Source: Bacillota bacterium (GTDB lineage: Bacteria > Bacillota > Dethiobacteria > DTU022). From it: a stretch of 64,000 nt of DNA. Within the stretch, counting starts at the first letter, position 1. Each line of letters opens with the position of its first letter. Both the position numbers and the translations under genes were made by a program. Below the pieces are notes generated by a model. That model was not told the origin of the DNA. It ran no database searches and saw only the letters and a list, made by a program, of their open reading frames with translations. The DNA lies in the NCBI GenBank assembly GCA_033549065.1, contig JAWSUE010000012.1, forward strand, positions 5,222 through 69,221. The letters are read 5' to 3'. Positions 1 through 64,000 of the stretch are shown one piece after another.

Positions 1-678
1 TCCACAACAGATCTCTACAGGCTGTACAGAGGTCTGGACAGGCAAAAAGACCAGAGCTACATGCTTTATGTCCTCGGACAGAATGAATTGAAAGCCACTT
101 TGTTCCCGCTGGGTATGAAAACGAAGCAGGAAGTCCGAAAAATTGCTGAACAGCAGGAATTTAAAGTTGCTGATAAAGCGGAGAGCCAGGAAATTTGTTT
201 TATTCCCGATAATGATTATCGGGCTTTTCTGGAGCGGCAGAATCCCGACACCCTGTCGCCCGGGAATATCATTTCTACGGAAGGCCTGATACTCGGACGT
301 CATCACGGAATTGCATTTTACACGGTCGGCCAGAGAAAAGGCCTGGGCTTGACAACGGCTGAACCTTACTATGTGCTGAAAATCGATGCGGATAAAAACG
401 AAATAGTTGTCGGACCGGTCAGTGAAACATACTGCCGCGGTCTGATTGCTGAAAACCTTAACTTTATTGCCGGTAACCCTTTTCTGGAGCCTTTTGAGGT
501 AGATTTAAAAGTCCGCTACAGGGCGGCGGCGATCAAAGCTTTTTTATTCCCTCCGGATAACAGCCTGGCCAGGCTGGAGTTCGAAAAACCTCAGAAGTCG
601 GTAACTCCCGGTCAGTCAGCTGTTTTCTATCGCGGGGAAGAAGTACTTGGAGGAGGAATCATCAAGGAAGTTTTATAG
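1..678 (+). CDS. mnmA: tRNA 2-thiouridine(34) synthase MnmA, C-terminal part (5' end lies outside the window)
   Basis: The frame is open from position 1. The translated sequence matches the conserved central and C-terminal regions of MnmA/TrmU thiouridylases. Confidence 0.8.
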   Translation, partial: STTDLYRLYRGLDRQKDQSYMLYVLGQNELKATLFPLGMKTKQEVRKIAEQQEFKVADKAESQEICFIPDNDYRAFLERQNPDTLSPGNIISTEGLILGRHHGIAFYTVGQRKGLGLTTAEPYYVLKIDADKNEIVVGPVSETYCRGLIAENLNFIAGNPFLEPFEVDLKVRYRAAAIKAFLFPPDNSLARLEFEKPQKSVTPGQSAVFYRGEEVLGGGIIKEVL

Positions 679-785
679 CATCGAAGACTTGAGATGGCAC
701 GGGTAGTTTTTGCCTGTTCTACAGAAGGATCATAATGTTTCTTGTTGAACTTTTAATCTTAACCTCATAAATAAGGAGCGAGCAC

Positions 786-1646
786 ATGGTCACTATTAAG
801 ATTATTCAGCTTGAAGTTGATGATCACCAATCAAAGGCGGATCGATTCAGGAAAGTTGAAAATCATCTTGAATCAATCTACTGTGAGAATCCGCTGCCGG
901 ATATGATCATGCTCCCTGAAATCTGGGGTACCGGTTATTTCAACTTTGAACGCTACGAGAATGAAGCAGAGCCTTTGCAGGGTGAAACCTTCAATCTGGT
1001 TGCTCCCTGGGCAGAGAAAATTGGCTCTTATATTCTGGCAGGCAGCATTGTTGAACGCGAAGGAGACAATCTTTACAATACCGCAATATTGATCAGCCCC
1101 AACGGAACATTAGCCGGCTGTTACCGGAAAGTTCATCTATTCGGCTTCCAGTCCGAGGAGAGTGCTCTTTTATCACCGGGGGAAGAGATCTACACTTTGA
1201 AAACCAGGCATGGTACCTGGGGGTTCAGCACCTGCTACGACATGCGTTTTCCTGAACTATACAGAGAAATGATTAACTGTGATGTAGATACCATCTTTGT
1301 GATTGCTTCCTGGCCGCTGGCCCGTCTTGAACACTGGGAGCTTTTTAACAGGACCAGGGCTCTGGAGAATTTGAGTTACCTGGTCTCCTGTAATTGTGCC
1401 GGCAAACTGAAAGATTGCACCATGGCTGGTAACAGTATGGTTGTTGATCCCTGGGGTGAGGTTGTAACCAGGGCAGGGGAAGGCGAAGAGGTTTTGACGG
1501 CGGTTATAGACCCCGGAAAGGTATATACAGTAAGAACCAGTTTCCCCGCACTTGAAGATCGCTGTGTGCAGGTACCGCTGAGACCGATAAGCATGGGGCA
1601 AAACAAGAAAAAAAGAAAAAGAGGTAAAAAAATTGCAGCCCAATAA
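786..1646 (+). CDS. carbon-nitrogen hydrolase family protein (nitrilase/omega-amidase-like)
   Basis: The CN-hydrolase catalytic triad context is present (E in LPE, K in YRKVHLF, C in CYDMRFPE). An AAGGAG Shine-Dalgarno lies 7 nt upstream of the ATG. Confidence 0.8.
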   Translation: MVTIKIIQLEVDDHQSKADRFRKVENHLESIYCENPLPDMIMLPEIWGTGYFNFERYENEAEPLQGETFNLVAPWAEKIGSYILAGSIVEREGDNLYNTAILISPNGTLAGCYRKVHLFGFQSEESALLSPGEEIYTLKTRHGTWGFSTCYDMRFPELYREMINCDVDTIFVIASWPLARLEHWELFNRTRALENLSYLVSCNCAGKLKDCTMAGNSMVVDPWGEVVTRAGEGEEVLTAVIDPGKVYTVRTSFPALEDRCVQVPLRPISMGQNKKKRKRGKKIAAQ

Positions 1647-2862
1647 CCGTACTGATCCAAGACCAATCCAGCCTGCAGAGAGAATAAAAGAAATTGATAT
1701 CATCCGTGGGCTGGCCCTTTTCGGGATATTGATGGTTAACATGTCTTTTTTCAAATACCCTATATTCTTCGAGCGATATCCTTCAAACTTTCCAGCCGGC
1801 CTGGAACAGTTCAGCGCCATTATAATCCAGTTTGTTTTTACCGGTAAATTTTACGCCATATTCTCGTTTCTCTTCGGACTCGGTTTTTATATTTTCATGG
1901 AGAGAACTTTGAGTAAAGGCTTTGAGCTGGTTCCTTTATACAGGAGAAGGTTGTTTGCCCTGCTTCTCTTTGGAGCTGTTCACCTGGTGATCCTCTGGAC
2001 GGGAGACATTCTCTTTACCTATGCCCTGGTCGGCTTTTTATTGCTGAAGTTCAGGGACAAATCGCGGGAAGCGATCGGAAAATGGATAATCGGGCTATTC
2101 ATTACCACGCTTACTTTGTACAGTCTATTCGGGTTGATTAACGGTTATGGCGAATATTCTGCCGGTGACAGCTACCAGGCGATAATGAGCATGATGATTA
2201 ACGGCGCAATTGATGTTTACACCGGAGGCAGTTTTGGACAGTTGATTCTTTTCAGGGTGTTTAACGAACTCCCTTACGTAATAATCAGCATGGTTGTCTG
2301 GATTCCTGCTGTACTGGCCTTCTTTCTTTGCGGACTTTATGCCGGGAAAACCGGTATATTTAAAGACATCGGAAAGAATATCCCCCTGCTGACTAAAATC
2401 CGCAACCGTGGACTGGCCATTGGAGCTGTATTGATGTTAATCTACGGCTTGATCGATGCCGGCTTTATCCCCGTCGGGTTGATTGTCCGCCCCGCGCTTC
2501 TTTCAGCAGCAAACTACACGGCTTCAATATTCCTTTTTCCAGCCTACATATCTCTGGTGCTGATCGCCCTGCAGAGCGAATTCTGGAAGAAAATCCTTTC
2601 ACCGGTTGCTGCAGCCGGAAGGATGGCTCTGACCAATTATCTTGCCCAGACGCTGATTTGTATGATAATATTTTACGGTTGTGGATTCGGTTTTTTTGGA
2701 CAGGTAACATTGGCACAGGGTGTGCTGATTACAATAGCAATTTATCTTGCCCAGGTTATCTGGAGCAACATCTGGTATAAAAAATTCAGGTACGGTCCGA
2801 TGGAGTGGATCTGGAGGACAATGACCTATAAAAATCGACAACCTCTAAGAAACAGAGATTGA
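1633..2862 (+). CDS. DUF418/YeiB-like integral membrane protein
   Basis: Many predicted TM helices and an N-terminal IRGLALFGIL motif typical of the DUF418 family. TTG start with an AGAGGT SD; the gene overlaps the upstream gene by 14 nt. Confidence 0.6.
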   Translation: MQPNNRTDPRPIQPAERIKEIDIIRGLALFGILMVNMSFFKYPIFFERYPSNFPAGLEQFSAIIIQFVFTGKFYAIFSFLFGLGFYIFMERTLSKGFELVPLYRRRLFALLLFGAVHLVILWTGDILFTYALVGFLLLKFRDKSREAIGKWIIGLFITTLTLYSLFGLINGYGEYSAGDSYQAIMSMMINGAIDVYTGGSFGQLILFRVFNELPYVIISMVVWIPAVLAFFLCGLYAGKTGIFKDIGKNIPLLTKIRNRGLAIGAVLMLIYGLIDAGFIPVGLIVRPALLSAANYTASIFLFPAYISLVLIALQSEFWKKILSPVAAAGRMALTNYLAQTLICMIIFYGCGFGFFGQVTLAQGVLITIAIYLAQVIWSNIWYKKFRYGPMEWIWRTMTYKNRQPLRNRD

Positions 2863-2878
2863 AGGAGGATGAACAGAT

Positions 2879-4363
2879 ATGAGTCCGATAAAATTTCCCA
2901 GGCTCTCTGCCGAAGAAGCAGCGGCCATGATCGAGCATAACCAAACCGTTGCTTTCAGCGGGTTTACAGCAGCCGGTGCGGCAAAAGCAATTCCCCGTGC
3001 ACTGGCAAGACGCGCAAAGGAAATACATGCCAAAGGTGAACCGTTCAAATTAAATGTTCTCACCGGAGCTTCCACCGGCAGTCTCGATGAAGTTTTGGCC
3101 GAAGCTGAAGCTGTTGCCTGGCGAGCACCATACCAATCTTCGAAGACTATGCGCGAACAGATCAATCAGAATAAGATTGAATTTACCGATATGCACCTCT
3201 CCCACCTGCCCCAGGCGGTCATGTTCGGGTTTTTGGGCAATGTCGACTGGGCTGTTATCGAAGCTGCAGAGATCACGGCTGATGGAAGGATCTATTTATC
3301 CACTTCTATCGGGGCCTCGCCGACATTTTTACGTTGTGCCGAAAAAGTGATTATCGAGTTAAACCGTTATCACTCGGTTCGGTTAAGTGAAATGGCCGAT
3401 ATTACTATAATGCCGCCGCCGCCAAACCGGAGCCCCATCCCCATCTACGATCCGCTAAACAAGATCGGCTTACCCTATGCGACAGTTGATCCGAAAAAGA
3501 TTGTAGCCGTGATCGACAATAACGAGCCGGACGGGATGAAACCGTTGGTTGAACCTGACGAAATCAGTAGAAAAATTGCTCACCAGGTGGTCGATTTTCT
3601 TTTAGATGAGCAGAGAGCCGGTCGTATACCTTCAGAGTTTCTTCCCCTTCAGGCCGGTGTAGGAAATATTGCCAATGCGGTGATGAGCTGCCTGGGTGAC
3701 GATCCTGATATACCTCCCTTCAACATGTACACTGAGGTTTTTCAGGATGGCCTGATCGATCTGATGGAGCAGGGGCAGCTAACCGGAGCGAGCACCTGCA
3801 GCCTGACAGTTTCGGATGATAACCTGCAGAGGATCTACAGCAATATGGATTTCTTTACCCAGAGGATTGTCCTCCGCCCTCAGGAACTTTCAAACAACCC
3901 GGGTGTTATCAGAAGACTGGGAGTAATCGCCCTCAACACGGCGCTTGAATTTGACCTGAACGGCCATGCCAATTCAACTCACGTTTGCGGGACGGAACTG
4001 GTAAACGGGATCGGCGGCAGCGGTGACTTTACCCGCAATGCCTATCTCTCAATTTTTATGGCTCCCTCAGCCGTCAAGGGTGGACGGATATCTACCGTTG
4101 TGCCAATGGTCACTCATCCCGATCATAACGAGCATTCCGTCCAGGTTTTTGTCACCGAACATGGGCTGGCCGATCTGCGCGGACTGGGTCCGACCGAGAA
4201 GACAAGAAGGATCATCAATAAATGTGCCCACCCTGACTACCGGGATTACCTGCACCGCTACGTGTCCGACTCCCCATCCGGCCATATCAGCCAGAACCTG
4301 AAAAAATGTTTTGAGCTGCACATCAGCCTGCAGGAAAAGGGCACCATGAAATTCTGGGAATAA
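2879..4363 (+). CDS. acetyl-CoA hydrolase/transferase family protein (succinyl-CoA:acetate / propionyl-CoA:succinate CoA-transferase-like)
   Basis: 494 aa with full-length similarity to the Cat1/ScpC/Ach1 CoA-transferase family. A GAAGGAGG SD lies upstream. Confidence 0.8.
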   Translation: MSPIKFPRLSAEEAAAMIEHNQTVAFSGFTAAGAAKAIPRALARRAKEIHAKGEPFKLNVLTGASTGSLDEVLAEAEAVAWRAPYQSSKTMREQINQNKIEFTDMHLSHLPQAVMFGFLGNVDWAVIEAAEITADGRIYLSTSIGASPTFLRCAEKVIIELNRYHSVRLSEMADITIMPPPPNRSPIPIYDPLNKIGLPYATVDPKKIVAVIDNNEPDGMKPLVEPDEISRKIAHQVVDFLLDEQRAGRIPSEFLPLQAGVGNIANAVMSCLGDDPDIPPFNMYTEVFQDGLIDLMEQGQLTGASTCSLTVSDDNLQRIYSNMDFFTQRIVLRPQELSNNPGVIRRLGVIALNTALEFDLNGHANSTHVCGTELVNGIGGSGDFTRNAYLSIFMAPSAVKGGRISTVVPMVTHPDHNEHSVQVFVTEHGLADLRGLGPTEKTRRIINKCAHPDYRDYLHRYVSDSPSGHISQNLKKCFELHISLQEKGTMKFWE

Positions 4364-4490
4364 TTTCGGGACACATTAGTTAATTATATTTTCTGATAAT
4401 TTGGCAGCACTATTTACTGCTGATCATTTAGTACTATTTATTGGTTACCCTATTATTTGGAGAAATTGCTAAAATCGGGAGGCAGATCTA

Positions 4491-5327
4491 ATGAAAAGAT
4501 TGGTTGGGAAAGTTGCCCTGGTTACCGGAGCCGGACGGGAAAAGGGAATTGGTTTTACCTGCGCCCGGCGTTTGGCTGAAGAAGGCGCTTCAGTAGCTTT
4601 GGCCGACCTGGCCGTATTGTCAGAACAGGGCAGGGGTAGTGACGAAACTGAAAACCAGTTATATGATCTGACTGAGATAATCAGTGATATGGGTGTTGGA
4701 GCGCTGGCCATAGAGGTTGATGTAACCGATCCTGATTCCGTACAGAAAATGATCGAACAAGTAAAGGACAAATTCGGACGTCTTGATATACTGGTGAATA
4801 ATGCCGGGACAATAATCGACCCTGCACCGCTGGCTCTCACTGATCCGGAAGCCTGGAGAAAAACGATTGAAGTGAACCTGACGGGAACCATGCTCTGCTG
4901 CCGGGCGGCCGCACCGTTGATGATGTGTAACGAGGAAGGCGGAAAAATTATCAACATGTCTTCACGGGCAGCTCGCAGCGGGGCAATCTGGATGCATGCA
5001 TACTGCGCATCGAAAGCGGGAGTGATCGGTTTAACCCGTTCTATGTCTCTTGAGCTGGCTCCCTTTAAAATTTGTGTCAATGCCTTATGTCCCGGAGAAA
5101 TCGATACTGAGATGAAACGGTGGGGTTGGGGTAAGGAAGCCACGATAAAAGGCAAAACTGTAGAAGAGATAGCCGATGAAGCAGCAAAAGCTACCCCGCT
5201 GGGCAGGGTTGGCACTGCTGAAGATGTTGCCGCTGCAGTAGCTTTTTTTGCCTCCCCCGATGCTGACTATATGACCGGAGAGATTTTGAATATTACAGGT
5301 GGAAACGGAATACGTCCTCTACTTTAG
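4491..5327 (+). CDS. SDR family NAD(P)-dependent oxidoreductase
   Basis: Gly-rich TGAGxxxGIG cofactor motif, NNAG, and the YxxxK catalytic motif (YCASK). A GGGAGG SD lies 8 nt upstream. Confidence 0.85.
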   Translation: MKRLVGKVALVTGAGREKGIGFTCARRLAEEGASVALADLAVLSEQGRGSDETENQLYDLTEIISDMGVGALAIEVDVTDPDSVQKMIEQVKDKFGRLDILVNNAGTIIDPAPLALTDPEAWRKTIEVNLTGTMLCCRAAAPLMMCNEEGGKIINMSSRAARSGAIWMHAYCASKAGVIGLTRSMSLELAPFKICVNALCPGEIDTEMKRWGWGKEATIKGKTVEEIADEAAKATPLGRVGTAEDVAAAVAFFASPDADYMTGEILNITGGNGIRPLL

Positions 5328-5397
5328 AAATCTTTAAATAAATTGCCCGGTAGTTTATCCAGGAGATAAGATACCCAAAGTGAGCAGGAGGTTTTTC

Positions 5398-6459
5398 ATG
5401 AGTTTTTACAGGGAAATCAGCAGCCTCTTGAAAGAAGGAAAACCGTCAGTACTGGTTACAGTAATCTCCAGTGATAAAAATTATGATTTAATCGGCAAGC
5501 AGTTGGTGATCAGCGAAGGTAAGATTTTGTACAGTAATGTTAATCAAATGCTGGCCGAAGTGATCTATCAAATAGTTTCGCCAATCGCCGAAGGCGGAGA
5601 AAATTTCACACTCAAAACAGAGCTACCCTCCGGTGATCAGATAGAAGTATTTATCCATGCTTATTCGCCCCATCCCCGCTTGATAATTCTAGGAGGCGGC
5701 CATATTGGGGCTGCTCTCTGCCGGATCGCCTCCAATCTCGATTTTGAAATTATTCTTATCGATGATCGGCCTGCCTTTGCTTCCCGGGAACTGCATCCTC
5801 ATGCCCACCGGTTGATCTGCGAACACTTTGGCGATGCCCTTGACTCTATTGAATCGACTTTCGCCGATTACATTGTGATTGTAACCAGGGGTCATAAACA
5901 TGACCGGTATTGCCTGGAGAAATCGCTGGGGCGGAAAGCGGCATATATCGGTATGATCGGCAGTAAGAGCAGGGTGCGTGCCCAGCTCAACGAATTAAGA
6001 GAATTAGGGTATACGGAAGAAGAGCTTTCCCGGGTTCATTCTCCCATCGGCCTGCCCATCGGCGCGGTCAGTGAAGGAGAAATTGCCATCAGCATACTGG
6101 CCGAGATAATACAGGAAAGAAGAAGCACAAGCAGTGATGAAGCGATCCAACAGGATATCCTTCAAGAGCTGGTTCGCATCGAAGAAGACAAACAGAAAGC
6201 GGCCCTGGTAACCCTGGTTAAAACTCTCGGTTCAACACCCAGAAAAACAGGATCACAACTTCTGATTTTTCCTGATGGTTCGCTAAAGGGAACTATAGGT
6301 GGGGGTTGTTCGGAAGCCGGAGTAAGGCAGGAAGCTCTCACCCGTTTGGATCATCAAGAGCAGGGAGTTATGCGCCTTGATTTAACCGGGGATGTAGCCG
6401 CAGATGAAGGAATGGCCTGTGGAGGGATTATGGAAATCTTTATCGAACTGCTACCATAA
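5398..6459 (+). CDS. XdhC/CoxI family molybdenum/tungsten-cofactor insertion accessory protein
   Basis: A central Rossmann-like segment (LIILGGGHIGAAL) is flanked by XdhC_CoxI-like segments. I prefer the second in-frame ATG at 5398, which has a GCAGGAGG SD 5 nt upstream, over the ATG at 5380. Confidence 0.65.
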   Translation: MSFYREISSLLKEGKPSVLVTVISSDKNYDLIGKQLVISEGKILYSNVNQMLAEVIYQIVSPIAEGGENFTLKTELPSGDQIEVFIHAYSPHPRLIILGGGHIGAALCRIASNLDFEIILIDDRPAFASRELHPHAHRLICEHFGDALDSIESTFADYIVIVTRGHKHDRYCLEKSLGRKAAYIGMIGSKSRVRAQLNELRELGYTEEELSRVHSPIGLPIGAVSEGEIAISILAEIIQERRSTSSDEAIQQDILQELVRIEEDKQKAALVTLVKTLGSTPRKTGSQLLIFPDGSLKGTIGGGCSEAGVRQEALTRLDHQEQGVMRLDLTGDVAADEGMACGGIMEIFIELLP

Positions 6460-6497
6460 ATATAGCCAGGGTAATTATATGATAAAGGAGTATTAAA

Positions 6498-8531
6498 ATG
6501 ACCGAAAAAGCCAAACCAGCTATTTCATTCTTTTCGAAAATTAGATTTCTTCGCCAGTCAAGAGCACTCATGGCTCTCATAATTTTTTTCTTATTTTTCC
6601 TGGCAACCGGAGCATCAGCAGAAGACGAAATATATTTTACCATTTTGCATACCAATGATGAACACAGTGCCTTGATTCCACACTCACCGGCTATTGATTA
6701 TCACCCCGAAAGGGATAATCCAACAGTTGGTGGATTTGCCCGTTTGGCTTCCGCGGTCAATCAGATCAGGGAGGATCGCGAAGCCGTCGGCCAACCGGTT
6801 TTACTCTTTTCAGCAGGGGACTATATGGGTGAGTCGCCTTTTAGCTGGCTTATCCCATTGGGTCTGGCTCCGGAACTGAACCTGATGCAGTTGATCGGTT
6901 ATGATGCAGCAGTTATCGGTAACCATGAATATGATTATGGTCCCGATATTCTGGCAAAATACCTCCTTGAGGCCGGTTATCCGGCAGCTCATGATAAAAC
7001 CGTGATCATTGCTTCAAATACGGTTGCTCCTTCCGATCACCCGCTTGCCCGGGATGGATTATACCGGAGCAACCATCTTATTACCCTCGACAACGGACTC
7101 GTAATCGGAATTTTTGGTTTGATCGGAGAACAGGCTATCTCTTATACAACAGCCAATGAGCCGGTTGAGTTTGCCGATCAGCATGAAACTGCCCGGCAGA
7201 TGATCGAAGAACTGCAGCAGCAGGGAGCAGATGTGATTATTGCCATTACACACTCCCGGGTTGAAGAAGATCAGGAGCTGGCTCGCGAAGTACCGGGTAT
7301 TCACCTTATAATCGGCGGTCATTCACATACAGTTCTTGAAGAGCCGGTTATCGAAAACGGGGTGATCATTGTCCAGGCCGGCTCACAGCTTCAATATCTT
7401 GGACAGCTGGAACTCGCCTTCAATACAGGCTCAGGCGAGTTAAGGCTTCGTAACGCTGAGGTCAATGATCCTTACCTTATCCCCCTGGATCACAACATAC
7501 CGATTAATCCCGAGATCAATGAACTGATCGAGCAGTATACTGCGGAACTGAACTACATCATCGCAGCTCGGACTGACGGTAAGTTTCAGCATATACTGGA
7601 TACGGTTATGCTGTCGAACTTCGAACTCTCAAACAAACCGCCTCTCAAGGAGTCGTCCTTTGGCAACTTTGTATCAGATGCCATGCGCCTTATAACGGAG
7701 GAGAAAATTGGCCGGAAGGTAGATTTTGCGATTCAGGCAAACGGGGCAATCAGGGGTAGTGTCAACCCCGGTACCATGCCGCATTCGATGGGAAAAGTTT
7801 CTGTCTATGATCTAGTTCAACAGGTTGGTCTCGGCATTGGTCCCGATGGCGAAGCGGGTTATTCTTTGGTTGCGGCTTACCTTACCGGGGAAGAAATCCG
7901 GCGCGCCCTGGAGGTGGCGGTTCTTCTTTCTGATATGATGGGGGATACTTTCTTCCTCCAGTTTTCCGGATTGCGTTATGACTATAATCCACAAAACGCC
8001 ATACTTTTCACCGTACCCATTATGGATTTGCCCATCCCGACAACAAGGGCAGTGATCAGTGCTGAAAGGTATACCGGTGACGGCAGGCAGGGTAATGATG
8101 ATAGTCAGTACCAGCCCATTGAACGGGGCGACGAGCAACTTTACTGCCTGGTAACCGATTCTTATATTGTATCTTTTCTGCCAATGGTTGGTGAGCTGCT
8201 GCCGCAGCTTGAGCTGGTCTTGAAAGACAGTGAAGGAAATCCTGTACCCGAAGATGAATTTGACAGGCTTGTAGTCAGGGTCGATGGGAAGGAGATAAAG
8301 GTCTGGGAGGCTGTTCTGGAATATGCAGCGGCACAAACGGTCGGCAATTCGGGATTACCGGAAATCGATTCATATTACTCATCAACAGGAGGCAGGATCA
8401 ACCCTTCCCGTTCATTCCCCCTGGTTATCCTCCCGATTCTACTTCTGTTACTTATCATCTTCGGAATCTATATGCTGATCAGAAAAATAAGAAGTCGCAG
8501 AAAAACCCGTAAAAGTCGTGAGGTAGAATAA
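6498..8531 (+). CDS. bifunctional metallophosphatase/5'-nucleotidase family protein with signal peptide and C-terminal TM anchor
   Basis: N-terminal hydrophobic signal, an ILHTNDEHS metallophosphoesterase motif, a 5'-nucleotidase C-terminal domain, a hydrophobic C-terminal helix and a basic tail. Confidence 0.8.
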   Translation: MTEKAKPAISFFSKIRFLRQSRALMALIIFFLFFLATGASAEDEIYFTILHTNDEHSALIPHSPAIDYHPERDNPTVGGFARLASAVNQIREDREAVGQPVLLFSAGDYMGESPFSWLIPLGLAPELNLMQLIGYDAAVIGNHEYDYGPDILAKYLLEAGYPAAHDKTVIIASNTVAPSDHPLARDGLYRSNHLITLDNGLVIGIFGLIGEQAISYTTANEPVEFADQHETARQMIEELQQQGADVIIAITHSRVEEDQELAREVPGIHLIIGGHSHTVLEEPVIENGVIIVQAGSQLQYLGQLELAFNTGSGELRLRNAEVNDPYLIPLDHNIPINPEINELIEQYTAELNYIIAARTDGKFQHILDTVMLSNFELSNKPPLKESSFGNFVSDAMRLITEEKIGRKVDFAIQANGAIRGSVNPGTMPHSMGKVSVYDLVQQVGLGIGPDGEAGYSLVAAYLTGEEIRRALEVAVLLSDMMGDTFFLQFSGLRYDYNPQNAILFTVPIMDLPIPTTRAVISAERYTGDGRQGNDDSQYQPIERGDEQLYCLVTDSYIVSFLPMVGELLPQLELVLKDSEGNPVPEDEFDRLVVRVDGKEIKVWEAVLEYAAAQTVGNSGLPEIDSYYSSTGGRINPSRSFPLVILPILLLLLIIFGIYMLIRKIRSRRKTRKSREVE

Positions 8532-9998
8532 ATGGATAAAGATCAAAATAGAAGGAATGTCCAGCCGGTTAAATTTTCAAAAAAGGTGGACTGGCTGGAT
8601 CCAAATCAGGTTGCCACCATACATCAGGCTTCAGTGGATATATTAAGCAAGATCGGAATCAAGATGCCCCACCCAAAAGTTCAACAAATACTGGGTCAGG
8701 CAGGTGCAAGAACTAACAGCACAAGCGGAAAAGTATATATCCCCGAAAAGTTAATTGAAGAGGCCATAAAAAAGGCTCCACAGACTTTTACCCTGGCTGC
8801 CAGGAACCCGGTTAATGACCTGCCGGTTAATGGTGAGTTTGGATACCTTTCGTTAGATGGGAGCGGGCTGCAGGTAATAGACCTGACCAGTGGAGAACTG
8901 CGCAGGTCAACATTGAAGGATCTTGAGGAAGCAGTTACTGTTGCCGATTATTTGAAAGAGATTTCTTTTCTCTGGCCGGTTATCAGCGCCCAGGATCGTC
9001 CCAAGAAGAAACAGCCGCTTTATGAATTATACGCCCAGCTGGCCAATTCAACAAAACATGTCCAGGCGATGACTGCGGTTGATCCTGAAGCGGCAGAAGG
9101 TTCAATCAGAATTGCCAAAGCAGTTGCCGGAAGCTCCGCGGCTCTGCGAAACCGTCCGATAATCTCTAATTTCCAGTGCAGCATCAGTCCCCTTGCTTAC
9201 GATCCTGAAGGGCTGGAAGCAGCAATGATCTTTGCCGATGCCGGTATACCAACCGGTTTTTTAACGATGCAGATCGGCTGTTCAACAGCTCCGGCAACCC
9301 TGGCCGGCAGTCTGGCCCAGGCTAATGCTGAAATCCTGGCCGGGATTGTCTTCCTCCAAACATATAAACCAGGCTGCCCGACTTTTTACGGTTCATGTGC
9401 CACAGTAATGGAACTGCATTCCGGAGCAGTTTGCTGTGGAGGCCCCGAAGACTTTTTGCTGCAGGCAATGTCTGCCCAGATGGCGCGCTACTATAATCTG
9501 CCTTCGAATATCGGCACCTTTGCCACCGGTGCTAAAGCATCAAACTGGCATGCCGGAGTTGAAAATGCCCTTTCGGGGATGTCAAGCATAATGGCCGGTG
9601 CTGATATGATGTGCGGGGCAGGGTTACTGGCCGGAGCATTAATATTTTCCTTCGAGCAGCTTTTGATGGACTGTGAGATATTTGAAATTATCAGGCGTTC
9701 AACCGAAAAGATTATTGTCGATGAAAATACTTTGGCTCTGGAGACAATTGCCGCTGTGGGATCTGACGACCATTTCATGGTTGAACCGCATACCCTGAAG
9801 CATATGCGGGAACTCTGGCAGCCTGCAGTAATGAACCGCAGTCCTTATGGCAAATGGCAGACTGAAGGCTGTCGTGAAGCTGAAGAAAATGCCCGGGAAA
9901 AGGCCTGGTGGATTCTTGAAAATCACAAGCCTGATCAGCTTGACGATAAGCTTAAGGCTGAAATTATAAACATAATCGAAGATCATAGCCAGCACTAG
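8532..9998 (+). CDS. MttB-superfamily (trimethylamine methyltransferase family) methyltransferase, pyrrolysine-free paralog 1
   Basis: 488 aa with full-length MttB-family similarity and no in-frame amber codon. The ATG immediately follows the stop of the upstream gene, and a GAGGT SD is present. Confidence 0.85.
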   Translation: MDKDQNRRNVQPVKFSKKVDWLDPNQVATIHQASVDILSKIGIKMPHPKVQQILGQAGARTNSTSGKVYIPEKLIEEAIKKAPQTFTLAARNPVNDLPVNGEFGYLSLDGSGLQVIDLTSGELRRSTLKDLEEAVTVADYLKEISFLWPVISAQDRPKKKQPLYELYAQLANSTKHVQAMTAVDPEAAEGSIRIAKAVAGSSAALRNRPIISNFQCSISPLAYDPEGLEAAMIFADAGIPTGFLTMQIGCSTAPATLAGSLAQANAEILAGIVFLQTYKPGCPTFYGSCATVMELHSGAVCCGGPEDFLLQAMSAQMARYYNLPSNIGTFATGAKASNWHAGVENALSGMSSIMAGADMMCGAGLLAGALIFSFEQLLMDCEIFEIIRRSTEKIIVDENTLALETIAAVGSDDHFMVEPHTLKHMRELWQPAVMNRSPYGKWQTEGCREAEENAREKAWWILENHKPDQLDDKLKAEIINIIEDHSQH

Positions 9999-10064
9999 AT
10001 AGACATGCTGCAGGAATTATGCTACTTTAGACCATATCACATCATAAGAGCGGAGCTGATATAA

Positions 10065-10916
10065 GTGCATAATTTAGCCTGGATCAACGGAAATATTGAT
10101 AATCTGGAAGGTGCAACTGTATCTCTTGAAGATCGCGGTTATCTGTTAGGTGATGGGATATATGAAGTAATCAGAGTTTTTAACAGCAAGCCATTTGCAC
10201 TTGAAGATCACCTGAACAGACTGCAGAACAGTGCAAAGGCAATAAAAATGGAACTGCCCTATTCGCTGGAAGATATTAACAATGCGATTGTGCAGTTGAT
10301 TGAAAAAGGTGAGTGTGCGGAGGGCTATCTCTACATTCAGGTTACCAGGGGCATTGCTCAACGCGATCACCTTTTCCCACCTGATGCGAAACCATCAATG
10401 ATCATGTATATCAGGGAGATGGCTCCACTTCCCGCGCTTGAGGATATAAAACCGGTAAAATGTATCACTCTGCCGGACGAAAGATGGCTCAACTGTTATA
10501 TCAAGACTGTGAATCTTCTCCCCAACCTGCTGGCCCGCCAGACTGCCGCCGAAGCGGGGGCAGTAGAAGCCATTCTATACCGCCAGGGAGGAATAGTCAC
10601 TGAAGGAACTCGTTCGAACCTTTTTACAGTAATCGACGGAATAGTCCGTACCCATCCTGCGACTAACTTGATCCTGCATGGAGTTACCAGGAAGATAGTC
10701 ATAGATATTTTGAAAACCGAGGGTGTAAAGGTATCTGAAACAGCTATCACCCTGGAAGAGCTGAAAAATGTTTCCGAAGCCTGGCTGACTTCGACGACAA
10801 TGGATGTTAACCCGATAGGCTGGATTGATGAATGTCCTGTCGGTGATTCTGCCCCCGGACCGATCTGCCGGAACCTGATGAATCAGTTCAGGGCTAAAGT
10901 TATGCAACTCTATTAG
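10065..10916 (+). CDS. class IV aminotransferase (D-amino-acid / branched-chain aminotransferase fold)
   Basis: 283 aa with fold-type IV PLP aminotransferase motifs (YEVIRV, VTRG, LPN..GVTR). GTG start. Confidence 0.8.
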   Translation: MHNLAWINGNIDNLEGATVSLEDRGYLLGDGIYEVIRVFNSKPFALEDHLNRLQNSAKAIKMELPYSLEDINNAIVQLIEKGECAEGYLYIQVTRGIAQRDHLFPPDAKPSMIMYIREMAPLPALEDIKPVKCITLPDERWLNCYIKTVNLLPNLLARQTAAEAGAVEAILYRQGGIVTEGTRSNLFTVIDGIVRTHPATNLILHGVTRKIVIDILKTEGVKVSETAITLEELKNVSEAWLTSTTMDVNPIGWIDECPVGDSAPGPICRNLMNQFRAKVMQLY

Positions 10917-10927
10917 GAGGGTTACTC

Positions 10928-12061
10928 TTGCAGGCTAAAGTTGCCACAATAGCTTCATACTTAGAAGACCTTGCACCCCGATCCTTTGCCCTTCCGGGCG
11001 ATAATGTGGGCCTGCAGGTAGGCAGCTTCGATAAATCCGTAGAGAAAATATATGTTGGCCTTGACCCCGACCCGGAAGTGATAAATGATGCTCTGGCCAT
11101 GGGCGCCGATCTACTTGTTACTCATCATCCATTCTATTACCAACCCCTTTCAGTAATTGATACTGCTTCCCCGACCGGCATGCTTACATCCCTGGCTCTG
11201 AAAAATGAACTGAGTATTTATAGTGCTCATACTAATTACGATTGCACCTTTGAAGGTGTCAGCTATCAGCTGGCCAGGGCAATGGGAATCAATTATCGGG
11301 AATCGTCGGTTATAGAGATCACCGGCAGCGATCAGCTCCTTAAACTGGTAGTATTCGTGCCGGTTGGTTACGAAGATACTGTTCGAAATGCCCTTTCCGC
11401 TTCGGGAGCAGGACATATAGGCAAATACAGCCACTGCACATTCCAGGTGGCAGGAACGGGAACTTTTATGCCTGAAGAAGGGGCAAAACCTTTTTTGGGC
11501 AGCAGCGGTAACCTGGAAAAAGTTGAAGAAATTCGCATTGAAACTATCTTACCCGCGAGTAAAAAAACTTTGGTTGTTGAAGCTTTAAAAGTTTCTCACC
11601 CCTACGAAGAAATTGCTTATGACCTGTATCCCCTGGCCCTGGAAGGAAATCCGGTCGGCCTGGGATTGATCCTTGATCTGGATGAACCTATGGATATAAC
11701 CGGAATTCTGGAGATCTGCCGGGAAAGTCTGATCAGTGAAGATATCCGCTATTACACCGGTAACCAAAAAGAATATAATAGAATTGCCTTGTGTGGGGGC
11801 AGTGGTGGATCATTAATTGAGAAAGCCGCTCTGGCAGGGGCTGAAATATTTGTCAGCGGAGATTTTCGCTATCATGACTTAAAATTCGCACAGGGATTGA
11901 ACCTGGATATTATCGATGCCGGACATGAAGCGACAGAATGGCCGGCGGTAATTTACCTGCGCGAGTACCTGGAGCAACGTCTGGAGTCAGATAGCTATAA
12001 GACAGAAGTATACCTTCAAACTTCTCTCCATACACAATGGAACAAACTGCAGGGTAGGTGA
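10928..12061 (+). CDS. Nif3-like dinuclear metal center protein (YqfO/GTP cyclohydrolase 1 type 2 homolog)
   Basis: Conserved NIF3 N- and C-terminal halves with an inserted domain. TTG start with an AGGAGG SD 7 nt upstream. Confidence 0.8.
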   Translation: MQAKVATIASYLEDLAPRSFALPGDNVGLQVGSFDKSVEKIYVGLDPDPEVINDALAMGADLLVTHHPFYYQPLSVIDTASPTGMLTSLALKNELSIYSAHTNYDCTFEGVSYQLARAMGINYRESSVIEITGSDQLLKLVVFVPVGYEDTVRNALSASGAGHIGKYSHCTFQVAGTGTFMPEEGAKPFLGSSGNLEKVEEIRIETILPASKKTLVVEALKVSHPYEEIAYDLYPLALEGNPVGLGLILDLDEPMDITGILEICRESLISEDIRYYTGNQKEYNRIALCGGSGGSLIEKAALAGAEIFVSGDFRYHDLKFAQGLNLDIIDAGHEATEWPAVIYLREYLEQRLESDSYKTEVYLQTSLHTQWNKLQGR

Positions 12062-12101
12062 AAGCCTACCCTGTTACTTTTTAAAGGAGGCAAAGAAAAG
12101 A

Positions 12102-12815
12102 GTGCAGCTTAAATTACTTTGGGAACTACAGGAGTTGGATTTATCCATCAGGGAGTTGGATCAAAAAATCGAAAATGCGCCACTGCAAAGTGGAGTTGAT
12201 GAAACAGAACAAGAGGTTGAAGAAGAAAAAAATGCTCTTGGCGAGCTTGAAAACCAGCTAAAAGCAGATCGGAAAACGATGAGGCAGTTGGAGATGGATA
12301 CCCAGAAAATTGATGATGACCGGAAGGAGCTAACCGATAACCTCTACAGCGGCAAAGTTACGAATGTAAAAGAGTTGGAACAGATGCACCGCAAACTGGA
12401 TCTGTTGGCAGCAGAAAAAAAGAAACTGGAAGACAAGATCATTGTTTTGATGGAATCAATTGAGGAACAGGAGAAAGCGATCGCCGATTTAGATAGCAAA
12501 CTGCAGGGAAGTGTAAGAGAACTTGAGAAAAAGAAAAACACCCTGGCGGCGGATCTCGAACGGTTTAAAGCTGAACGAGTTGAGCTGGAAGCAAAAAGAA
12601 ACCTTCAGGCGGATAAAATTGAACCGAAGTATATGAGCAAATACAATATTTTGGCGGCGAAAAATCAGGGAAAAGCCTTAGCGATGGTAACCAATGATCT
12701 TTGCGGGGGCTGCAAGGTTTTTATATCATCAGGTTTAAGCGGGCGGCTTTACAATCAAGACGCAATGGTGTATTGTGAAAACTGCGGGCGCCTGCTGGTC
12801 AGGTTTGACGACTGA
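12102..12815 (+). CDS. zinc-ribbon domain coiled-coil protein (COG1579-like)
   Basis: Long predicted coiled coil plus a C-terminal CxxC...CxxC zinc ribbon. This family typically follows the Nif3-like gene. Confidence 0.6.
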   Translation: MQLKLLWELQELDLSIRELDQKIENAPLQSGVDETEQEVEEEKNALGELENQLKADRKTMRQLEMDTQKIDDDRKELTDNLYSGKVTNVKELEQMHRKLDLLAAEKKKLEDKIIVLMESIEEQEKAIADLDSKLQGSVRELEKKKNTLAADLERFKAERVELEAKRNLQADKIEPKYMSKYNILAAKNQGKALAMVTNDLCGGCKVFISSGLSGRLYNQDAMVYCENCGRLLVRFDD

Positions 12816-12907
12816 CAGGCAGCTGCATTTTTTGCATTAAGACTATAAATATAAGATATTGATATAAATAACAGCGGAATTATTGGTATGAGCCGGAGGG
12901 ATTAATA

Positions 12908-13717
12908 GTGGCACGAAAAAAGATTAAAGCGAAAGATTTGAAGAAACAGCGGTGGGCGGCGATTATCGCCGGGGTACTTGCTGTGGGGATGCTTGCTTCA
13001 CTGGGAGGGGTTTACCTGGCCCAGAGCATGGGGAACAGTACGCCGAGCCTTCCGGGACAGGCTAACGATCCACAACCTGAAGATTACCTTGCCTACTACA
13101 AAGCGGAAGTGGAAAGGCTTGAAACTTACCTGCAGGAGCATGAACCAACAGTACCTGTGCTGATGGAATTGGCGGAGAATTATCGGTATCTGACTTTTAT
13201 CCAGCAGGTATTTTTTGATGATGATGATGAAACTCTGCAGGATTATCAGATCAAGCTGGCTTCGGTTTACCAGTCTCTTATCGATCTTGAACCCGATAAA
13301 CCGGAATATCGTTTGGAACTGATCTATCTCTATCTTGAATCGGGTGGGGATCTTCAGCCGGCTTATGACCAGGTAACCCTCCTGCGTCAGCAGCTGCGGG
13401 AGAATCCGGATCCGCTGGTTCACCTCTCGCTGGTCGGAATTCTTAATTCCGCGGGCGAGAAAGAACTACTGGAAGATGATCTTGATTGGCTGTACGGGTA
13501 TCTCGATGAGAAAGTTACATCTGACACAGCAAGCAATGAAGAGCGCTTCTACTATGCTGTTCTGCTGGGTGAATATCTGGATGACCAGGCAACTGCAGAA
13601 ACAGTTTTGTTGGATATAATGGAGCAGGAAAATGAAGAAAGTCAAATTTACCAGGAGGCAATGAATTACCTTAACTACCTTTCCGGTGACAGCGCCTCCA
13701 TCGAATCAGGCGAATAA
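12908..13717 (+). CDS. hypothetical membrane-anchored acidic protein
   Basis: N-terminal basic segment plus one TM helix, then an acidic helical region. GTG start with a GGAGGG SD. Confidence 0.4.
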   Translation: MARKKIKAKDLKKQRWAAIIAGVLAVGMLASLGGVYLAQSMGNSTPSLPGQANDPQPEDYLAYYKAEVERLETYLQEHEPTVPVLMELAENYRYLTFIQQVFFDDDDETLQDYQIKLASVYQSLIDLEPDKPEYRLELIYLYLESGGDLQPAYDQVTLLRQQLRENPDPLVHLSLVGILNSAGEKELLEDDLDWLYGYLDEKVTSDTASNEERFYYAVLLGEYLDDQATAETVLLDIMEQENEESQIYQEAMNYLNYLSGDSASIESGE

Positions 13718-13746
13718 TAACTGGAAGGATGCGTTACTGAAGTTCT

Positions 13747-14514
13747 ATGGAAAGAAAAGAACTGATCCGCCTCTTTGAGGATTTACGTAAGCGGTTAATT
13801 ATAATTACTGTAGTAGTATTTGTTTTTGCAGTGATCAGTTTTACCTTCAGCGACTATATTCGTCATTTAATGCTTATCCCCGGCGACCTGGCTTATTCTA
13901 GATTTCTGGGGGAAGGGCATGAACTGCAGTTGATTTTTCTCACACCTTCGGAAGCTCTTCTGGCCAATATCAGGCTGGCTTTTATAACGAGCGCAACGGT
14001 TACCCTGCCGATAATACTCTATCAACTGCTGGCTATCGTTACAACAGTTGTCCGCATGCCCAGAAGATCGGCTCTTATATTAACTTTAATTATGTATGTT
14101 CTATTCGCAATGGGTATTGCCTTTGCCTATTTTGTGGTTCTCCCCTTCGCACTAAATTTTTTCATCGGTTTTTCAGGGCCAGATCTAGTTCCCAACTTCA
14201 GTTTTGCCCGCTACATAGCTTTTATAACTTCATTTGTTTTTTCATTTGGCCTGGTCTTCCAGCTTCCTGTTCTTTTCTGGTTCCTGGGCAGTATAGGCCT
14301 GGTAAACACCGGATTTTTGCGTAAAAACCGTAAGTTTGCCCTATTAATAATTGTAATTTTTTCTGCGGTTCTGACCCCCCCCGACATCTTCTCCCAGGTT
14401 CTCATGGCTATTCCACTCATGATGCTGTACGAATTGGGCATTTTCATGGTTTATCTTGCCTGGCGTAAGAAAGCCCGCCGGATTACAGCCGATACTCCGG
14501 AAGTTCAGGAATAA
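13747..14514 (+). CDS. tatC: twin-arginine translocase subunit TatC
   Basis: Six-TM profile and TatC sequence signatures (LxxRLIxxxxxFxxx, PPDxxSQ). Confidence 0.85.
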   Translation: MERKELIRLFEDLRKRLIIITVVVFVFAVISFTFSDYIRHLMLIPGDLAYSRFLGEGHELQLIFLTPSEALLANIRLAFITSATVTLPIILYQLLAIVTTVVRMPRRSALILTLIMYVLFAMGIAFAYFVVLPFALNFFIGFSGPDLVPNFSFARYIAFITSFVFSFGLVFQLPVLFWFLGSIGLVNTGFLRKNRKFALLIIVIFSAVLTPPDIFSQVLMAIPLMMLYELGIFMVYLAWRKKARRITADTPEVQE

Positions 14515-14607
14515 CCTGCAATGCAGTCATAATGCAGGGAAAAGAAATGAACTTGTAGAAATTCTTCCAAAGATCAAAAATCATGTACAGAAAGGCAGTC
14601 GATATCT

Positions 14608-16140
14608 ATGAAGTTGGCCGGTAACGGTGAATACCGTGGTGATTTGCTAAATAATAAGCCACATGGCAAGGGGACTGTAACCTGGCCGGACGGAAGCCGG
14701 TATAGCGGTGACTGGGAACACGGTTTATTCCATGGTGAGGGCACTTTTATCTGGTCTAACGGTGATAAATATGAAGGTCAGTGGTATAAGGACCGGATGC
14801 ACGGTAAGGGGACCTATATATTTGCCGATTGGCGCCGCTACGAAGGCGAGTGGGAAAATGATCAGATGCAGGGTTACGGCATCTATTACTGGCCGAGCGG
14901 TGAGAAGTACGAAGGAGATTTTGTTGGCGGCCTCTACGAGGGTGATGGAACCTACTCCTGGCCTGACGGGAAAAGTTATCGTGGAGAGTGGAAAAATTCT
15001 TTTCGACACGGTGAAGGAGATATGATCTGGCCAGATGGGAGAACATATACGGGGCAATGGTTTGAAGATCGCCGGCAGGGCAGTGGAGTGCAGATCTGGC
15101 CTGCCGGGAGAAAATATGAAGGGCAATGGAAAGAAGGCCGCATGCATGGAAGCGGTTGTTTTACTTTTACCGATGGTTCAAAATTTGAAGGTTATTTCAA
15201 AGAAGGAGAATTTACTGCAAAGGGCAGTTTCTGCTTTTCTGATGGAGCAATTTTCGGGGGGCGACTTGAGGAAGGGTTGCCTTCCGGAAAAGGGATGGTT
15301 CTTTTTCCCGACGGGAGAAAGTTTAAAGGTGAATTTGAGTACGGAATTGATACCGGACAGGGTGTTTTATACTATCCGAATGGTTCAAAGTACACTGGAG
15401 AGAGTAAAAACAATTTACCGCATGGAGAGGGAACAATAACTTTTCATGATGGTTCCAGATTTTCCGGTTTATTTCGTAAAGGCAGGCCGACAAACAACGG
15501 CAGGTATTATTTTGCCGACGGTTCAACCTATCAGGGTGAGCTGAATTACGGCCGGCCGAACGGAAATGGGGTAATAACCGGTAAAGCGGGTTTTTCCTAC
15601 AGCGGCGATTTCGTTGATGGTTACAGGTCTGGAGATGGAGTTCAGGTGTGGTCGGACGGAGCTGAATATTCAGGCCAGTGGTTTGAAGATGAGATGCATG
15701 GTGAAGGGACCTATAAAGCTGCAAATGGTGATTTTTATGAAGGTCAGTTTGTACAGGGTCGATGGAATGGAAAGGGTACCCTGACCCGCAGTGACGGTTC
15801 GGTATGGCAGGGTGACTGGAAAAATGGTTTACTGCATGGTCGGGTCAGCTGCCGATTTGCCGATGGTGGGCACTATAACGGTGAATTCTCTGAAGGTAAG
15901 TTTTCCGGTCATGGAGTGCGTATATGGCCAGATGGCCGTGAGTATCTGGGCCGATGGTGGAATGGTCATCCAAACGGGAAGGGAACAATGAAACATGCAG
16001 ATGGTCGTTCGCATACCGGGTTCTGGTTTTTTGGACGCGAAATTGGTGTGCATTCTATCGGCTCCGGCAGGGTTGAATCAAAAAGAGGTATCTGGTTTTT
16101 TGGGTACGGTCCATTCCTGGTTCGGGATTACGGTAGATAA
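14608..16140 (+). CDS. MORN-repeat protein
   Basis: About 20 tandem YxGxWxxGxxHGxG MORN repeats. Confidence 0.8.
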   Translation: MKLAGNGEYRGDLLNNKPHGKGTVTWPDGSRYSGDWEHGLFHGEGTFIWSNGDKYEGQWYKDRMHGKGTYIFADWRRYEGEWENDQMQGYGIYYWPSGEKYEGDFVGGLYEGDGTYSWPDGKSYRGEWKNSFRHGEGDMIWPDGRTYTGQWFEDRRQGSGVQIWPAGRKYEGQWKEGRMHGSGCFTFTDGSKFEGYFKEGEFTAKGSFCFSDGAIFGGRLEEGLPSGKGMVLFPDGRKFKGEFEYGIDTGQGVLYYPNGSKYTGESKNNLPHGEGTITFHDGSRFSGLFRKGRPTNNGRYYFADGSTYQGELNYGRPNGNGVITGKAGFSYSGDFVDGYRSGDGVQVWSDGAEYSGQWFEDEMHGEGTYKAANGDFYEGQFVQGRWNGKGTLTRSDGSVWQGDWKNGLLHGRVSCRFADGGHYNGEFSEGKFSGHGVRIWPDGREYLGRWWNGHPNGKGTMKHADGRSHTGFWFFGREIGVHSIGSGRVESKRGIWFFGYGPFLVRDYGR

Positions 16141-16256
16141 TCGTGCAGAATTTGACATGATATCATCGACATGTTAGCATTTTTAAAGTACAGCTATTAA
16201 ATAATAGTTCTGTTCATCAAGATGCAGCCTAAGGATTTTGAAAGGAGAGAACACCT

Positions 16257-16745
16257 TTGATCAATGAAACTGAAAAGAAAGTATATGATACCCTTGAAGG
16301 ACTTGGAATTAGTTATAAAAGGTACGAGCATCCGCCGGTTTTTACCGTTGATGAAGCAAAACAATACTGGCAGAATATTGAAGGAGCTCACTCAAAGAAT
16401 TTATTTTTAAGAAACAATAAAGGCAATCGCCATTACCTTGTAGTCCTGGAAGATACAAAAACTGCCGACATTGGTGGTTTATCTGAAAAGCTTGCATCCG
16501 GAAAGCTGAGTTTTGCTTCCGAGCGCCGCCTTATGGAGCATCTTGGTCTCGAAACCGGAGCTGTATCCCCCCTGGGGATAATCAATGATCTAAAAAAAGC
16601 TGTTACCCTCGTTCTTGATAAAGATTTAAAGCGACATGAAACTGTAAATTTTCACCCCAATGTTAATACGGCAACAATCAGTATCGCTTACAATGATTTT
16701 GAAAAGTTTCTAAAGCATTTTGGAAATGAGATAGTTTATATTTAA
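16257..16745 (+). CDS. YbaK/ProX-type aminoacyl-tRNA deacylase domain protein
   Basis: Similarity to the prolyl-tRNA synthetase associated/YbaK domain. TTG start with an AAGGAGAG SD. Confidence 0.65.
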   Translation: MINETEKKVYDTLEGLGISYKRYEHPPVFTVDEAKQYWQNIEGAHSKNLFLRNNKGNRHYLVVLEDTKTADIGGLSEKLASGKLSFASERRLMEHLGLETGAVSPLGIINDLKKAVTLVLDKDLKRHETVNFHPNVNTATISIAYNDFEKFLKHFGNEIVYI

Positions 16746-16787
16746 ACCTGATTTATTTGCAGGGCAGATATTTATGGAGGACCTTTC

Positions 16788-18581
16788 ATGAAGGAGTTAA
16801 AAAGCATACAGGGGTTTTTACAACAGGTAACCGGAGCTTTTGCCGGAGTGGTTGATATTGAGATCGGGGTTATCAGTAAACGCCTGGAAGTAATAGCCGG
16901 AAGCGGCTATTTCGAAAAAGAGGTTGGGGTGGTTTATGACGAAGGCTGCATGACTTCCAAGATATTGTCATCACCGCATAACGATTCAATATTAGTCGAA
17001 AATACCACTCATGCTGTATGCTGTGCCGACTGTGATTACTCTGCCAGATGTGACGTTCTTGCATTCATGATGATGCCCATCCTTTTTAATGAAGAAAAAA
17101 TAGGCAGTATATCATTGCTGGCTCTTACCGAACAGCAGCGTCGTAAACTGCTGAATCAGTATGAAAAAATGCAAAACTTCCTCAATAAACTATGTAATAT
17201 GATAACTATCTCCCTGAATGAAAAGAAAATGGAAAGCAGGATTACCAGCCTGATGAACCAGTTCAGGGATGTTATTAATTCTGTATATGAAGGGGTTATT
17301 GCCTTCAATTCACAGGGCAGAATAACCAATATCAATAATGCGGCCAGGCAGATTTTAAGTCTTAAGTTGGATAGTCACCTGGGTGAGCATATAAGCGTCC
17401 TCTTTCCTGACTTTAACCTGAATGAAGTTTTCAACAGGCAGGAAACTGAAGACGACAGCCAGTACTACGGTAAAGAGATTATCTATATCGATTCGGATAA
17501 CGAACAGCTGCGCCTTTATTATAATATTACACTTATGTATGAGGATGATCGCATTTCCGGGGCGGTAATATCTTTTCGTAAAAAAGAAGAAGTGGAGGAA
17601 ATGGCCAACCGGATTATCAAGGAAAACAAAAAAACAACTTTTTCGGGGATTATCGGTACCAGCAGTGAATTAAACGAGATAAAGAAAAAGATGAAACTGA
17701 TAGCCTCCACTGATTCAACAGTATTGATTCGTGGTGAAACCGGTACGGGAAAATCAGTATTCGCCCGGGCCATACACGAAGAAAGTCCGAGAAGGGGCAA
17801 GCCTTTTATCTCGATCAGCTGTGCGGCCATTCCTGCTCCCCTGCTGGAATCTGAACTTTTCGGTTATGAAGAGGGTGCGTTTACCGGCGCCCGTAAAGGT
17901 GGAAAACCCGGTAAGTTTGAAATGGCCCATGAAGGAACAATCTTTTTGGACGAGATTGGTGATATGCCCCTTGATTTCCAGGTTAAATTGCTCCATGTGA
18001 TTGAGAATAAAAATATTGCACGAATCGGCGGTGTTTCTTTCAGGGATGTAGATGTTCGCATTATTGCCGCTACCAACCGCAACCTGGAAGAACTGATCGG
18101 GGAAGGGAAATTCAGGGAAGATCTTTTCTATCGTATCAATGTTATACCTTTCACCCTGCCTCTTCTCCGGGATCGCAAGGATGATATTTTGCTCTTAATG
18201 CATCATTTTCTTGATTACTATTCAAAGCGTCTGAATAAAAATGTAATTGGTTTCCAGGATGATGCCAGGGAGGCCATGCTGGTTTACCCCTGGCCGGGGA
18301 ATGTCCGTGAGCTGGAAAATGCCATAGAATACGCCATAAATATCGAATCTGATTCCAAAATTTCAAGGAAGAGCCTTCCCGAAAAAATTACCAGGCATTA
18401 CGGAGTTGCTGATCCAGGTGGATTTGAAGATTTGACAATACTGGAGAAAAAGGCCATTAAAGCGGCTTTGCTTAAATACGGGAATACCACTTTTGGAAAA
18501 GAAAAAGCAGCATCAGCCCTTGGCATTAGCAGGGCAACACTTTATCGAAAACTTAAATCAATCCAGCAGGATGTTTCTTGA
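16788..18581 (+). CDS. sigma-54-dependent transcriptional activator (N-terminal sensor domain, PAS, AAA+ sigma-54 interaction domain, Fis-type HTH)
   Basis: Walker A GETGTGKS, the GAFTGA motif, an [15 protein letters not shown] segment and a C-terminal HTH_8. It is paralogous to the gene at 54622..56421. Confidence 0.9.
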   Translation: MKELKSIQGFLQQVTGAFAGVVDIEIGVISKRLEVIAGSGYFEKEVGVVYDEGCMTSKILSSPHNDSILVENTTHAVCCADCDYSARCDVLAFMMMPILFNEEKIGSISLLALTEQQRRKLLNQYEKMQNFLNKLCNMITISLNEKKMESRITSLMNQFRDVINSVYEGVIAFNSQGRITNINNAARQILSLKLDSHLGEHISVLFPDFNLNEVFNRQETEDDSQYYGKEIIYIDSDNEQLRLYYNITLMYEDDRISGAVISFRKKEEVEEMANRIIKENKKTTFSGIIGTSSELNEIKKKMKLIASTDSTVLIRGETGTGKSVFARAIHEESPRRGKPFISISCAAIPAPLLESELFGYEEGAFTGARKGGKPGKFEMAHEGTIFLDEIGDMPLDFQVKLLHVIENKNIARIGGVSFRDVDVRIIAATNRNLEELIGEGKFREDLFYRINVIPFTLPLLRDRKDDILLLMHHFLDYYSKRLNKNVIGFQDDAREAMLVYPWPGNVRELENAIEYAINIESDSKISRKSLPEKITRHYGVADPGGFEDLTILEKKAIKAALLKYGNTTFGKEKAASALGISRATLYRKLKSIQQDVS

Positions 18582-18583
18582 TA

Positions 18584-18607
18584 TGAGAAAACTTCTCATA
18601 TTGAGAA
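18584..18607. promoter_or_regulatory. putative enhancer (UAS) site: TGAGAA / TTCTCATATTGAGAA palindromic half-sites
   Basis: The perfect inverted repeat TTCTC-N5-GAGAA lies about 160 bp upstream of the sigma-54 promoter, directly after the activator gene. Confidence 0.4.
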
Positions 18608-18661
18608 AACAGCAGCATTCGCTTATTTAGCCGTCTTTAAAATATTCTGATGATTTTAATT

Positions 18662-18676
18662 TTCTCATATTGAGAA
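18662..18676. promoter_or_regulatory. second copy of the putative enhancer palindrome TTCTCATATTGAGAA
   Basis: An exact repeat of the 15-bp palindrome, about 90 bp upstream of the -24 element. Confidence 0.4.
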
Positions 18677-18759
18677 ATATGGACTGTTTCAATTAAGAAA
18701 TGGTCTTTTATTATGCTTAATTTAATAGGTTTTTTTAAGCATGGCTCTCTGTTGTTTTA

Positions 18760-18775
18760 TGGCATGACTATTGCT
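18760..18775 (+). promoter_or_regulatory. sigma-54 (-24/-12) promoter TGGCAT-N5-TTGCT
   Basis: The GG and GC dinucleotides are spaced exactly as in the TGGCAC-N5-TTGCA consensus. It lies about 160 nt upstream of the BCCT gene. Confidence 0.6.
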
Positions 18776-18937
18776 TTATTAATAATTTAGCAGTTAGTAA
18801 GCATTTTTAATTCTGGTTAAATGCTCTCGAGCATCTTATCGGTGTTGTTTATTTTTGTTTTATTAGAAAGGGGATGTTAGATGGGGAAAGTAGTCGTGCC
18901 GTTTTTCCGCAAATAAATTTTAAGGAGGTATTTTGAT

Positions 18938-20512
18938 TTGCAAAACGGAGGTAGTCTTTATACAAAACCAACATTTTTAATTGCTCTTATCGTAATGGTA
19001 ATCTTTGTTTTATTAGGTGCTGCTGCGCCGGAGGCTTTTGGTGTCGCAACAGGTAATGTTTTTAGCTATATGGTTGATTCTTGGGGCTGGTCGTTTATCC
19101 TTGGCACCAGTATCTTTCTTTTTTTGATAGTTTTCTTACTGCTAAGTCCTGTTGGTGAGATTAAACTTGGTGGAGACGATGAGAAGCCCGCATACAACAA
19201 TGAAGTCTGGTTTGCTATGCTCTTCAGCTGCGGCATGGGTATCGGCCTGCTTTTCTGGGGTGTATCCGAGCCGATCTGGCATTACATGTGGCCGCCGCTT
19301 GGAGAAGCTGGTAATGCCGGGACTATTCACGTGGCTATGCGCTATGCTTTCTTCCACTGGGGCTTCCACCCCTGGGCTATTTATGCAGTAGTGGCCGGCT
19401 CACTGGCCTACTTCTCTTACCGCAAAGGTTTGCCCATGCTGCTCAGTTCATGCCTGGAGCCTATCCTTGGCCGTAAAGGAATTGAAGGTCCCTGGGGTAT
19501 TCTGGTAAATATCATCGGTGTATTTGCCACCCTCTTCGGCCTGGCCACATCGTTGGGTCTCGGGGCTATGCAGCTTGGCGCCGGATTGGAAAGCCTTTTC
19601 GGTATTCCTAGCACTCCGGCAATTTGGGTTACTATTGTGATAGTTATAACTGCCGCAGCGGTTATCTCAACTTCGACCGGTATTGATCGCGGCATTAAGT
19701 GGTTGAGCCAGATTAATATCGTGGTAGCCGGTTTGTTGATGCTGTTGGTATTTATTGTCGGTCCGACCCTCTTTATTCTTAACCTTTTAACCCACTCTGT
19801 CGGTGATTATCTGCAGAATATCATCTACATGTCGTTCGGACTTGATGCTGCCGGAGAAAATACTGAAGGTTGGTATGGAGCCTGGACCATCTTCTACTGG
19901 GCCTGGTGGATTGCCTGGGCACCTTTTGTAGGTACCTTTATTGCCCGTATTTCGAGAGGCCGGACGATCCGCAACTTTATTGTCGGTGTTATGCTTGTTC
20001 CTGTTGCTGTCAGCGTTGTCTGGTTCTCCGTTTTTGGTGGTTCAGCCCTCTGGATGGAGCACTTTGGCGGTGGCGGTATCGGGGAAGCAGTATCAGCTGA
20101 TTCCGCGATGGGTTTCTTTGCCTTGTTGCAGAATCTGCCGTGGTCTGGCTTACTGATAGTTGTTGCCATGTTTTCGGTGGCAGTGTTCTTCATTACATCC
20201 TCAGACTCGGGGACCTATGTTAATGGTATGCTTACATCAGGCGGAGATCCTAACCCGCCTCTGCCCCTGAGGATTACCTGGGGAGTTCTTGAAGGAGCTA
20301 TCGCTGCCATTCTGCTCTTTACCGGCGGCGCCGGTGCTTTGGGTTCACTTCAGACAGCATCTGTTGTTGGAGGGTTTCCCTTCATGATTATTATGTTCCT
20401 GATGCTATACTGCCTTTTCAAGTCACTCTATGCAGAGATGCGCGATGGTACTCTACCTCTGGAGAAAAAGCGGATCCAGGATGCTCTGAAGGAATTGCAA
20501 GCTGGTAAATAA
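18938..20512 (+). CDS. BCCT family (betaine/carnitine/choline) transporter
   Basis: Twelve-TM profile and the BCCT signature region WTIFYWAWWIAWAPFVG. TTG start with an AAGGAGG SD. Confidence 0.9.
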   Translation: MQNGGSLYTKPTFLIALIVMVIFVLLGAAAPEAFGVATGNVFSYMVDSWGWSFILGTSIFLFLIVFLLLSPVGEIKLGGDDEKPAYNNEVWFAMLFSCGMGIGLLFWGVSEPIWHYMWPPLGEAGNAGTIHVAMRYAFFHWGFHPWAIYAVVAGSLAYFSYRKGLPMLLSSCLEPILGRKGIEGPWGILVNIIGVFATLFGLATSLGLGAMQLGAGLESLFGIPSTPAIWVTIVIVITAAAVISTSTGIDRGIKWLSQINIVVAGLLMLLVFIVGPTLFILNLLTHSVGDYLQNIIYMSFGLDAAGENTEGWYGAWTIFYWAWWIAWAPFVGTFIARISRGRTIRNFIVGVMLVPVAVSVVWFSVFGGSALWMEHFGGGGIGEAVSADSAMGFFALLQNLPWSGLLIVVAMFSVAVFFITSSDSGTYVNGMLTSGGDPNPPLPLRITWGVLEGAIAAILLFTGGAGALGSLQTASVVGGFPFMIIMFLMLYCLFKSLYAEMRDGTLPLEKKRIQDALKELQAGK

Positions 20513-20547
20513 AGAAAAAGCAATATATAGTAGAGTTAAGGTATATT

Positions 20548-20580
20548 CCGCCGGATGCACTTTGCATCCGGCGGTTTATG
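20548..20580 (+). terminator. rho-independent terminator
   Basis: A CCGCCGGATGCA-CTT-TGCATCCGGCGG hairpin is followed by TTTATG. Confidence 0.55.
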
Positions 20581-20624
20581 CCACTCAATAAAAAAAAGAA
20601 TAGTCAGAAAGGAGTGTTTACTTA

Positions 20625-21257
20625 ATGGCAGATTTTGAATCTTTAGCGGGAGCCATTATTGATTGTAATGCGGCAAAAGCCGGCGAGATAACCCAGCAGT
20701 TGGTTGATGAAGGCGTTAAGCCGACAGAGATCATCAACAAAGGGTTAATCAGCGGGATGAATGTGGTAGGAGACCGTTTCAAGAAAGGCGACATGTATGT
20801 TCCCGAAGTGATGATGGCTGCGAAGGCGATGCATGCAGGGATGAATATTGTGAAGCCCTTGCTGGTGGAAGGTGAGAGTTCATCGACCGGCAAGGTAATA
20901 TTGGGCACGGTAGCCGGGGACCTTCATGACATCGGTAAGAACCTGGTTGGGATGATGATGGAATCAGGTGGGATGGAAGTAGTGGACTTAGGTGTGGACG
21001 TTACACCTGAGAAATTTGCGCAGGCTGTCAAAGAGCACAAGGCGCAGGTAGTGGGCTTGAGTGCGCTGTTGACGACGACGATGCTGGCGATGAAAGATAC
21101 GATTGAAGTATTGAAGGAAGAAGGTTTAAGAGATTCGGTCAAGGTTATAGTTGGTGGAGCGCCTGTAACCCAGGACTTTGCCGATGAGATTGGCGCCGAT
21201 GGATGGGCACCTGATGCCGCTTCGGCCAAGGACCTTGCCCAGAAACTGGCCGGTTAA
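20625..21257 (+). CDS. cobalamin (B12)-binding corrinoid protein of methyltransferase systems
   Basis: A B12-binding N-terminal helical cap plus a Rossmann domain carrying the DxHxxG motif (GDLHDIGKN). Confidence 0.9.
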   Translation: MADFESLAGAIIDCNAAKAGEITQQLVDEGVKPTEIINKGLISGMNVVGDRFKKGDMYVPEVMMAAKAMHAGMNIVKPLLVEGESSSTGKVILGTVAGDLHDIGKNLVGMMMESGGMEVVDLGVDVTPEKFAQAVKEHKAQVVGLSALLTTTMLAMKDTIEVLKEEGLRDSVKVIVGGAPVTQDFADEIGADGWAPDAASAKDLAQKLAG

Positions 21258-21301
21258 TCTAACCGCTCTTAAACCAAGTGGAGAAAGGAGAATTTGGGAA
21301 A

Positions 21302-22756
21302 ATGAAAAGTTGCTTTAAAGCACAGGGATCAACTTTCCTGCAGGTTCTCTCGGACGACCAGTGCCGGCGGTTGGTAGCAGCGGCGATGGAAGTTTTGGAA
21401 AGGACCGGAGTTACATATTTAGACGATGAAGCAGTTGACAGGATGAAAAAAGCAGGTTGCTATGTAGACGGTAAAAGGGTTCGGATACCTTTTAAGCTGG
21501 TTGAGAAAGCCCTGAACACTGTTCCGAGAAAGGTTTCACTCTGCAACAGCAGGACCGGTAAAAGGGTTATGGAGATGGAAGGCGGGAATGCTTATTTCGG
21601 AACCGGTTCCGATACTCCCAATTTTATTGATCCTTACACCCAGGAGAGAATTAAAGCAAGCAGGAAGACTGTTCAAATGGCCACCAAGGTCATCGATGCA
21701 CTTCCCAATCTTGATTTTGTAATGTCCCTGGGTATTGTCCAGGATGTTCACCAGCTGGTATACGATCGCTACCAGTTCGAAGCCATGGTCCTGAATACTT
21801 CCAAGCCGATCGTTATTACTGCGATCGATGAGCCAGGCTATTCAGATATCATCAAAATGTGCGAGTTGATAGCCGGCGGGGAAGAGGAATTGAGGAACCA
21901 CCCGTTTCTTACTCTTTATGCAGAGCCGATTTCACCCCTGCAGCACCCCAATGATTCAGCGCGCAAGCTGATGTTGGCAGCGAAGAAGGGACTACCTGTT
22001 GTATATACACCGTGTATCATGGCCGGCGGAACAGTACCGGCTACACTGGCCGGAGCCATGGCTAACGGTCTGGCCGAAAGCCTGAGCGGTTTGGTTCTTA
22101 ACCAGGTGACATCGGAGGGCAGCCCGTTCATCATGGGCGGCGTATTTACCGTTATGGATATGCAGACCACCATATTCTCATATGGTTCACCGGAATTTGA
22201 TCTGATGATGGCTGCTCTGGCAGATATTCATCATTATCTTGATCTTCCCATGTTCGGCACCTGCGGATGTACTGATGCAAAAGTTGTTGACGAACAGGCT
22301 TTGATTGAGGGTGCAATGTCAATTCTGCTTACAGCTCAGGCAGGAGCAAACCTGAACCATGATGTGGGATATATTGAGCATGGTAATACAGCATCGCTTG
22401 AATACCTGACAATCTGTGACGATTTAATTGGTATTGCCCGCAAGATAGTCAGCGGTATTGAGGTAAGCGACAAAACCCTGGCCCTTGATGTAATTGACAA
22501 AGTTGGCCCGGGCGGACACTTCCTCGGTGAGGAGCATACAATGAAGCACTTCAAGGAGCAGACCTGGTATCCCCGCTTGTTTGAGCGCCAGATCTATGAA
22601 AATTGGGCTGCCGACGGTTTTAAAACTCTCTTTGATAAAGCCAATGATAAAGTAATAGATATTCTCGAAAATTATGAACCTGAGCCTCTGCCGAAAGATG
22701 TGCAGCAGAAGATCAAGGATATCATTGCCGAAGCAGAATCTAAATTGAACAAGTAA
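21302..22756 (+). CDS. MttB-superfamily methyltransferase, pyrrolysine-free paralog 2
   Basis: Full-length MttB-family similarity with no amber codon. I prefer the ATG at 21302, 11 nt after GAGAAAGGAG, over the RBS-less GTG at 21278. Confidence 0.85.
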   Translation: MKSCFKAQGSTFLQVLSDDQCRRLVAAAMEVLERTGVTYLDDEAVDRMKKAGCYVDGKRVRIPFKLVEKALNTVPRKVSLCNSRTGKRVMEMEGGNAYFGTGSDTPNFIDPYTQERIKASRKTVQMATKVIDALPNLDFVMSLGIVQDVHQLVYDRYQFEAMVLNTSKPIVITAIDEPGYSDIIKMCELIAGGEEELRNHPFLTLYAEPISPLQHPNDSARKLMLAAKKGLPVVYTPCIMAGGTVPATLAGAMANGLAESLSGLVLNQVTSEGSPFIMGGVFTVMDMQTTIFSYGSPEFDLMMAALADIHHYLDLPMFGTCGCTDAKVVDEQALIEGAMSILLTAQAGANLNHDVGYIEHGNTASLEYLTICDDLIGIARKIVSGIEVSDKTLALDVIDKVGPGGHFLGEEHTMKHFKEQTWYPRLFERQIYENWAADGFKTLFDKANDKVIDILENYEPEPLPKDVQQKIKDIIAEAESKLNK

Positions 22757-22783
22757 ACCTTCTACATATTGGTGGGATATATC

Positions 22784-24799
22784 ATGGCAAACCTGGCTTT
22801 AGGGATTGACACAGGGGGAACATTTACCGATGGTGTAATATTCGACCTGGAAAAAAAATCAGTAAAAGCCAAAACGAAAGTGGAAACGACCAGGCATAAT
22901 CTGACCTTTGCTGTAAACCGATGTCTAGATCAACTGATTGAAGCATTTCAGGAGAGCAACAGCGGACAGGTAGATATAGGGCAGATCAAGATGGTTTCCT
23001 TATCCACTACACTAGCCACCAATGCCATAGTTGAAGGTCAGGGAGCCGAGGTAGGTCTGATCCAGATCGGTTTTGAAGCCCGGCAGGACCTACCTACTCC
23101 CTATGTCGCAGTAGTACCGGGTGGTTGCAATATCAAAGGCAGGATCAGGGAAGAACTTAATCTCGAAGCGATCGAGAAGGCAATCCTGGATATGAAGGAT
23201 CATGTTGATGCCTTTGCTGTATCCGGGTACTTGAGTATCAGGAATCCGATCCAGGAAATGCAGGTTGTCGAGATGATCCAGCGGCTCACCGGTTACCCGG
23301 TTGTTGCAGCACACCAACTGAGTACAGATCTTGGAATGCATGAGAGAACTGTCACGGCAATTCTCAATGCCCGACTGATGCCCCTGATTACCGATTTAAT
23401 GAATTCTGTCAAGCAGGGTATGGAGAGGCTTAACATCGAGGCTCCGCTCATGGTGGTCCGGGGTGATGGCAGTTTGATCAGCGAAACGAAAGCCCGGGAA
23501 AAGCCGATCGAGACAATCTTGTCCGGACCGGCCGCCAGTATAATCGGAGCGTTGACGTTAACCGGTGTTGAAGAAGGCATTGTCATTGATATGGGAGGGA
23601 CCACCACTGATGTTGCCGTTCTCAGAAATGGCAGGCCTTCGCTGAATAAAGAAGGGGCGAGTGTGGGAGGATGGTTAACCAGGGTCAAGGCAGCCAAGAT
23701 CACGACTATCGGCCTTGGTGGAGACAGCCTCATCCAGGTATCGAAAAATGCAGTACTTTCAATCGGACCGCAAAGGGTATTTCCTTTATGTTGGATCGCT
23801 TCAAAGTACCCTTACCTGACTGCTGAACTGGAAGAAATCAGGCCGATTGACTATGCTATTATGGATACTCAGCCATCGATCATTTTGAACTACATCAGGG
23901 ATCCGCTTAATATTAAACTCACCGCAACCGAAAAGCAAATAATAGATTTGATCAAAGACGGGCCTCATACACTCCATTACATCAGCCGGAAATTGCAGAA
24001 AGAGATTGACCTTTTGCCCTGGCATCGACTGGTTAATGTTGCTTCCGTTCACCGGGCGTCGTTGACTCCAACAGATATTTTGCATTTCCAGGGCAAACTG
24101 GAATTATGGGATATGAAAGCTGCTGAATTGGGAACGGCAATGCTTGCAACCCGTTACCGTCAGTCACCAGCTGAATTTGCTGAAAAAGTTTTGGAAGAGA
24201 TTCTTTTTAAACTTGCTGCGCTAACCCTGGACCGTCTTCTTGAAGAAGAGGGTGTAGTCCTATCACTTGCGGATGAAAAAGCTGCCAACTATATGCTGAG
24301 GAAGATAATTAGCAGAGATAATGGAGATACTAATAGTCAGGTTAAATTTTTTACCAGTCTGAATCATCCCATTGTAGCAGTTGGAGCTCCTGTCGATGCT
24401 TATTTTCCTGAACTGGCCGACAGGCTTCAGGCAAAACTTTTTCTGCCACAGTATGCCGATGTGGCCAATGCTGTTGGAACTGTCAGCGGTCAGGCAGTTG
24501 AAAGGATCTCAATATTAATTAAGCCCGGAGAGGGTGGAGGTTTTTTGGTTCACAGCCCTTACCAGAGAGAATTTTTTATGATCTTTGATGAAGCAGTAGA
24601 TTATGCATACCGAGAAGGTAAAAAATATGTTTATGAACAGGCTTCTGCAGGAGGAGCGGTTGAGATAGAAACATTGGTTGAAAGACAGGATCGCTACAGC
24701 AAGATTACTTCTACAGCAGAAGGAGATTCAATTGACAATAAACTCTTTATTGAAAGTATAATAGAGATATCAGCCGTTGGTAAACCCTGGAGCGGCTAA
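22784..24799 (+). CDS. hydantoinase/oxoprolinase (ASKHA ATPase) family protein
   Basis: The N-terminus LALGIDTGGTFTDGV is typical of hydantoinase-A/acetone-carboxylase-beta ATPases. About 670 aa. I prefer the ATG at 22784. Confidence 0.7.
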   Translation: MANLALGIDTGGTFTDGVIFDLEKKSVKAKTKVETTRHNLTFAVNRCLDQLIEAFQESNSGQVDIGQIKMVSLSTTLATNAIVEGQGAEVGLIQIGFEARQDLPTPYVAVVPGGCNIKGRIREELNLEAIEKAILDMKDHVDAFAVSGYLSIRNPIQEMQVVEMIQRLTGYPVVAAHQLSTDLGMHERTVTAILNARLMPLITDLMNSVKQGMERLNIEAPLMVVRGDGSLISETKAREKPIETILSGPAASIIGALTLTGVEEGIVIDMGGTTTDVAVLRNGRPSLNKEGASVGGWLTRVKAAKITTIGLGGDSLIQVSKNAVLSIGPQRVFPLCWIASKYPYLTAELEEIRPIDYAIMDTQPSIILNYIRDPLNIKLTATEKQIIDLIKDGPHTLHYISRKLQKEIDLLPWHRLVNVASVHRASLTPTDILHFQGKLELWDMKAAELGTAMLATRYRQSPAEFAEKVLEEILFKLAALTLDRLLEEEGVVLSLADEKAANYMLRKIISRDNGDTNSQVKFFTSLNHPIVAVGAPVDAYFPELADRLQAKLFLPQYADVANAVGTVSGQAVERISILIKPGEGGGFLVHSPYQREFFMIFDEAVDYAYREGKKYVYEQASAGGAVEIETLVERQDRYSKITSTAEGDSIDNKLFIESIIEISAVGKPWSG

Positions 24800-24863
24800 T
24801 CATAAACAATATTGTAGAAGGAGGTTTGGTTACCGGTACATTTCAAAACCGGTAAAGCGAAAA

Positions 24864-25658
24864 ATGATTATTATCGGAGAATTGATTAATTCAACCCGCA
24901 AGGCGATCAAGAAAGCTATAGACGAGCAGGATGTGGCCTATCTTCAGGATCTGGCCCTGAAACAGGAAGAGGCGGGAGCAGACTTCATTGATGTCAATGC
25001 CGGAGCATATGTCCATGATGAGGCAAAACACCTGGTCTGGTTAGTGGAGAAAGTCCAGGAGGTCGTTAGCAAACCTCTGGCTCTTGATAGTCCTGATCCG
25101 AAAGCTTTGCAGGAAGCATTAAAAGTACATAAAGGTGTACCCATGATTAACTCAATAAGCCTCGAGAAAGAACGTTACTCACAGTTGGTTCCCCTGGTCA
25201 AGGAAGCAGGAACTGAAGTGATTGCTCTCTGCATGAGCGATGAAGGTATGCCTGAAACCGCCGATGACCGGCTGGATGTAGCGAAAAGGCTTCTTGACAA
25301 CCTCGATAAAGATGGAGTTGATCTGACAAAGGTATTTCTAGATCCACTGATCAAACCGGTTAGTGTCAATGGAGAATATGGGCCGCAGGTCTTGGAAGCT
25401 ATTGAGAAAATAAAAAACCTCGAATCCGGCTGCCATATCACCAGCGGGCTGAGCAATATTTCTTTTGGTTTGCCACACCGCGCTCTTTTGAACCAGGCAT
25501 TTATCGTGCTTGCCATGGGACGCGGGATGGATTCAGCGATAGTTGATCCGCTGGACAAGAAGAAGATGAGCCTGGTAAAAGCAGCGGAGGTTATTCTAAA
25601 TCTCGATCCCTATGCCATGAATTATCTGAAGGCGTCCCGTGCCGATAAACTGATTTAA
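24864..25658 (+). CDS. methyltetrahydrofolate:corrinoid methyltransferase (MtrH/MtgA pterin-binding family)
   Basis: Starts MIIIGELINSTRK, typical of MtrH-family and methyl-THF:corrinoid methyltransferases, followed by a pterin-binding TIM-barrel. The upstream TTG-initiated extension carries no homology. Confidence 0.8.
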   Translation: MIIIGELINSTRKAIKKAIDEQDVAYLQDLALKQEEAGADFIDVNAGAYVHDEAKHLVWLVEKVQEVVSKPLALDSPDPKALQEALKVHKGVPMINSISLEKERYSQLVPLVKEAGTEVIALCMSDEGMPETADDRLDVAKRLLDNLDKDGVDLTKVFLDPLIKPVSVNGEYGPQVLEAIEKIKNLESGCHITSGLSNISFGLPHRALLNQAFIVLAMGRGMDSAIVDPLDKKKMSLVKAAEVILNLDPYAMNYLKASRADKLI

Positions 25659-25709
25659 CAGGACAGGCTGATTTTCTAGTTTAGTTTTAATTCGCGTGTT
25701 TAGGAAAGG

Positions 25710-27143
25710 GTGATAAGAATGATCAATCGCGATTTGAAAGCTGTAGACTACCTGAAGAGCGAAGATCTGGAAAAAATTCACCAGGCTACATTAACCGTAC
25801 TGGAGAAGAACGGTATAGAGTTTTACTCCCAGGAAGCAAGGGATATATTGAAGAAAAATGGAGCAAAAGTAGAAGGTGAGAGAGTCTTTTTCCCGCCTGA
25901 ACTGGTCATGGAAAAGATTGCCCTGGCTCCGTCTGAGTTTACTCTTCATGCCAGAAATCCTGAGAAAAATGTTGTTGTCGGTGGCAATAATACTGTTCAT
26001 GCACCAGGTTACGGTTCTCCATATGTGATGGATTATGTTCAGAACGCCAGGAGAAATGCTAACTATGATGACTATATAGCTTTTACAAAGCTCGCCGGCC
26101 GGAGTGAAAACCTTGATGTTGTCGGAGGCGTTCTTGTTGAGCCAAATGATATCCCCGATCATCTGAGACACGCAAAAATGTTTCATGCTGCTGTAAAATA
26201 TACAGACAAGTGCCTGATGGGCAGCGCTATGGGTAGTAAAAAAGCTCAGGAAACTATCGAGATGGCTTCGATTATATACGGGGGGATCGATACCGTTCGT
26301 ACAAACCCCTGCCTGATCTCACTGATCAATACCAATAGTCCCCTGGAATTCGATTCCCGAATGCTCGATGCGCTGATGGTTTATGCCCGTAATAATCAGC
26401 CGGTAATTATTGCTGCTCTGGCGATGACCGGCACAACATCGCCGGTTACCCTGGCCGGTTCACTGGTCCAGCAGGCGGCGGAGATCCTCTCTGGTATCAT
26501 ATTTGCCCAGATGGTCAGCCCCGGGACTCCGGTGGTCTTCGGTTCCGCGTCAAGTATCGTCGATTTACGGACAGGCAACCTGGCCATCGGCAGCCCCGAA
26601 TCAGTAAAGATGTTCTCGGTCATAGCGCAGTTAGCAAGATTCTACGGACTGCCATCACGCGGCGGTGGAGCGCTTACTGATGCCATAATTACAGACAGCC
26701 AGAGCGGTTATGAGTCAATGATGGTTTTAATGAATACAATTCTCAGCGGGACAAACTTCATCCTACACTCTGCCGGGCTGCTCGAGAATTATATGACCAT
26801 GTCATATGAAAAATTTGTTATAGATGATGAAATGCTCGGGATGGTTAAGTCATATGCAGAGGGTTTCCCGATCAATGAAGATACCCTGGCTGTTGATACG
26901 CTGCTTAGGGTTGGCAGTGGAGGCAATTTCATTGCAGATGAACATACCTTCAATCACATGCGGGATATGCGCCTGCCGTTTATCAGTGCTAGGATTAATT
27001 ATGCCGGGGCAACAGATTTGACTGATACTCCCCAGCGTGCGCATGAATATGTTAAATCGGTTCTGCAGGATTTCCAGAATCCACCCTTGGATGAAAAAGT
27101 TGAAGCTGAACTTGACAGCTATATTGAGAAGCTGAGCAAATAG
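25710..27143 (+). CDS. MttB-superfamily methyltransferase, pyrrolysine-free paralog 3
   Basis: 477 aa with MttB-family similarity throughout and no amber codon. Confidence 0.85.
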   Translation: MIRMINRDLKAVDYLKSEDLEKIHQATLTVLEKNGIEFYSQEARDILKKNGAKVEGERVFFPPELVMEKIALAPSEFTLHARNPEKNVVVGGNNTVHAPGYGSPYVMDYVQNARRNANYDDYIAFTKLAGRSENLDVVGGVLVEPNDIPDHLRHAKMFHAAVKYTDKCLMGSAMGSKKAQETIEMASIIYGGIDTVRTNPCLISLINTNSPLEFDSRMLDALMVYARNNQPVIIAALAMTGTTSPVTLAGSLVQQAAEILSGIIFAQMVSPGTPVVFGSASSIVDLRTGNLAIGSPESVKMFSVIAQLARFYGLPSRGGGALTDAIITDSQSGYESMMVLMNTILSGTNFILHSAGLLENYMTMSYEKFVIDDEMLGMVKSYAEGFPINEDTLAVDTLLRVGSGGNFIADEHTFNHMRDMRLPFISARINYAGATDLTDTPQRAHEYVKSVLQDFQNPPLDEKVEAELDSYIEKLSK

Positions 27144-27175
27144 CCTGGGCATTTACTGATCAGGATAAAATCTGT

Positions 27176-27202
27176 CGGGGCAGGGGATTAATCCCCTGTC
27201 CC
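27176..27202 (+). terminator. possible terminator hairpin after the methyltransferase operon
   Basis: A GGGGCAGGGGATT/AATCCCCTGTCCC stem, but the U-tract is weak. Confidence 0.35.
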
Positions 27203-27317
27203 ACTGTCCCCTTTAACCCTTCGGAATGTAGGATTTTAACAAACAAATAGCCTTTATTTCGTTAGTTAATCATAAAGGATTTCAAAGTTAAAAATATAAT
27301 AAACAATATGAGATAGT

Positions 27318-27347
27318 TTGACATTTGTTGCTTGCACAGGCTATAAT
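27318..27347 (+). promoter_or_regulatory. sigma-70-type promoter TTGACA-N18-TATAAT
   Basis: Consensus -35 and -10 hexamers about 60 nt upstream of the cyclase-family gene. Confidence 0.55.
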
Positions 27348-27409
27348 TTTTTCAGATATCTCTTGTTTAAAGCTTTATGCTTCATAAATCTTACTATGTG
27401 GAGGTTGCC

Positions 27410-29074
27410 ATGAGTAAAAACATGATTGATTTGCTCAGTAAAGCAAAATGGTATGACCTGACTCAGCCTCTAAGCATTTTTACTCCCCCCTGGCCTGGTG
27501 AGATGCCGCTGCAGGTTCATTTTTTCAAGCGGGTCACCGGTTCTTATCATGGTGGGCAGGGCGCAAACGGTCAGTTGATCGAATGGTCGAATAATACGGG
27601 GACCCACCTTGTCGGACCGAGAGCTTTTCATTCGGGCATGAAGACGATAGCCGATATCCCCCTGGAGGACATCTGCGGCGAAGGTGTTATTGTCGATATT
27701 TCAGCTGATGTATCTGATTACAGTCTTTATACCCCGGAAATGATCGAGAAACGGGTTACAGTAAAAGAAGGCGATATCCTGCTTATTAACACCGGCTACC
27801 ATAAATATACCTTTGATCAGCCGGATGTTAAAAACCCGAAAGGGCAGGGAGGAATTGATAACAAGGAATTTTCCTACCTGGTTCGCCACCCCGGTCCCGC
27901 ACCCGGATTTTTTGAATGGGCTTTGAAAAAGAAACTGAAAGTTATTGGCGTTGACTGCGGTTGTGCCGAACACCCAATGAATACCAATATCCGCTATATG
28001 CATGCAGCAGAATTCAAGAAAGCTGAAGATAAACTGAAGGAAACTCATGGTAAAACCTGGGATGAAATGTTCCCGGTCGATGAGTATTATAAGCTGACTC
28101 ATCAAACTATGCCCAAAGCCGGGTTGCTTCTGGCCGAATCTTTGGGGGGGCAGATTAAAGAGCTGAACAATCAGCGAGCCTGGATCATAATCGGGGCACT
28201 ACCTTTCGTAGAAGTGGAATCAGCCTGGTCAAGGGTTGCCGCGGCTAAGGCTCCTGATGGAGTAAGCGAAGATGAGTTTTTTGCAGCGATGAATAAAGCA
28301 AAACTTTATGATCTCTCAGTACCCTTCAGTGTGCAGACACCACAGTGGGCAAACTATATCCCACTTATTGCTCATTACACCAAGCGTGTAGGCGGGCAGT
28401 ATTTCGGCTTAGGTCGTAATAATGCCCACTGTAAGTGCAGCTTCCACATTGCAACCCACATGGATGGTGAACCTCACTTCTACATTAACGGAAAAACGAT
28501 TGGTCAGACCCCCTTTGAATACTGGATCGGCCCTGCCGCTATTGCCGATATATCAGAAATGGTCAGCGATACCAGTGTATACAGCCCCGAGATGATCGAA
28601 TCGGTAGTTGATGTAGAAGAAGGAGACATCCTTATCGTCAAGACCGGATATGGGAAATATGGCTGGGCTAGCCCTGATTCGGATGAATTCAGGTACATGA
28701 TCCGCCATCCAGGTCCTTCGCCGGACTTCGCTGAATGGTGCATGAAGAAGAAGATCAAGTGGCTCGGCATTGACTGTGTGGCCATGGAACACCCGATGAA
28801 TACGATCCAGCGTATCTTCCATCCGAAGACCTTTGAAGAAGCAAACCGGAAACTGAAAGAGAAGTACGGTAAGGACTGGGATGAAATGTACCCGCTGGAC
28901 AAGTACTACCAGGATATGCACCTCAATCTCTTCCCGCATGGTGTTGTCCATGCCGAAAACCTGGGCAAGGATCTAAATGATCTGGAAGGTGGCCGTTACT
29001 TCCTCGGCTGTTTCCTCCAGCGAGGAATGGAACTTGCTTCATGCTGGGCACGTTTTATAGCCTGGAAAGAGTAA
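27410..29074 (+). CDS. tandem-duplicated cyclase-family (kynurenine formamidase-like, PF04199-type) metal hydrolase
   Basis: Two homologous halves of about 270 aa (for example HPGPAPGFFEWALKKKLKVIGVDCGCAEHPMNT versus HPGPSPDFAEWCMKKKIKWLGIDCVAMEHPMNT). A GGAGG SD lies 5 nt upstream of the ATG at 27410. Confidence 0.7.
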   Translation: MSKNMIDLLSKAKWYDLTQPLSIFTPPWPGEMPLQVHFFKRVTGSYHGGQGANGQLIEWSNNTGTHLVGPRAFHSGMKTIADIPLEDICGEGVIVDISADVSDYSLYTPEMIEKRVTVKEGDILLINTGYHKYTFDQPDVKNPKGQGGIDNKEFSYLVRHPGPAPGFFEWALKKKLKVIGVDCGCAEHPMNTNIRYMHAAEFKKAEDKLKETHGKTWDEMFPVDEYYKLTHQTMPKAGLLLAESLGGQIKELNNQRAWIIIGALPFVEVESAWSRVAAAKAPDGVSEDEFFAAMNKAKLYDLSVPFSVQTPQWANYIPLIAHYTKRVGGQYFGLGRNNAHCKCSFHIATHMDGEPHFYINGKTIGQTPFEYWIGPAAIADISEMVSDTSVYSPEMIESVVDVEEGDILIVKTGYGKYGWASPDSDEFRYMIRHPGPSPDFAEWCMKKKIKWLGIDCVAMEHPMNTIQRIFHPKTFEEANRKLKEKYGKDWDEMYPLDKYYQDMHLNLFPHGVVHAENLGKDLNDLEGGRYFLGCFLQRGMELASCWARFIAWKE

Positions 29075-29140
29075 TCTCAAAAAGAAGGGCGGGGGAGCGC
29101 CCCGCCAAGAGGTGGATTTAAGCCTCAAAAATTTATATAT

Positions 29141-29175
29141 AACCGGTTGGATCTACTCAACCGGTTTATTTTTTT
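29141..29175. terminator. bidirectional terminator hairpin AACCGGTTG...CAACCGGTT
   Basis: The stem overlaps the stop codon of the minus-strand gene. It is followed by T8 on the plus strand and by an A/T-rich stretch with T5 on the minus strand. Confidence 0.5.
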
Positions 29176-30316
29176 TCAGTTCAACTGTATCATCGTTGGC
29201 CTGCTTTTTCATTGTTCGGCTAATATAAAATGTAATCATGTAATAAACAGCTAAACCGGCAAGAAATCCAAATGCCATGTTGGTTAAAACTGAAACTAAA
29301 ACAGTTACAGCCAGGACAATCATATTCCAGTTTAACGAAACATCTCTTGAAAATTTAATCAGTTCTATACCAACCATAAACATCATTGCACCGATAATTG
29401 CCATGGGGAATAGTGCAAAAAGGCCGGCGATTGAAGTGGCCAGTAAAATACCCATAGCAATTTCGATCATGCCTTCAATAATATTTGCTCCTCCGGTTCG
29501 GGCTCCGAAGTAATATTGGCCAGCCAAACCACCGGCTCCATGACATAAAGGCATGCCGCCTAAAAAAGGAAATAGAATATTCATTAATCCCATATTCAAA
29601 GATAAACGTCCTTCGCCAACTGACCGGCCAGGAAAGTATGAGTTTATCAAAGATGATGTTGATATCACAGCGTTGGTTGCTGTCAGCGGTATTTGAGCAA
29701 ATCCAGCTAAAAGCATGGTTTCCCAGACTTCAATAGGCTTAAAGAAAGTCATGGAGGGCAGTGAATATTCCAGGCCGCTCAAATCAGTTAAGTCTCCCCT
29801 GAAGTACATGATTGCTATACCTAAAACCACCAGAGTAACAGCTGCCGGCATGTAACGATTATTACGAAGCAGTAGTATAACTATAACCGATATGATGCCG
29901 AGCAACCAAAAATCAGAGACCATTTTTAGCGCTTCAATTGCCAGTAATCCTCCGAGAGCAACCTGAATCCCGCGTATTACAGATTTCGGAGTAAACCGGG
30001 CTATATGCTTCATTAACCCTGTTAGTGCAAAAATAATCCAGACAATTCCCATCCCAAAGCCTGAAGCATAGACCATTGATGGAGTCCAACCCTGGGCTAT
30101 GGCGACAACTGCCAAAACTTTCATCGGTTCGATTGGCATGGGCAATTTATATATCAGCCCTGTAATGATATTGGCCAGACCTATAGTTACCAGTAAACCT
30201 GAAGGGTTTAAACCACATACTACAATATAACCTATGGCGAGAGGTATTAATGTTCCAAAATCTCCCATAGCCCCTGATAGTTCTCTTAAATTAAATTCAT
30301 ATGCTCCGATTTGCAT
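29153..30316 (-). CDS. putative molybdate/tungstate (or sulfate-type) transporter, MOT1/SulP-related membrane protein
   Basis: About 11 TM helices with an N-terminal ELSGAMGDFGTLIPL motif. It is co-directional with and immediately downstream of tupC. Confidence 0.45.
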   Translation of the reverse strand: MQIGAYEFNLRELSGAMGDFGTLIPLAIGYIVVCGLNPSGLLVTIGLANIITGLIYKLPMPIEPMKVLAVVAIAQGWTPSMVYASGFGMGIVWIIFALTGLMKHIARFTPKSVIRGIQVALGGLLAIEALKMVSDFWLLGIISVIVILLLRNNRYMPAAVTLVVLGIAIMYFRGDLTDLSGLEYSLPSMTFFKPIEVWETMLLAGFAQIPLTATNAVISTSSLINSYFPGRSVGEGRLSLNMGLMNILFPFLGGMPLCHGAGGLAGQYYFGARTGGANIIEGMIEIAMGILLATSIAGLFALFPMAIIGAMMFMVGIELIKFSRDVSLNWNMIVLAVTVLVSVLTNMAFGFLAGLAVYYMITFYISRTMKKQANDDTVELKKNKPVE

Positions 30317-30333
30317 GTTGTACCCTTATCAAT

Positions 30334-31119
30334 TTAGTAAATCATACGACCTTCAACGAAAGCTTTTGTTTGTTCTGTTTTCGGAGTTTTAAATATATCT
30401 TCTGTTTTACCTGTTTCTATAATTTTACCCTGATTGATGAATATCACATGATTGGCAATCCTTTTGGCCTGGAAAATATTATGGGTTACCATCATGACAG
30501 TAATTGATTTAGACAAATTTAACTTACAGATTAATTTTTCAATAAGTTCAACATTAATAGGGTCAAGGTTAGCTGTCGCTTCATCCAGTAATAATAGTTC
30601 GGGCTCAAATGCTATAGCCCTGGCAACTGCAACTCTTTGTGCTTCTCCCCCTGATAAAGTGTCGGCTCTTCTTCTGGCCAGTTCTTGTAAACCAACCTGG
30701 TCCAGTAGAGTAGTAACTCGTTCATGAATTTCTTTATGCGGGTAGTTTCTCGCTTTTAATCCATATGACACGTTATTATAAACACTATCTTTGAAGAGTA
30801 AAGTTTTTTGAAAAACCATTGACATTTTACGCTGTATAGTGAGACGATCCTGACCATTTGAAGGCAAGGGGCTGCCTTTATAAAGGATGCTTCCCTGATC
30901 CGGCATGGTGAGCAGGTTGATTATCCGTAGAAGGGTGCTTTTTCCGGCTCCGCTGGGACCAATAATTCCATAAATTTTACCCTTCTGAATTGTGAGATTA
31001 TTAATACTCAATACTTCTTTATCGTATTTTTTTATTATATTGGCTAATTCAAATAAATTATTATCGGGATTAATTGTTTTTGCCCCCCTTCTGAATTGTA
31101 TAGAGTAAAGAATTGACAA
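30334..31119 (-). CDS. tupC: ABC transporter ATP-binding protein (tungstate TupC-like)
   Basis: Walker A GPSGAGKST, signature LSGGEAQRV and Walker B LLLLDE. TTG start. The 50-nt overlap with tupB makes the start uncertain. Confidence 0.75.
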   Translation of the reverse strand: MSILYSIQFRRGAKTINPDNNLFELANIIKKYDKEVLSINNLTIQKGKIYGIIGPSGAGKSTLLRIINLLTMPDQGSILYKGSPLPSNGQDRLTIQRKMSMVFQKTLLFKDSVYNNVSYGLKARNYPHKEIHERVTTLLDQVGLQELARRRADTLSGGEAQRVAVARAIAFEPELLLLDEATANLDPINVELIEKLICKLNLSKSITVMMVTHNIFQAKRIANHVIFINQGKIIETGKTEDIFKTPKTEQTKAFVEGRMIY

Positions 31120-31768
31120 TAAAGGAGAGTAGCAGAAGAATGATACCGAGTCCGATGGCCAGTTCGAAATTCCCTTTGCGTGTTTCCAGGGTTATGGCGG
31201 TTGTCATAACCCTGGTATGACCGGCAATATTACCGCCAACAATCATTACCGCTCCCACTTCGGCCACGATTCTACCAAATCCGGTGATGATTGCTCCAAG
31301 CAAAGCGTACCGAGATTCTTTTATGACGGTCCGAATGGCCATGGAAGAACTGGCCCCGAGGGATCGGGCGACTTCTTCTATTTCACTGCCTTTAGCCCGG
31401 ATGCCGACCATGGTTAAGCCTGTAATGATTGGCGATGATAAAAATACCTGGGCTATGATCATTGCTGCAGGAGTGTAAAGAATTCCAAGTACGCCAAGCG
31501 GTCCCTGTCGGGAAAGAATTAAGTAAATGATCAAACCAGCCACAACCGGAGGCATTCCCATAAAAGTAAATATTACTTTATTCAGTAACCGGGTTTTCTT
31601 CTCAGGTTTTAAACCCAGTATGGCGCCGAGGGGTATACTAATTAATGATGAAATGATAATAGCTGTTCCGGATACCCTGAGCGATAAGAGGACAATCTGC
31701 AGTAATTCAGGATCAAAAGCGATAATTAAACGAAAGGCTTCGATAATACCCTCAAATAAACGTGACAA
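31070..31768 (-). CDS. tupB: ABC transporter permease (tungstate TupB-like)
   Basis: Single-domain ABC type-I permease with a five-TM profile. Confidence 0.8.
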   Translation of the reverse strand: MSRLFEGIIEAFRLIIAFDPELLQIVLLSLRVSGTAIIISSLISIPLGAILGLKPEKKTRLLNKVIFTFMGMPPVVAGLIIYLILSRQGPLGVLGILYTPAAMIIAQVFLSSPIITGLTMVGIRAKGSEIEEVARSLGASSSMAIRTVIKESRYALLGAIITGFGRIVAEVGAVMIVGGNIAGHTRVMTTAITLETRKGNFELAIGLGIILLLLSFIVNSLLYTIQKGGKNN

Positions 31769-31896
31769 AAATACACCTCCGCAAGAATAACTTGATAATG
31801 ATCAACACATTGTTAATTCCAGACAAATAATTTGGATGTAATGCTCAATATCAAGTTATTTCCAAATCTTAAAAAGGGGACATGCTTCAACTGCAC

Positions 31897-32808
31897 TTAT
31901 TCAAGGCCATAACCCGGGAAAAAGAGGGTTTCTCCATTTACCTGGTAAGAATTGATCAGGTTTTGACCTTCATCTGACATCAAGAACTCAATATACATCA
32001 TTGCGTATTCATACTTGGCATGTGAATGCAACTCCGGATTAACAGCCATAACACCATATTGGTTAAAGAGGACCGGGTCGCCTTCCAGCACGATCACCAG
32101 ATCCAGAGTATCTTTCATGGCTACATAGGTGCCGCGGTCAGTCAGGGTATACCCGAGTGATTCATTGGCAACGTTCAGGGTATCACCCATACCTTGCCCG
32201 ATGGATAAATACCAGCTTTCACCGGTTGGATCAATACCTGCGCTATCCCAGAGTCGTAATTCCATTCTGTTAGTTCCCGAATCATCACCTCGTGAAACAA
32301 AGGTGTTACCGCTATCTTCTATTAAATTAAATGCTTCAACAGCAGTGCTCACAGCTTTGATCCCTGCGGGATCATCATCGGGGCCGACAAAAATAAAATC
32401 ATTGTACATAACATCGTAACGGTCAACAAATGCACCTTCGTCGACAAGCCTCAGTTCCGAAACCCGGTCATGAACCAGTAAAACATCTGCATCTCCGCGT
32501 GCTCCCGTTTCCAATGCTGCACCGGTTCCCTGGGAAACGACCTGTACTTCAATACCGGTTTGTTCAGTAAAAATAGGATTCAGAAAATCAAGCAGGCCCG
32601 AGTCGTAGGTGCTTGTGGTGGTTGCCAGGATTATGGTGTCGATGATTTCAACTTCCTCCGGGGTCTCCTCCGGGACTTCTTCCGGTTCTTCTTCGGGTTC
32701 TGCTTCCGGGGTTGTATCCTGGGCACAACCGGCTGTAAACATCAAGAGACCAAATACCAATGAAAATAAAACAAAGAATAGTAGTAATGAATTTTTTCGG
32801 TAAAGCAT
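31897..32808 (-). CDS. tupA: tungstate ABC transporter substrate-binding lipoprotein TupA
   Basis: A lipoprotein signal (LLMFTAGC) and the TupA TTTS anion-binding motif (ILATTTSTYDSGLLD). I prefer the ATG at 32808, which has an AGGAGG SD 7 nt upstream. Confidence 0.8.
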   Translation of the reverse strand: MLYRKNSLLLFFVLFSLVFGLLMFTAGCAQDTTPEAEPEEEPEEVPEETPEEVEIIDTIILATTTSTYDSGLLDFLNPIFTEQTGIEVQVVSQGTGAALETGARGDADVLLVHDRVSELRLVDEGAFVDRYDVMYNDFIFVGPDDDPAGIKAVSTAVEAFNLIEDSGNTFVSRGDDSGTNRMELRLWDSAGIDPTGESWYLSIGQGMGDTLNVANESLGYTLTDRGTYVAMKDTLDLVIVLEGDPVLFNQYGVMAVNPELHSHAKYEYAMMYIEFLMSDEGQNLINSYQVNGETLFFPGYGLE

Positions 32809-32974
32809 GTTTTTTCCTCCTGAATTTGATTTGCTATTACTTTTATTGTAGGACAAGAATTAATTTATATTACCCTTTCACCGGTCTGCAGCGGTTATTT
32901 GTTATACTGCCTCCTTTCCGGGTTGTATATTTTGTAATAAAGGTTGTGAACATGCTCTATCATTCAATGGTCTT

Positions 32975-33007
32975 AAATTAAAAAAGCATTCTCCTCCCGA
33001 AGAATGC
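32975..33007 (-). terminator. intrinsic terminator/expression-platform hairpin downstream of riboswitch-like element A
   Basis: In the minus sense, GCAUUCU-UCGGGAGG-AGAAUGC is followed by UUUUUUAAUUU. It lies between element A and tupA. Confidence 0.5.
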
Positions 33008-33030
33008 GGCCTGACATAAAAGCATGATCA

Positions 33031-33132
33031 AACCTTCTTTCCGCACTGGGAGGCACCGTTGTTTCCAACTGTACCCTAACGTCCACTAGCCATGGTGATC
33101 ATATAAACACTTTAGGCTTGATGGATCGAAGG
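33031..33132 (-). promoter_or_regulatory. structured RNA element A, putative Moco/tungsten-cofactor (Moco RNA motif) riboswitch in the tupABC leader
   Basis: A ~100-nt element closed by a CCUUC/GAAGG helix. It is about 65% identical to element B, shares the UGCCUCCCA...GGAAAGAAGG segment, and is followed by a terminator. Confidence 0.5.
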
Positions 33133-33157
33133 TAAATATTTAGTTATATTCAAAATA

Positions 33158-33361
33158 TTACTTACCCACCATTACCGAACTGGCTTTGATAATTGCATAA
33201 GCCTCATCACCGACTTTTAAGTCCATTGTTTTTGCCGAACCGGTTGTAATGCTGGATACAATATTAATGCCGTTAATTTCAATGGTGACTTCTGTCGAAA
33301 CCGGACCTTCCTTAACCTGAGTAATTTTACCTTTCAATTGATTTCTTGCTGATAGTTTCAT
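33158..33361 (-). CDS. mop: molybdopterin/molybdate-binding Mop (TOBE-domain molbindin)
   Basis: 67 aa with a TOBE domain. An AAGGAGG SD lies upstream. Confidence 0.85.
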   Translation of the reverse strand: MKLSARNQLKGKITQVKEGPVSTEVTIEINGINIVSSITTGSAKTMDLKVGDEAYAIIKASSVMVGK

Positions 33362-33383
33362 TAATTTTTACACCTCCTTCCGT

Positions 33384-33418
33384 ACAAAAAAACCGCATTT
33401 CCCCACTTTGGAAATGCG
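33384..33418 (-). terminator. intrinsic terminator/expression platform between riboswitch-like element B and mop
   Basis: In the minus sense, a 9-bp CGCAUUUCC/GGAAAUGCG stem is followed by GUUUUUUUG, immediately 5' of the mop SD. Confidence 0.6.
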
Positions 33419-33441
33419 ATTATACTCACTAAATATGAGTG

Positions 33442-33542
33442 AACCTTCTTTCCACAATGGGAGGCACAGCCGTTTCCAGCCATACCCTGCCGGCCATTTC
33501 TCGTGGCCTGAGCGAAGCGCTTTAGAGAAAATGGTTCGAAGG
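33442..33542 (-). promoter_or_regulatory. structured RNA element B, putative Moco/tungsten-cofactor riboswitch in the mop leader
   Basis: A paralogous copy of element A with a GGCCA-N7-UGGCC internal hairpin. The genomic context (mop, tupABC, W-type AOR) matches known Moco RNA motif associations. Confidence 0.5.
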
Positions 33543-33639
33543 AACTGCTTATTCGGTTTGCTTACATGTGCATTTTATAACAAAGAGAATTTGCAGTCAA
33601 GTCCTATAGAGGCTATGATAAGAATAATAATTCGAACAG

Positions 33640-34287
33640 GTGATTCTCGCCATGGAAAAACTTAGCTGTTTTTTATGCCATGCCCCGGCCTTATATTTTT
33701 CTACTCACAGGGGTAGAGATTACTTGAAATGCAGTGGTTGCCAATCTGTGATGCTATCACCTGAAAACTATCTTTCACCGGCTGAAGAAAAAGAAAGATA
33801 CGATCAACATAATAATGATGTTTCTGACCCAGGTTACAGGCTTTTTGTCCAACCATTGGTTCGTGCTGTAATCAATAAATATTATCCGGAAGACAGCGGG
33901 CTCGATTACGGCGCAGGTTCAGGACCGGTTGCATCATATCTGCTTAAGGAGAGGGGATATCAAACCCTGTTGTATGATCCTTTCTACTGGCCTGATCATT
34001 CGGTTTTAGAAGCACGATATAATTATATAATCTGTTCGGAAGTGATCGAACATTTTCATTCCCCACAAAATGAATTCAGACTGATGCGTTCACTTCTGTT
34101 GCCCGGGGGTTCGCTATTTTGCATGACCGAACTCTACGACGATGAATTTGAATTTGAAAAGTGGTATTATAAAAATGACCCCACTCATGTATTCTTCTAT
34201 CATCGCGAAGCTTTTCAGTGGATTAAAAAAAGGTTTGGCTTCAGCGAGCTCACAATGAAAAAGAGGTTAATTACCCTTTCGCTTTAA
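33640..34287 (+). CDS. class I SAM-dependent methyltransferase with N-terminal Cys4 zinc-finger
   Basis: A CFLCH...CSGC zinc finger, SAM motif I DYGAGSG, and methyltransferase type-11/12-like motifs. The start could be the GTG at 33640 or the ATG at 33652. Confidence 0.65.
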   Translation: MILAMEKLSCFLCHAPALYFSTHRGRDYLKCSGCQSVMLSPENYLSPAEEKERYDQHNNDVSDPGYRLFVQPLVRAVINKYYPEDSGLDYGAGSGPVASYLLKERGYQTLLYDPFYWPDHSVLEARYNYIICSEVIEHFHSPQNEFRLMRSLLLPGGSLFCMTELYDDEFEFEKWYYKNDPTHVFFYHREAFQWIKKRFGFSELTMKKRLITLSL

Positions 34288-34429
34288 TCATTTGTAAGAT
34301 TATTTTATTCCCGATTCATAAAATCAAAAAATGTATTAAAGGAATTATTTTATTTTTGGGAGAATTATTTTAAATTAATATTCTATCATATACAGCCTCC
34401 CCAAAGTCGTTTGAAGGAGTTGATACAGT

Positions 34430-35851
34430 TTGTCAATACTGCGAGTAATCATCGTTGAGGATTCAGAAGATGATCTGCTATTGATCCTGCGAGCACTTAA
34501 AAAAGGTGGTTTTGAGCCTATCTATAGATGTGTTGAAACAGAAGAAGCTTTGCGTGCAGCCCTGGATGATCCTCAGTGGCAGTTGATCATCTCCGATCAC
34601 GCCATGCCCAGGTTCAGTGCGCCTGGAGCCCTGAAAGTTTTAAAAGAAAGTGGAAGAGATTTGCCTTTTATTATTGTTTCTGGAACGATCGGTGAGGAAA
34701 TTGCTGTAAATGCCATGAAGGGCGGAGCTCATGACTATATTATGAAGAGTAACCTCTCCCGCCTGGTTCCTGCTATTGAACGCGAATTACGTGAAGCCGA
34801 TGTGAGAAATCAGCACCGTCAGTACCAGAAGCAGCTCGAGTACCTTACCCTACACGATCAATTAACCGGTCTATATAATAGGGTATATTTTGAAAATGAG
34901 CTTGCCAAGCTTGATGGGGGTAACGAGTACCCGGTTGCTGTAATTTCCGCAGACCTGGACGGATTGATGCTTATAAATGAAACCTTTGGCCAGAAGGAAG
35001 GCGATATGATTTTGAAAACCTGCGCAAATTTATTGAAAAAACCACTCAGAAAAAGCGACATATTGGCCAGGGTTGGTGGTGATGAATTTATCACTCTGTT
35101 ACTGCGTTCAGATACTAACAGGTGTGAAAAGATTGTTGCCCAGATCACCCATGAAATAAACGAACTCAATAAAGAGCACGGAAGGATACCGATCAGCGTT
35201 TCAATCGGTTGTTCAATCTGTCATGACCAATCCGAAAAACTCGACGACTGCATTAAAGAAGCCATAAGCAAAATGCGTTTTGAAAAACAGAATCGTGCGG
35301 AAAGCGCCCGCAGCCAGGTAGTGAATGCATTATTGGCTGCACTTTCAGAACGGGATTATATCGCAAGCGGGCATGCCGAAAGAATACAGGAGCTATGCAG
35401 GAAAATGGCAGAAGAGGTGGGTTTGGACCAGCAAGCCCAAGCTGCTCTTTCCATGCTTTCCCAGGTACATGATCTAGGGAAAGTGGGAATCCCTGACCAG
35501 ATTTTATTTAAAAAAGGTGGACTGACAGAGGAAGAATGGGAAATTATGCGGCAGCACCCTGAAAAAGGTTACCGGATTGCCCAGTCATCACCCGAATTGG
35601 CTCATATAGCAGATCTGATCCTTCGCCATCACGAAAGATTTGATGGTAGTGGATATCCACTGGGTCTGCAGGGTGAAGAAATTCCGATTGAATGCCGGAT
35701 TCTATCAATTGTAGATTCTTATGATGCTATGACAAATGACCGGCCTTACCGGAAAGCGATGACCAGGGATGAAGCGCTGGCCGAAATCAGACTCTATGCA
35801 GGCAGCCAGTTTGATCCCGTATTGGCCGATATATTTTTAAAAATTGTTTAA
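34430..35851 (+). CDS. response regulator with REC, GGDEF and HD-GYP domains
   Basis: A REC domain (phospho-acceptor context IISDHAMP), a GGDEF domain (RVGGDEF) and an HD-GYP domain (HHERFDGSGYP). Confidence 0.85.
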   Translation: MSILRVIIVEDSEDDLLLILRALKKGGFEPIYRCVETEEALRAALDDPQWQLIISDHAMPRFSAPGALKVLKESGRDLPFIIVSGTIGEEIAVNAMKGGAHDYIMKSNLSRLVPAIERELREADVRNQHRQYQKQLEYLTLHDQLTGLYNRVYFENELAKLDGGNEYPVAVISADLDGLMLINETFGQKEGDMILKTCANLLKKPLRKSDILARVGGDEFITLLLRSDTNRCEKIVAQITHEINELNKEHGRIPISVSIGCSICHDQSEKLDDCIKEAISKMRFEKQNRAESARSQVVNALLAALSERDYIASGHAERIQELCRKMAEEVGLDQQAQAALSMLSQVHDLGKVGIPDQILFKKGGLTEEEWEIMRQHPEKGYRIAQSSPELAHIADLILRHHERFDGSGYPLGLQGEEIPIECRILSIVDSYDAMTNDRPYRKAMTRDEALAEIRLYAGSQFDPVLADIFLKIV

Positions 35852-35931
35852 CAAGAATTACTGGATTCATTTTCTTCCTTGCGTACTGCGATTAACCCCA
35901 TTATCATCTTTAATGAAATGAGCCGGTTATG

Positions 35932-35960
35932 TTGCTTTATGGCATCTTAACTGGTAGAAT
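35932..35960 (+). promoter_or_regulatory. candidate sigma-70 promoter for selC (TTGCTT-N17-TAGAAT)
   Basis: The hexamers and spacing fit the consensus, and the -10 element lies about 38 nt upstream of the mature tRNA 5' end. Confidence 0.4.
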
Positions 35961-35998
35961 ATTTCCTGGAAACTCCTTTTTCAGGGGTTTATATTTAT

Positions 35999-36092
35999 GG
36001 GAGTAGTTAGCGGCCTGGTGGCGTTCCTGGACTTCAAATCCAGTGGCAGGGCAGCCCCCTGCGGTGGGTTCGATTCCCATCTACTCCCGCCA
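35999..36092 (+). tRNA. selC: tRNA-Sec (selenocysteine tRNA), anticodon UCA
   Basis: 94 nt with an 8-bp acceptor stem (GGAGTAGT/ACTACTCC), anticodon loop CUUCAAA, a long variable arm, a GGTTCGATTCC T-arm, discriminator G and an encoded CCA. Confidence 0.85.
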
Positions 36093-36093
36093 A

Positions 36094-36130
36094 ATCTTGA
36101 CGGGGTCAATTATTCAAGATCCGACCCCAT
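36094..36130 (+). terminator. possible terminator hairpins downstream of selC
   Basis: The ATCTTGA...TCAAGAT and GGGGTC...GACCCC inverted repeats are followed by a T-containing tail. Confidence 0.35.
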
Positions 36131-36198
36131 TCTTGCCAATTCACAATTGATATCCCGTGCTTATATTTTATAACTTAAATTTTAAGGGGTTTGATGAT

Positions 36199-36537
36199 AT
36201 GAAGGACAAATTAGTTGTTTTATGGATTTCTCGGGACGAAGAAGCTGCGATTAATATGGCATTTATGTACGCTAGAAATTCAAAATTAAAAGGCTGGTGG
36301 AACGAGGTTGAATTAATAATATGGGGCCCTTCGGCAAAGGTTGCTTCAGAAAATAAGAATATACAGGAAGAACTGAAAGAATTAAAAAATGCAGGAGTTA
36401 ATGTAAGGGCGTGTAAGGCCTGTGCTGATAAGTATCAAGTGAGTGAAAGATTAAGTGCCATGGATATTGAAGTGCTTTATATCGGATCGATTTTAACCGA
36501 TGAATTAAAATCAGGAACAAAGGTTATAACAGTATAA
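36199..36537 (+). CDS. DsrE/DsrF-like family small protein
   Basis: About 112 aa with a DsrE-like fold signature and a conserved Cys. I prefer the ATG at 36199, which follows an AAGGGG SD. Confidence 0.45.
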   Translation: MKDKLVVLWISRDEEAAINMAFMYARNSKLKGWWNEVELIIWGPSAKVASENKNIQEELKELKNAGVNVRACKACADKYQVSERLSAMDIEVLYIGSILTDELKSGTKVITV

Positions 36538-36609
36538 GAGTAACGGGGTCAGGCCTAAAAAGTGATAATTCAAGACCTGACCCCAGCTTACAGTCTTACT
36601 TAAGCCGAA

Positions 36610-37140
36610 ATGAGGTGTATAGTGGAAATGGGTACAAAAGAAGAGGTTCTCGAGGGTTTATATCAAAAAGGCTTCATGTTTGAAAGGAATAATCATGGAT
36701 GTGGGCAGTGTACGGTAGCCGCAATCCAGGAATTTTTTGATGTAGATGATCTGATCTTTAAATCTGCCTCAGCTTATGCCGGTGGGATTGCATCGGTCAC
36801 AAACGGTTATTGCGGAGCTTTTAACGGAGGGGTTTTGATTCTTAACTATTTTTTTGGCAGAGAGAAAAAGGATTTTGAAAACCCTGATGCGATGGATAAG
36901 GCAAAAGAGATTGTTAATATCTACAAAGATCGATTTTTCCAGAAATTTGGCGGCTTCACATGTGGGCAGGTTCAGACTAAAATTATGGGGCGCTCATTCA
37001 ATACCGCAGATCCTGAAGAAAAAGAGCAATTTATCCAGGCGGGGGCATATGATGACAAGTGCACGAATGTTGTAGGAACCGCTGCTTCCATCGTAGGAGA
37101 AATTTTACTTGACAACAATATACCATTGAAAAAAGGGTAA
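36610..37140 (+). CDS. C_GCAxxG_C_C family putative redox protein
   Basis: A CGQCTVAA segment resembles the family's Cys motif. 176 aa; the start is uncertain. Confidence 0.45.
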   Translation: MRCIVEMGTKEEVLEGLYQKGFMFERNNHGCGQCTVAAIQEFFDVDDLIFKSASAYAGGIASVTNGYCGAFNGGVLILNYFFGREKKDFENPDAMDKAKEIVNIYKDRFFQKFGGFTCGQVQTKIMGRSFNTADPEEKEQFIQAGAYDDKCTNVVGTAASIVGEILLDNNIPLKKG

Positions 37141-37209
37141 AAAATTATTCCTGTTATGCTTTTACATTGATGAACAGAAAGGCTTTAATGCAATTATTCT
37201 GTACAGATT

Positions 37210-37250
37210 ACCGGGCTAACCAAAAGTAATTACATTTTGGTTAGCCCGGT
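37210..37250. terminator. bidirectional terminator (17-bp perfect stem ACCGGGCTAACCAAAAG/CTTTTGGTTAGCCCGGT)
   Basis: A long perfect hairpin between the convergent genes at 36610..37140 (plus) and 37276..37548 (minus). Confidence 0.5.
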
Positions 37251-37275
37251 AATTTAGATGACGATACATTTAGAG

Positions 37276-37548
37276 TTATTGCTGAAGAGCAACTTCAAAA
37301 TGTTCCACTTCAACAGGCCATCCGGTTATTTTTTCTACTTCTTTAAATACTTCTTTAGCTGCCGGCAGAGAAGCTTTCAAATCTTCTTTTGATTCCCAGA
37401 GGGTGATGGTCATCAGCTTTTCTTTTTTTTCATCTACTAATACGTAAACGCCCTTCATTTCCTTGAGTTCTTCTTTTTCAACTTCATTAAGGAGTTCGAG
37501 GACCTGTTTCACATGATTTCCCGGTATTTTGCCAACTCGCGCATACAT
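37276..37548 (-). CDS. hypothetical small protein (possible ABM/Dabb-like fold)
   Basis: 90-aa ORF with good coding potential and a terminator downstream. No strong motif. Confidence 0.4.
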   Translation of the reverse strand: MYARVGKIPGNHVKQVLELLNEVEKEELKEMKGVYVLVDEKKEKLMTITLWESKEDLKASLPAAKEVFKEVEKITGWPVEVEHFEVALQQ

Positions 37549-38017
37549 GATTTGGTTCCTACTTTCCTACATGCTTTACTATAGTGTAATATTTGCAAAA
37601 CGAATAGTCAAGTATGTCTATAGATATAGTAGTAATATAATCAAAAGTATATGAAAATTATGGATGATGGTATATTATAATTGTAAAGAGTTAATGAGCT
37701 AGTCCATTTTTACATAAACAGTGAAAAGAGAGCATCCTAATGAAAATGTTAAAAGCCCCATGGTATAGAAGGATATCACCCTGAATTATGATCTATCTAC
37801 TGCTGGGAGCAGTCCTGGGAATTTACAGTTTGATCCGTTACATTATTCATCTGGTAAATTAAATAATAGCGGTTATTAGTAAAAGATGTGTTTATGCTTG
37901 ACAATAGACTACTAAAGTGATAGGCTTAATATCAAACGATGCATGCTCAATTCAGGTGTTTCTATTTTTTATATATAAAGTTAGTAATTACTAACAATTA
38001 GGAGGGTATTACAAGCG

Positions 38018-39058
38018 ATGAAATTCAAGTTTTCCCTGGCGCTTCTAATATTAAGTGTTATAATGTTCACCCTGGTTGGCTGCGGCAGAGATAGCATCAA
38101 TGAAGATGCTGCAGGCGAACTGGTTATCTATTCATCCCGCAACGAAAATTTTGTTAACCCGCTTCTTGAGAAATTTGAAGCAGAAACAGGAATCAAGGTT
38201 CTGGCTCTGCACGCCGGCGGTGGTGTAGTAAGCAGGATAGTTGAAGAGGCTGGTAACCCCAGGGCTGATATTTTTATTTCAAATGATATCGGGGCTTTGG
38301 AATATCTGCGTATGGAAGGACTGCTGCAGGAGTTTGAGCCGGACGGAATCGATACGATTGATCAAAGGTACCGAGCTATAGATAATTCCTGGTTTGCCTT
38401 ATCGGCAAGAACAAGAGTTTTCATATATAACAAAGATCTGATTTCCGAAGAAGAAATGCCGAAAACAGTTTGGGAGCTTACCGACGAGCAGTGGAAAGGT
38501 CAGTTTGCTATCACCAGGGGAGGCAATTCAGGAATGATCGCCCATATCTCCGCCCTCCGTTATGAATGGGGTGATGAGCTGACGGCACAATGGATCTCAC
38601 AGGTTAAAGAAAATGCCGGGGCCATAATGGAAGGCCATGGCGATATCAGGCGTGCAGTCGGAGCAGGTGAATTCAGGTTCGGCTTGGTTAACAATTACTA
38701 TTACCACCAGCAGTTGAGAGAACCGACCAATAACAATGTGGGAGCAATCTATCCCGATCAGGCTGAAGGAGAAATGGGAGCGGTGATAAATGGCGCCGGC
38801 ATCGCTTTTATCAAAGGATCACCCAATCCGGATAACGCCAAAACTTTTATTAACTGGCTTCTCCTGCCCGAGAACCAGCGTGAGTTCTCCTATGCATCTT
38901 TGGAGGTGCCGATCAATCCGACCATCGAAGCAATTGATGAGGCGGCTGTCATTTCTGAATACCGGGTTCAGGAAATGCATTTAAGCATGCTGGGCGAATA
39001 TTTTCTTGATACAAAGGAACTGATCGAACGGGCCGGGCTTGATATCGAATTAAGATAA
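38018..39058 (+). CDS. ABC transporter substrate-binding protein (Fe(III)/thiamine/polyamine-type family 1 SBP)
   Basis: A lipoprotein-like signal (TLVGCG) and extracellular solute-binding family-1 similarity. Confidence 0.75.
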   Translation: MKFKFSLALLILSVIMFTLVGCGRDSINEDAAGELVIYSSRNENFVNPLLEKFEAETGIKVLALHAGGGVVSRIVEEAGNPRADIFISNDIGALEYLRMEGLLQEFEPDGIDTIDQRYRAIDNSWFALSARTRVFIYNKDLISEEEMPKTVWELTDEQWKGQFAITRGGNSGMIAHISALRYEWGDELTAQWISQVKENAGAIMEGHGDIRRAVGAGEFRFGLVNNYYYHQQLREPTNNNVGAIYPDQAEGEMGAVINGAGIAFIKGSPNPDNAKTFINWLLLPENQREFSYASLEVPINPTIEAIDEAAVISEYRVQEMHLSMLGEYFLDTKELIERAGLDIELR

Positions 39059-39099
39059 GCTATAACTCTTTTCGGTTGGTTGAAGGAGAATTATCTATA

Positions 39100-40656
39100 A
39101 TGTGGGAAAGACTTTGGAAAAATAATAAGCCTGATCCTCTGCTGGTCCTTTCAGGATTACTAACTGCTCTATTGATGGCGATGCCGGTCGTGATTGTAAT
39201 CTGGCGGGCTGTCATGGCCGGGACTGATCGGTGGGCGCGGCTGATCGATTCACGGATCCCACAATTACTGCAGAATACTTTACAGATTACCCTGGCGACT
39301 ACTTTTCTGGCAATTCTGCTTGGTGTATCCCTGGCCTGGTTGGTTTACCGTTGTGATCTGCCTGGTCGGAATATCTGGCAGTGGTTGCTCGCCCTGCCAC
39401 TAATGCTGCCGCCTTATGTAGGAGCAGTCTCATACATTATGGTTTTCGGGCCTAACGGTTGGATACAAGATCTTGCTGGTGAGTTACCCTTTAATATTTA
39501 CTCTTTTTGGGGCGTTTTACTGGTTATGACCCTTTTTAAATTTCCTTACGTCTTTCTTATTTCAGGTGCAGCGTTAAAGAGGATGAACCGCAGCTATGAA
39601 GATACAGCACGTTCTCTCGGGCTCGGTTCATGGGAAATTTTCCGGAAGGTTAATTTACCCTTTTTACGGCCGGCCATCGGTGCCGGTGCAATTTTAACCG
39701 CGCTTTGCGTATTATCTGAATTTGGTGTAATTGCGATAATGCGCTATAACACTTTTACATCGGCAATCTATTACCAGATGGAAAGCTTTGATCGCCTGTC
39801 GGCAACAGTGCTAAGCGTTATATTAATCATATTAACCCTGGGGTTTCTATGGTTGGAATCGATCTACAGAAAAAATCAAAAATATTACCAGACTTGTGGT
39901 ACTTTCCAACAGCCCGACTTGATCAGATTGGCTAAGTGGAAAGTGCCGGCTATGATCTGGGTCTTCTTGATATTTCTGCTTTCGGTGATAATTCCGGTGG
40001 GAGTTCTCATCTACTGGTCGGGATACGGAATTGCTCTCGGTGCGCTGGACAGCAATTTTTTCGGGTATACCCTGAACAGCATTAAGGTGGCCGGGATTGC
40101 TGCCCTGTTGAGCATGGCTCTTGCCCTTCCACTGGTTTATCTAAAATCCCGTCATCCGTCAGTACCGTCTGAGTTACTTAATAAAATCAGTTCAGCGGGA
40201 TATTCCCTGCCTGGAGTAATTGTTGCCCTGGGGCTTATCTTTATTTTTAATACCTATATCCCCTGGCTGTACAATACATTTTACCTGATCTCCATCGCTT
40301 ACCTGGTGCGCTTTCTGCCTCAGGCAATTCAATATGGGAATGCATCACTGAGCATGATTTCCCCCAGGATCGATGAAGCAGCCCGAAACCTGGGTTATCG
40401 TCCGCTCAAGGTTTTATTTAAAGTTATCTTGCCCCTGCTTTCGCCCGGACTCATGGCGGGAGGAGCACTTGTATTCGTCAGCGCCATAAAAGAACTTCCG
40501 GCAACCCTGCTTCTTCGACCTCCCGGATTTGATACACTGGCTGTCAGGGTCTGGGTTGAGGCGAGCGATGCAGTTTATCACATGGCTGCACCGGCAGCTC
40601 TCCTGGTTGTTCTCGTTTCCGTTATTCCTCTCAAGTTAATGCTAAGCCGATATTGA
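39100..40656 (+). CDS. ABC transporter permease with two fused transmembrane domains (FbpB/AfuB-like)
   Basis: Two tandem type-I permease domains, each with an EAA-like loop. I prefer the ATG at 39100, after GAAGGAG. Confidence 0.75.
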   Translation: MWERLWKNNKPDPLLVLSGLLTALLMAMPVVIVIWRAVMAGTDRWARLIDSRIPQLLQNTLQITLATTFLAILLGVSLAWLVYRCDLPGRNIWQWLLALPLMLPPYVGAVSYIMVFGPNGWIQDLAGELPFNIYSFWGVLLVMTLFKFPYVFLISGAALKRMNRSYEDTARSLGLGSWEIFRKVNLPFLRPAIGAGAILTALCVLSEFGVIAIMRYNTFTSAIYYQMESFDRLSATVLSVILIILTLGFLWLESIYRKNQKYYQTCGTFQQPDLIRLAKWKVPAMIWVFLIFLLSVIIPVGVLIYWSGYGIALGALDSNFFGYTLNSIKVAGIAALLSMALALPLVYLKSRHPSVPSELLNKISSAGYSLPGVIVALGLIFIFNTYIPWLYNTFYLISIAYLVRFLPQAIQYGNASLSMISPRIDEAARNLGYRPLKVLFKVILPLLSPGLMAGGALVFVSAIKELPATLLLRPPGFDTLAVRVWVEASDAVYHMAAPAALLVVLVSVIPLKLMLSRY

Positions 40657-40667
40657 GGTGATCTAAT

Positions 40668-41747
40668 ATGACACTTGTTATTGAACTTAAAAATGTTACT
40701 AAAACATATCCCGGTTGCCCGGAACCTGCTGTAAAAGATTTTTCCCTGAATGTGGAAGAGGGTTCGATTATAACTCTGCTGGGTCCCAGCGGGTGTGGAA
40801 AAACCACCCTGTTAAGAATTATTGCTGGTTTTGAGAAGCCGGAGAAGGGGTCCGTTTTCATTTCTGGCAATCAGGTCGCCGGAGATAATAACTGGGTTGC
40901 TCCGGAAAATCGCGGTGTAGGGATGGTATTTCAGGATTATGCGCTTTTTCCCCATTTAAAAGTATTTGACAATGTGGCTTTCGGTTACAGGGAGAAAGAT
41001 AAACATCAAAGAGTTCAGGAAGTATTATCACTTGTGTCGCTTCGTGGTTATGAAAGCCGTTACCCACACGAACTATCGGGAGGCCAGCAGCAGAGGGTAG
41101 CCCTGGCCAGAGCCCTGGCCCGAAAGCCGGCAGTGATACTCCTTGATGAGCCATTCAGCAACCTTGATGCAGAACTAAAAGATCAAATGCGCCTTGAACT
41201 AAAATCTATATTAAAAAAGACCGGGACTACAGCCGTATTTGTTTCTCATGACCAAAAAGATGCCCTGGCCATCTCTGATCAGATAGTGGTAATTAAAGAT
41301 GGAGAGATCCAGCAGGTTGGAACTCCGAAAGAAATTTACCAGTACCCGGAAAATACTTTTGTGGCTACATTTGTTGGAAGAAGCAACCTGCTGGAAGGAA
41401 TAATGGCCGATGATGCCTGCTCCGTTCAGACTGATATCGGGAAGTTTCCCTGTTTACATACTCATGGCCACCTGCCCGGTGAAAAGGTTTGTCTATCAAT
41501 CAGGCCGGACGGACTTGAAATGTCTGACAATGGTTCGCTTTCTGGCACAATAATAGAGTTGGCTTATACCGGGGATGCCTATGATGCTGTTATTTCAGTT
41601 GAATCTTCTGGACAGGTCCATCATTTAATGGCTCATATACATCCGGAAGAAGATGTCAGAATCGGTACCAAAATTAATTTTATGATTATCCCTGAATTTG
41701 TTGCTGTGGTCGGTAACGGGCAGGGTGCATATAAAGAAAACAGGTAG
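40668..41747 (+). CDS. ABC transporter ATP-binding protein with C-terminal TOBE domain (FbpC/PotA-like)
   Basis: Walker A GPSGCGKTT, signature LSGGQQQRV, Walker B ILLDEP and a C-terminal TOBE domain. Confidence 0.85.
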   Translation: MTLVIELKNVTKTYPGCPEPAVKDFSLNVEEGSIITLLGPSGCGKTTLLRIIAGFEKPEKGSVFISGNQVAGDNNWVAPENRGVGMVFQDYALFPHLKVFDNVAFGYREKDKHQRVQEVLSLVSLRGYESRYPHELSGGQQQRVALARALARKPAVILLDEPFSNLDAELKDQMRLELKSILKKTGTTAVFVSHDQKDALAISDQIVVIKDGEIQQVGTPKEIYQYPENTFVATFVGRSNLLEGIMADDACSVQTDIGKFPCLHTHGHLPGEKVCLSIRPDGLEMSDNGSLSGTIIELAYTGDAYDAVISVESSGQVHHLMAHIHPEEDVRIGTKINFMIIPEFVAVVGNGQGAYKENR

Positions 41748-41842
41748 CTTGTATGGTTAAAAAAACAATGATAAAATGTAAAAAGCTATGCTGAAGAACA
41801 ATTTGTAAGACAGTTACATTAAAGTCCGTTCAGAGGTCAATA

Positions 41843-42736
41843 ATGGCAAAATTGTCCCTGGTCCGGTTGGCCGGAAATACCTACTATATTCCATCACCCA
41901 CAAACGTTGGCGTTTACATCAATGGCAATTCTGCTATTCTGATCGACAGTGGAAATGACAAGGAAGCGGGCAGGCAGATCTTACGTTTGTTTGAGGAAGC
42001 AGGCTGGCCGTTGGAGATGATTGTTAACACCCACTCAAATGCCGATCATATCGGGGGTAACAACTTTCTCCAGGAAAAAACAGGTTGCCAGATTGCTGCA
42101 ACAAGGATCGAATCAGCTTTTATCAACGATCCGATTCTGGAAATTTCCATGCTTTATGGTGGGTTTCCCTATAAAGCGCTTGATAATAAATTCTTAAGAG
42201 CCAGGTCTTCAAAAGTTACTTCGGTCATCGCTGCAGCAGGGAAAATTCTTGATACAGGGCTTGAAGCAATTCCCCTCCCGGGGCATTTTTTTGATATGAT
42301 CGGGATATTAACTCCTGATAATGTTTTTTTTATTGCAGATAGTCTTTTCCCGGAGAATATAATCAATAAATATCACTTTTTCTTCCTTTTTGACCTGCAG
42401 GCCCAATTTGATACTCTTGAGAGGCTAACGACCATCAGAGCTGACCTGTTTGTTCCCGGCCACGGTAGAGTAATGGACTCTCTTGATGCGCTGATCGGGA
42501 TCAACAGGAAAAAAATAGATGAAATTCTCAACCTGATTCTTGATTGCTGTGAAAAACCTTCCAGGGTCGATCAAATTATGGCTGAACTCTGTAAAAAATA
42601 TAACCTGGATATGAATCCTGCCCAGCATGTCCTGGTGGGCAGCACATTGAAATCTTATCTCTCCTTTTTGCATGCTGAAGAAAAATTATCATACAGTTTT
42701 TCGGATGGAGCAATTCTCTGGCAATCTGTAAGGTAG
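41843..42736 (+). CDS. MBL-fold metallo-hydrolase
   Basis: The HxHxDH motif (NTHSNADHIGG). Confidence 0.8.
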   Translation: MAKLSLVRLAGNTYYIPSPTNVGVYINGNSAILIDSGNDKEAGRQILRLFEEAGWPLEMIVNTHSNADHIGGNNFLQEKTGCQIAATRIESAFINDPILEISMLYGGFPYKALDNKFLRARSSKVTSVIAAAGKILDTGLEAIPLPGHFFDMIGILTPDNVFFIADSLFPENIINKYHFFFLFDLQAQFDTLERLTTIRADLFVPGHGRVMDSLDALIGINRKKIDEILNLILDCCEKPSRVDQIMAELCKKYNLDMNPAQHVLVGSTLKSYLSFLHAEEKLSYSFSDGAILWQSVR

Positions 42737-42865
42737 TGTTGCACTGATTAAATATTGTTCATCTGAAAGAGTGCCCAACGGGAAGGATCTGAGAATCCTT
42801 CTCGATTTATCTGTACATTTGGCAGTATCAGTTTTGGTTGGAACAAGCATGAGGAAAGGCAAAAA

Positions 42866-44281
42866 ATGTCCGATAAAAAGAATACATATTTAAATGAACC
42901 GGCGCTGGTCGGAGGAAGTAGTAACTTCAAGCCGGTTGCCAGTATCCTTATCCTGGCCTGGCCGGTTATTATCGAAATGGGGCTGCATACCTTTGTCTGG
43001 ATTTTTGATACTGCCATGGTTATGCGTCTTGGTGCTCATGAAGCAACTGCCGTCGAGTATGGCGCCATAGTTCTTTTCAACTCTTTAATGGTTTTAGGCG
43101 CTCTCGGTATCGGCGCCAATGCCCTGGTTGCCCGTTACACAGGGGCAAACGATATGAACCGTGCTGCTCTTGTCGGTGGGCAGGCGCTGTCGGTAAGCCT
43201 GCTGATAACCGCAATCTTTACCGTGATCAGTCTACTCTTTTACAATGCCTTTTTCGGTTGGGTTATCCAGGATCCTGTAACGGTTGGGCTGGCGAAGGAA
43301 TATTTTTATTATGCCCTGACAAGCGGTGGGTATGCCCTGCTGCCGCTTGTCGTGGCCAGTGGAATAATCAGGGGTATAGGGAATACCCGGGTTCCGATGA
43401 TTATCGCCCTCATATTTAACTTATATAACGTGATTGGTGACTATCTGCTGATTTTCGGCAACTTTGGATTTCCGGCTCTGGGAGTTAAGGGAGCGGCTCT
43501 GGCAACCGGTTCGGCTCAGCTTATCGGACTTGCCCTGTCACTGGGATATCTGCTTTTTCATAAAGGAATACTACCTTTTTCGCTGCGCTCATTATTCCCA
43601 TGGGACTTGGATGCGTTAAAGCAGGTCCTTAAACTCAGTATTCCTGCCGGTGCCGAGGAATTGACCCACAGCGGCAGTAGGATGCTTTCGGCAAGCTGGA
43701 TCATTTTTCTCGGACCCGTCGCCTTTGCGGCCAATGCAGCGGCTATTGCTGCCGAGGCTTTTTCTTTTATGCCCGGACATGCCTTCGCCATAGCGGCAAC
43801 AACCCTGGTTGGTCAGCGATTGGGAGCCGGATTTATAAAACAGGCCAGGGAGACCGGCTACTGGGCAGTAGCTTTGGGGACAATTTTGATGAGCCTTTTC
43901 GGCTTGATTTTCTTCTTTTTCCCTTACCTGGTGATGAGCCTCTTTGATCCACCCGATCCTGAAGTATTGCGCCTTGGGGTGCTTTGTCTGCAGATAGCAG
44001 CTGTTGAGCAACCATTTATTGCTTTAACCATGGTTTTTTCGGGAGCGCTGAAAGGAACCGGTGACACAAAAGGGCCATTTAAAATTGGCCTCTATACTAA
44101 TCTATTTATCCGGCTGCCCTTGATCTACGCCGTTGTATTCATTTTTAATCTGGAGATCTATTATATCTGGTGGATAACAGCCATCCAATTTGCCGTCAGC
44201 GCTCTATTGCTCTATATACGCTATCGCAAGAAAGACTGGAATGCTCTCGAACCGATTCCGACCCTGGAAAACATAGGATAG
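42866..44281 (+). CDS. MATE family efflux transporter
   Basis: A 12-TM profile with MATE/NorM-type repeats. Confidence 0.85.
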   Translation: MSDKKNTYLNEPALVGGSSNFKPVASILILAWPVIIEMGLHTFVWIFDTAMVMRLGAHEATAVEYGAIVLFNSLMVLGALGIGANALVARYTGANDMNRAALVGGQALSVSLLITAIFTVISLLFYNAFFGWVIQDPVTVGLAKEYFYYALTSGGYALLPLVVASGIIRGIGNTRVPMIIALIFNLYNVIGDYLLIFGNFGFPALGVKGAALATGSAQLIGLALSLGYLLFHKGILPFSLRSLFPWDLDALKQVLKLSIPAGAEELTHSGSRMLSASWIIFLGPVAFAANAAAIAAEAFSFMPGHAFAIAATTLVGQRLGAGFIKQARETGYWAVALGTILMSLFGLIFFFFPYLVMSLFDPPDPEVLRLGVLCLQIAAVEQPFIALTMVFSGALKGTGDTKGPFKIGLYTNLFIRLPLIYAVVFIFNLEIYYIWWITAIQFAVSALLLYIRYRKKDWNALEPIPTLENIG

Positions 44282-44301
44282 GCTAAAAGGAGGAACTGAA
44301 C

Positions 44302-46017
44302 ATTAAAAAAGTAGTAAATAACACAGCAGTATACGAAGAAGATTGGTGGAAGAGGGCAGTTTTTTACCAGATCTATCCCCGCAGTTTCCAGGATAGCAAC
44401 AACGATGGTATTGGAGATCTTCAGGGGATTATCTCCAGGCTTGATTATCTGAATGACGGTACTCCGAATTCACTGGGTATCGATGCTATATGGTTCAGCC
44501 CTTTTTTTACCAGCCCTGATTTTGATTACGGTTACGATGTTGCCGATTACCGTGACATTGATCCGCGATATGGGACCCTGCAGGATTTCGACCTGCTTCT
44601 TTATGAGGCACATAGAAGAGGGATCAGAATTTTGCTGGACCTGGTTGTCAACCACACATCACATCTACACCCCTGGTTTGTAGAATCCCGTTCTTCCAGG
44701 AGCAATCCAAAAAGGCAATGGTATATATGGAAAGATGGCCGAGGCCCCGGTAACAGGGTGCCGAATAACTGGCGTAACAATTTTTTCGGACCGGCCTGGA
44801 CCTTCGATGAAGAAACAGGACAATATTACCTGCATTCATTTTTAAAGGAACAGCCAGATCTGAACTGGGATAACCCGGAGGTTCGCGAAGCTATAGCCGA
44901 TGTTATAAGATTTTGGCTTGACCGTGGTGTTGACGGATTCAGGCTTGATGTGCCCCATATCTATTGCAAGGACAAGTATTTCCGGAACAATCCTCCATTT
45001 TATGCCTGCGAGCGCTCTAAAACGAGTGTTCCTTTGAGTGATCGTCTTTTGATGTCAAACATCATGAAACTGTTGTCGCTGCCGGAACTGCAAAAACGAA
45101 AATATAACCAACACCAACCGGAGACTCACGAGGTGCTCAAAGGCTTTCGAAGTGTATTTAATTCATATTCCGGTATAACCAGTGTGGGTGAGGTAATCAC
45201 TGATGATCCCAGTCAATTGGTTTCGTATTACGGAAGAGGTAACGATGAACTGCATATGAATTTTTATTTTGAATTACTGCACTGCCGGTGGACAGCCGGG
45301 GCATTTAAAAGGTGTGTTGATCGATGGGAAGCTTCACTTCCGCCAGAGGCCTGGCCCGCCTATGCTTTCAGCAATCATGATGTAATTAGGACAGCCAGCC
45401 GTTATGATCGGGGTGGAAAGGGCTGGAAAAGGGCCCGCATGCTGGTGTTGATGCTGATGACCTTCAGGGGCTCGCCATTTATTTATTACGGTGAAGAAAT
45501 TGCGATGAAAGAAGTGAGACTGCCCAGAGAAGATTTACGTGATCCCATCGGAGTCAGATGGTTTCCCTTTCATCGCGGGCGGGATGGCTGCCGGACACCA
45601 ATGCTGTGGGATAATGGACCGAACGGTGGTTTTTCCAAGCAACAGCCATGGCTGCCGGTCAGTCCGGAAGCCGACACATTAAATGTATCTGCCCAGGAAA
45701 GCGATCCTGATTCGCATCTTAACTTCTTCAAACAGTTAATCTGGCTTCGTAAAGGCTTGCCTGCCCTGTTGGGTGGCAGATATGAAAGTTTAACAGAAGG
45801 TATTCCCGGGGAAATATATGCCTATCTTCGAAAACATGAAAAGCAAAACCTACTGATAGCGCTTAACTTTTCTTCCAGAAAGCAGGAATTTGTTCTGTCG
45901 AAGAGTAAGGGAATAAAACAACTGATTATTTCCACTGATCCTGATCGCAAAGAAATCGGCCGGGCCGGCTCGATAACTCTCGAACCGGAAGAAGGTATAT
46001 TAGTCGACCTTAATTAA
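44302..46017 (+). CDS. glycoside hydrolase family 13 alpha-glucosidase (oligo-1,6-glucosidase / trehalose-6-phosphate hydrolase-like); apparent non-canonical ATT start
   Basis: The frame is open from 44287 and encodes the GH13 N-terminus (WWKRAVFYQIYPRSF, region I DLVVNH). There is no ATG/GTG/TTG before 44632; an ATT at 44302 sits 8 nt after AAAGGAGG. Confidence 0.6.
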   Translation: MKKVVNNTAVYEEDWWKRAVFYQIYPRSFQDSNNDGIGDLQGIISRLDYLNDGTPNSLGIDAIWFSPFFTSPDFDYGYDVADYRDIDPRYGTLQDFDLLLYEAHRRGIRILLDLVVNHTSHLHPWFVESRSSRSNPKRQWYIWKDGRGPGNRVPNNWRNNFFGPAWTFDEETGQYYLHSFLKEQPDLNWDNPEVREAIADVIRFWLDRGVDGFRLDVPHIYCKDKYFRNNPPFYACERSKTSVPLSDRLLMSNIMKLLSLPELQKRKYNQHQPETHEVLKGFRSVFNSYSGITSVGEVITDDPSQLVSYYGRGNDELHMNFYFELLHCRWTAGAFKRCVDRWEASLPPEAWPAYAFSNHDVIRTASRYDRGGKGWKRARMLVLMLMTFRGSPFIYYGEEIAMKEVRLPREDLRDPIGVRWFPFHRGRDGCRTPMLWDNGPNGGFSKQQPWLPVSPEADTLNVSAQESDPDSHLNFFKQLIWLRKGLPALLGGRYESLTEGIPGEIYAYLRKHEKQNLLIALNFSSRKQEFVLSKSKGIKQLIISTDPDRKEIGRAGSITLEPEEGILVDLN

Positions 46018-46047
46018 TCGACAAATCTGATGATAAGGAGAACCGCA

Positions 46048-46560
46048 GTGGATCTGAAGAAGTTTAGTCGTGAAGAACTGGAGCAGTTGTTGAGTGATTT
46101 TGCAAAGAGGTGGTTGGCTCATGATGGGCTTTGGTTCCAGCAGGTCGAAAAAGCTCATGGTATGGATGAAGCTATCAGACTGGATATTGGAGCCTGGGAA
46201 CGTTTTACGGTAATTGAAGCTGAAAGAATTATGGCCTTTCTCGGGATTGGGAAGGGAGGGGGCTTGTCTGCCTTGAAGAAAGCACTTCAGTTGAGACTTT
46301 ATGCGTTTATAAACATACAGGAAATCTCTGAGCCGGATGAAAGTACAATTATTTTTAAAATGGTGGACTGCAGGGTTCAATCAGCCCGGAGACGTAAACA
46401 GCTCCCCGAATTTCCCTGCCGCCCGGTGGGGCTTGTTGAGTACAGCGGTTTTGCAAAAACCATTGATCCCCGGATTGAAACCAGGTGCCTGCACTGCCCC
46501 CCGGATGAACATCCCGAAGATAGTTTCTGCGCCTGGGAATTTACTTTAAATGAAGAATAA
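46048..46560 (+). CDS. hypothetical protein (DUF-type, Cys-rich C-terminus)
   Basis: The GTG at 46048 has an AAGGAG SD 7 nt upstream. No confident family assignment. Confidence 0.4.
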   Translation: MDLKKFSREELEQLLSDFAKRWLAHDGLWFQQVEKAHGMDEAIRLDIGAWERFTVIEAERIMAFLGIGKGGGLSALKKALQLRLYAFINIQEISEPDESTIIFKMVDCRVQSARRRKQLPEFPCRPVGLVEYSGFAKTIDPRIETRCLHCPPDEHPEDSFCAWEFTLNEE

Positions 46561-46563
46561 GTG

Positions 46564-46597
46564 TTGATTTATTCTAATATTATGATATAATCATAAT
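46564..46597 (+). promoter_or_regulatory. sigma-70 promoter (TTGATT-N16-TATAAT) overlapped by an 8-3-8 inverted repeat ATTATGAT-ATA-ATCATAAT, the putative ArsR-family operator
   Basis: The consensus -10 element is embedded in a near-perfect palindrome immediately upstream of the arsR-like gene. Confidence 0.5.
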
Positions 46598-46618
46598 ATG
46601 TGCAAAGGAGGTCTCCTG

Positions 46619-46912
46619 ATGGATATAACAGCAGAAATGTCTTTGATAAAAGAAAAGGCAAATTTATTGAAGGCACTTTCCAATCCTGTCCGACTCTGTA
46701 TAGTAAAGGAATTATTACACAGAGATACATGCAATGTTTCCAACATGCAAAATTGTATGCAGTTGTCGCAATCAACAGTATCTCAGCACCTGGGAAGGCT
46801 TAGAGATCTTGGTATTGTAGTGGGGGATCGGCGGGGAACAGAAGTATTTTACAGTGTGGCAAGTGAAGAAGCTGCTGCTGTTATCAGGGCTCTTTTCAAT
46901 ATATCAGAATAG
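46619..46912 (+). CDS. ArsR/SmtB family transcriptional regulator
   Basis: A winged HTH (SVSQHLGRLRDLGIV) with metal-sensing-type Cys residues. An AAGGAGG SD lies 7 nt upstream of the ATG at 46619. Confidence 0.8.
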   Translation: MDITAEMSLIKEKANLLKALSNPVRLCIVKELLHRDTCNVSNMQNCMQLSQSTVSQHLGRLRDLGIVVGDRRGTEVFYSVASEEAAAVIRALFNISE

Positions 46913-46926
46913 AGGAGGTTTTATCC

Positions 46927-47241
46927 ATGTTCACTGTAACGGATAAAGCAAAAGAAAAATTTGTTGAGTTTTTAAACGAAGAAGGCAAGAAAGATGCCTA
47001 TGTTCGCATCTATATAAGCGGTGTTGGCTGAGGCGGACCTAGGTACGGCCTGACTCTGGATGAGTCGGTTCAGGAAGAAAAAGATCTAGTTCATGAAACA
47101 GAAGAAGTTAAGTTTGTTTTTGAAAACGGAATTTCTGATTTCCTCAGTGGGAAATTGATCGACTATCATGATGGTCCACGAGGCGGTTTTTCTGTTACTG
47201 ATGGCAGCGGGCAAAGCGGATGTGGAGATTGCAGCTGCTAA
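46927..47241 (+). CDS. HesB/IscA-like selenoprotein (in-frame TGA at 47029..47031 read as selenocysteine)
   Basis: GGAGG is followed 8 nt later by an ATG. The product MFTVTDKAKEKFVEFLNEEGKKDAYVRIYISGVG-U-GGPRYGL...GQSGCGDCSC carries Sec at the position of the first conserved Cys of IscA/HesB proteins. A GACUC-UGGAU-GAGUC hairpin lies about 20 nt after the UGA. A selC gene is present in the window. Confidence 0.7.
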
Positions 47242-47267
47242 ATATTCAACTGGAGGTAATGTAAGTT

Positions 47268-47390
47268 ATGGCTACTGCAGTTGGCGAGGTATATAAGTGT
47301 CAGGTATGCACCAATGTCGTAAAGGTTCTGGAAGATGGGGTAGGTACCCTGGTTTGTTGTGATGAGCCGATGGAATTGGTAGAAGAGTAG
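47268..47390 (+). CDS. desulforedoxin (Fe(Cys)4 rubredoxin-like protein)
   Basis: A 40-aa ORF (MATAVGEVYKCQVCTNVVKVLEDGVGTLVCCDEPMELVEE) that is near-colinear with the classical desulforedoxin CxxC...CC motif. A GGAGG SD is present. Confidence 0.75.
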   Translation: MATAVGEVYKCQVCTNVVKVLEDGVGTLVCCDEPMELVEE

Positions 47391-47425
47391 TCTTCAATAA
47401 GCATAAATTGATCTTTTAACTAATT

Positions 47426-47467
47426 GAGCCGGAGCTTTTTGAACAAAGTCCCGGCTCACTCTTTTTT
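47426..47467 (+). terminator. rho-independent terminator of the arsR-selenoprotein-desulforedoxin operon
   Basis: A GAGCCGG...CCGGCTC hairpin is followed by ACTCTTTTTT. Confidence 0.6.
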
Positions 47468-47518
47468 AAATCGTTAAAATCACAGAATTAAAGACTGATC
47501 TTAAAGGTTTAAAACTGG

Positions 47519-48787
47519 TTATGCTTCCAGCAATTTTTTCATATTAAGTTTTTCGCTGTATTCCGAGTCCATTTCTAGGAGGCCTCCCGGAAATTCGTAT
47601 TTGGCCATCCTTGCTATATATGGATCCGGATCGAAGGATTCAGGCCCGTGGACCCCTTTCAAATCCCAAATTCCTTTGGCAGCCAACTCGAGCATGATTA
47701 CCGGACTGAATGCAGTCTGTGCTACAACAGAATTTGTCCTGTATTTCTTGTAACACTCCTGGTTGTCTGCTACCTGGTAAAGGTAAACTGATCTTCTCAT
47801 CCCGTCTTTTTTCCCGGTTACCCAGGTCCCGGCACAACCTTTACCGATCATTTTTGGTGCAAGTTCAAGGGGGTTCGGAACAACTTTAACCAGAAAATCC
47901 CGTGGAGTTATTTCACTTTCTCCAACCTTGATTTTCCTGGTGGCGCTATCCATTCCGCAGTCCTGAAGATTGAGCAGCAATGCCCTCATTTCACGGGGAA
48001 CCCCGAACTTAAAGGTAACCCTGTTACAGTCGATCTCTCTGGGGATGAGGATAACCTCTTCATGCTCGATATTGATCACTTCAACGTCGCCTATTCCACC
48101 CGGAAAAGAGAAGATCTCCGGTTCAGAAAAAACTTCAGTACAGTACCAGCCGCGATCCTTTTCCCATATAACAGGCGGATTGAGACACTCTTCTATAGTA
48201 GTCCAGATTGAAAAACCGAAAGCTACGCCCTCATACCCGGGTATTTCGTAATTGTCTCCATCCCGAACGTTTATTTCATCGATGGTATCAAAAAGATGCT
48301 TGGCTGCAAACTTGGCATAAACATTGGCCATACCGGGTTCAACTCCTGAACCGACTATAGCCATCAAACCTGCTTTTTGCCAATCTTTATGCCTGGCAAA
48401 CTGGTAGTCACCCAACTTGACGTTGGTCAACTCGTAAGGTTTTTCCGGATGCTTTTTAGATAAAGTCATTGCACAGTCTATATAGCCTACATTGCATTCC
48501 AGGCATGTGTCGAAAATATTTTCGTTGAAAACCGGCTCAACCGCATTCATCACAAAATCAATCTGATGTTTTTTAATCAGCTCTTTGATACTTTCTGCAT
48601 TACCCGCATCAACCTTTTCGGCGACAAACCGGTAGTCGCTACACATGGCGGCAACCTCTTCAGCTCTGGGCAGTTTATAATCAGCCAGGACAACTTTTTC
48701 TGCCCAGGAGCCTTCTTCTCCGGCCCGTTTGATGATCATTGCTGTCGATTGCCCCACACCTCCCGAGCCGATAATAAGTAATTTCAA
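47519..48787 (-). CDS. saccharopine dehydrogenase family NAD(P)-binding protein (carboxy(nor)spermidine dehydrogenase-like)
   Basis: An N-terminal Rossmann fold (KLLIIGSGGVGQ) and a saccharopine-DH C-terminal domain. I prefer the TTG at 48787, 6 nt after GGAGGG. Confidence 0.7.
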   Translation of the reverse strand: MKLLIIGSGGVGQSTAMIIKRAGEEGSWAEKVVLADYKLPRAEEVAAMCSDYRFVAEKVDAGNAESIKELIKKHQIDFVMNAVEPVFNENIFDTCLECNVGYIDCAMTLSKKHPEKPYELTNVKLGDYQFARHKDWQKAGLMAIVGSGVEPGMANVYAKFAAKHLFDTIDEINVRDGDNYEIPGYEGVAFGFSIWTTIEECLNPPVIWEKDRGWYCTEVFSEPEIFSFPGGIGDVEVINIEHEEVILIPREIDCNRVTFKFGVPREMRALLLNLQDCGMDSATRKIKVGESEITPRDFLVKVVPNPLELAPKMIGKGCAGTWVTGKKDGMRRSVYLYQVADNQECYKKYRTNSVVAQTAFSPVIMLELAAKGIWDLKGVHGPESFDPDPYIARMAKYEFPGGLLEMDSEYSEKLNMKKLLEA

Positions 48788-48820
48788 GGGTATCCCTCCG
48801 CAGAGTTTATTTATAAACAA

Positions 48821-48843
48821 AGGCGGCCATTAAACGGCCGCCT
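48821..48843 (-). terminator. intrinsic terminator after the symporter gene
   Basis: In the minus sense, AGGCGGCC-GUUUAAU-GGCCGCCU is followed by UUGUUUAUAAAUAAA. Confidence 0.5.
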
Positions 48844-48858
48844 GTTTACACCATGTAT

Positions 48859-50466
48859 TTAAGAAGACTTGGACCAGAAGAATTTTGGCATATTACTCAT
48901 GTCTTCGCCGTCAAGCGTCCTCATCGGTTTAGGAGGATATTTCTTCTGGGTTGCCAGTGAAACAATTATTAAAGTCAGGAAGCTGATGATAAAAGCCGGA
49001 ACCAGGGCAATGAAGATTGCATCATCCATAGCCCATGACATATATACCTCGCCCTCAACCAAAACATCCATATTTGCTTCCATGGTTGCAGGCAGGACTG
49101 CCAGGTAGACAATGATCCAGGAAACAAGGCCGGTAAAGAATGAACTTACGGCGCCTGCTACATTCGCTTTCTTCCAGAAGTAACCGATTATATAGGCTCC
49201 GGAAACGGTAGCCAGCTGGATGCCACCGGAAAGGACGATCAACTTGTAGACTGTTTCAAAGTAAAGGGCAATCGCCATAGCAAAAAGAGTTACAATTGGA
49301 ATGCAAATCCTGACTACTTTCAGTACCTGTTGTGGAGTGGCTTCAGGTTTTAAATTGCGATAAATATTATGCCCGATCAGGGTAGAAATAATCAGCGAAT
49401 TGTCTCCGGAAGTGCTGACAATGGCCGCTGCCAGGGATACGATAAAGAGTACGCCAGCCCAGGGAGGCAGGAACGTATAGGCTGCCCAGGGCAAAACATT
49501 TTCAGCTTCAGATACAGGCACCCCTTCGAGCATCCCTGTCGTAAATACGGCAATTCCGATCAAAACCGGTATCATACCGATAGTCAGGTAAAGCACCCCG
49601 CTGGTCAGAAAACCGGCAACAGCTGTCTTCTCGTTCTTAGCTGCCAACGCTCGCTGCATCAATACCTGGCTCGGAACATCGCCCAGAGATAGTGAAGTCC
49701 ACGCCGAAATATATAGCAGGACGGCAAACAGGCCGGTATACCAGAGGTACCCCTCCTCGCCACTTTCTATCTTCATCGACCAGGTTGGCAGTTCAGCCCA
49801 GTTTTCAGCGGTTTGGAATAGCTCGCCAAGTCCGCCAACCTCACCCAAAGCAGCAGGCAGGAGAACCAGAAGACCAACAATGATCAGAACAAACCCGATG
49901 GCATCAACCCGGGACAGGGCCCAGAGGCCACCGAAGCTGGTTACTATGATGATGGCCACCGTAGCGATAATTACAGCAGTTTGCATGCTGAACCCGGTGG
50001 TGAGATAAACAATAATTCCTAAAGCCACCAACTGCCCGCCCAGCCAGGCCAGGGCAGAGAGAATCTGAATGATAGTATATAGTAAGCCGCTGAACTTGCT
50101 ATAACGATGGTTAAAGAAATCTGTAACTGTTGTATACTTGGCTTTACGCATTCTGTAAGCGAAGAAAATACCGATAATGACCATGCAAAGGGCTGGTGCC
50201 CAGGGGTCGAAAATAACCCCCTGCATTCCGAAGAGAAATGCATAGCCGGCAGCTCCCATCATTGCCCCGGCACAGATCCATGTGGCAATAATCGAAGGGA
50301 CCATGAATATAAAGCTAAGCTGGCGTCCGGCAACGGTAAGGTCGTCTGCTTCATGAACTTTGCGACTGTAGAAAACGCCGAGCCCGATAATAACAACCAT
50401 GTAGATTCCGAGGAATAGAAGGATCCAATTAGCTGTTGAAAATACTTGCAGGATACTATCTTCCAT
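48859..50466 (-). CDS. sodium:solute symporter (SSS) family transporter
   Basis: About 13 TM helices and SSS-family similarity (PutP/PanF-like). Confidence 0.85.
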   Translation of the reverse strand: MEDSILQVFSTANWILLFLGIYMVVIIGLGVFYSRKVHEADDLTVAGRQLSFIFMVPSIIATWICAGAMMGAAGYAFLFGMQGVIFDPWAPALCMVIIGIFFAYRMRKAKYTTVTDFFNHRYSKFSGLLYTIIQILSALAWLGGQLVALGIIVYLTTGFSMQTAVIIATVAIIIVTSFGGLWALSRVDAIGFVLIIVGLLVLLPAALGEVGGLGELFQTAENWAELPTWSMKIESGEEGYLWYTGLFAVLLYISAWTSLSLGDVPSQVLMQRALAAKNEKTAVAGFLTSGVLYLTIGMIPVLIGIAVFTTGMLEGVPVSEAENVLPWAAYTFLPPWAGVLFIVSLAAAIVSTSGDNSLIISTLIGHNIYRNLKPEATPQQVLKVVRICIPIVTLFAMAIALYFETVYKLIVLSGGIQLATVSGAYIIGYFWKKANVAGAVSSFFTGLVSWIIVYLAVLPATMEANMDVLVEGEVYMSWAMDDAIFIALVPAFIISFLTLIIVSLATQKKYPPKPMRTLDGEDMSNMPKFFWSKSS

Positions 50467-50520
50467 ACGTTGTAAATCCTCCTTATTAATTAATAATATG
50501 CTAAATTACTTAGGTATCTA

Positions 50521-50763
50521 TTAACCTCCGGCAACACGGGGATTAAAGACGATAAGCTCACCTCCCTTAAGGGATTCGTCCAGGCTAGATTTACTTCCAT
50601 TTACCTGAATAAAAGAAACTGAGGAGGTGGGAATACCCAGTTGTTCGGCAATTTCACGTACTGTTAGTATCGTTCTATCGAATTCTAGTTCCAGTGTGTC
50701 GGAATCATTCCCGTATTTTTTCAGCGGGCCTTTTAACTGGAGAAAAACTTTCATTTTCTGCAC
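50521..50763 (-). CDS. MoaD/ThiS family sulfur-carrier protein
   Basis: 80 aa with a beta-grasp fold and a C-terminal GG. Confidence 0.75.
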   Translation of the reverse strand: MQKMKVFLQLKGPLKKYGNDSDTLELEFDRTILTVREIAEQLGIPTSSVSFIQVNGSKSSLDESLKGGELIVFNPRVAGG

Positions 50764-50791
50764 CTCCTCTTTTGTTGCTTACTTACATTTT

Positions 50792-52546
50792 CTAAAGGTT
50801 CAATTCTGTTTTCTTGGCTTTGCTTATCCGGCCATTGTCTTCCCAACCGCGCAGTTTGTAATATTCAGAGAGCATTTTTTCGTATTCCTCTCGCGGCAGA
50901 AGTTTGCCTTCAGTTGCACCGGTGGTCAGTTCTTCTTTATATATGCGCTCGGGCAGGTAATCATCTTTACGCACGAAGCCTTCCCTTTCGTTGAAAAGGC
51001 GGGCTAGGTTATTAATCCGCTCTCCGATTTTGATCAGATCATCGGCAGAAATTTCCCTGTTCAGAAGTGAACTCAGAATTTCAGCCATTCGCTCGGTGCT
51101 GAGAGCCCAAAAATCACAGAATATAGCTGAGAATTTAACTGAATTAATTTCTTGCAGATCAATAACCAGTTTAGCCTTACCTTCGCTGGTAAAAGGATCA
51201 ATATCTCCGAATGCTTCCACAGCAGCCGGCCAGGCTCTCATGTGACAGGCTCCGCGGTCGGCAGTGCCGTAAGCCAGCCCCATTGACCATGATCCTCTCG
51301 GCTCGTAACCCGGTATTTCAAGGCCTTTTACCTGCATGGCAAAGTCAGAGCCTCCATACTTTTCTGCCATGGCCCTGACTCCCATGGCCAGATCAGCGCC
51401 AACGCCTTCTTTACGGGCAATTAATCCGGGCATTTCCAAATATCTTTCCACCTGGCCGAACCTGATGTCAAAGTCATGGATGCTCTTTTCAGTAAGTTCC
51501 ATGGCAAAGGCAACAGCGTTACCGGCCGATATTGTATCTAAACAGTGATCATCGCAAAGACGATTAAATTCCATTACTGCTTCCAGATCACCTATTCCGC
51601 AGTTGGATCCACAAAGCGCAAGTGTTTCATATTCCGGTCCCTCAACCCGGGTGTTACCTTTAACGACATAGTTGCTGCAGGCCAACGGGCAGGCGAAACA
51701 GGCTTTTTTGGCTTTAAGGAAACTTTTAACTGCTTCGGAATTTACACCTTCATAATCGTCAAAAGTACCTTCCTGAAAGTTGCGGGTAGGAAGGATCCCG
51801 GTTGACTGGCTTAAATCGACAATCATGGGGGTCCCGTCACTGTAAGCCCACATGTTATCATCGGTCATCGTATCTTCACGCTTTATTTTATTCATGGCAG
51901 CAGAAAATTTACGGGTATTGGGTATTTTAATCCCCTTGGTACCCCTGACAGAAATTGCTTTCAGGTTTTTACTGCCCATAACGGCGCCAATACCTCCGCG
52001 ACCGGCCTGCCGGTATAGTTCAGAACTGATGCAGGCCATGGGGATAAGATTTTCTCCGGCCTGTCCGATTGCCATGGTAACTACATCTCCCAGAGTATCG
52101 GCAATTATATGCTCTGTTTCATGAGCGCCTTTACCCCAGATCCCTGCGGCACTGCGCAGTTCAACTTTATCGTCTTCAATATAGAGATAAACCGGTATTT
52201 TAGATTTACCTTCAATGATGACAGCATCATAACCGGAGTATTTTATTTCGGCAGATATGTGACCGCCAATAGAACAGTCTAGAATTGTGCCTGTGGCCGG
52301 TGATTTAGCGGCGATAGCGAGCTTCCCCGAGTTGGGTATAATCGTACCCGTCATCGGTCCGGTCATCAAAATCAGTTTATTTTCTTCAGATAGAGGATCA
52401 ATACCCGGTTCCAGTTCTTCGTAGAGATATTTGATACTCAGCCCTTTGCCGCCAAGATAATCATTTGCCCACTGCTCATTCAACGATTCGGTTGTAGCTT
52501 TTCCGGTTGACAGATTAACTCTTAATACTTTTCCGGTATAGGCCAT
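50792..52546 (-). CDS. aldehyde:ferredoxin oxidoreductase (tungsten-containing AOR family)
   Basis: Full-length AOR family protein with the N-terminal AFOR_N domain (MAYTGKVLRVNLSTGK...) and the C-terminal domain. Confidence 0.9.
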   Translation of the reverse strand: MAYTGKVLRVNLSTGKATTESLNEQWANDYLGGKGLSIKYLYEELEPGIDPLSEENKLILMTGPMTGTIIPNSGKLAIAAKSPATGTILDCSIGGHISAEIKYSGYDAVIIEGKSKIPVYLYIEDDKVELRSAAGIWGKGAHETEHIIADTLGDVVTMAIGQAGENLIPMACISSELYRQAGRGGIGAVMGSKNLKAISVRGTKGIKIPNTRKFSAAMNKIKREDTMTDDNMWAYSDGTPMIVDLSQSTGILPTRNFQEGTFDDYEGVNSEAVKSFLKAKKACFACPLACSNYVVKGNTRVEGPEYETLALCGSNCGIGDLEAVMEFNRLCDDHCLDTISAGNAVAFAMELTEKSIHDFDIRFGQVERYLEMPGLIARKEGVGADLAMGVRAMAEKYGGSDFAMQVKGLEIPGYEPRGSWSMGLAYGTADRGACHMRAWPAAVEAFGDIDPFTSEGKAKLVIDLQEINSVKFSAIFCDFWALSTERMAEILSSLLNREISADDLIKIGERINNLARLFNEREGFVRKDDYLPERIYKEELTTGATEGKLLPREEYEKMLSEYYKLRGWEDNGRISKAKKTELNL

Positions 52547-52938
52547 TATTTATTCACCTCCTCGAAGGTTAGCGCCTCTGTTGGACACCAGTTGGCACAA
52601 CTACGGCACTGGACACAAACCCCTATCCCCTTCGGTTTCTTGACAATTACCTGCGGAGGGCAGATATCGACACATAGGCCGCAGTCAGTACAGAGTTCTT
52701 CAACAAACGACAGACGGTCGTTTTTGAGAATTATCGCATCTACCGGACAGGCTTCTACACAGCTTAGACAAAGGTCACAGGTTTGTCCCTTTACCACCAG
52801 ACCATCACGGTTGTAGCGGGAAGTAATCTTCAGCCGAGCTAAACGGGGATTAAATTCCTCTTCATTTTGTGCGCTGCAGGCTAAATGACACAGCTTGCAG
52901 CCGATACATTTTTCTGCATGAAAAAACAGCGCTTTCAA
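52546..52938 (-). CDS. 4Fe-4S poly-ferredoxin
   Basis: Four CxxCxxCxxxCP-type cluster motifs. It overlaps the AOR start by 1 nt. Confidence 0.85.
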   Translation of the reverse strand: MKALFFHAEKCIGCKLCHLACSAQNEEEFNPRLARLKITSRYNRDGLVVKGQTCDLCLSCVEACPVDAIILKNDRLSFVEELCTDCGLCVDICPPQVIVKKPKGIGVCVQCRSCANWCPTEALTFEEVNK

Positions 52939-52962
52939 GCAATACCCACTCCTTTCATCAAA

Positions 52963-54303
52963 TTAATTATCAGATACTTTTTTTGTAACCTTTTCAATCA
53001 TCTCCACCACCTGATCGATCTCCTCGATACTGATCGTCAGGGCCGGTTCGATCCTGATCGTTGATGCATTATTCAGCGTTCCGGCAACCAGTATCCCGTT
53101 TTCGAAAAGGCCACGGGCTACTTTGTAACCGGTTAGATCATCAGTGAATTCCAGACCGATCAACAGCCCTTTTCCACGGGCCTCTTTTAGAGCTGGATAT
53201 TTTCGGGCTATACGCTGTAGCTTGGGTAAGATATAACTGCCCTTTTCAGCAGCCTGCTCGACGATTCCTTCATCAATGATCACCTGTATTCCCGCTATTG
53301 CAGCCGCACAGGCAAGGGGGTTGCCGCCGAAAGTTGTTGAATGCAGGAACGGATTGGGCATCATTTGCTGCCAGATTTCTGAGGTTGAAACATATGCCCC
53401 TATTGGCATAACTCCACCACCGAAAGATTTTCCCAGGCACAAAATGTCGGGGACTATACCATAATGTTCAATGGCAAACATCATTCCCGTCCGGCCCATG
53501 CCCGTTTGAACTTCGTCGACAATTAACAAAACACCAAACTCGTCACAAATTTCCCGAACGTGAGCGAAATATTCTTCAGGGGGGATAACAACTCCTCCTT
53601 CGCCCTGGATCGGTTCAAGAATTACGGCGGCAATTTCCTGGCCGACAGCAAAGGAGCTGGATATAGTTTTCTTCAGGATGTCGGCATCACCAAAGGGGAT
53701 ATGCTGAAAATAGGGCAGGAGGGGCAAATAAGGTTTACGGAAAACCGATTTACCTGCGGCGCTGAGAGAACCCAGTGATTTGCCGTGATATCCTCCAACA
53801 GCAGCGATAACCCCTGGTCTGCCTGTATGCAGCCTGGCCAGCTTTAAAGCGCCCTCAATTGATTCTGTGCCGCTGTTGGTAAAAAATGAATACTGGAGAT
53901 CTCCCGGGGTAATCAAGGCAACGATTTTTGCCAGCATTGCCCGCAGTGGATCGAGCAGTTCCTGGCTGTGCAGCGCCTGTCGCTCCAGTTGATTTTTGAC
54001 CGCTTCCACCACTTTTGGATGGCGATGCCCAACATTGTATACTCCATAACCACCAAGGCAATCAACATATCTTCTTCCGTTAATATCGGTAAATCCGGTA
54101 CCGCTGTCAGACCATTCCACCGCCTTGTAATCGGTTGAAACCGATTTGCGGTATTCCAAAAAACCGGGATTACAGTGTTCTTTAAAACCCTGCAGCGTCT
54201 CGTTGGTGATCCAGTTAATATCATCATCTGTTAAATTTTTTTTTGAAATAAAGTCGAGAACTTTTTCACTATAGCTAAGTGCGTTGATCAGTTTTTCACT
54301 CAA
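52963..54303 (-). CDS. class III (omega-amine) PLP aminotransferase (putrescine/GABA/acetylornithine aminotransferase family)
   Basis: The GGYGVYNVGH, DEVQTGMGRTG and LCLGKSFGGG (Schiff-base Lys) motifs. TTG start with an AAGGAAGG SD. Confidence 0.85.
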   Translation of the reverse strand: MSEKLINALSYSEKVLDFISKKNLTDDDINWITNETLQGFKEHCNPGFLEYRKSVSTDYKAVEWSDSGTGFTDINGRRYVDCLGGYGVYNVGHRHPKVVEAVKNQLERQALHSQELLDPLRAMLAKIVALITPGDLQYSFFTNSGTESIEGALKLARLHTGRPGVIAAVGGYHGKSLGSLSAAGKSVFRKPYLPLLPYFQHIPFGDADILKKTISSSFAVGQEIAAVILEPIQGEGGVVIPPEEYFAHVREICDEFGVLLIVDEVQTGMGRTGMMFAIEHYGIVPDILCLGKSFGGGVMPIGAYVSTSEIWQQMMPNPFLHSTTFGGNPLACAAAIAGIQVIIDEGIVEQAAEKGSYILPKLQRIARKYPALKEARGKGLLIGLEFTDDLTGYKVARGLFENGILVAGTLNNASTIRIEPALTISIEEIDQVVEMIEKVTKKVSDN

Positions 54304-54344
54304 ACCAAATTTCCTTCCTTTTGCAGTCGGATATTAGTAATTCA

Positions 54345-54360
54345 TGCAATATTAGTGCCA
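54345..54360 (-). promoter_or_regulatory. sigma-54 (-24/-12) promoter, TGGCAC-TAATA-TTGCA in the minus sense
   Basis: A perfect consensus about 40 nt upstream of the aminotransferase start. Confidence 0.65.
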
Positions 54361-54505
54361 AATATGGCTAACAATGATCTTCTGTTATGGTTCCATTTGA
54401 AAACCAAAAAACCGCTGTATTGTCTTATTTTAAAGCTTTTTTTAAATTAATATTGTTAATCCAGGTATCTCAATATTAATAAATTCTAATTTGGCTGTCA
54501 TATTC

Positions 54506-54521
54506 TTCTCGATAATGAGAA
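54506..54521. promoter_or_regulatory. putative enhancer palindrome TTCTC-GATAAT-GAGAA
   Basis: An inverted repeat about 150 bp upstream of the minus-strand sigma-54 promoter, between the divergent activator gene and the operon. It resembles the TTCTC..GAGAA sites at 18.6 kb. Confidence 0.35.
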
Positions 54522-54621
54522 ATTATTTGAGACCTGGCTAAATTAACGGCAGGGTATCGGAGCGAGGTGACGAATAACTCTTAAAATGCTAAATCTAATT
54601 ATTTTAACGGAGACTTGCTGA

Positions 54622-56421
54622 ATGACCGGATTGATGCGTATACAACCGATGGTTCAGGACCTTGCGGAAGCGATAGCAGCAGCGCTTTCAATTGAGGTTG
54701 AAATAGTGGATGAAGAACTGACCGTAGTTGCCGGCAGCAGCTGCTACAAAGAAAAAATAGGGCAAAAAGAAGAACTGGGCCTTCTGGATAGTGATTTTTT
54801 ATATGCCAGAACATTACGCAGCGGGAAGTCGTTTGTGGTGAATGACCCGATCAGTGATCCCGGATACGATCCATCTTCACTTGAGGGGACTACTCCTGAG
54901 ATGGCCGAAATTTGTTCACCCATCCTTTTGGATCATAACGTTATCGGGGTTATAGGCTTGGTTGCTTTTGATAAAATGCAGAAGGAGAAGCTGATTTCCA
55001 AAACAGGAGCGGTCTTATCTTTTCTGCAGCATTTAAGCCGGTTTCTGGCAGCCAAGGTATCAGAAAGCGAAGCAGTTGATCGCCTGACCAGGGTTTCAAT
55101 TGAGCTTTCTACAATACTTGAAACTATTCATGAAGGAGCTCTGGCTATTGATGCCAATGGTGTGGTTACACATTCCAATACAACTGCAGAAAAGTTATTG
55201 AGACTAAACCGGAATGAAATTCTTGGCAAAAACCTGGGTGATTTCTGGGTAGATACTCCGGCGCTGGAAGTTTTGAAAACAGGTAAGGAATATATAGAAA
55301 AAGAAGAATTTTACCAGGCCAAAGGTCGTCGAAGTATGCACTTTATAGTTTCAGTGCGTCCCATCCCGGGACCTGACAGGCCTGACGGCGCTGTCGTCTC
55401 ATTTCGTGATATATCCGAAGCTCGCAGGCTGATCTATGATCTTAGCGCAACGGCTATGGATTATACTTTTGAAGATATAATCGGCGAAAGCAAATCGATC
55501 CTGCAGGTTAAAGAACAGGCTCTGAGAGTTGCCGCCGGAAATTCAACGGTCCTTATTACCGGAGAGAGCGGGACAGGTAAAGAAATATTTGCCCGGGCTA
55601 TACATTCGGCCAGTACCAGAAAAGAAGGTCCCTTTATCAGCGTCAACTGCGGAGCAATTCCGGAAACACTTCTGGAGAGTGAACTGTTTGGATACGAGGG
55701 AGGAGCTTTTACCGGGGCAAGAAAAGAGGGTAAGGCAGGCAAATTTGAACTGGCCAACGAAGGGACAATTTTCCTTGATGAAATCGGTGAAATGCCACTG
55801 CACCTGCAGGTTAAACTTCTGCATGTCCTGCAAAACAGGGAAGTTGAAAGGGTTGGTGGTTCAAAGAAAATCCCTGTTGATGTAAGGATAATTGCCGCCT
55901 CCAACCGTGATTTGGAAAATATGATGCACGAAGGAAATTTTCGTAAAGATCTCTATTTTCGCCTGAGTGTAATTCCCCTGCATATCCCCCCCTTGAAAGA
56001 ACGCCGAGAGGATATTCCGGCCCTGGTTGAGAGATGTCTCGATAAATATGCTCCCATGCTGAACAAAAAGTTTAATGCAATCGATCCGGACGCCATCAAG
56101 TGTTTGCTGCACTATCACTGGCCGGGAAATGTGCGGGAACTTGAGAATGCTGTGGAGTATGCTGTAAATATGGCTTCTGGAGATACTGTTACGCTGATGA
56201 GTCTGCCGCCCAGAATAAGGGAAACAGAGACTGATAAGATTATGACGGCAGATCTACCTCTGAAAGACCGGGTAAAAGAATATGAAAAAATTATACTGCA
56301 TGAATACCTGCAGAGATATGGCACATCTTTTGAGAGCAAAAATGATATTGCCGAAAAACTTGATATAAGCCGCGCAACTTTATATCGCAAGCTGGCCGAA
56401 CTCGGTCTCTCAAACAAATAA
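54622..56421 (+). CDS. sigma-54-dependent transcriptional activator (sensor domain, PAS, AAA+, HTH)
   Basis: GESGTGKE, the GAFTGA motif and a C-terminal Fis-type HTH. Its N-terminal sensor domain is paralogous to that of the activator at 16788..18581. Confidence 0.9.
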
Positions 56422-56438
56422 GCAGAGGAGGAGAAACG

Positions 56439-57347
56439 ATGTCTCCATTGGAATGGAACTGGTACATTGAATATACCACTGATTATCATGGTTACCTTTA
56501 TGCGATTAAACAATATCTGTTCAACGGTGTAACCCCTTTCCAGAAAGTTGACATTATCGAAACTTATACTTATGGTAAGATGCTAATACTTGATGGTAAA
56601 ACTCAGTCAGCTGAGTTTGATGAGCACATTTACCATGAAGCTTTAGTTCATCCGGCAGCGGTCATGCATGGGAATCCGAAAAAGGTTATGGTCATGGGTG
56701 GGGGAGAAGGTGCAATAATCAGGGAAATTTGCCGTTACAAAAATATTGATGAGATAGTAATGGTTGACATTGACCGCACAGTAGTTGAAATGTGCCGTGA
56801 ACATCTCCCGGAGTGGCATCAGGGTAGTTTTGATGACAGCCGGGTCGAACTGCTGCATATGGATGCAAGGAAATATCTCGAAGAAACTGATCGAAAGTTC
56901 GATATTATCTACAGTGACTTGACGGAGCCTGCTGAAGAAGGTCCATCCAAACTCTTGTTCACCCGTGAATTTTATAAAATGGTTAAAACCAGGCTCAATC
57001 CCGGTGGGATACTGGTTGTTCAGTCAGGAGGATTCAGTACTGATTATCTGAGTATTCACGGGGCGATCAGAAATACTCTCAACCTCAATTTTCCTTATGT
57101 TCGATCGTACCATACCTTTATTCCTTCGTTTGACTGCTCCTGGGGCTACATGATTGCCTGTGAAAATCGAACCAATTTTGATCTTAAACGGGAAGAGGTC
57201 GACAGGCGCTTGGATGGGATTTCCGACCAACTGAAATTTTATGATGGCGAAACCCACGAAGGGATGTTTTGTGTCCCCAAAGATATACGCCTTGCTCTTG
57301 ATAAAGACCGGGCAATCATCGAGGACGAAAAACCGCTATCCTTCTGA
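56439..57347 (+). CDS. speE: polyamine aminopropyltransferase (spermidine synthase)
   Basis: A spermidine synthase tetramerisation N-terminal region and the MGGGEGAIIRE and IYSDLTEP motifs. Confidence 0.85.
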   Translation: MSPLEWNWYIEYTTDYHGYLYAIKQYLFNGVTPFQKVDIIETYTYGKMLILDGKTQSAEFDEHIYHEALVHPAAVMHGNPKKVMVMGGGEGAIIREICRYKNIDEIVMVDIDRTVVEMCREHLPEWHQGSFDDSRVELLHMDARKYLEETDRKFDIIYSDLTEPAEEGPSKLLFTREFYKMVKTRLNPGGILVVQSGGFSTDYLSIHGAIRNTLNLNFPYVRSYHTFIPSFDCSWGYMIACENRTNFDLKREEVDRRLDGISDQLKFYDGETHEGMFCVPKDIRLALDKDRAIIEDEKPLSF

Positions 57348-57451
57348 TCCTACATTCTTAATTTTGAGAATAATATGTTCCAATTTCTTATTAATTAGAT
57401 TCTCTTGGGATATGATGTCCAGGTATATCCTTTGTTTTTCTGAAGTACATA

Positions 57452-58384
57452 TCATAAAAGTAATGAGAGCAGGGCGGCGGCAACCATGGTTAATCCGGTA
57501 ATCTGGTAGATCTGAATTGTTTTTGCATTGGCTTCGGTCAGCACCGGGATATTGTTGTAATGCTGACGGGCAACCCTGATTGCTTTTATCGAAACTGGAA
57601 GACTCAAAAGAGAGAGGAGCCAGAAAGGGTTTCTGCTAATGACTGCCAGTAAGATAAATGACAGGTAAGCAAGCCCGAATAAAAGTACAAAGATATTAAC
57701 ACCCTTCTCTTTGCCTAAGCGGACCAATCCATTTAGTTTCCCGCCTTTTAGATCAGCCTCGTAATCCGGATACTGGTTGATCCAGAGCACATTGGCAATA
57801 AGGAATCCGATCGGCAGGGAAGCCAATATAACCAGGGGAGTGATCGTATGGGCCTGAACAAGAAAAGTACCTGTGGTGATCAGCGGTCCGAAGGTAAGGC
57901 CAACAACCATTTCTCCTATCCCGCGGTATGCAAACTTGAAAGGAGGAAGGCTGTAGGAGAGGGCAAAGAACACACCGGCCAGACCGACCCAGATCACTGC
58001 AAATTCCCGGGCAAGCACGATATATATTCCAAGTATACATCCCAAAAGTATGGTAACCATACCGATTACCAGATTTTCTTTTAAGGATAATTTACCGTCT
58101 ATTATGGTTTTTTTGCCGCCGCTGAAGGGGGTACGTTTATCCGGAGTTACAAAGCGGTCAACCCCGCTTAAATAATCGACATATTCATTGAAAGCGTTTT
58201 TACCAATTTCGATCAGGTATATTGCCACTGCCCCAATCAGGAACCAACCCCAACTGAAAGATCCGAGATATGCATAAGCGAGGGCAGCACCCACGGCCAT
58301 GGGTATTGTCGATGCTATCCATATTTTCGGATCGGCAATTTGCCAGAAACCCTGCCAGAATCTTTTTAACCGGTTTTCCGCCAT
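57452..58384 (-). CDS. UbiA family prenyltransferase (MenA-like)
   Basis: Eight to nine TM helices with the NEYVDYLSGVDR Asp-rich motif. I prefer the ATG at 58384 (MAENRLK...), which avoids an 80-nt overlap with lysC. Confidence 0.7.
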   Translation of the reverse strand: MAENRLKRFWQGFWQIADPKIWIASTIPMAVGAALAYAYLGSFSWGWFLIGAVAIYLIEIGKNAFNEYVDYLSGVDRFVTPDKRTPFSGGKKTIIDGKLSLKENLVIGMVTILLGCILGIYIVLAREFAVIWVGLAGVFFALSYSLPPFKFAYRGIGEMVVGLTFGPLITTGTFLVQAHTITPLVILASLPIGFLIANVLWINQYPDYEADLKGGKLNGLVRLGKEKGVNIFVLLFGLAYLSFILLAVISRNPFWLLSLLSLPVSIKAIRVARQHYNNIPVLTEANAKTIQIYQITGLTMVAAALLSLLL

Positions 58385-58385
58385 G

Positions 58386-59636
58386 CTACTCCTTTTCTGA
58401 GGGGCGATGTGGCTTTTCGTCAAGGCCAAATGTATTATGAATAGCCCTGACAGCAAGTTCACCATATTTCTCTTCTATAACGCAGGATATTCGATATTCA
58501 GAAGTACTGATCATCTCGATATTGATATTTTCATCAGCCAGCGATTTGAACATTCTGAATGCCACCCCGGGATGGCTTTTAATCCCTATCCCAACAGCTG
58601 AAACCTTTACTATGTTATTATCAGCCAGCATTTCCAGAGCCCCGATTTCTTCGGTCACTATACTGACCAGTTTGCTTGCATGATCCAACTCGGAGGTTGG
58701 CACTGTGAAGGTGAAGTCGGCGAAACCGTCGATACTGGCGTTCTGAATAATCATATCGACATTAATTGCCGCGTCGGCCAGGGGAGAGAGGATTCTGTAA
58801 GCAATTCCCGGACGGTCGGGAACCCTGATTAGTGAGATTTTCGATACATTTTTTTCCAGGGTCACACCCTTGATTATTAAGTTTTCCATTTCATCCTCCT
58901 CGTTAACAATCCAGGTTTCCCTGTCTCCCCCAAACGATGATTTAACCACCAGGGGCACCTGGTACTTTTGAGCCAGTTCAACTGAACGGGCATGCAGTAC
59001 TTTTGCTCCAAGCCCAGCCAATTCAAGCATTTCCTGGTATGACACCTTTTCAAGATGGCGGGCATGGGGGCATATACCTGGGTCGGCAGTATACACTCCA
59101 TCAACATCAGTATATATCTCGCAACAGTCAGCCTTCAGGGCAGCTGCAAGAGCAACTGCGGTTGTATCAGATCCGCCACGACCGAGAGTTGTAATACTTC
59201 CGTCTTCGGCAACCCCCTGAAAACCGGTTATAACCGGTATTATATCTTCCTGAATTGTTTTTTCAAGAACTTCTGTCTGCAGATCAAGAATACGAGCCCG
59301 GTTATGAATATTGTCGGTTACAAGAGGAAGCTGCAAACCCAGGAAAGACCTTGCAGTCTGCCCCAGGCTTACCAAAGTCATTGCCAGCAAGGCGGCGCAA
59401 GCCTGTTCTCCGGTAGCAAGCAGTGCGTCCAGTTCTCGTGCAGAAGGGTTTGTCGTAATCTCACCAGCCAATTCAAGTAAATGATCAGTTTGATCTCCCA
59501 TGGCGGAAACTACGACAGCTACCCGGTTTCCTTCCTGTCTGGCCTTGGCAACCTTAACTGCTACCCTGCGGATATGGTCGATGGATGCAACCGAGGTGCC
59601 ACCATATTTCTGAATAATCAAGGCCAAAATGTTCAC
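58386..59636 (-). CDS. lysC: aspartate kinase
   Basis: The amino-acid kinase N-terminus (KYGGTSV) and two C-terminal ACT domains. GTG start; the exact start is uncertain. Confidence 0.85.
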   Translation of the reverse strand: MNILALIIQKYGGTSVASIDHIRRVAVKVAKARQEGNRVAVVVSAMGDQTDHLLELAGEITTNPSARELDALLATGEQACAALLAMTLVSLGQTARSFLGLQLPLVTDNIHNRARILDLQTEVLEKTIQEDIIPVITGFQGVAEDGSITTLGRGGSDTTAVALAAALKADCCEIYTDVDGVYTADPGICPHARHLEKVSYQEMLELAGLGAKVLHARSVELAQKYQVPLVVKSSFGGDRETWIVNEEDEMENLIIKGVTLEKNVSKISLIRVPDRPGIAYRILSPLADAAINVDMIIQNASIDGFADFTFTVPTSELDHASKLVSIVTEEIGALEMLADNNIVKVSAVGIGIKSHPGVAFRMFKSLADENINIEMISTSEYRISCVIEEKYGELAVRAIHNTFGLDEKPHRPSEKE

Positions 59637-59725
59637 GCACCTTTACTATGGAGAAAATGTTCCATTCCGAAAAATGAATGTCACTATTTTCTCATATTTG
59701 GCGCGCCGATACAAGTTTTTTCGGA

Positions 59726-60856
59726 TTACCTGAGAATTTCAAGAAAGGCCTGAATTCTTGTCTTAATCGCTTCAGAAGGCTCAAAGCTATAATTGTCGTC
59801 AATCAGAAGCATGGGAAACCCTTCTTTTTTCAGGTAGTCACGCAGGTCCGGGTAATCAAGTTTATGGGGATCGCAAAAAGAGATGCAGTATCCGATAATA
59901 CCATCAACCTCATATTCTCTGACCCTTTCAAGAATATAATCAAACCTGTTTACTCCGGGACCGCGATCTGTCCTGGGACACTGAAAATTGATAAAGTAAT
60001 GTTCAGTTAAACTTTCATAGGGATCATCAGTCTGGGGGATGTCTTCTTCCCATGTTCTGAAACCGATACAGGTATCATCTGCGACTACTTTTCCTCCAGA
60101 TTCTTCGATTAACCGGTATAATGAAGAGTCATCCATTATGCTTCCCCAAACCAGTATCCGGGGGAAGATTTCGCTGCCCTGTTTACGTTCAGAAGCAGTA
60201 TCCAGGGTTTTTTTGAGTAATGCTCTGAACTCACTGGCCGGCAGCGCTCCTCCCGTAATCAGCAGGTCGATCATTTCACTGCCTTCGATAAGAGGAATTT
60301 TTTCTTTTCGAAGAGCATAGAGTTTTCTTACCAGGGAACGGTTTTCATTATAGAGATTAATGGAATCCTTTAATGCCGATTCTTCAACATTTTTACCTGT
60401 AAATTTTTCCAGGCTTTCCCTGAAAAATCCCAGTTCACGCTTGTAAAAACGCCGTGCTTGCGGGCTGACCTGATGTGGAACATTAAACATGTATGAATAA
60501 GCCAGGGGGTGATAATGAGTCCAGATTCCGTAAAGCCGCTGGACCATATCACAGCTGTGAGAGATGATCAAACCATCCAAAAAATCATAATGCCCCCGGA
60601 CTGCCCTGGAGAGGACACTGCGGACATAGGTACATCCGTAGGGCTCTACATAAGAATCTGCAGCTGAAGTATCTTCTCCCGGAAAACTGGTAATCCTGTA
60701 AGGGATAGCGCCGGCAGCGCTGATCAGTTCCGGGGGAGCAAAACAGCAGAGGTAACCGATAACCGGTTTGTTTGTTTCAGCTTTTATCCGGCGAATCATT
60801 TCTTCATTTTGAGCAGTTATACTGTTATTTTTCCGACCAATAAGTTTGGCATTCAT
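59726..60856 (-). CDS. 2-hydroxyacyl-CoA dehydratase family protein (HgdB/BcrC/BadD-like subunit)
   Basis: Family-wide similarity including conserved Cys ligand positions. Confidence 0.7.
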   Translation of the reverse strand: MNAKLIGRKNNSITAQNEEMIRRIKAETNKPVIGYLCCFAPPELISAAGAIPYRITSFPGEDTSAADSYVEPYGCTYVRSVLSRAVRGHYDFLDGLIISHSCDMVQRLYGIWTHYHPLAYSYMFNVPHQVSPQARRFYKRELGFFRESLEKFTGKNVEESALKDSINLYNENRSLVRKLYALRKEKIPLIEGSEMIDLLITGGALPASEFRALLKKTLDTASERKQGSEIFPRILVWGSIMDDSSLYRLIEESGGKVVADDTCIGFRTWEEDIPQTDDPYESLTEHYFINFQCPRTDRGPGVNRFDYILERVREYEVDGIIGYCISFCDPHKLDYPDLRDYLKKEGFPMLLIDDNYSFEPSEAIKTRIQAFLEILR

Positions 60857-60857
60857 C

Positions 60858-62192
60858 CTAGTTACCTCCCTTTTTTGTTCGATCTACCGTTTCGAGAAAT
60901 GCATGCAGCCGTGTTTTGATCTGGGCATCTGACCATAGCCGGGGATCAGCCATATCGCTCTCAAATATCAATGATGGGATACCGATTTCTGCAAGACGGT
61001 TTTTCGTGTGAACTTCTCCGAATGATACAGCCCGGCAGGAGCGTGTAAGATGCATAATTGCCCCGCTAAGGCTGAAATCTTTGACCAACTCTTCCAGTAG
61101 CGAGCTGCCGACAAATCCGCCGAAGACAGCTGGGTTGCAGAGCTCGGGCATGGCTTCCGCACCATAGTCATGCATCTTCACCGCCCTTTGCCAGGTTCGT
61201 TTGACTATTGCCTCGAGCGGGTCGGAGAGGTCGACTTCAAAATGATCTCCCACGTTATAGGTTGACTCATAAGCAAATACGGCTCCCAGCGACTCCAGGT
61301 AATTGAAAATACCCATGTTGAACCATGGCGGCAGGCCAAACCAGATAAATCGATATTTTTCATCTTCAACAACGCCTATGCCTCGTTCAACACGATCCTT
61401 TACTTCTTCGTACATTTCCCGGTAGAAATCTACTGCCTCCTGGTCTCCCACCAGGTACATTTGGGGAATAATTGCATGGAAATAGTCTGTTGATCCCATC
61501 GGAGAGGGGATTGCTTTACGTAATGCCAGGGTATCCCGCCAGTAAGCCAACGCTTTATGAGAGAGGGCCATTATTTCTCTCAGAAGTGCCAGATCAAGTT
61601 TCTTGCCCGTATGCTTTTCCAGAAATTCAATCTGTCCCGCCAGATCTTCGCGGAGAAGAGTCAGGTAATGCTCCTCGATCCGCGGGTCTCTGGGGTTTAT
61701 ATCGTAGGGAGGGGCCAGGGGATCACTGCTGTAAACGGGAACGTCAAAGAAGCGGGTTGCAATCGACTGAAACCATTTCCAGCGCGGTTCACAGATAAAA
61801 CCGGAACCGAGCAGCATAGCCGGTGTTCCCATACCCCCGGGAAGGGGAGATTCGGGAGGGGCTTCACCGGTTTCCTTGAAAAGTTTACAATAACCCATCG
61901 TGTTGGTTACGTAGGAACAGAGTTCCGGTGAGTAGCCATCGCCCTCGGCAACTTCAATAAATTTGGGGGCCACCAACCTGCTGGCACACATTGTCCCGAA
62001 GTTTTCAGGCCATTCAAATAGAAGATCAAATGCTTTCAATAACTCGGGAGGGACTCCCACCATGCACCAGGCCAAAGGTTCATTGCTGAAACGTCGTTCA
62101 ATCATCCGCATGAAGAATCTGGGCAGCATCTCTTTCATTTTCCGGGTTGTTTCCAGGTGGCGTTTAGCCCGGCTCATTTCGCTTTGGGTCAT
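60858..62192 (-). CDS. 2-hydroxyacyl-CoA dehydratase family protein (HgdA/BcrB/BadE-like subunit)
   Basis: Family similarity. It is adjacent to its partner subunit with a 1-nt intergenic gap. Confidence 0.7.
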   Translation of the reverse strand: MTQSEMSRAKRHLETTRKMKEMLPRFFMRMIERRFSNEPLAWCMVGVPPELLKAFDLLFEWPENFGTMCASRLVAPKFIEVAEGDGYSPELCSYVTNTMGYCKLFKETGEAPPESPLPGGMGTPAMLLGSGFICEPRWKWFQSIATRFFDVPVYSSDPLAPPYDINPRDPRIEEHYLTLLREDLAGQIEFLEKHTGKKLDLALLREIMALSHKALAYWRDTLALRKAIPSPMGSTDYFHAIIPQMYLVGDQEAVDFYREMYEEVKDRVERGIGVVEDEKYRFIWFGLPPWFNMGIFNYLESLGAVFAYESTYNVGDHFEVDLSDPLEAIVKRTWQRAVKMHDYGAEAMPELCNPAVFGGFVGSSLLEELVKDFSLSGAIMHLTRSCRAVSFGEVHTKNRLAEIGIPSLIFESDMADPRLWSDAQIKTRLHAFLETVDRTKKGGN

Positions 62193-62283
62193 GCTTCAGC
62201 CTCCTTAACCTTTACTGCACTCTTTATTCTTGATTTCAGCCTGCTAATCCTTCCGAATCATTGTTGCCGTTGATCGCCTTCGC

Positions 62284-62312
62284 GTTGACAGCGGGCAGCC
62301 GACATGCTAACT
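62284..62312 (+). promoter_or_regulatory. candidate promoter TTGACA-N17-TAACTT for hisG
   Basis: A good -35 element but a weak -10 element, about 35 nt upstream of hisG. Confidence 0.3.
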
Positions 62313-62346
62313 TATTACTATTGGAATGAGAAAGGGTGTGTAATCT

Positions 62347-63219
62347 ATGGGAATATTAAAGCTGGGCCTGCCGGCCGGAAGTCTGCAGAATACAACACTT
62401 GAGATGTTCAAGAAGGCCGGTTATAATATACAGATCGGTGAACGCTCTTATTATCCCTATATTGATGACGAAGAGATTGAATGTGTCCTGATGAGGGCTC
62501 AGGAAATACCGAAATATGTTGAAGAACAGGTTCTCGATGTCGGTTTAACCGGGAAGGACTGGATTACTGAAACCGGGGCTGACGTTGTTGAACTGGCCGA
62601 TTTGAATTATTCAAAAAGGGGACTACGCCCGGTCCGCCTGGTTCTGGCAGTTCCCCAGAATTCCCCTTTCGAAAAGGTTGAAGACCTGGAAGGCAAACGT
62701 ATTGCAACAGAATTGGTTGAGACAACCCGCCGTTACCTGGAAGAGAAGGGTGTAAATGCTGCAGTATCATTTTCCTGGGGAGCAACGGAGGTTAAACCGC
62801 CTCTGTTGGCTGATGCCATAGCGGAGTTAACCGAAACGGGACGTTCACTGAAGGCCAACCAGCTGAAAATAATCGAAACAATACTGATTTCAACACCCAG
62901 GGTAATTATGAACCGGGCGAGCGCAGGGGATCCCTGGAAACTAAAAAAAGTGGAACGGATGGTTACTTTGCTTAAAGGGGCATTACTTGCCGAGCAGAAA
63001 GTAATGCTTAAAATGAATGTCCATAGCGATAACCTGGCGAAGGTGATTGACCTGCTGCCGGCGCTGAGGAAGCCAACTATATCTAATTTATGTGCTGACA
63101 AGTGGGTGGCTGTGGAGAGTGTTGTCGATGAGAAAAAGGTGCGAACACTGATTTGCGATTTACAGGAAGCGGGAGCAGAGGGGATCCTTGAGTTCCCGAT
63201 GAATAAAATAATCCCGTAA
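62347..63219 (+). CDS. hisG: ATP phosphoribosyltransferase, long form with C-terminal regulatory domain
   Basis: HisG catalytic domain plus the HisG_C domain. 290 aa. Confidence 0.85.
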
Positions 63220-63223
63220 ATTT

Positions 63224-64000
63224 ATGAAGAGGGGTGTGGGTGTTTTGGAAAAGGAAAAGAGAGATAATCAGGAATTCCTCAATAAGATTATGAAACCTCA
63301 GATTCTACTGGGTGCTGTTGCTGTTTTGCTGATAGCAGTGATTGTCCTGGCTGTTTTGTTATTCTCGACAGCGCCGGGTAGTAAAGAAGCGGTAGCGTTG
63401 GTAAACGGTGAAGAAATTACCAGGGACGAACTTTTTGAGGCTATGTACGAACAAAACGGGCAGGAAGCGCTCGATCAGCTTATCACCAGGAAATTGATTT
63501 TACAGAAAGCGACTGTCGAAGGCATAACAGTTACGAGCGAAGAGATTGATGCGGAGGTTAATACGATCATCGATGATAATTTCCAGGGATCGGAAGAAGA
63601 CTTCCTGATGGTTCTCGATTATTATGGCATATCTCTGGATGATTTCAGGGAAGATGCCAGGTTAAATTTATTGGTCCGCAATCTGGCCATGAGCCAAATC
63701 GATACATCAGATGATACAGTGAGAACGTTTTTTGAAGAAAACCGTTCACGGTTTGACCAGCAGGAAGAAGTTGAAGCCAGACATATCCTGGTTGAAAGCG
63801 AAGAAGAAGCCTTGGATGTATTGACCCGGCTGAGGGATGGTGAAGAATTTGCCTTCCTTGCTGCCGAATATTCTCTCGATCAATCGAACAAAGATAACGG
63901 TGGGTACCTTGGGTTCTTTGGAAGAGGAGCGATGGTCGAAGAATTTGAGACAGAGGCGTTCAATCTTGCGATTGATGAAATCAGCGAACCGGTTGAAACC
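63224..64000 (+). CDS. PrsA/SurA-like parvulin-type peptidyl-prolyl isomerase, membrane-anchored (3' end outside the window)
   Basis: The frame is open to the end of the window and is not in the ORF track. It has a TM anchor ([20 protein letters not shown]), a SurA-like N-terminal domain and a parvulin domain ([10 protein letters not shown]...[17 protein letters not shown]). The start is ambiguous among the ATG at 63224, the TTG at 63245 and the ATG at 63290. Confidence 0.65.

Follow-up and report, generated by a model that had tools for sequence, protein, structure and literature searches.

The locus described here lies in a window of 64 kb (64,000 nucleotides, the whole stretch of DNA that was analyzed). 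It includes a gene for a sigma-54 enhancer-binding protein (EBP), to which we refer as the activator, followed by three short dyads (UAS1 to UAS3), a predicted terminator, a -24/-12 promoter element, and a leader with a mini-ORF. Downstream there is a predicted operon, 18938-27143, with genes for a BCCT transporter, a corrinoid protein, an MttB-family methyltransferase, a putative activase, a pterin methyltransferase, and an MtgB-like enzyme. The features are collected in Table 1.

Table 1. Features of the activator-operon locus. Positions are those of the window, and the centres of the UAS dyads are counted from the predicted transcription start.
Feature	Position	Strand	Details
Sigma-70-like promoter	16152..16180	+	TTGACA-17-TAGCAT with TG extension; consensus scan, 10/12 matches; 5' of ybaK-like gene
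YbaK/tRNA-editing-domain gene	16257..16745	+	Pfam tRNA_edit; 42 nt 5' of activator gene
Sigma-54 enhancer-binding protein gene (activator)	16788..18581	+	597 aa, intact; TGA at 18579-18581
UAS1	18575..18589	.	TTCTTGATATGAGAA, imperfect dyad; overlaps the 3' end of the activator ORF, TGA included; centre ~-204; 20.3 bits
UAS2	18593..18607	.	TTCTCATATTGAGAA; 18 bp from UAS1; centre ~-186; 21.8-23.5 bits
UAS3	18662..18676	.	TTCTCATATTGAGAA; 69 bp from UAS2; centre ~-117
Predicted intrinsic terminator of ybaK-activator transcript	18681..18716	+	10-pair stem-loop and T-run; terminator scan
Predicted sigma-54 promoter	18760..18775	+	TGGCAT-N5-TTGCT, TGGCATGACTATTGCT; GG 18761-18762, GC 18773-18774; canonical -24/-12 register
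Leader mini-ORF	18866..18916	+	SD GAAAGGGG, ATG 18881, 11 codons MGKVVVPFFRK, TAA
BCCT transporter, first operon gene	18938..20512	+	Pfam BCCT 613 bits; SD AAGGAGG 18922-18928
G+C-rich 12-bp hairpin, then TTTAT	20548..20574	+	Between BCCT and corrinoid-protein genes; read directly
Corrinoid protein, MtgC-like	20625..21257	+	Pfam B12-binding, B12-binding_2
MttB-family methyltransferase 1 (MttB 1), non-Pyl	21278..22756	+	Pfam MTTB; uninterrupted ORF
Hydantoinase/oxoprolinase-family (ASKHA) protein	22769..24799	+	Pfam Hydant_A_N, Hydantoinase_A, weak MutL
Pterin-binding methyl-corrinoid:tetrahydrofolate methyltransferase, MtgA-like	24777..25658	+	Pfam Pterin_bind; NCBIfam NF005719 340.9 vs cut-off 259
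MttB-family methyltransferase 2 (MttB 2), MtgB-like	25710..27143	+	Close relative of glycine betaine methyltransferase MtgB

The activator gene ends where the initial annotation had placed its end, at 18581. According to Pfam, the translation and a motif check, the protein has, in this order, a GAF-like sensor with a CxxCx5C motif (residues ~1-150), a PAS domain (~157-261), a Sigma54_activat AAA+ domain (288-454; PF00158, 231.9 bits), and a Fis-type HTH_8 domain (552-590). The AAA+ motifs are the Walker A sequence GETGTGK at 316, GAFTGA at 363, and DEIG at 388. Judged by these domains and motifs (the AAA+ domain, the GAFTGA sigma-54 contact loop, a C-terminal HTH, and an N-terminal regulatory module), the activator is a bacterial enhancer-binding protein. 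An exact-sequence look-up found no identical sequence on record. With the sensor half as query, a word-indexed search gave 3 relatives; an exhaustive HMMER search with the same half was more informative, with 316 representatives, nearly all of them the N-termini of EBPs of ~590 aa. A structure model of the first 155 residues (pLDDT 95) matches GAF domain folds. The cysteine triad of this domain (C79/C82/C88) is at least 90% conserved among 32 sampled family members.

As for named activators, the top-scoring model is that of PrdR (NCBIfam NF041552), with 393.3 bits against an equivalog cut-off of 795, and we reject the assignment of the activator as PrdR. The likeness to PrdR, which in Clostridioides difficile activates proline reductase, is one of layout (sensor, PAS, AAA+, HTH) and of association with an amino-acid or amine catabolic operon, whereas the UAS of PrdR, TGT-N10-12-ACA, is unlike the dyads found here.

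The initial annotation had described TTCTCATATTGAGAA as a perfect palindrome that occurs as twin sites. Both copies are exactly where they had been placed, at UAS2 and UAS3, but there are three dyads and not two: the GAGAA that stands alone at 18585-18589 belongs, as its right arm, to a full third site, UAS1, at 18575-18589. And the 15-mer is not a perfect palindrome. It is a 6+6 inverted repeat, TTCTCA / TGAGAA, with arms that flank a 3-bp centre, and it differs from its own reverse complement. Loose dyad patterns occur at chance frequency across the window. Using a weight matrix built from orthologous sites only, the three window sites score 20-23.5 bits, compared with 11.5 bits for the next best site in the 64 kb, and with a best score of 16.7 bits over 20 shuffled windows. 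All sites in the 64 kb above 20 bits by this matrix (n=3) fall in the intergenic region between the activator and BCCT genes. The dyad consensus from 84 ortholog sites is TTmTyA-N3-TGAkAA.

The promoter element TGGCATGACTATTGCT has the GG and GC of TGGCAC-N5-TTGCW one helical turn apart. Its position and register, and its distance to the BCCT start, given earlier as about 160 nt, all hold (163 nt from the element to 18938). Transcription is predicted to start near 18786. The last position of the -24 hexamer is a T, not a C; half of the orthologs also have T, and a T at that position is common in Firmicutes. The exact consensus TGGCAY-N5-TTGCW is enriched 12-fold in the window (3 observed vs. 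0.25 expected; none of 100 shuffles has as many). Another of the three copies adjoins a second EBP gene within the window. The third, at 59586-59601 on the minus strand, is inside an aspartate-kinase ORF, and we treat it as chance or unexplained.

Is this arrangement conserved? Our main comparison uses 30 orthologous loci from soda-lake Bacillota genomes with 72-79% protein identity, in which the flanks have otherwise diverged. We observe the three dyads and the -24/-12 element at near-constant positions in 28 of the 30 loci. Counting from the end of the activator gene, the dyads are at -3, +15/+16, and ~+84, and the promoter at +183 to +196; in 27 of the 30, UAS1 is at -3 as counted from the last coding base. 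UAS3 and the TGGC of the promoter are 98-102 bp apart in 26 of 29 loci. The gene order MORN-YbaK-EBP is also kept in most of the loci L001-L036 whose contig is long enough.

The module appears as well in front of different genes. Loci L015 and L020 lack the BCCT gene, and there the sigma-54 promoter faces the corrinoid gene; in L030 (57% identity) the module stands before corrinoid-MttB. In L005 and L014, a second set of three dyads and a -24/-12 element lies 3' of the BCCT gene; in L014 a leader SD-ATG and then the corrinoid gene come next, and the contig of L005 stops just past the promoter. The cultured Fuchsiella alkaliacetigena has an activator 55% identical, dyads with 18- and 69-bp spacing, and TGGAAT-N5-TTGCA before a cluster of corrinoid protein, two MttB, activase, pterin methyltransferase, BCCT, and MtgB-like genes. 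The homologous cluster in Acetohalobium has a CdaR/PucR-like regulator instead. Since homologous clusters elsewhere use another type of regulator, sigma-54 control would be specific to a lineage. Activator paralogs L031-L033 (35-40% identity) were left out as orthologs because their neighbours are unrelated; these neighbours include a peptidase C26 with a Na/Ala symporter, MoxR, and Usp.

Alternatively, the operon transcript could start at a sigma-70 promoter within the intergenic region, or be a read-through extension of the activator transcript, the match to TGGCAT-N5-TTGCT being fortuitous. A weak sigma-70-like match, ATGGCA-16-AATAAT (9/12), does overlap the -24/-12 element; loose sigma-54 patterns occur across the window at chance frequency, and no Sigma54 factor domain (rpoN) was seen in the 40 window ORFs scanned, out of 51 ORFs of at least 150 aa. 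But when 29 sequences are anchored at the promoter (105 bp, -45 to +60), the sole conserved block is TGGCAygAaTATTGCttt, which contains the 16-bp -24/-12 element, and no -35/-10 pair is kept at a fixed position. The exact consensus, unlike the loose patterns, is enriched in the window, and it pairs with two EBP genes. Regarding read-through, a hairpin followed by a T-rich stretch occurs right 3' of UAS3, and 5' of the promoter, in most of the 29 loci compared (exceptions include L012, L014, and L035), with stem sequences that are unrelated between loci, and this recurrence argues against transcription arriving from the activator gene. We consider a sigma-70 origin of the operon transcript very improbable, and continue with the sigma-54 promoter.

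Regarding the dyads, they could be operators of another DNA-binding protein, or UAS1 and UAS2 could pair with each other in the activator mRNA, as a hairpin at its 3' end. In the window, UAS1 and UAS2 are indeed inverted repeats of 16 nt, separated by a gap of 3 nt and complementary at 14 of 16 positions. If this were a conserved hairpin, the two arms of each locus should pair better with each other than with arms from other loci. The observed UAS1-UAS2 pairing over 29 sequences is 11.55 of 15, versus 11.46 for partners shuffled between loci, and 31% of the shuffles are as good. Pairing is thus no better than shuffled, which indicates that what is conserved is a DNA motif and not a hairpin, and we reject the hairpin on the basis of this partner-shuffle test. 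As for another binding protein, the Fis-type recognition helix of the activator is not distinctive: the paralogous activator of the same window shares it, so the binding specificity cannot be read from the activator protein. Against this, the sites always accompany this activator family and a -24/-12 element at enhancer-like distances, including in the duplicated modules and in Fuchsiella, and the same type of dyad has been assigned to the DioR group of sigma-54 activators. Altogether we find this alternative improbable, and regard the dyads as candidate sites for the activator.

The comparison with the DioR group is informative at the level of the sites. In Clostridiales sigma-54 regulons, multiple UAS are located 100-250 bp upstream, and the activator gene is beside its target (PMC6615313). 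The UAS of the DioR group (and of CdsR2) are TTATCA-N3-TGATAA or TTCTCA-N3-TGAGAA (Nie et al. 2019, PMC6615313, Table S3), and they often come as tandem sites with a spacing of about 18 bp, located 100-250 bp 5' of TTGGCAT-N5-TTGCT and with the activator gene adjacent, as is the case here. The ortholog dyads fit the DioR-type UAS, TTmTCA-N3-TGAkAA; examples in Table S3 are ATTCTCGAATTGAGAATA and TATTATCATTTTGATAATA, at -217 and -199 (PMC6615313). The targets differ: DioR acts on dpaL, ygeW, xdh, and pbuX-type genes, and the target genes here code for a BCCT transporter, a corrinoid protein, and an MttB enzyme. Nie et al. 2019 (PMC6615313) include no regulon of betaine, corrinoid, or methyltransferase genes.

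What would the operon be for? MttB 2 aligns with Desulfitobacterium hafniense MtgB (2QNE, 9YCE) with 496 bits and an E-value of 6e-148, and the BCCT protein scores 613.7, just under the cut-off of 650, with the NCBIfam model "glycine betaine uptake BCCT transporter". Because of these two similarities, the most likely substrate of the operon is glycine betaine. The gene content is that of an MtgB-type system, with a non-Pyl MtgB relative, a corrinoid protein, and a methyl-corrinoid:THF methyltransferase. It resembles the MtgB/MtgC/MtgA system of D. hafniense in combining an MtgB-like enzyme, a corrinoid protein, and a pterin-binding methyltransferase with no pyrrolysine codon; unlike that system, it also includes another, divergent MttB of the non-Pyl type and a putative activase of the hydantoinase family. 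Our literature search found no paper tying MtgB to sigma-54 in D. hafniense. The corrinoid protein is below the NCBIfam MtgC cut-offs (228 vs. 370, and 217 vs. 310).

As no substrate is assigned to MttB 1, a different quaternary amine could be the inducer. In this protein a Cys aligns to the pyrrolysine position of 7XCL. We rejected a PYLIS_3 match in MttB 1 as a sign of pyrrolysine, given that the gene has no in-frame stop and that a Cys aligns with the Pyl of 7XCL. The ASKHA protein, whose gene is also present in the homologous Fuchsiella and Acetohalobium clusters, is a putative corrinoid reactivase. The operon probably ends with the gene of MttB 2; a perfect sigma-70 consensus is found at 27318-27347, 5' of the gene that follows it.

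We think it very likely, from sequence and its conservation, that the locus is a local, activator-dependent sigma-54 switch for an operon devoted to the uptake and demethylation of a quaternary amine, most likely glycine betaine. The layout put forward in the initial annotation, of an activator gene, then sites, then a -24/-12 promoter, then BCCT and methyltransferase genes, is strongly supported by the domain content and by footprinting in about 30 species and one cultured relative. The switch would work as follows. The activator gene would probably be cotranscribed with the ybaK-like gene, likely from the sigma-70-like promoter 5' of the latter, and the transcript would end at the predicted terminator (18681-18706) between UAS3 and the promoter, that is, within the enhancer-promoter loop. 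Activator dimers would bind the three 15-bp dyads, whose centres are about 204, 186, and 117 bp 5' of the predicted start. Upon sensing of an effector by the GAF/PAS module, the bound dimers would assemble into an active ring, which would loop to the sigma-54 RNA polymerase waiting in a closed complex on the promoter and use ATP for opening. Transcription would then proceed from ~18786 through BCCT to the gene of the MtgB-like enzyme.

The initial annotation also held that sigma-54 control had not been described for MttB-family betaine methyltransferases, which is out of date. In Sporomusa sphaeroides KIAC, SigL-type promoters have been mapped, and sigma-54 regulators are present, in the betaine-induced opuD/mtgABC/mttBC/grd cluster (PMC12456013, 2025). 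MttB (COG5598) is also among the predicted sigma-54 targets in Clostridia (PMC12316311, 2025). By gene content and promoter, our locus is like that of Sporomusa in having a sigma-54 promoter and regulator in an opuD/mtg/mtt-type cluster. The Sporomusa promoters are TGGCA-N6-TTGC, and in both clusters a sigma-54 activator is paired with a BCCT and with a corrinoid methyltransferase system of the MttB family. They differ in that Sporomusa belongs to the Negativicutes and our sequence to a soda-lake Bacillota MAG, and in that the Sporomusa cluster spans 58 kb, with several promoters and grd genes. Moreover, the Sporomusa start sites are mapped and no UAS motif is reported (PMC12456013), whereas here the dyads are defined and the start is predicted.

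Thus, the design is a textbook sigma-54 one, of which the betaine genes of another bacterium had already given an example, and the general understanding of sigma-54 regulation is unchanged by it. The locus is real and well conserved. What it adds to the Sporomusa report is the activator-site motif and its geometry (18 bp, 69 bp, ~100 bp), and it carries the recently reported association of sigma-54 with betaine methyltransferases beyond Sporomusa, into soda-lake Bacillota and Halanaerobiales. For an uncultured soda-lake lineage, it provides a comparative map of how anaerobic demethylation of glycine betaine would be regulated, made of three enhancer sites, a loop-nested terminator, a promoter, and a leader. 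And in Fuchsiella alkaliacetigena there is a cultured organism in which the model is testable.

With the architecture standing, the signal may still be of a different kind: the CxxCx5C motif of the GAF domain may bind a metal or Fe-S centre and report redox or cofactor status, with amines acting indirectly or via the PAS domain. Certain GAF folds hold metal or haem centres, as in NorR or DosS/DosT, and the sensor here does adopt a GAF fold. The three cysteines are retained in family members whose presumed targets are very diverse, which suggests a generic cofactor over a substrate-specific pocket, and they have no counterpart in the paralogous activator of the same window. On the other hand, the three cysteines could be structural, and for local single-operon activators encoded beside catabolic genes, the usual signal is the substrate or an intermediate of the pathway (Nie et al. 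2019, PMC6615313). We regard a metal or redox sensor as a real possibility, if not the one we expect, and prefer an amine effector.

In the leader, the strong SD-ATG of the mini-ORF is kept in about 23 of 27 loci, 53-80 nt 5' of the main start, and the peptide is not: the mini-ORFs go from an ATG-stop up to 31 codons, with unrelated coding parts. The leader SD-ATG is found also in the duplicated module of L014. One could propose, jointly with the metal or redox cue just discussed in place of an amine, that the leader SD-ATG is a ribosome-loading or "start-stop" gate of the translation or stability of the operon mRNA. This joint proposal is speculative and we judge it unlikely; if true, the mini-ORF would add a second, post-transcriptional layer to the sigma-54 switch. 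A riboswitch or structured leader was considered and rejected: Rfam has no match in 18560-19000 at either gathering or E<=1 thresholds, and RNAalifold reports zero consensus pairs on the leader, the latter a weak negative with several rows anchored 15 nt off. Further downstream, the hairpin that separates the BCCT gene from that of the corrinoid protein may either act as a partial terminator or stabilise the mRNA, and its sequence recurs in the leader of L020.

The gene in front of the BCCT transporter encodes a sigma-54 enhancer-binding protein (EBP) of 597 residues, whose end had been placed correctly in the initial annotation. Pfam finds Sigma54_activat (231.9 bits), AAA_lid_14, HTH_8 and PAS domains in this activator, and its translation contains a Walker A GETGTGK, ESELFG, a GAFTGA loop and DEIG. 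It is not PrdR (393 bits vs. a cut-off of 795). A structure model gives the N-terminal domain a GAF fold (pLDDT 95), with SpoVT, the Nlh2 GAF domain, CodY and the NifA GAF domain as the closest structural matches. This sensor domain (residues 1-155; 16788-17252) carries a CxxCx5C triad (C79, C82, C88) that at least 90% of 32 sampled proteins of its family share. The family has about 316 representatives, and these are almost all N-terminal parts of EBPs of about 590 residues. The triad is absent in the second EBP of the window.

The sites downstream of the activator gene are not quite what had been described. The 15-mer TTCTCATATTGAGAA, taken for a perfect palindrome, does occur in two exact copies (UAS2 and UAS3), but it is a 6+6 inverted repeat with a 3-bp centre and differs from its own reverse complement. 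Nor are the sites twin: the "extra" GAGAA half-site is real, but it is part of a third dyad (UAS1). In their loose versions, both the dyad motif and the sigma-54 pattern occur at chance-level frequency across the 64-kb window. With a weight matrix built from 84 ortholog sites, the window left out (consensus TTmTyA-WWW-TGAkAA), the three window dyads score 20.3-23.5 bits, while the next-best window position reaches 11.5 bits and 20 shuffled windows give at most 16.7 bits. The strict pattern TGGCAY-N5-TTGCW occurs 3 times in the window vs. 0.25 expected, and the element ahead of the BCCT gene lies exactly where it had been reported. With -12 assigned to the C of that element's second dinucleotide, the -12 GC, transcription would start near 18786, with dyad centres at about -204, -186 and -117.

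Features of the locus and of the rest of the window
Feature	Position	Strand	Details
Third MttB-family paralog	8532-9998		upstream of the locus
Sigma-70-like promoter	16152-16180		upstream of ybaK-like gene
Activator ORF	16788-18581	+	TGA stop at 18579-18581
UAS1	18575-18589		TTCTTGATATGAGAA, imperfect dyad; spans last codons and stop of activator gene
UAS2	18593-18607		TTCTCATATTGAGAA
UAS3	18662-18676		TTCTCATATTGAGAA
Stem-loop then T-run	18681-18706		directly after UAS3; terminator scan
Sigma-54 promoter (predicted)	18760-18775	+	TGGCATGACTATTGCT
Leader mini-ORF (putative)	18866-18916		SD-ATG 53-80 nt ahead of first gene across loci
BCCT transporter	18938-20512		next ORF after promoter; Pfam BCCT, 613 bits
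G+C-rich hairpin, 12 bp, then TTTAT	20548-20574		between BCCT and corrinoid genes
PYLIS_3 match	22268-22367		in MttB 1; Rfam, 45.9 bits
Sigma-70 consensus TTGACA-18-TATAAT	27318-27347		perfect; ahead of 565-aa cyclase-family gene after operon
Moco/tungsten riboswitch aptamers, tandem	33018-33143, 33429-33553	-	
tRNA-Sec gene	35999-36088	+	near Moco/tungsten aptamers
Second sigma-54 module	54304-56421		
Sigma-54 consensus	54345-54360	-	TGGCACTAATATTGCA; upstream of aminotransferase-AFOR operon
Second-module dyad	54506-54521		TTCTCATTATCGAGAA; single related dyad, 6-nt centre; ~150 bp upstream of promoter TGGCACTAATATTGCA
Second EBP gene	54622-56421		GAF-PAS-AAA+ with GAFTGA
Exact sigma-54 consensus	59586-59601	-	TGGCACCTCGGTTGCA; in 5' end of aspartate-kinase ORF

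Scanning one genome per species for the activator yields about 35 loci at 57-79% identity (72-79% except L030, at 57%), from soda-lake "Syntrophomonadaceae"/Bacillota MAGs. The loci share the order MORN-repeat protein, YbaK-like protein, activator, BCCT, corrinoid protein, and in their alignment the region 3' of the activator gene shows sharp footprints amid diverged sequence. Relative to the last coding base of the activator, the three dyads lie at -3, +15 and about +84, and a TGGCA-N6-TTGC element at +183 to +196, each in 28 of 30 loci. Almost every locus has UAS1 and UAS2 18 bp apart, UAS2-UAS3 varies between 68 and 81 bp, and UAS3 is 98-102 bp from the TGGC in 26/29. When the loci are anchored on the promoter, TGGCAygAaTATTGCttt is the sole conserved block between -45 and +60.

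Could UAS1 and UAS2 be an RNA hairpin instead of DNA sites? In the window they are complementary at 14/16 positions. Across loci, their pairing (11.55/15) is no better than with partners shuffled between loci (11.46/15), thus what is conserved is a DNA motif and not a helix. It is also unlikely that some other protein binds the dyads, since they strictly co-occur with this activator family, and the same dyad type has been assigned to sigma-54 activators (PMC6615313).

In most of 29 loci a hairpin and T-rich sequence directly follow UAS3. The stems have no common sequence, and such unrelated stems with T-rich tails at one position are the signature of an intrinsic terminator. The activator transcript, which probably originates at the sigma-70-like promoter upstream of the ybaK-like gene, would therefore cross the three enhancer sites and end within the enhancer-promoter loop, and the predicted terminator would shield the sigma-54 promoter against read-through. 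Transcription of the operon from a sigma-70 promoter or by read-through is disfavoured both by this terminator and by the conservation pattern.

The activator-enhancer-promoter layout proposed initially is thus well supported by domain content, motifs, geometry and cross-locus conservation, and the classical enhancer-looping mechanism is the best-supported reading. Activator dimers would occupy the three dyads, and once the GAF/PAS module senses an effector, the active AAA+ ring could assemble. A DNA loop of ~100-200 bp would put this ring in contact with sigma-54 RNA polymerase at the -24/-12 element, where ATP hydrolysis would open the promoter. Binding to the dyads, sigma-54 dependence, start site and effector are all what we infer. 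The obvious candidate effector is glycine betaine or a close derivative. A non-substrate input, metal or redox, is possible: the confident GAF fold carries the conserved CxxCx5C triad, which might bind a metal or an Fe-S centre.

The operon runs BCCT, corrinoid protein, MttB 1, hydantoinase-family protein, pterin-binding methyltransferase, MttB 2, with successive gaps of 112, 20, 12, -23 and 51 nt; given the sigma-70 consensus before the cyclase-family gene, it most likely ends at 27143. MttB 2 matches structures of the D. hafniense glycine betaine methyltransferase MtgB (496 bits, E 6e-148), and the pterin-binding protein is above the threshold of the methyl-THF:corrinoid methyltransferase model. 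The BCCT protein scores 613.7 with the NCBIfam "glycine betaine uptake BCCT" model, below its cut-off of 650. MttB 1 is a divergent paralog of the non-Pyl type: a Cys stands opposite the Pyl residue of 7XCL. Its PYLIS_3 match gives no evidence of pyrrolysine, as the reading frame is free of internal stops and has Cys at the Pyl position; the match probably reflects coding-sequence homology. The hairpin after the BCCT gene, which might terminate transcription partially or stabilise the mRNA, is retained in L020: there the BCCT gene is apparently deleted and the hairpin lies in the leader. Neither dyads nor a sigma-54 promoter were found near the third MttB paralog.

Several loci indicate that the regulatory module is linked to the methyltransferase genes, beyond the transporter alone. 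L015 and L020 have no BCCT gene and the promoter points at the corrinoid gene; in L030 the module is upstream of corrinoid-MttB; and L005 (6670-6881) and L014 (6400-6890) have a second copy of three dyads and -24/-12 element past the BCCT gene, with dyad spacing 18 and 68/69 bp, then TGGCA-N6-TTGC. The L014 copy runs on via a leader SD-ATG to the corrinoid gene; in L005 the contig stops just past the promoter. In many relatives the contig breaks off inside the corrinoid-protein gene or shortly behind it, ~2.2-2.5 kb beyond the activator gene, which fits assemblies breaking at corrinoid/MttB paralogs present in several copies.

The cultured haloalkaliphilic acetogen Fuchsiella alkaliacetigena (GCA_023227765.1) has a 55%-identical activator and a module (L070 1408-1683) with dyads at 1408, 1426 and 1495, spaced 18/69 bp as in the window, followed by TGGAATAATACTTGCA and a homologous operon, Corr-MttB-MttB-hydantoinase-like-pterin MT-BCCT-MtgB-like. 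In Acetohalobium arabaticum (L069 8150-9343), the homologous MttB/BCCT/corrinoid/hydantoinase-like/pterin cluster, with grdX and glycine reductase genes downstream, lies behind a CdaR/PucR-type regulator and not a sigma-54 activator, which indicates that sigma-54 control is lineage-specific.

The layout agrees with reconstructed Clostridiales sigma-54 regulons, in which several UAS lie 100-250 bp upstream and the activator gene adjoins one target operon (PMC6615313). The dyads of the DioR group there, TTATCA-N3-TGATAA or TTCTCA-N3-TGAGAA in ~18-bp tandem spacing, are of one type with those of the window and spaced alike; none of those regulons is for betaine, corrinoid or methyltransferase genes. 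The initial annotation saw no precedent for sigma-54 control of MttB-family betaine methyltransferases, but two reports came before: the betaine-induced opuD/mtgABC/mttBC/grd cluster of Sporomusa sphaeroides KIAC contains sigma-54 regulators and SigL-type promoters that have been mapped (PMC12456013), and a PSSM survey from 2025 includes MttB (COG5598) in its predicted sigma-54 targets of Clostridia (PMC12316311). The switch is of a known kind and a well-documented further example. What is added is modest: the enhancer motif of betaine-methyltransferase operons is defined together with its geometry, a predicted terminator sits inside the loop, and Fuchsiella alkaliacetigena offers a cultured test organism.

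The leader has a strong SD and an ATG at 18881 (GAAAGGGG-N7-ATG), 57 nt upstream of the BCCT start. This SD-ATG, kept in ~23/27 loci and in the duplicated L014 module, looks like a translated mini-ORF or a ribosome-loading site. In six relatives (L009, L012, L013, L021, L025 and, judged by eye, L027) the ORF is no more than ATG-stop; elsewhere it reaches up to 31 codons, and the peptides are unrelated. The leader shows no consensus RNA structure across loci and no matching Rfam family.

We scanned 40 of the 51 window ORFs of at least 150 aa, and found no rpoN within the window. Indirect support for sigma-54 in this genome comes from the second EBP gene, which is intact, and the operon preceded by TGGCACTAATATTGCA. 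The two are divergent, and the operon encodes an aminotransferase, AFOR (aldehyde:ferredoxin oxidoreductase), an SSF transporter and saccharopine dehydrogenase. The aspartate-kinase ORF with TGGCACCTCGGTTGCA, which could be a chance occurrence or an internal promoter, follows a pair of HGD-D (2-hydroxyacyl-CoA dehydratase) genes. The tandem Moco/tungsten aptamers are upstream of a set of ABC transporter and molybdate-transporter genes.

Follow-up and report, generated by a model that had tools for sequence, protein, structure and literature searches.

The analysed window, a stretch of 64,000 nucleotides from a Bacillota MAG, contains the following genes and promoter elements:

8532..9998, + strand: MttB-3, orphan non-Pyl MttB paralog (PF06253, E 6e-101, 338 bits)
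16788..18581, + strand: sigma-54-dependent transcriptional activator, PAS, AAA+ Sigma54_activat and HTH_8 domains, PrdR-like (Pfam, NCBIfam)
18575-18589, 18593-18607 and 18662-18676, + strand: palindrome TTCTCATATTGAGAA, three copies (motif count)
18760..18774, + strand: sigma-54 -24/-12 promoter element TGGCATGACTATTGC (TGGCA-N6-TTGC; pattern, position, context)
18938..20512, + strand: BCCT-family transporter, glycine-betaine type (PF02028, E 3e-184)
20625..21257, + strand: corrinoid (B12-binding) protein, MtgC-like (B12-binding_2 plus B12-binding)
21302..22756, + strand: MttB-1, non-Pyl MttB-superfamily methyltransferase of a conserved clade (PF06253, E 1.5e-100, 337 bits)
22784..24799, + strand: HydA, stand-alone HyuA-type ASKHA ATPase (hydantoinase/oxoprolinase A family), 671 aa (Hydant_A_N plus Hydantoinase_A)
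24864..25658, + strand: methylcorrinoid:tetrahydrofolate methyltransferase (MTII, MtgA-like), 264 aa (PF00809, E 1e-24)
25719..27143, + strand: MttB-2, predicted glycine betaine:corrinoid methyltransferase (MtgB ortholog; PF06253, E 3e-153)
27410..29074, + strand: tandem 'cyclase' protein (PF04199, kynurenine-formamidase-like metal hydrolase; Pfam, PDB)

We infer that the six genes between 18938 and 27143, in the order BCCT, corrinoid protein, MttB-1, HydA, MTII and MttB-2, are co-transcribed. Their family assignments are secure, with profile matches in Pfam and NCBIfam. The initial annotation had recognised the transporter, a corrinoid protein with a DxHxxG motif (DLHDIG at residue 99, nt 20919-20936) and a third MttB gene at 8532..9998, all of which were recovered. 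Its coordinates held exactly or within a few codons, with the start of MttB-2 shifted from GTG 25710 to the likely ATG 25719. HydA was missing from its gene list, although this 2 kb gene lies mid-operon between MttB-1 and MTII and takes up about a quarter of the interval. The transporter gene has a TTG start preceded by the ribosome-binding site AAGGAGG, and its best NCBIfam model is that for glycine betaine uptake (613.7 bits, cutoff 650), compared to 418 bits for choline BetT and 269 bits for carnitine CaiT. The corrinoid protein exceeds the cutoff of TIGR02370 (223 bits, cutoff 215) and stays below those of the MtgC models (228 and 217 bits, cutoffs 370 and 310). MTII, whose start was placed at ATG 24864 from homolog length, belongs to the Pterin_bind/MeTr family. 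Its earlier label 'MtrH/MtgA-type' is acceptable as to MtgA (NF005719, 340.9 bits, cutoff 259) and not as to MtrH, since the profile search gave no PF02007 match at E ≤ 0.001.

All three MttB genes match PF06253 and are free of internal stops. TAG serves as an ordinary stop in 12 of 48 genes, including the terminators of MttB-2 and MttB-3, and the tRNA search returned tRNA-Sec only and no tRNA-Pyl. The description as a pyrrolysine-free, corrinoid-dependent N-methyl-to-THF module is supported. Methanosarcina barkeri MttB (7XCL) belongs to the same superfamily of TIM-barrel proteins, but its pyrrolysine is replaced by Cys323 (nt 22268-22270) in MttB-1, by Leu in MttB-2 and by Ala in MttB-3. The cysteine is invariant in the MttB-1 clade.

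Upstream of the BCCT gene, the activator (Sigma54_activat, E 4e-69; TF_PrdR, 393 bits, below the cutoff of 795) is the probable regulator of the operon, and the order tRNA_edit, activator, BCCT is also found in three related loci (L002, L003, L084). All three matches of TTCTCATATTGAGAA in the window, compared to 0.26 expected, fall within the intergenic region before the BCCT gene. They precede the -24/-12 element by 85-185 bp and are probable activator-binding sites. The element TGGCATGACTATTGC itself lies 164 bp from the BCCT start. It is called a sigma-54 promoter because of its position and context, the loose pattern showing no enrichment in the window (8 found, 8.6 expected). The betaine clusters of Sporomusa sphaeroides are driven by the same SigL motif (PMC12456013), and this known sigma-54 control, together with the promoter and palindromes adjoining an activator gene, speaks for a betaine function.

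The substrate of MttB-2 points in the same direction. MttB-2 matches MtgB of Desulfitobacterium hafniense Y51 (2QNE, 9YCE) with 496 bits and 48% identity, the latter a point of caution. The four glycine-betaine-binding residues of MtgB set by mutagenesis and crystallography, Y97, R312, H348 and F356, correspond to Y, R, H and Y, and the F356Y variant of MtgB is still active in vitro (PMC13080624). The pattern YRH[YF] is present in 33 of 33 members of the MttB-2 clade. Since these residues are kept, glycine betaine can be predicted as the substrate, contrary to the earlier view that the sequence does not reveal the substrates. As in the D. hafniense system (PMC13080624), MttB-2 has a corrinoid protein and pterin-binding MTII as neighbours, whereas MttB-1 and HydA are unlike any Mtg component.

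Most probably, the locus is therefore an intact B12-dependent operon for glycine betaine demethylation, with a layout published for other anaerobes. In 'Ca. Formimonas warabiya' DCMF, a cluster comprises a corrinoid protein (210 aa), MTI (488), an unknown HydA-like protein (668), MTII (265), a second MTI (471) and BCCT, and every protein of Ga0180325_114734-114742 rises strongly in abundance on glycine betaine (Holland et al. 2022, PMC9768040). Sporomusa ovata (DSM 2662/An4) and 'Ca. Frackibacter' have syntenic clusters, and for all three the architecture has been published together with proteomic induction on glycine betaine (PMC9768040). The likeness to DCMF is one of layout: gene order and sizes agree (corrinoid protein about 210 aa, MTI about 485, hydantoinase-A-like protein about 670, MTII about 265, second MTI about 473, one or more BCCTs). 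Frackibacter and Fuchsiella loci are also contained in our own synteny set (L061, L064). The window differs by its lineage (a Syntrophomonadaceae-like Bacillota MAG from a soda lake), by having a single corrinoid protein and lacking the extra upstream one and the third MTI, and by the BCCT gene lying upstream instead of downstream.

In the proposed route, glycine betaine would be taken up by the BCCT transporter under sigma-54 control. MttB-2 would methylate the Co(I) corrinoid protein and leave dimethylglycine, and MTII would hand the methyl group over to THF, which supplies the Wood-Ljungdahl and one-carbon pathways. Downstream of the module, Halanaerobiales loci carry genes for MetV/MetF methylene-THF reductase and HdrA/MvhD-like proteins, in keeping with a role as supplier of methyl-THF. 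The same loci also bear a reservation: their BCCT gene has no adjoining MtgB-clade gene, so that the Cys-type MttB may itself use glycine betaine there.

Within this known architecture, the MttB-1/HydA pair may serve dimethylglycine demethylation or ATP-dependent corrinoid reactivation. MttB-1 shares 34% identity with M. barkeri MttB and 29% with D. hafniense MtgB, and has orthologs of 65-93% identity in Syntrophomonadaceae, Halanaerobiales, Spirochaetota and Desulfosporosinus. Among 83 related loci, its ortholog lies directly upstream of HydA wherever upstream DNA is present and is absent in two (L039, L063); MTII then follows in most. Across phyla, MttB-1 and HydA are better conserved than the rest of the module, and together with the corrinoid protein and MTII they make up a core of four genes that is conserved in evolution among operons of this type.

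In MttB-1, Phe318 occupies the position of the carboxylate-binding R312 of MtgB. An anion-binding Arg at this site is conserved in MtgB, MtcB, MtpB, MtyB and MthB (PMC13080624), so that the earlier term 'quaternary amine' is an assumption for MttB-1 as well as for MttB-3, which carries Asn there. This bears on a multi-substrate module, in which each of the three MttB proteins would act on a different quaternary amine (e.g. proline betaine, carnitine, gamma-butyrobetaine, choline derivatives or new ones) with one corrinoid protein, MTII and transporter in common. Sharing of these components by more than one MttB paralog, as first annotated, is supported. Eubacterium limosum runs MtpB, MtcB and MtyB on MtqC/MtqA, beside the choline system MthB/MthC/MthA/MthK (PMC12155760, PMC8604678). 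All characterised non-Pyl MttB members act on quaternary amines, the substrate-binding positions of MtgB are changed in MttB-1 and MttB-3, and MttB-3 orthologs are orphans. We nevertheless consider this module unlikely: the substrate of MttB-2 is predictable, the two other paralogs lack the Arg common to all five characterised enzymes, the lone transporter is a glycine-betaine-type BCCT, glycine betaine induces the whole of the orthologous DCMF cluster, and the obligatory partner HydA is left out.

Within the glycine betaine operon, MttB-1 would act on another N-methyl compound than MttB-2. The leading candidate, put forward tentatively, is dimethylglycine, a tertiary amine and the next intermediate. 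It is not used by MtgB itself, and MttB-1 has the conserved acidic residues E208 and D354 instead of the Arg that binds the betaine carboxylate. DCMF and Sporomusa, which possess the MttB-1/HydA half, are able to demethylate dimethylglycine. This correlation covers, however, just four organisms, and clade membership is presumed for DCMF, Sporomusa, D. hafniense and A. woodii.

A pyrrolysine-independent trimethylamine methyltransferase, using TMA from betaine reductase action on glycine betaine, is a far less probable identity for MttB-1. Around the Pyl position, FGTCGCTDAKVVDEQA resembles GSOSDAKVPDDQA (O = pyrrolysine) of true MttB; the motif after the Pyl codon is kept well enough that the region exceeds the Rfam gathering threshold of the mttB PYLIS model (PYLIS_3) with UGU aligned to UAG, and like MttB it has an aromatic residue at the R312 position. 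Yet Pyl-MttB is no nearer to MttB-1 than to MttB-2 (213 versus 226 bits, 34% versus 35% identity), and betaine reductase genes were not found in the window. The DCMF ortholog is induced on glycine betaine with no TMA formed, and TMA, tested in the DCMF species description, is missing from the substrates used.

HydA is predicted to be an active ATPase, its ASKHA phosphate motifs being invariant and the HyuA fold extending over the whole protein. Its identity to HyuA-type subunits of hydantoinase, oxoprolinase, caprolactamase and acetone/acetophenone carboxylases (5L9W, 5SVB, 6YRA) is 18-20%. In contrast to these, HydA lies inside a corrinoid methyltransferase operon, and neither the window nor the annotated related loci contain a HyuB/Hydantoinase_B partner. 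We propose it as an ATP-using accessory of the module.

Standard components of such systems are MTI, corrinoid protein, MTII and an activating enzyme. HydA could, at somewhat under even chances, substitute for RamA/RACE in maintaining the activity of the corrinoid protein. Similar to RamA/RACE/RACo, it is an ASKHA-type ATPase in the usual activating-enzyme slot, although of a different subfamily and devoid of an Fe-S domain. Neither in the window nor in the 83 loci was a RamA/RACE-like gene (large ORF with ferredoxin motifs) found close to the module, the sole Fe-S ORFs found being MvhD/HdrA-like, and HydA has a weak match to MutL/GlmL, the B12 mutase accessory. L039 retains corrinoid protein, HydA and MTII with no MttB gene whatever, which suggests that HydA belongs with the corrinoid protein and not with the MttB-1 substrate, and also weighs against our overall reading. 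An extension, given comparable odds, makes HydA a new Fe-S-free, ATP-dependent activator or reactivase as fourth component and MttB-1 a second methyltransferase for glycine betaine or another betaine. HydA contains, however, 3 Cys in total, no Fe-S or other redox cofactor motif and no RACo Pfam match, so that it cannot itself deliver an electron. We know of no HyuA-family protein acting on a corrinoid protein. In L063, HydA occurs with no corrinoid gene nearby, which is equally awkward for the operon reading as a whole. The best structural matches, over about 490 residues, are to HyuA subunits that phosphorylate small molecules, which counts against this extension too. Alternatively, and with somewhat lower odds, HydA may activate the substrate, in the way that the kinase MthK serves MthB. 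MthK, encoded with MthB, shows that an MttB member can have an ATP-using accessory enzyme, but it is a serine-kinase-like choline kinase, and MthB has the R312-equivalent Arg that MttB-1 lacks.

MttB-3 shares 28-33% identity with all references, has neither the glycine-betaine-binding nor the Cys motif, and no corrinoid protein or MTII is encoded next to its orthologs. It is an orphan MTI that presumably borrows these from the operon.

The cyclase gene is probably a separate transcription unit; a perfect TTGACA-18-TATAAT promoter lies ahead of it at 27318-27347. The metal motif H..TH.D...H is kept in the C-terminal domain only. The gene is a conserved neighbour 3' of MttB-2 in Syntrophomonadaceae MAGs (83-89% identity) and is still present in L039.

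Combined ORF scanning and profile searches revealed an unbroken series of same-strand genes from 18938 to 27143, with start codons adjusted by ribosome-binding sites and homolog lengths. The genes are listed here together with the third MttB-superfamily paralog, MttB-3; full-length matches to PF06253 (gathering cutoff 25 bits) were obtained for all three paralogs, in agreement with their assignment in the initial annotation.

18938-20512, + strand: BCCT transporter (PF02028, E 3e-184)
20625-21257, + strand: corrinoid protein (B12-binding_2 cap and Rossmann B12-binding domain, both Pfam)
21302-22756, + strand: MttB-1 (PF06253, 337 bits)
22784-24799, + strand: HydA, 671 aa (Hydant_A_N/Hydantoinase_A)
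24864-25658, + strand: MTII, MeTr/AcsE/MtgA-like, Pterin_bind (PF00809, 88 bits, cutoff 25.5)
25719-27143, + strand: MttB-2 (PF06253, 511 bits)
8532-9998, + strand: MttB-3 (PF06253, 338 bits)

The initial annotation had read this locus as a multi-substrate, pyrrolysine-free module for quaternary-amine demethylation. All of the genes it named (BCCT transporter, corrinoid protein, MttB paralogs and MTII) are real, but its list overlooked a HyuA-like gene, 2 kb long, that sits mid-operon. The operon is intact and the corrections are at the level of annotation; the interpretation is partly supported. For the transporter, the best sub-model is that of glycine betaine uptake BCCT proteins (NF047988, 613.7 bits versus a cutoff of 650), and generic BCCT models score well above cutoff. 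The corrinoid protein exceeds the cutoff of TIGR02370 (223 versus 215 bits), carries DxHxxG as DLHDIG at residue 99 and stays below the MtgC equivalog cutoffs (NF047995 and NF047996, 217 and 228 bits versus 310 and 370). Of the label "MtrH/MtgA-type" given to MTII the second half holds, with NF005719 at 340.9 bits (cutoff 259); the MtrH half does not, as a Pfam scan at E <= 0.001 returned no PF02007 match.

MttB-2 aligns with Desulfitobacterium hafniense MtgB (2QNE, 9YCE) at 496 bits and 48% identity. The glycine betaine-binding residues of MtgB, Y97, R312, H348 and F356, were identified through mutagenesis together with a crystal structure of the enzyme with bound substrate, and the F356Y variant is fully active in vitro (PMC13080624). 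At these columns MttB-2 has Y, R, H and Y, and YRH[YF] is kept by 33/33 members of its clade from related loci. With the binding residues and the similarity to MtgB both retained, MttB-2 is a predicted glycine betaine methyltransferase, and the earlier statement that substrates cannot be read from sequence fails for this paralog. The following route is firmly supported: glycine betaine would be imported by the BCCT transporter, its methyl group passed to the corrinoid protein by MttB-2 acting as MtgB, and THF then methylated by MTII.

An operon of exactly this architecture was described by Holland et al. (2022) for 'Ca. Formimonas warabiya' (DCMF), where a corrinoid protein (210 aa), a methyltransferase MTI (488), an 'unknown' hydantoinase (668), MTII (265) and a further MTI (471) are followed by BCCT (PMC9768040). 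Compared with growth on dichloromethane, all proteins of that cluster showed strongly raised abundance on glycine betaine; its first half shares synteny with Sporomusa ovata and 'Ca. Frackibacter', its second half with the proven operons of D. hafniense and Acetobacterium woodii (PMC9768040). The authors speculated that multiple MTIs may split glycine betaine and dimethylglycine between them and left the hydantoinase unexplained (PMC9768040). The operon type is thus already published, and the present locus adds only one more lineage.

The elements bordering the operon are as follows.

16788-18581, + strand: PrdR-like sigma-54 activator gene, immediately 5' of the operon
18760-18774, + strand: TGGCA-N6-TTGC (-24/-12) element, in the gap before the BCCT gene
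27318-27347: perfect sigma-70 promoter sequence TTGACA-18-TATAAT, ahead of the cyclase gene
27410-29074, + strand: tandem-domain PF04199 'cyclase' (kynurenine-formamidase-like)
29141-29166: terminator-like hairpin, 3' of the cyclase gene

Activator and BCCT genes are separated by 356 bp. Three copies of the palindrome TTCTCATATTGAGAA lie 5' of the -24/-12 element and are its only matches in the window (3 versus 0.26 expected). The -24/-12 element, these candidate activator sites and the adjoining activator gene mark the operon as a predicted sigma-54-dependent unit. In Sporomusa sphaeroides, multi-omics showed betaine gene clusters to be under sigma-54 control (PMC12456013). Gaps inside the operon measure 27-112 bp; that 3' of MttB-2 is 233 bp, or 266 bp up to the refined cyclase start at 27410. 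The cyclase gene probably forms a transcription unit of its own, though some read-through may occur. It is conserved 3' of the MtgB-like gene in the soda-lake relatives and also in locus L039 (see below). The H..TH.D...H metal motif is kept by the C-terminal domain of the cyclase only, the N-terminal copy reading NTGTHLVGPRAFH. Elsewhere in the window, a second sigma-54 -24/-12 element, TGGCACTAATATTGC (54346-54360, - strand), lies 5' of a class-III aminotransferase gene (52963-54303, - strand). Next on that strand come an aldehyde:ferredoxin oxidoreductase, an SSF transporter and a saccharopine dehydrogenase gene, and the element is divergent from a second GAF/PAS sigma-54 activator (54622-56421).

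The claim that the paralogs are pyrrolysine-free was borne out. None of the three MttB genes contains an internal stop, and the pyrrolysine column holds Cys in MttB-1, Leu in MttB-2 and Ala in MttB-3. Scores against TIGR02369, the equivalog of pyrrolysine-type trimethylamine methyltransferases, were 422, 388 and 429 bits, every one below the cutoff of 525, and ARAGORN found no tRNA-Pyl in the window, the only hit of this kind being tRNA-Sec. TAG ends 12/48 window genes, MttB-2 and MttB-3 included; with no internal TAG and TAG a common stop, pyrrolysine read-through was rejected. The Rfam family PYLIS_3 (mttB) does match inside MttB-1 (22268-22367, + strand; 45.9 bits, gathering score 38). As a working insertion element this match was rejected, since the UAG of the model aligns with the UGU codon of Cys323 and several pairs are non-canonical. 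It reads mostly as primary-sequence homology of the coding region to pyrrolysine-containing mttB rather than as a recoding signal, and would be a false positive in PYLIS annotation.

MttB-1 is about equally far from pyrrolysine-containing MttB (34%) and MtgB (29%); overall closeness to the former was rejected, as MttB-2 outscores MttB-1 against 7XCL. Its orthogroup spans Syntrophomonadaceae-like MAGs, Halanaerobiales, Spirochaetota, Desulfosporosinus and others at 65-93% identity, with an invariant Cys aligned to pyrrolysine in the motif FGT[CA]GC[TS]D[AS]K. At the glycine betaine-binding columns MttB-1 has S, F, H and G, so that the carboxylate-binding Arg becomes Phe. The R312 equivalent is conserved in MtcB, MtpB, MthB and MtyB (PMC13080624), and MttB-1 is thus unlike all characterised non-pyrrolysine members at this position. 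A library-wide HMMER search provided a wider sample of 139 full-length representatives closest to MttB-1. The R312 position is F, W or Y in 127 of these, E208, H353 and D354 are present in most, and Cys occupies the pyrrolysine position in 68/139. The Arg-less group around MttB-1 is a large subfamily, whose pattern is matched by no characterised member named in the literature examined. A zinc site formed by E208, C238 and C323, in analogy to MtaB, was also considered. All three are invariant both in the MttB-1 clade and in the clade 45% identical to it, but the C238 column is mostly G or A among the 139 representatives, which weakens the proposal; together with the limited occurrence of Cys at the pyrrolysine position, this means that the triad is not a feature of the subfamily, and the zinc site was set aside as a main argument.

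HydA carries invariant ASKHA phosphate-1 (GIDTGGTFTD) and phosphate-2 (DMGGTTTD) motifs and gave a confident AF2 model (pLDDT 83, pTM 0.80); it qualifies as a HyuA ASKHA subunit and is a predicted, complete HyuA-type ATPase. Among its shorter ASKHA matches are dehydratase activators and the diol-dehydratase reactivase. Neither a HyuB/Hydantoinase_B partner nor a fusion was found among the annotated window ORFs or the called genes of the related loci L001-L003. An exact-sequence look-up of the window protein (P0121) gave no record, and a 100% identical copy is recorded in an NCBI 'Bacillota bacterium' MAG.

The pairing of MttB-1 and HydA was followed through 83 related loci (80 from a genome scan, 3 from exact look-ups) in a BLASTP-based synteny table, the nearest species-level relatives being soda-lake 'Syntrophomonadaceae bacterium' MAGs. 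Wherever upstream DNA exists, the MttB-1 ortholog lies immediately 5' of HydA, with L039 and L063 as exceptions; a corrinoid protein gene precedes it, and MTII follows HydA in most loci. MtgB-clade and cyclase genes occur 3' only in the Syntrophomonadaceae/Bacillota group. In Halanaerobiales, Frackibacter, Fuchsiella and Spirochaetota an additional corrinoid protein and a second Cys-type MttB, 45% identical to MttB-1, are found upstream. The Halanaerobiales module continues into methyl-THF oxidation, with MetV/MetF and HdrA/MvhD-like genes. In one Halanaerobiales MAG (L049, 12870-21691) the order corrinoid protein-MttB-corrinoid protein-MttB-1-HydA-MTII is followed directly by an FAD oxidoreductase, MvhD/ferredoxin, MetV, MetF (MTHFR), an HdrA-like protein of 1031 aa and MvhD, a set resembling an MTHFR complex that oxidises methyl-THF, possibly with electron bifurcation, and is tied to the methyltransferase module. 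Many MAG contigs (L004-L037) start about 1.6 kb 5' of HydA, at or near the MttB-1 start. The pattern is suggestive of repeated breaks in assembly, for which duplicated corrinoid-protein genes a short way 5' in those genomes are a possible cause.

Of the two exceptions, L063 has HydA next to an amidase gene and the glycine-cleavage genes; corrinoid genes are absent from its vicinity. L039 (JAUWPV010000002.1, MAG CSMAG_2485, 1400-14900), a close syntenic relative, has corrinoid protein-HydA-MTII-cyclase intact, as well as its 5'-nucleotidase, aminotransferase IV, MORN and tRNA_edit genes. Missing from it, at four separate positions without N runs, are the genes for the sigma-54 activator, BCCT, MttB-1, MttB-2 and MttB-3, through either several precise losses or an odd assembly.

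That HydA persists in L039 alongside corrinoid protein and MTII in the absence of any MttB gene favours a role of HydA in corrinoid-protein maintenance, as an ATP-dependent activator or reactivase and the missing fourth component of the system. Similarly, a search by ferredoxin motifs that covered the window and every locus found no RamA/RACE gene and returned only MvhD/HdrA-like and MTHFR-associated ORFs. HydA itself is no RamA/RACE/RACo protein by its 3 Cys in all, with no CxxC-type or Fe-S motif and no RACo Pfam match; the missing redox cofactor motif speaks against maintenance, as do its closest folds, which are small-molecule kinase-like subunits. On balance we consider maintenance plausible, if somewhat short of probable, and substrate activation by HydA rather unlikely.

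A role of MttB-1 on dimethylglycine, which does not exclude maintenance by HydA, is put forward tentatively. Dimethylglycine is demethylated by DCMF and Sporomusa, both of which possess the MttB-1/HydA half, and is not used by MtgB; in D. hafniense and A. woodii demethylation goes no further than dimethylglycine, which we counted in favour. The active-site pattern of MttB-1, without Arg and with conserved Glu, Asp and His, would suit a protonated tertiary amine, and MthK with MthB offers a precedent for an ATP-using helper. Taken as one, MttB-1 and HydA might achieve a pyrrolysine-independent, ATP-assisted methyl removal from a non-quaternary amine, a proposal we regard as doubtful. Dimethylglycine, a tertiary amine, would be the most likely substrate, its demethylation supplying the second step missing from anaerobic betaine demethylation, and HydA would either activate the substrate or represent a new class of corrinoid-protein reactivator. 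If true, either role would make HydA a new type of component in corrinoid methyltransferase systems. To our knowledge, all characterised non-pyrrolysine MttB enzymes act on quaternary amines, and we know of no enzyme for anaerobic dimethylglycine demethylation and of no function for the HyuA-like ATPase that accompanies one MttB clade across Bacillota, Halanaerobiales and Spirochaetota. In saline and soda-lake sediments, methylamine and methane precursors are controlled by the anaerobic degradation of glycine betaine, which is a major osmolyte. The MttB-1/HydA pair and its diagnostic residues are defined by the window together with the 83 related loci, so that candidates for biochemistry are easy to pick.

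MttB-3 shares 28-33% identity with all references and has G, N, C and A at the glycine betaine-binding columns, N being at R312. Its orthologs are orphans without an adjoining corrinoid protein or MTII. The gene begins on the base after the stop of a 677-aa UshA-like metallophosphoesterase/5'-nucleotidase (6498-8531, + strand), a pairing kept in the related locus L084; a 63%-identical ortholog in GCA_900198705.1 is not so paired and adjoins NhaC-type transporter and sigma-54 activator genes. A phosphorylated or nucleotide-linked methylamine is a conceivable substrate, because MthB uses phosphocholine.

Further features of the window concern metals and selenium. Two tandem Moco/tungsten riboswitch aptamers (33018-33143 and 33429-33553, both - strand; 65.8 and 61.7 bits) lie 5' of a molybdate/tungstate-type ABC operon (binding protein at 31897-32856, permease, ATPase), and a MOT1-family transporter (29153-30316) accompanies this operon downstream of the riboswitches. 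An aldehyde:ferredoxin oxidoreductase gene is located at 50792-52546. The tRNA-Sec gene (35999-36092, + strand) was found by both ARAGORN and Rfam, which means that selenoproteins are made by this organism; glycine, sarcosine or betaine reductase genes do not occur in the window. An alpha-amylase ORF of 461 aa (44632-46017, + strand) matches its Pfam profile only from position 84, and the syntenic homolog in L039 has 574 aa and matches over its full length; in the window copy, an N-terminal truncation or a wrongly placed start may be the reason.

Follow-up and report, generated by a model that had tools for sequence, protein, structure and literature searches.

A hydantoinase-fold ASKHA ATPase linked to corrinoid methyltransferase systems, a candidate ATP-dependent accessory factor

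Methylotrophic methanogenesis runs on corrinoid methyltransferase systems, and so does the demethylation by which acetogens in sediments and the gut use glycine betaine, choline and carnitine. In abundant marine bacteria such systems were recently shown to serve the breakdown of glycine betaine and the synthesis of methionine. Each of these systems relies on cobalt kept as Co(I), and to our knowledge the RamA/RACE proteins are the only ones established for this task. The operon described here, found in a 64-kb window (the whole stretch of DNA that was analysed), raises the question of what a hydantoinase-like ATPase does among corrinoid methyltransferase genes where no RamA-type activase is visible. 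We favour, with a probability of about 0.5, an ATP-dependent accessory factor that would maintain or activate corrinoid-dependent methyltransferase systems, rather than an enzyme of substrate catabolism.

The locus and its operon

The focal gene occupies an open reading frame at 22769–24799 on the forward strand and, from the ATG at 22784 (22784–24799), encodes 671 amino acids (73.5 kDa) beginning MANLALGIDTGGTFTDG. It is a real gene, identified by Pfam, NCBIfam, predicted structure and motifs as a corrinoid-methyltransferase-associated HyuA-fold ASKHA ATPase. The operon, all on the forward strand, runs from a sigma-54 regulator through a BCCT transporter, a corrinoid protein, an MttB, the HyuA-like ATPase and a methyl-THF methyltransferase to a further MttB. 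The first of these genes encodes a PrdR-like, sigma-54-dependent PAS/AAA+ activator (16788–18581; Pfam Sigma54_activat 4e-69; NCBIfam PrdR-like), which is likely the operon regulator and is also found 5′ of the operon at three related loci (L002, L003 and L005). The BCCT betaine/carnitine/choline transporter (18938–20512; Pfam BCCT 3e-184) scores 613.7 bits against the NCBIfam glycine betaine BCCT model, under the cut-off of 650. It is followed by an MtgC-like corrinoid protein with B12-binding_2 and B12-binding domains (20625–21257; TIGR02370 223 bits, cut-off 215) and by the first MttB-superfamily methyltransferase I, a non-Pyl, uninterrupted reading frame (21278–22756; Pfam MTTB 1.5e-100) that ends 27 nt before the focal gene. 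After a further 64 nt comes the pterin-binding methyl-THF:corrinoid methyltransferase (MTII; 24864–25658, 264 aa; Pterin_bind; PRK07535 341 bits, cut-off 259), whose start at ATG 24864 is inferred from 264-aa orthologues and the sequence. The second MttB-superfamily methyltransferase I (25710–27143; Pfam MTTB 3.4e-153) keeps its position at L002–L007 and L011. A double 'cyclase' amidohydrolase-type gene lies 3′ of the operon.

Upstream of the transporter gene, a −24/−12-like element (TGGCAT-N5-TTGCT, 18760–18775, forward strand) was considered as a putative sigma-54 promoter and rejected; it departs from the consensus at one position, the window holds four sites that match as well where 2.3 are expected at random, and it is statistically no different from chance and suggestive only.

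None of the 48 non-overlapping window reading frames of at least 150 aa encodes RACo/DUF4445, DUF1638 or Hydantoinase_B, and a tblastn search of all frames of the window with RACE and DUF1638 proteins as queries returned nothing (best E 0.26), so that the lack of a visible RamA-type activase noted in the original prediction extends from the operon to the full 64 kb.

A hydantoinase-type ATPase without its partner

The focal protein was compared with the HyuA-type alpha subunits of N-methylhydantoinase (9H03), caprolactamase (CapA, 6YRA), acetone carboxylase (beta, 5SVC/5M45), acetophenone carboxylase (alpha/gamma, 5L9W) and 5-oxoprolinase, with which it shares the overall fold over ~670 residues, the N-terminal Pfam domains and the ATP-binding motifs. 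Hydant_A_N spans residues 6–167 (E 9e-30) and Hydantoinase_A residues 188–330 (E 5e-34), the latter covering profile positions 1–145 of 291 only. Unlike in the HyuA-type subunits, the Hydantoinase_A profile finds no match for its second half, nor does Pfam recognise the C-terminal domain, with no family matched in residues 331–671. The AlphaFold model (pLDDT 85.2) resembles HyuA-type alpha subunits across its full length in Foldseek (E 5e-29 to 8e-23 and TMq 0.56–0.65 against 9H03, 5SVC and 6YRA), and this agreement of Pfam and structure bears out the predicted ~670-aa hydantoinase-like ASKHA ATPase within a corrinoid methyltransferase operon. Three ATP-binding motifs, D9-x-GGT-x-TD16, D269-x-GGTT-x-D276 and G312-GDS315, are invariant among 41 diverse family members. 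The protein has three cysteines and no CxxC motif, as the original reading of its N-terminus had suggested; no Fer2 or Fer4 domain was matched by Pfam, and no cysteine is conserved in the 41-member comparison.

In HyuA+HyuB enzymes, HyuB (Hydantoinase_B) is the subunit or fused domain that performs hydrolysis or carboxylation. The focal ATPase, unlike the HyuA-type subunits, is without this partner: no HyuB was found in the neighbours of 90 related loci (recurrent or 500–900-aa neighbour clusters scanned), and the family has no fused extra domain that we could find other than DUF1638. The HyuA/ASKHA ATP site is kept while the HyuB partner is lost. The profile search of hydantoinase A/B against RACE families likewise returned HyuA-type domains, no HyuB and no RACo domains. 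None of the curated equivalog cut-offs (CapA, ApcA, ApcC) is reached: CapA comes closest with 123 bits where 1000 are required, and ApcA scores 66 where 1250 are. With no HyuB among the scanned neighbours and with these scores, true hydantoinase/oxoprolinase identity is rejected. Members of the family are currently annotated as 'hydantoinase/oxoprolinase' or 'N-methylhydantoinase A'.

It could still be supposed that the protein is a HyuA-class small-molecule enzyme, phosphorylating, ring-opening or carboxylating the methylated substrate, the demethylated product or a cofactor precursor, acting either in the absence of HyuB or alongside a partner that has escaped recognition. Such a role would suit the full-length structural likeness to N-methylhydantoinase, acetone carboxylase beta and caprolactamase alpha (TM 0.55–0.65) and the sequence similarity to the same enzymes in residues 1–331. 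Enzymes that phosphorylate small molecules share this fold, and the substrate of the focal ATPase may be a small molecule; other chemistries are found among small proteins of hydantoinase-A-like type, for example MfnF, itself a weak NCBIfam match. The cyclase gene following the operon might be read in the same direction, but it is preceded by a perfect sigma-70 promoter of its own and occurs in only five loci. We regard a small-molecule enzyme of this kind as quite improbable. Identity to the HyuA-type subunits is 15–17%, and whereas those subunits belong to lactam, ketone or hydantoin catabolism, the context of this family is corrinoid methyl transfer. The absence of HyuB among scanned neighbours, the DUF1638 fusions described below and the unrelated substrates that the family accompanies (quaternary amines with MttB, methanol with MtaB, and URO-D-type systems) all disfavour the ring-opening or carboxylating enzyme offered as one option in the original prediction.

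Association with corrinoid systems across the family

The focal ATPase belongs to a distinct subfamily of ~1,150 clusters at 50% identity, whose members are linked to corrinoid systems by genomic context, gene fusion and expression. The order corrinoid protein–MttB–[HyuA-like]–MTII is kept in all 10 close loci, and in Firmicutes the placement of the HyuA-like gene between MttB and MTII is conserved; MttB, corrinoid protein or MTII flanks 13 of the 16 members that make up the tree's Firmicute clade. The homologues retain synteny with mttB and corrinoid-protein genes and do not group with bona fide hydantoinases, either of which findings could have counted against the idea had it gone the other way. 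Other methyltransferase families are found beside members elsewhere: URO-D/MtaA-type methyltransferases neighbour family members at five loci (L040, L041, L043, L080 and L087), and MtaC-MtaB does so in Methanosarcina (L045) and Methanolobus (L052). The Methanosarcina order, MtaC-MtaB-x-x-HyuAl-HyuAl-Msr-type regulator, matches the MA4391–MA4396 region (PMC11619418), in which the family genes MA4395 and MA4396 lie 3′ of mtaCB. All archaeal members in the sample come from methylotrophic methanogen lineages. At four loci a protein resembling the MetH reactivation domain (profile against 1J6R, E 2e-4) is encoded directly 5′ of the family member.

The density of corrinoid-system genes at increasing distance serves as an internal control; expressed per 10 kb of flanking sequence, it is 1.94 in the first 1 kb and drops 9-fold, to 0.22, at 7.5–10 kb. 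A corrinoid-system gene is the immediate neighbour of, or fused to, the family gene in 23 of 77 species loci. Against the link, no corrinoid gene occurs within 10 kb at 46 of 80 species-level loci, among them several from methanogens and those of the Rhizobium, Sulfitobacter and Oceanospirillaceae groups, and no cobalamin riboswitch was found near family members at seven proteobacterial loci. Taken together, the synteny, the archaeal clade, the DUF1638 fusions, the RACE and MetH-like neighbours, the density gradient and the co-induction described below link the family as a whole to corrinoid methyl transfer in general.

DUF1638 (PF07796) is fused to, or encoded beside, the HyuA-like ATPase in many lineages. 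Among the 150 closest cluster representatives, 17 (~11%) are 830–984 aa long, and the eight of these that were scanned all carry an N-terminal DUF1638; a separate DUF1638 gene adjoins the family gene at five loci (L014, L015, L027, L028 and L089). DUF1638 is a different protein from the ATPase, an alpha/beta domain with invariant C8, C68 and C90 that might, judging from these residues, bind metal. Together with a RamA-like protein it is genetically needed for a B12-dependent split methionine synthase (PMC5764234), and it is co-induced with MtgBCD (PMC12478193). In the fitness screen of Price et al., the reactivation genes named for methionine synthesis are the RamA-like gene and DUF1638 alone; no hydantoinase-like gene is reported, and the family factor may be dispensable for that system or missing from the strain used.

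Co-occurrence with RACE and expression

One reading, raised in the original prediction, is that the protein stands in for the missing RamA as a self-sufficient, Fe-S-free reductive activase drawing electrons from a general low-potential donor. Like RACE it is an ASKHA ATPase, and no RACE lies within 10 kb at any locus of the window's clade or anywhere in the 64-kb window. Our literature search on hydantoinase/oxoprolinase and corrinoid found only Holland et al. 2022, where the gene is listed as 'Unknown'. In that paper, clusters of the A. woodii/D. hafniense type and the S. ovata/Frackibacter type differ in architecture, and the key to its Fig. 5 has symbols for both RACE and HydA; the former type would appear to carry RACE, and the latter HydA, in a similar operon slot. 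As a general account this replacement fails. Bona fide RACo-type activases share clusters with family members at 7 of 80 species loci (L027, L041, L043, L044, L052, L080 and L089), and strain DCMF, whose operon matches that in the window, encodes homologues of the reactivation proteins MecG/MecH elsewhere in its genome, one of them only five genes past the operon. The absence of a redox cofactor site and of any family-conserved cysteine also argues against it, and we consider it distinctly unlikely. Because RACE is found together with the family and is not excluded by it, an additional ATP-dependent accessory is indicated and not simply a RamA substitute.

Expression is available for two organisms. 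The DCMF orthologue (Ga0180325_114738, 668 aa, listed as 'Unknown') shows an LFC of −7.2 towards glycine betaine in proteomics. SPO3739 of R. pomeroyi, taken as an orthologue from shared MsrA synteny and annotation and not from its sequence, rises by 3.5 to 4.8 log2 units on carnitine, choline and GBT (proteomics); with the Sulfitobacter orthologue as query, the 120 matches listed held only Sulfitobacter-like proteins of at least 74% identity, and not SPO3739. Despite the lack of linkage to the genes for MtgC, RamA and DUF1638, it rises in parallel with these proteins, and this joint induction of RamA, DUF1638 and SPO3739 is a further point against replacement of RACE. Many proteins share co-induction on methylated substrates. 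The suggestion of an ATP-dependent corrinoid-system partner of a different kind is supported by these data, together with the synteny, the DUF1638 fusions and the several methyltransferase I families.

A proposed role in corrinoid maintenance

The anatomy of the protein, the lack of HyuB in the scanned neighbourhoods and the ties to corrinoid systems by genome context, fusion and expression are observed; that the corrinoid protein is the physical target of the focal ATPase, and the purpose that ATP serves, we infer. In the mechanism we propose, the ATPase would bind the operon's corrinoid protein, or its complex with the methyltransferase, once the cobalt has become inactive Co(II), and ATP binding, hydrolysis or autophosphorylation would impose a conformational change permitting reduction to Co(I). 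As the ATPase itself has no Fe-S site, the electron would be supplied by a separate donor; ferredoxin/flavodoxin, a RACE protein or a module associated with DUF1638 could each serve.

Alternatively, ATP might drive not reduction but the loading, exchange or release of the corrinoid on apo or damaged corrinoid protein, making the protein a cofactor-handling chaperone like DdrA, EutA or GlmL/MutL. The CobW-type metallochaperone genes in four clusters (L041, L045, L052 and L060) and the co-induction of cobalamin-synthesis proteins in R. pomeroyi would agree with this, as would the fact that a co-occurring RACE already handles the reductive step. The weak but recurrent similarity to Pfam MutL and NCBIfam GlmL at the ASKHA motifs points the same way, but is confined to generic phosphate motifs (27 bits against 475). 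Corrinoid proteins of the operon's type can regain their cofactor in vitro unaided, and the fused or adjacent partners (DUF1638, RACE and MetH-reactivation-like proteins) are tied in the literature to reductive reactivation and not to loading; a loading chaperone therefore seems unlikely.

If the accessory-factor reading is true, a second widespread dedicated ATPase family would change the in vitro reconstitution and genome annotation of corrinoid pathways, operons without RACE would be explained, and DUF1638 would be given a partner. The family is present in tractable models, namely M. acetivorans (MA4395/MA4396) and R. pomeroyi (SPO3739).

Comparison with known corrinoid activators

Like RamA/RACo/RACE (COG3894; Raco_middle and RACo_C_ter, formerly DUF4445), the focal protein is an ASKHA-fold ATPase encoded alongside corrinoid proteins and methyltransferases, and its proposed role, bringing Co(II) back to Co(I) with the help of ATP, is by analogy the same. 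Unlike RACE, whose Fe-S domain is an N-terminal 2Fe-2S or, in RamA, a C-terminal 4Fe-4S, it has neither an Fe-S domain nor RACo domains, Pfam matching neither Raco_middle nor RACo_C_ter (DUF4445). Membership of the RACE family is ruled out by the comparison of structures (TM 0.14 against 3ZYY) and of profiles, in which hhalign against six RACE proteins aligned only the 36-residue phosphate-1 motif (probability 22%).

The ASKHA accessory proteins of adenosylcobalamin enzymes (GlmL/MutL, EutA and DdrA) are ATPases of the same superfamily that also service B12 enzymes, but they serve radical adenosylcobalamin enzymes via cofactor exchange, and not methyl-transfer corrinoid proteins. The focal ATPase does not belong to GlmL/MutL: its matches to PF13941 (27.1 bits, residues 6–58 only) and NF040745 (26.9 bits, equivalog cut-off 475) reflect only generic ASKHA phosphate motifs.

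A further parallel is the methyltransferase activation protein (MAP), which, as purified from Methanosarcina barkeri, is reportedly a 60 + 30 kDa heterodimer without chromophore. HyuA-like proteins of 70.8–73.5 kDa and DUF1638 proteins of 25.0–30.7 kDa, which also occur as natural fusions, may fit the large and small subunits; DUF1638 has three invariant cysteines, whereas MAP is said to be chromophore-free. According to PMC5007285, MAP (Daas et al. 1996) is an ATP-dependent, autophosphorylating activator of MT1, the methanol corrinoid methyltransferase, that forms an acid-stable O-phosphate and whose gene was never assigned. The phosphate-2 motif of the focal ATPase, DMGGTTTD with an invariant Thr, is compatible with such autophosphorylation but is not evidence of it, and the tie to MAP through a family gene near the methanol methyltransferase in Methanosarcina is one of genomic proximity only. 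That the HyuA-like ATPase and DUF1638 together are MAP is a tentative identification, which we think considerably more likely to be wrong than right. If it holds, the family would be a second class of ATP-driven corrinoid activators, independent of RACE or cooperating with it and spread over methanogens, acetogens and marine Roseobacter, and the ~30-year gap in the identity of MAP may be closed.

Gene, operon and window content

The HyuA-like gene appears in the window's ORF list as a single long ORF (22769–24799, +; first ATG at 22784) and encodes a 671-aa, 73.5 kDa protein with the N-terminus MANLALGIDTGGTFTDG. Pfam and NCBIfam annotation gave the order sigma-54 activator (16788–18581), BCCT transporter (18938–20512), MtgC-like corrinoid protein (20625–21257), MttB-family methyltransferase #1 (21278–22756), HyuA-like gene (22784–24799, +), pterin-binding methyl-THF:corrinoid methyltransferase (MTII) and MttB #2 (25710–27143), followed by a double 'cyclase' protein (27377–29074, +). 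The real MTII start is the ATG at 24864, 64 nt beyond the HyuA-like stop. The original prediction had set the gene inside a corrinoid methyltransferase operon without a visible reductive activase, and both points were confirmed, with the flanking genes as it gave them. Pfam detected no RACo/RamA-type activase, DUF1638 (a B12-reactivation-linked domain) or Hydantoinase_B (HyuB) among the window's 48 non-overlapping ORFs of 150 aa or more, and tblastn with six reductive activator (RACE) and seven DUF1638 sequences gave no match in any frame of the window (best E 0.26). A sigma-54-like element at 18760 was statistically no different from chance expectation.

An Rfam PYLIS_3 ('pyrrolysine insertion sequence mttB') match (22268–22367, +; 45.9 bits, gathering 38) sits within the uninterrupted, non-Pyl MttB #1 ORF and starts near codon 330, which we take to be roughly the position of the Pyl codon in Methanosarcina MttB; it is probably retained coding-sequence homology and not a functional element. 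A third MttB-superfamily paralog (8532–9998, +) lies outside the operon without its own corrinoid protein and adjoins a class IV aminotransferase gene (10065–10916). Directly upstream of the sigma-54 activator is a YbaK/ProX-type aminoacyl-tRNA editing-domain protein (16257–16745, +), whose position is conserved in four loci (the window and related loci L002, L003 and L005), and 14608–16140 (+) encodes a 510-aa protein that consists of 12 or more MORN repeats and matches no NCBIfam model. The 'cyclase' protein carries two PF04199 (arylformamidase-like) domains, has a promoter of its own that matches the sigma-70 consensus perfectly (27318–27347) and terminator-like hairpins (~29090–29166), and also lies 3' of the operon in the closest relatives (L005, L006, L007, L011). 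Two tandem Moco/tungsten riboswitch aptamers (33018–33143 and 33429–33553, both −; 65.8 and 61.7 bits) lie upstream of a molybdate/tungstate-type ABC transporter (31897–32856, 31070–31768, 30334–31119) and an MFS_MOT1 gene (29153–30316); the same transporter type is found 3' of the operon in L005–L007. A tRNA-Sec gene (35999–36088, +; 72.3 bits) would fit the presence of selenoprotein glycine/sarcosine/betaine reductases, which strain DCMF has, but the window showed none.

Protein class and subfamily

Pfam assigned residues 6–167 to Hydant_A_N and 188–330 to Hydantoinase_A, the latter covering only the first 145 of 291 profile positions, and gave no match for residues 331–671; weak matches to MutL, BcrAD_BadFG and FtsA are generic ASKHA signals. 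The top NCBIfam model, caprolactamase alpha, scored 123 bits against a cut-off of 1000. PDB sequence matches (caprolactamase 6YRA, 1e-26; NMHase 7HK5, 3e-21; acetophenone and acetone carboxylase subunits) were likewise limited to residues 1 to ~331. A confident AlphaFold model built with 22 homologs (pLDDT 85.2, pTM 0.81) matched HyuA-type subunits over the full length (9H03, 5SVC, 5M45, 5L9W, 6YRA; E 5e-29 to 1e-21, TM 0.54–0.65, identity 15–17%), whereas its likeness to RACo (3ZYY) is at the generic ASKHA level only (TM 0.14). In profile–profile comparison with six bona fide RACE proteins, only a 36-residue phosphate-1 motif aligned (probability 22%). RACE identity was rejected on these two grounds; taken with the structural matches, they place the protein, as modelled, in the HyuA structural class as a deeply divergent member.

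Across 41 aligned family members (33–66% identical to the window protein), the ATP-binding motifs D9-x-GGT-x-TD16, D269-x-GGTT-x-D276 and G312-GDS315 are invariant and no Cys is conserved. The window protein has three Cys in total and no CxxC, bearing out the earlier remark that its N-terminus lacks a Cys-rich ferredoxin motif.

By sequence, the window protein is assigned to a subfamily that is both large and distinct. When 1.84 billion cluster representatives were searched exhaustively with HMMER, 9,876 matched at E ≤ 1e-3, of which 1,154 reached E ≤ 1e-30; the best 150 of the 9,876 were mostly near-full-length matches that include the C-terminal half (identity 34–66%). A word-indexed search gave at least 8,000. 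A neighbour-joining tree resolved 86 members into three groups: a Firmicute clade holding the window protein, in which MttB, corrinoid protein or MTII genes flank 13 of 16 members; an archaeal clade of methylotrophic methanogen lineages only, bar one contig labelled Bifidobacteriaceae, with tandem paralogs common; and a mixed bacterial clade that holds the fusions, the RACE-linked loci and, nested within it, aerobic proteobacteria without local corrinoid genes. The Bifidobacteriaceae-labelled contig (L032), whose member falls within the Methanomassiliicoccales/Methanomethylophilaceae clade, has neighbour clusters in common with L025 and L060 and is probably a mis-binned archaeal contig. Tandem paralog pairs occur in the methylotrophic methanogen loci L025, L045, L060, L065 and L076, with three copies in L065 (Methanolobus), which suggests a hetero-oligomer by analogy with the acetophenone carboxylase alpha/gamma subunits.

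Genomic context

Six lookups yielded ten close-relative loci (identity 55–72%), and the synteny with mttB-family and corrinoid-protein genes proved conserved throughout: all ten share the order corrinoid protein, MttB, HyuA-like gene, MTII, usually with a BCCT transporter and a second corrinoid protein/MttB pair upstream and one more MttB downstream. In none of the ten does a RACE gene lie within 10 kb.

A family-wide profile scan, with each GTDB species represented by one genome, gave 80 loci from Firmicutes, Halanaerobiales, Methanosarcina, Methanolobus, Methanomassiliicoccales, Methanomethylophilaceae, Chloroflexota, Spirochaetota, Armatimonadota, Desulfobacterota, Acidobacteriota, Brocadiaceae, and Alpha- and Gammaproteobacteria. 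Neighbouring ORFs were called, clustered and labelled by purpose-built HMMs, with key clusters verified by Pfam. At least one corrinoid-system gene lies within 10 kb in 34 of the 80 loci and none in 46; in 23 of 77 it is fused or an immediate neighbour. The distance profile served as internal control: corrinoid-system genes per 10 kb of available flank fall from 1.94 (<1 kb) through 0.93, 0.57 and 0.32 to 0.22 (7.5–10 kb). The accompanying methyltransferase I varies, with MttB-family enzymes in many phyla, URO-D/MtaA-type enzymes in L040, L041, L043, L080 and L087, and the methanol enzyme MtaB in Methanosarcina L045 (1.7e-237) and Methanolobus L052. L045, with its regulator confirmed, matches the M. 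acetivorans layout mtaCB2 ... 'predicted hydantoinases MA4395 and MA4396' ... msrDE, the wording of Methanosarcina papers (e.g. PMC11619418). MA4396 acquired a frameshift in one population of an evolution experiment that served its authors as a genetic screen for loci controlling methylotrophic growth (bioRxiv 10.1101/2025.05.05.652248).

No cobalamin riboswitch was found near seven proteobacterial members. In Roseobacter-group and Rhizobiaceae loci (L063, 8874–9932; L078; L085; L079) the family member adjoins GST and QueG, the cobalamin-dependent epoxyqueuosine reductase, which could be another B12 client or mere conserved local synteny. Aldehyde:ferredoxin oxidoreductase genes recur no more than 10 kb from family members in five sources (window, 50792–52546, −; L019; L062; L072; L080); these organisms may have a tungsten-dependent aldehyde metabolism as well, or the proximity may be accidental.

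Links to reactivation proteins

Seventeen of the 150 closest representatives are 830–984 aa long, and all eight scanned carry an N-terminal DUF1638; 16 fusions align over this domain with invariant C8, H36, C68, D89 and C90. Stand-alone DUF1638 genes adjoin the ATPase in L014, L015, L027, L028 and L089, lying between ATPase and MTII in L014 and L015 (Halanaerobiaceae, 50% identity to the window protein), and one is 8 kb from a member in Methanolobus L065. DUF1638 has no recognisable solved structural relative. In Phaeobacter inhibens, a split B12-dependent methionine synthase needs DUF1638 and a RamA-like protein, with which DUF1638 co-distributes (PMC5764234), and in Ruegeria pomeroyi DUF1638 is induced together with MtgBCD (PMC12478193).

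A canonical RACo-type activase (neighbour cluster c7; Fer2, Raco_middle and RACo_C_ter by Pfam) shares the gene cluster in seven loci (L027, L041, L043, L044, L052, L080, L089), and strain DCMF has mecG/mecH reactivation homologs, one just five genes past the operon. Because RACE co-occurs, the ATPase is not merely a RACE substitute; the suggestion that it stands in for a missing RamA-type activase was not upheld as a general rule, and a self-sufficient RamA replacement is improbable. CobW-type GTPases are present in four of the clusters.

In L018, L022, L043 and L047 the gene directly 5' of the ATPase belongs to a further family (c23), whose profile matches 1J6R, a stand-alone reactivation-domain homolog (E 2e-4), more weakly 1MSK and 3BUL, and Pfam below threshold. 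These proteins, ~230 aa long and akin to the MetH reactivation domain, have an invariant C-x2-C close to the C-terminal end and are candidate components of corrinoid reactivation.

Expression evidence

The window operon is of the same type as the glycine-betaine cluster published for 'Ca. Formimonas warabiya' DCMF, ordered CoP-210, MtgB-485, CoP-210, MtgB-488, '?' Unknown-668 (Ga0180325_114738), MtgA-265, MtgB-471, OpuD, OpuD, in which Ga0180325_114738, listed as 'Unknown', is among the most glycine-betaine-induced proteins (LFC −7.20; PMC9768040). In the literature searched, the placement of such a gene in glycine-betaine clusters is drawn once, in Fig. 5 of that paper, apparently as 'HydA', and goes undiscussed.

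The R. pomeroyi proteome (log2 differences relative to succinate + ammonium; Dataset S1, PMC12478193) shows significant differences for 'Hydantoinase/oxoprolinase family protein SPO3739' under each of the four methylated-substrate conditions (carnitine +4.12, choline +3.53, GBT +4.77, succinate + GBT +4.83; 23–27 peptides vs 1–4), alongside MtgB1 (+6.39), MtgC (+4.23), RamA (+4.23), DUF1638 (+3.95) and MtgB2 (+3.89) on GBT; the authors neither label nor discuss it. A search with the Sulfitobacter member gave only Sulfitobacter-like proteins among the matches listed. SPO3739 is likely an ortholog of the family because SPO3740 is MsrA and the Sulfitobacter L085 member directly precedes MsrA and MsrB. 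Its co-induction would be expression evidence independent of synteny with corrinoid genes.

Proposed function

No HyuB was found among recurrent neighbour clusters or scanned HyuB-sized (500–900 aa) neighbours. All solved HyuA-type subunits work with HyuB, separate or fused, and the systems beside which the family is found handle chemically unrelated substrates; both facts make it improbable that the protein works as a classical hydantoinase, oxoprolinase, lactamase or carboxylase. They also argue against the ring-opening or carboxylating enzyme acting on substrate or product that had been envisaged; a small-molecule enzyme is the least probable reading considered. A true hydantoinase/oxoprolinase was rejected on the missing HyuB among scanned neighbours and the score of 123 bits against 1000. 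In this family the ATP site of the HyuA scaffold is intact, the catalytic partner has been lost as judged from the neighbours scanned, and there is no redox-cofactor site.

Genomic, fusion and expression evidence couples the family to corrinoid proteins, methyltransferases and three kinds of reactivation-associated proteins. This supports the original prediction's other idea, an ATP-dependent partner of a different kind, as regards the partnership; the target and the use of ATP are what we infer. With a probability of about 0.5, the ATPase would act on the corrinoid protein or its complex, where ATP would power a change of conformation that renders Co(II) reducible; RACE, a DUF1638-linked module or ferredoxin would provide the electrons. 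A chaperone for cofactor loading or exchange is the main alternative, unlikely but ahead of both the RamA replacement and the small-molecule enzyme; the remaining probability falls to functions outside these four readings.

Comparison with known systems

The methyltransferase activation protein (MAP) of Methanosarcina barkeri is reportedly a heterodimer of ~60 + 30 kDa without a chromophore, and to our knowledge its gene has never been assigned. According to a 2016 review, MAP was purified in 1996, autophosphorylates with ATP to give an acid-stable phosphate and activates the methanol corrinoid methyltransferase MT1, with no further published work (PMC5007285). HyuA-like proteins of 71–73 kDa encoded beside mtaCB in Methanosarcina, DUF1638 proteins of 25–31 kDa and natural fusions of the two in other lineages fit MAP, whereas the three conserved Cys of DUF1638, a possible metal site, speak against it; identification of MAP with this pair is speculative, and we consider it rather doubtful. 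No proposed function for the family was found in the literature searched. ATP-dependent accessories for corrinoid proteins are already known as a kind; what would be new here is such an accessory built on the HyuA fold, with DUF1638 as its partner and RACE alongside it.
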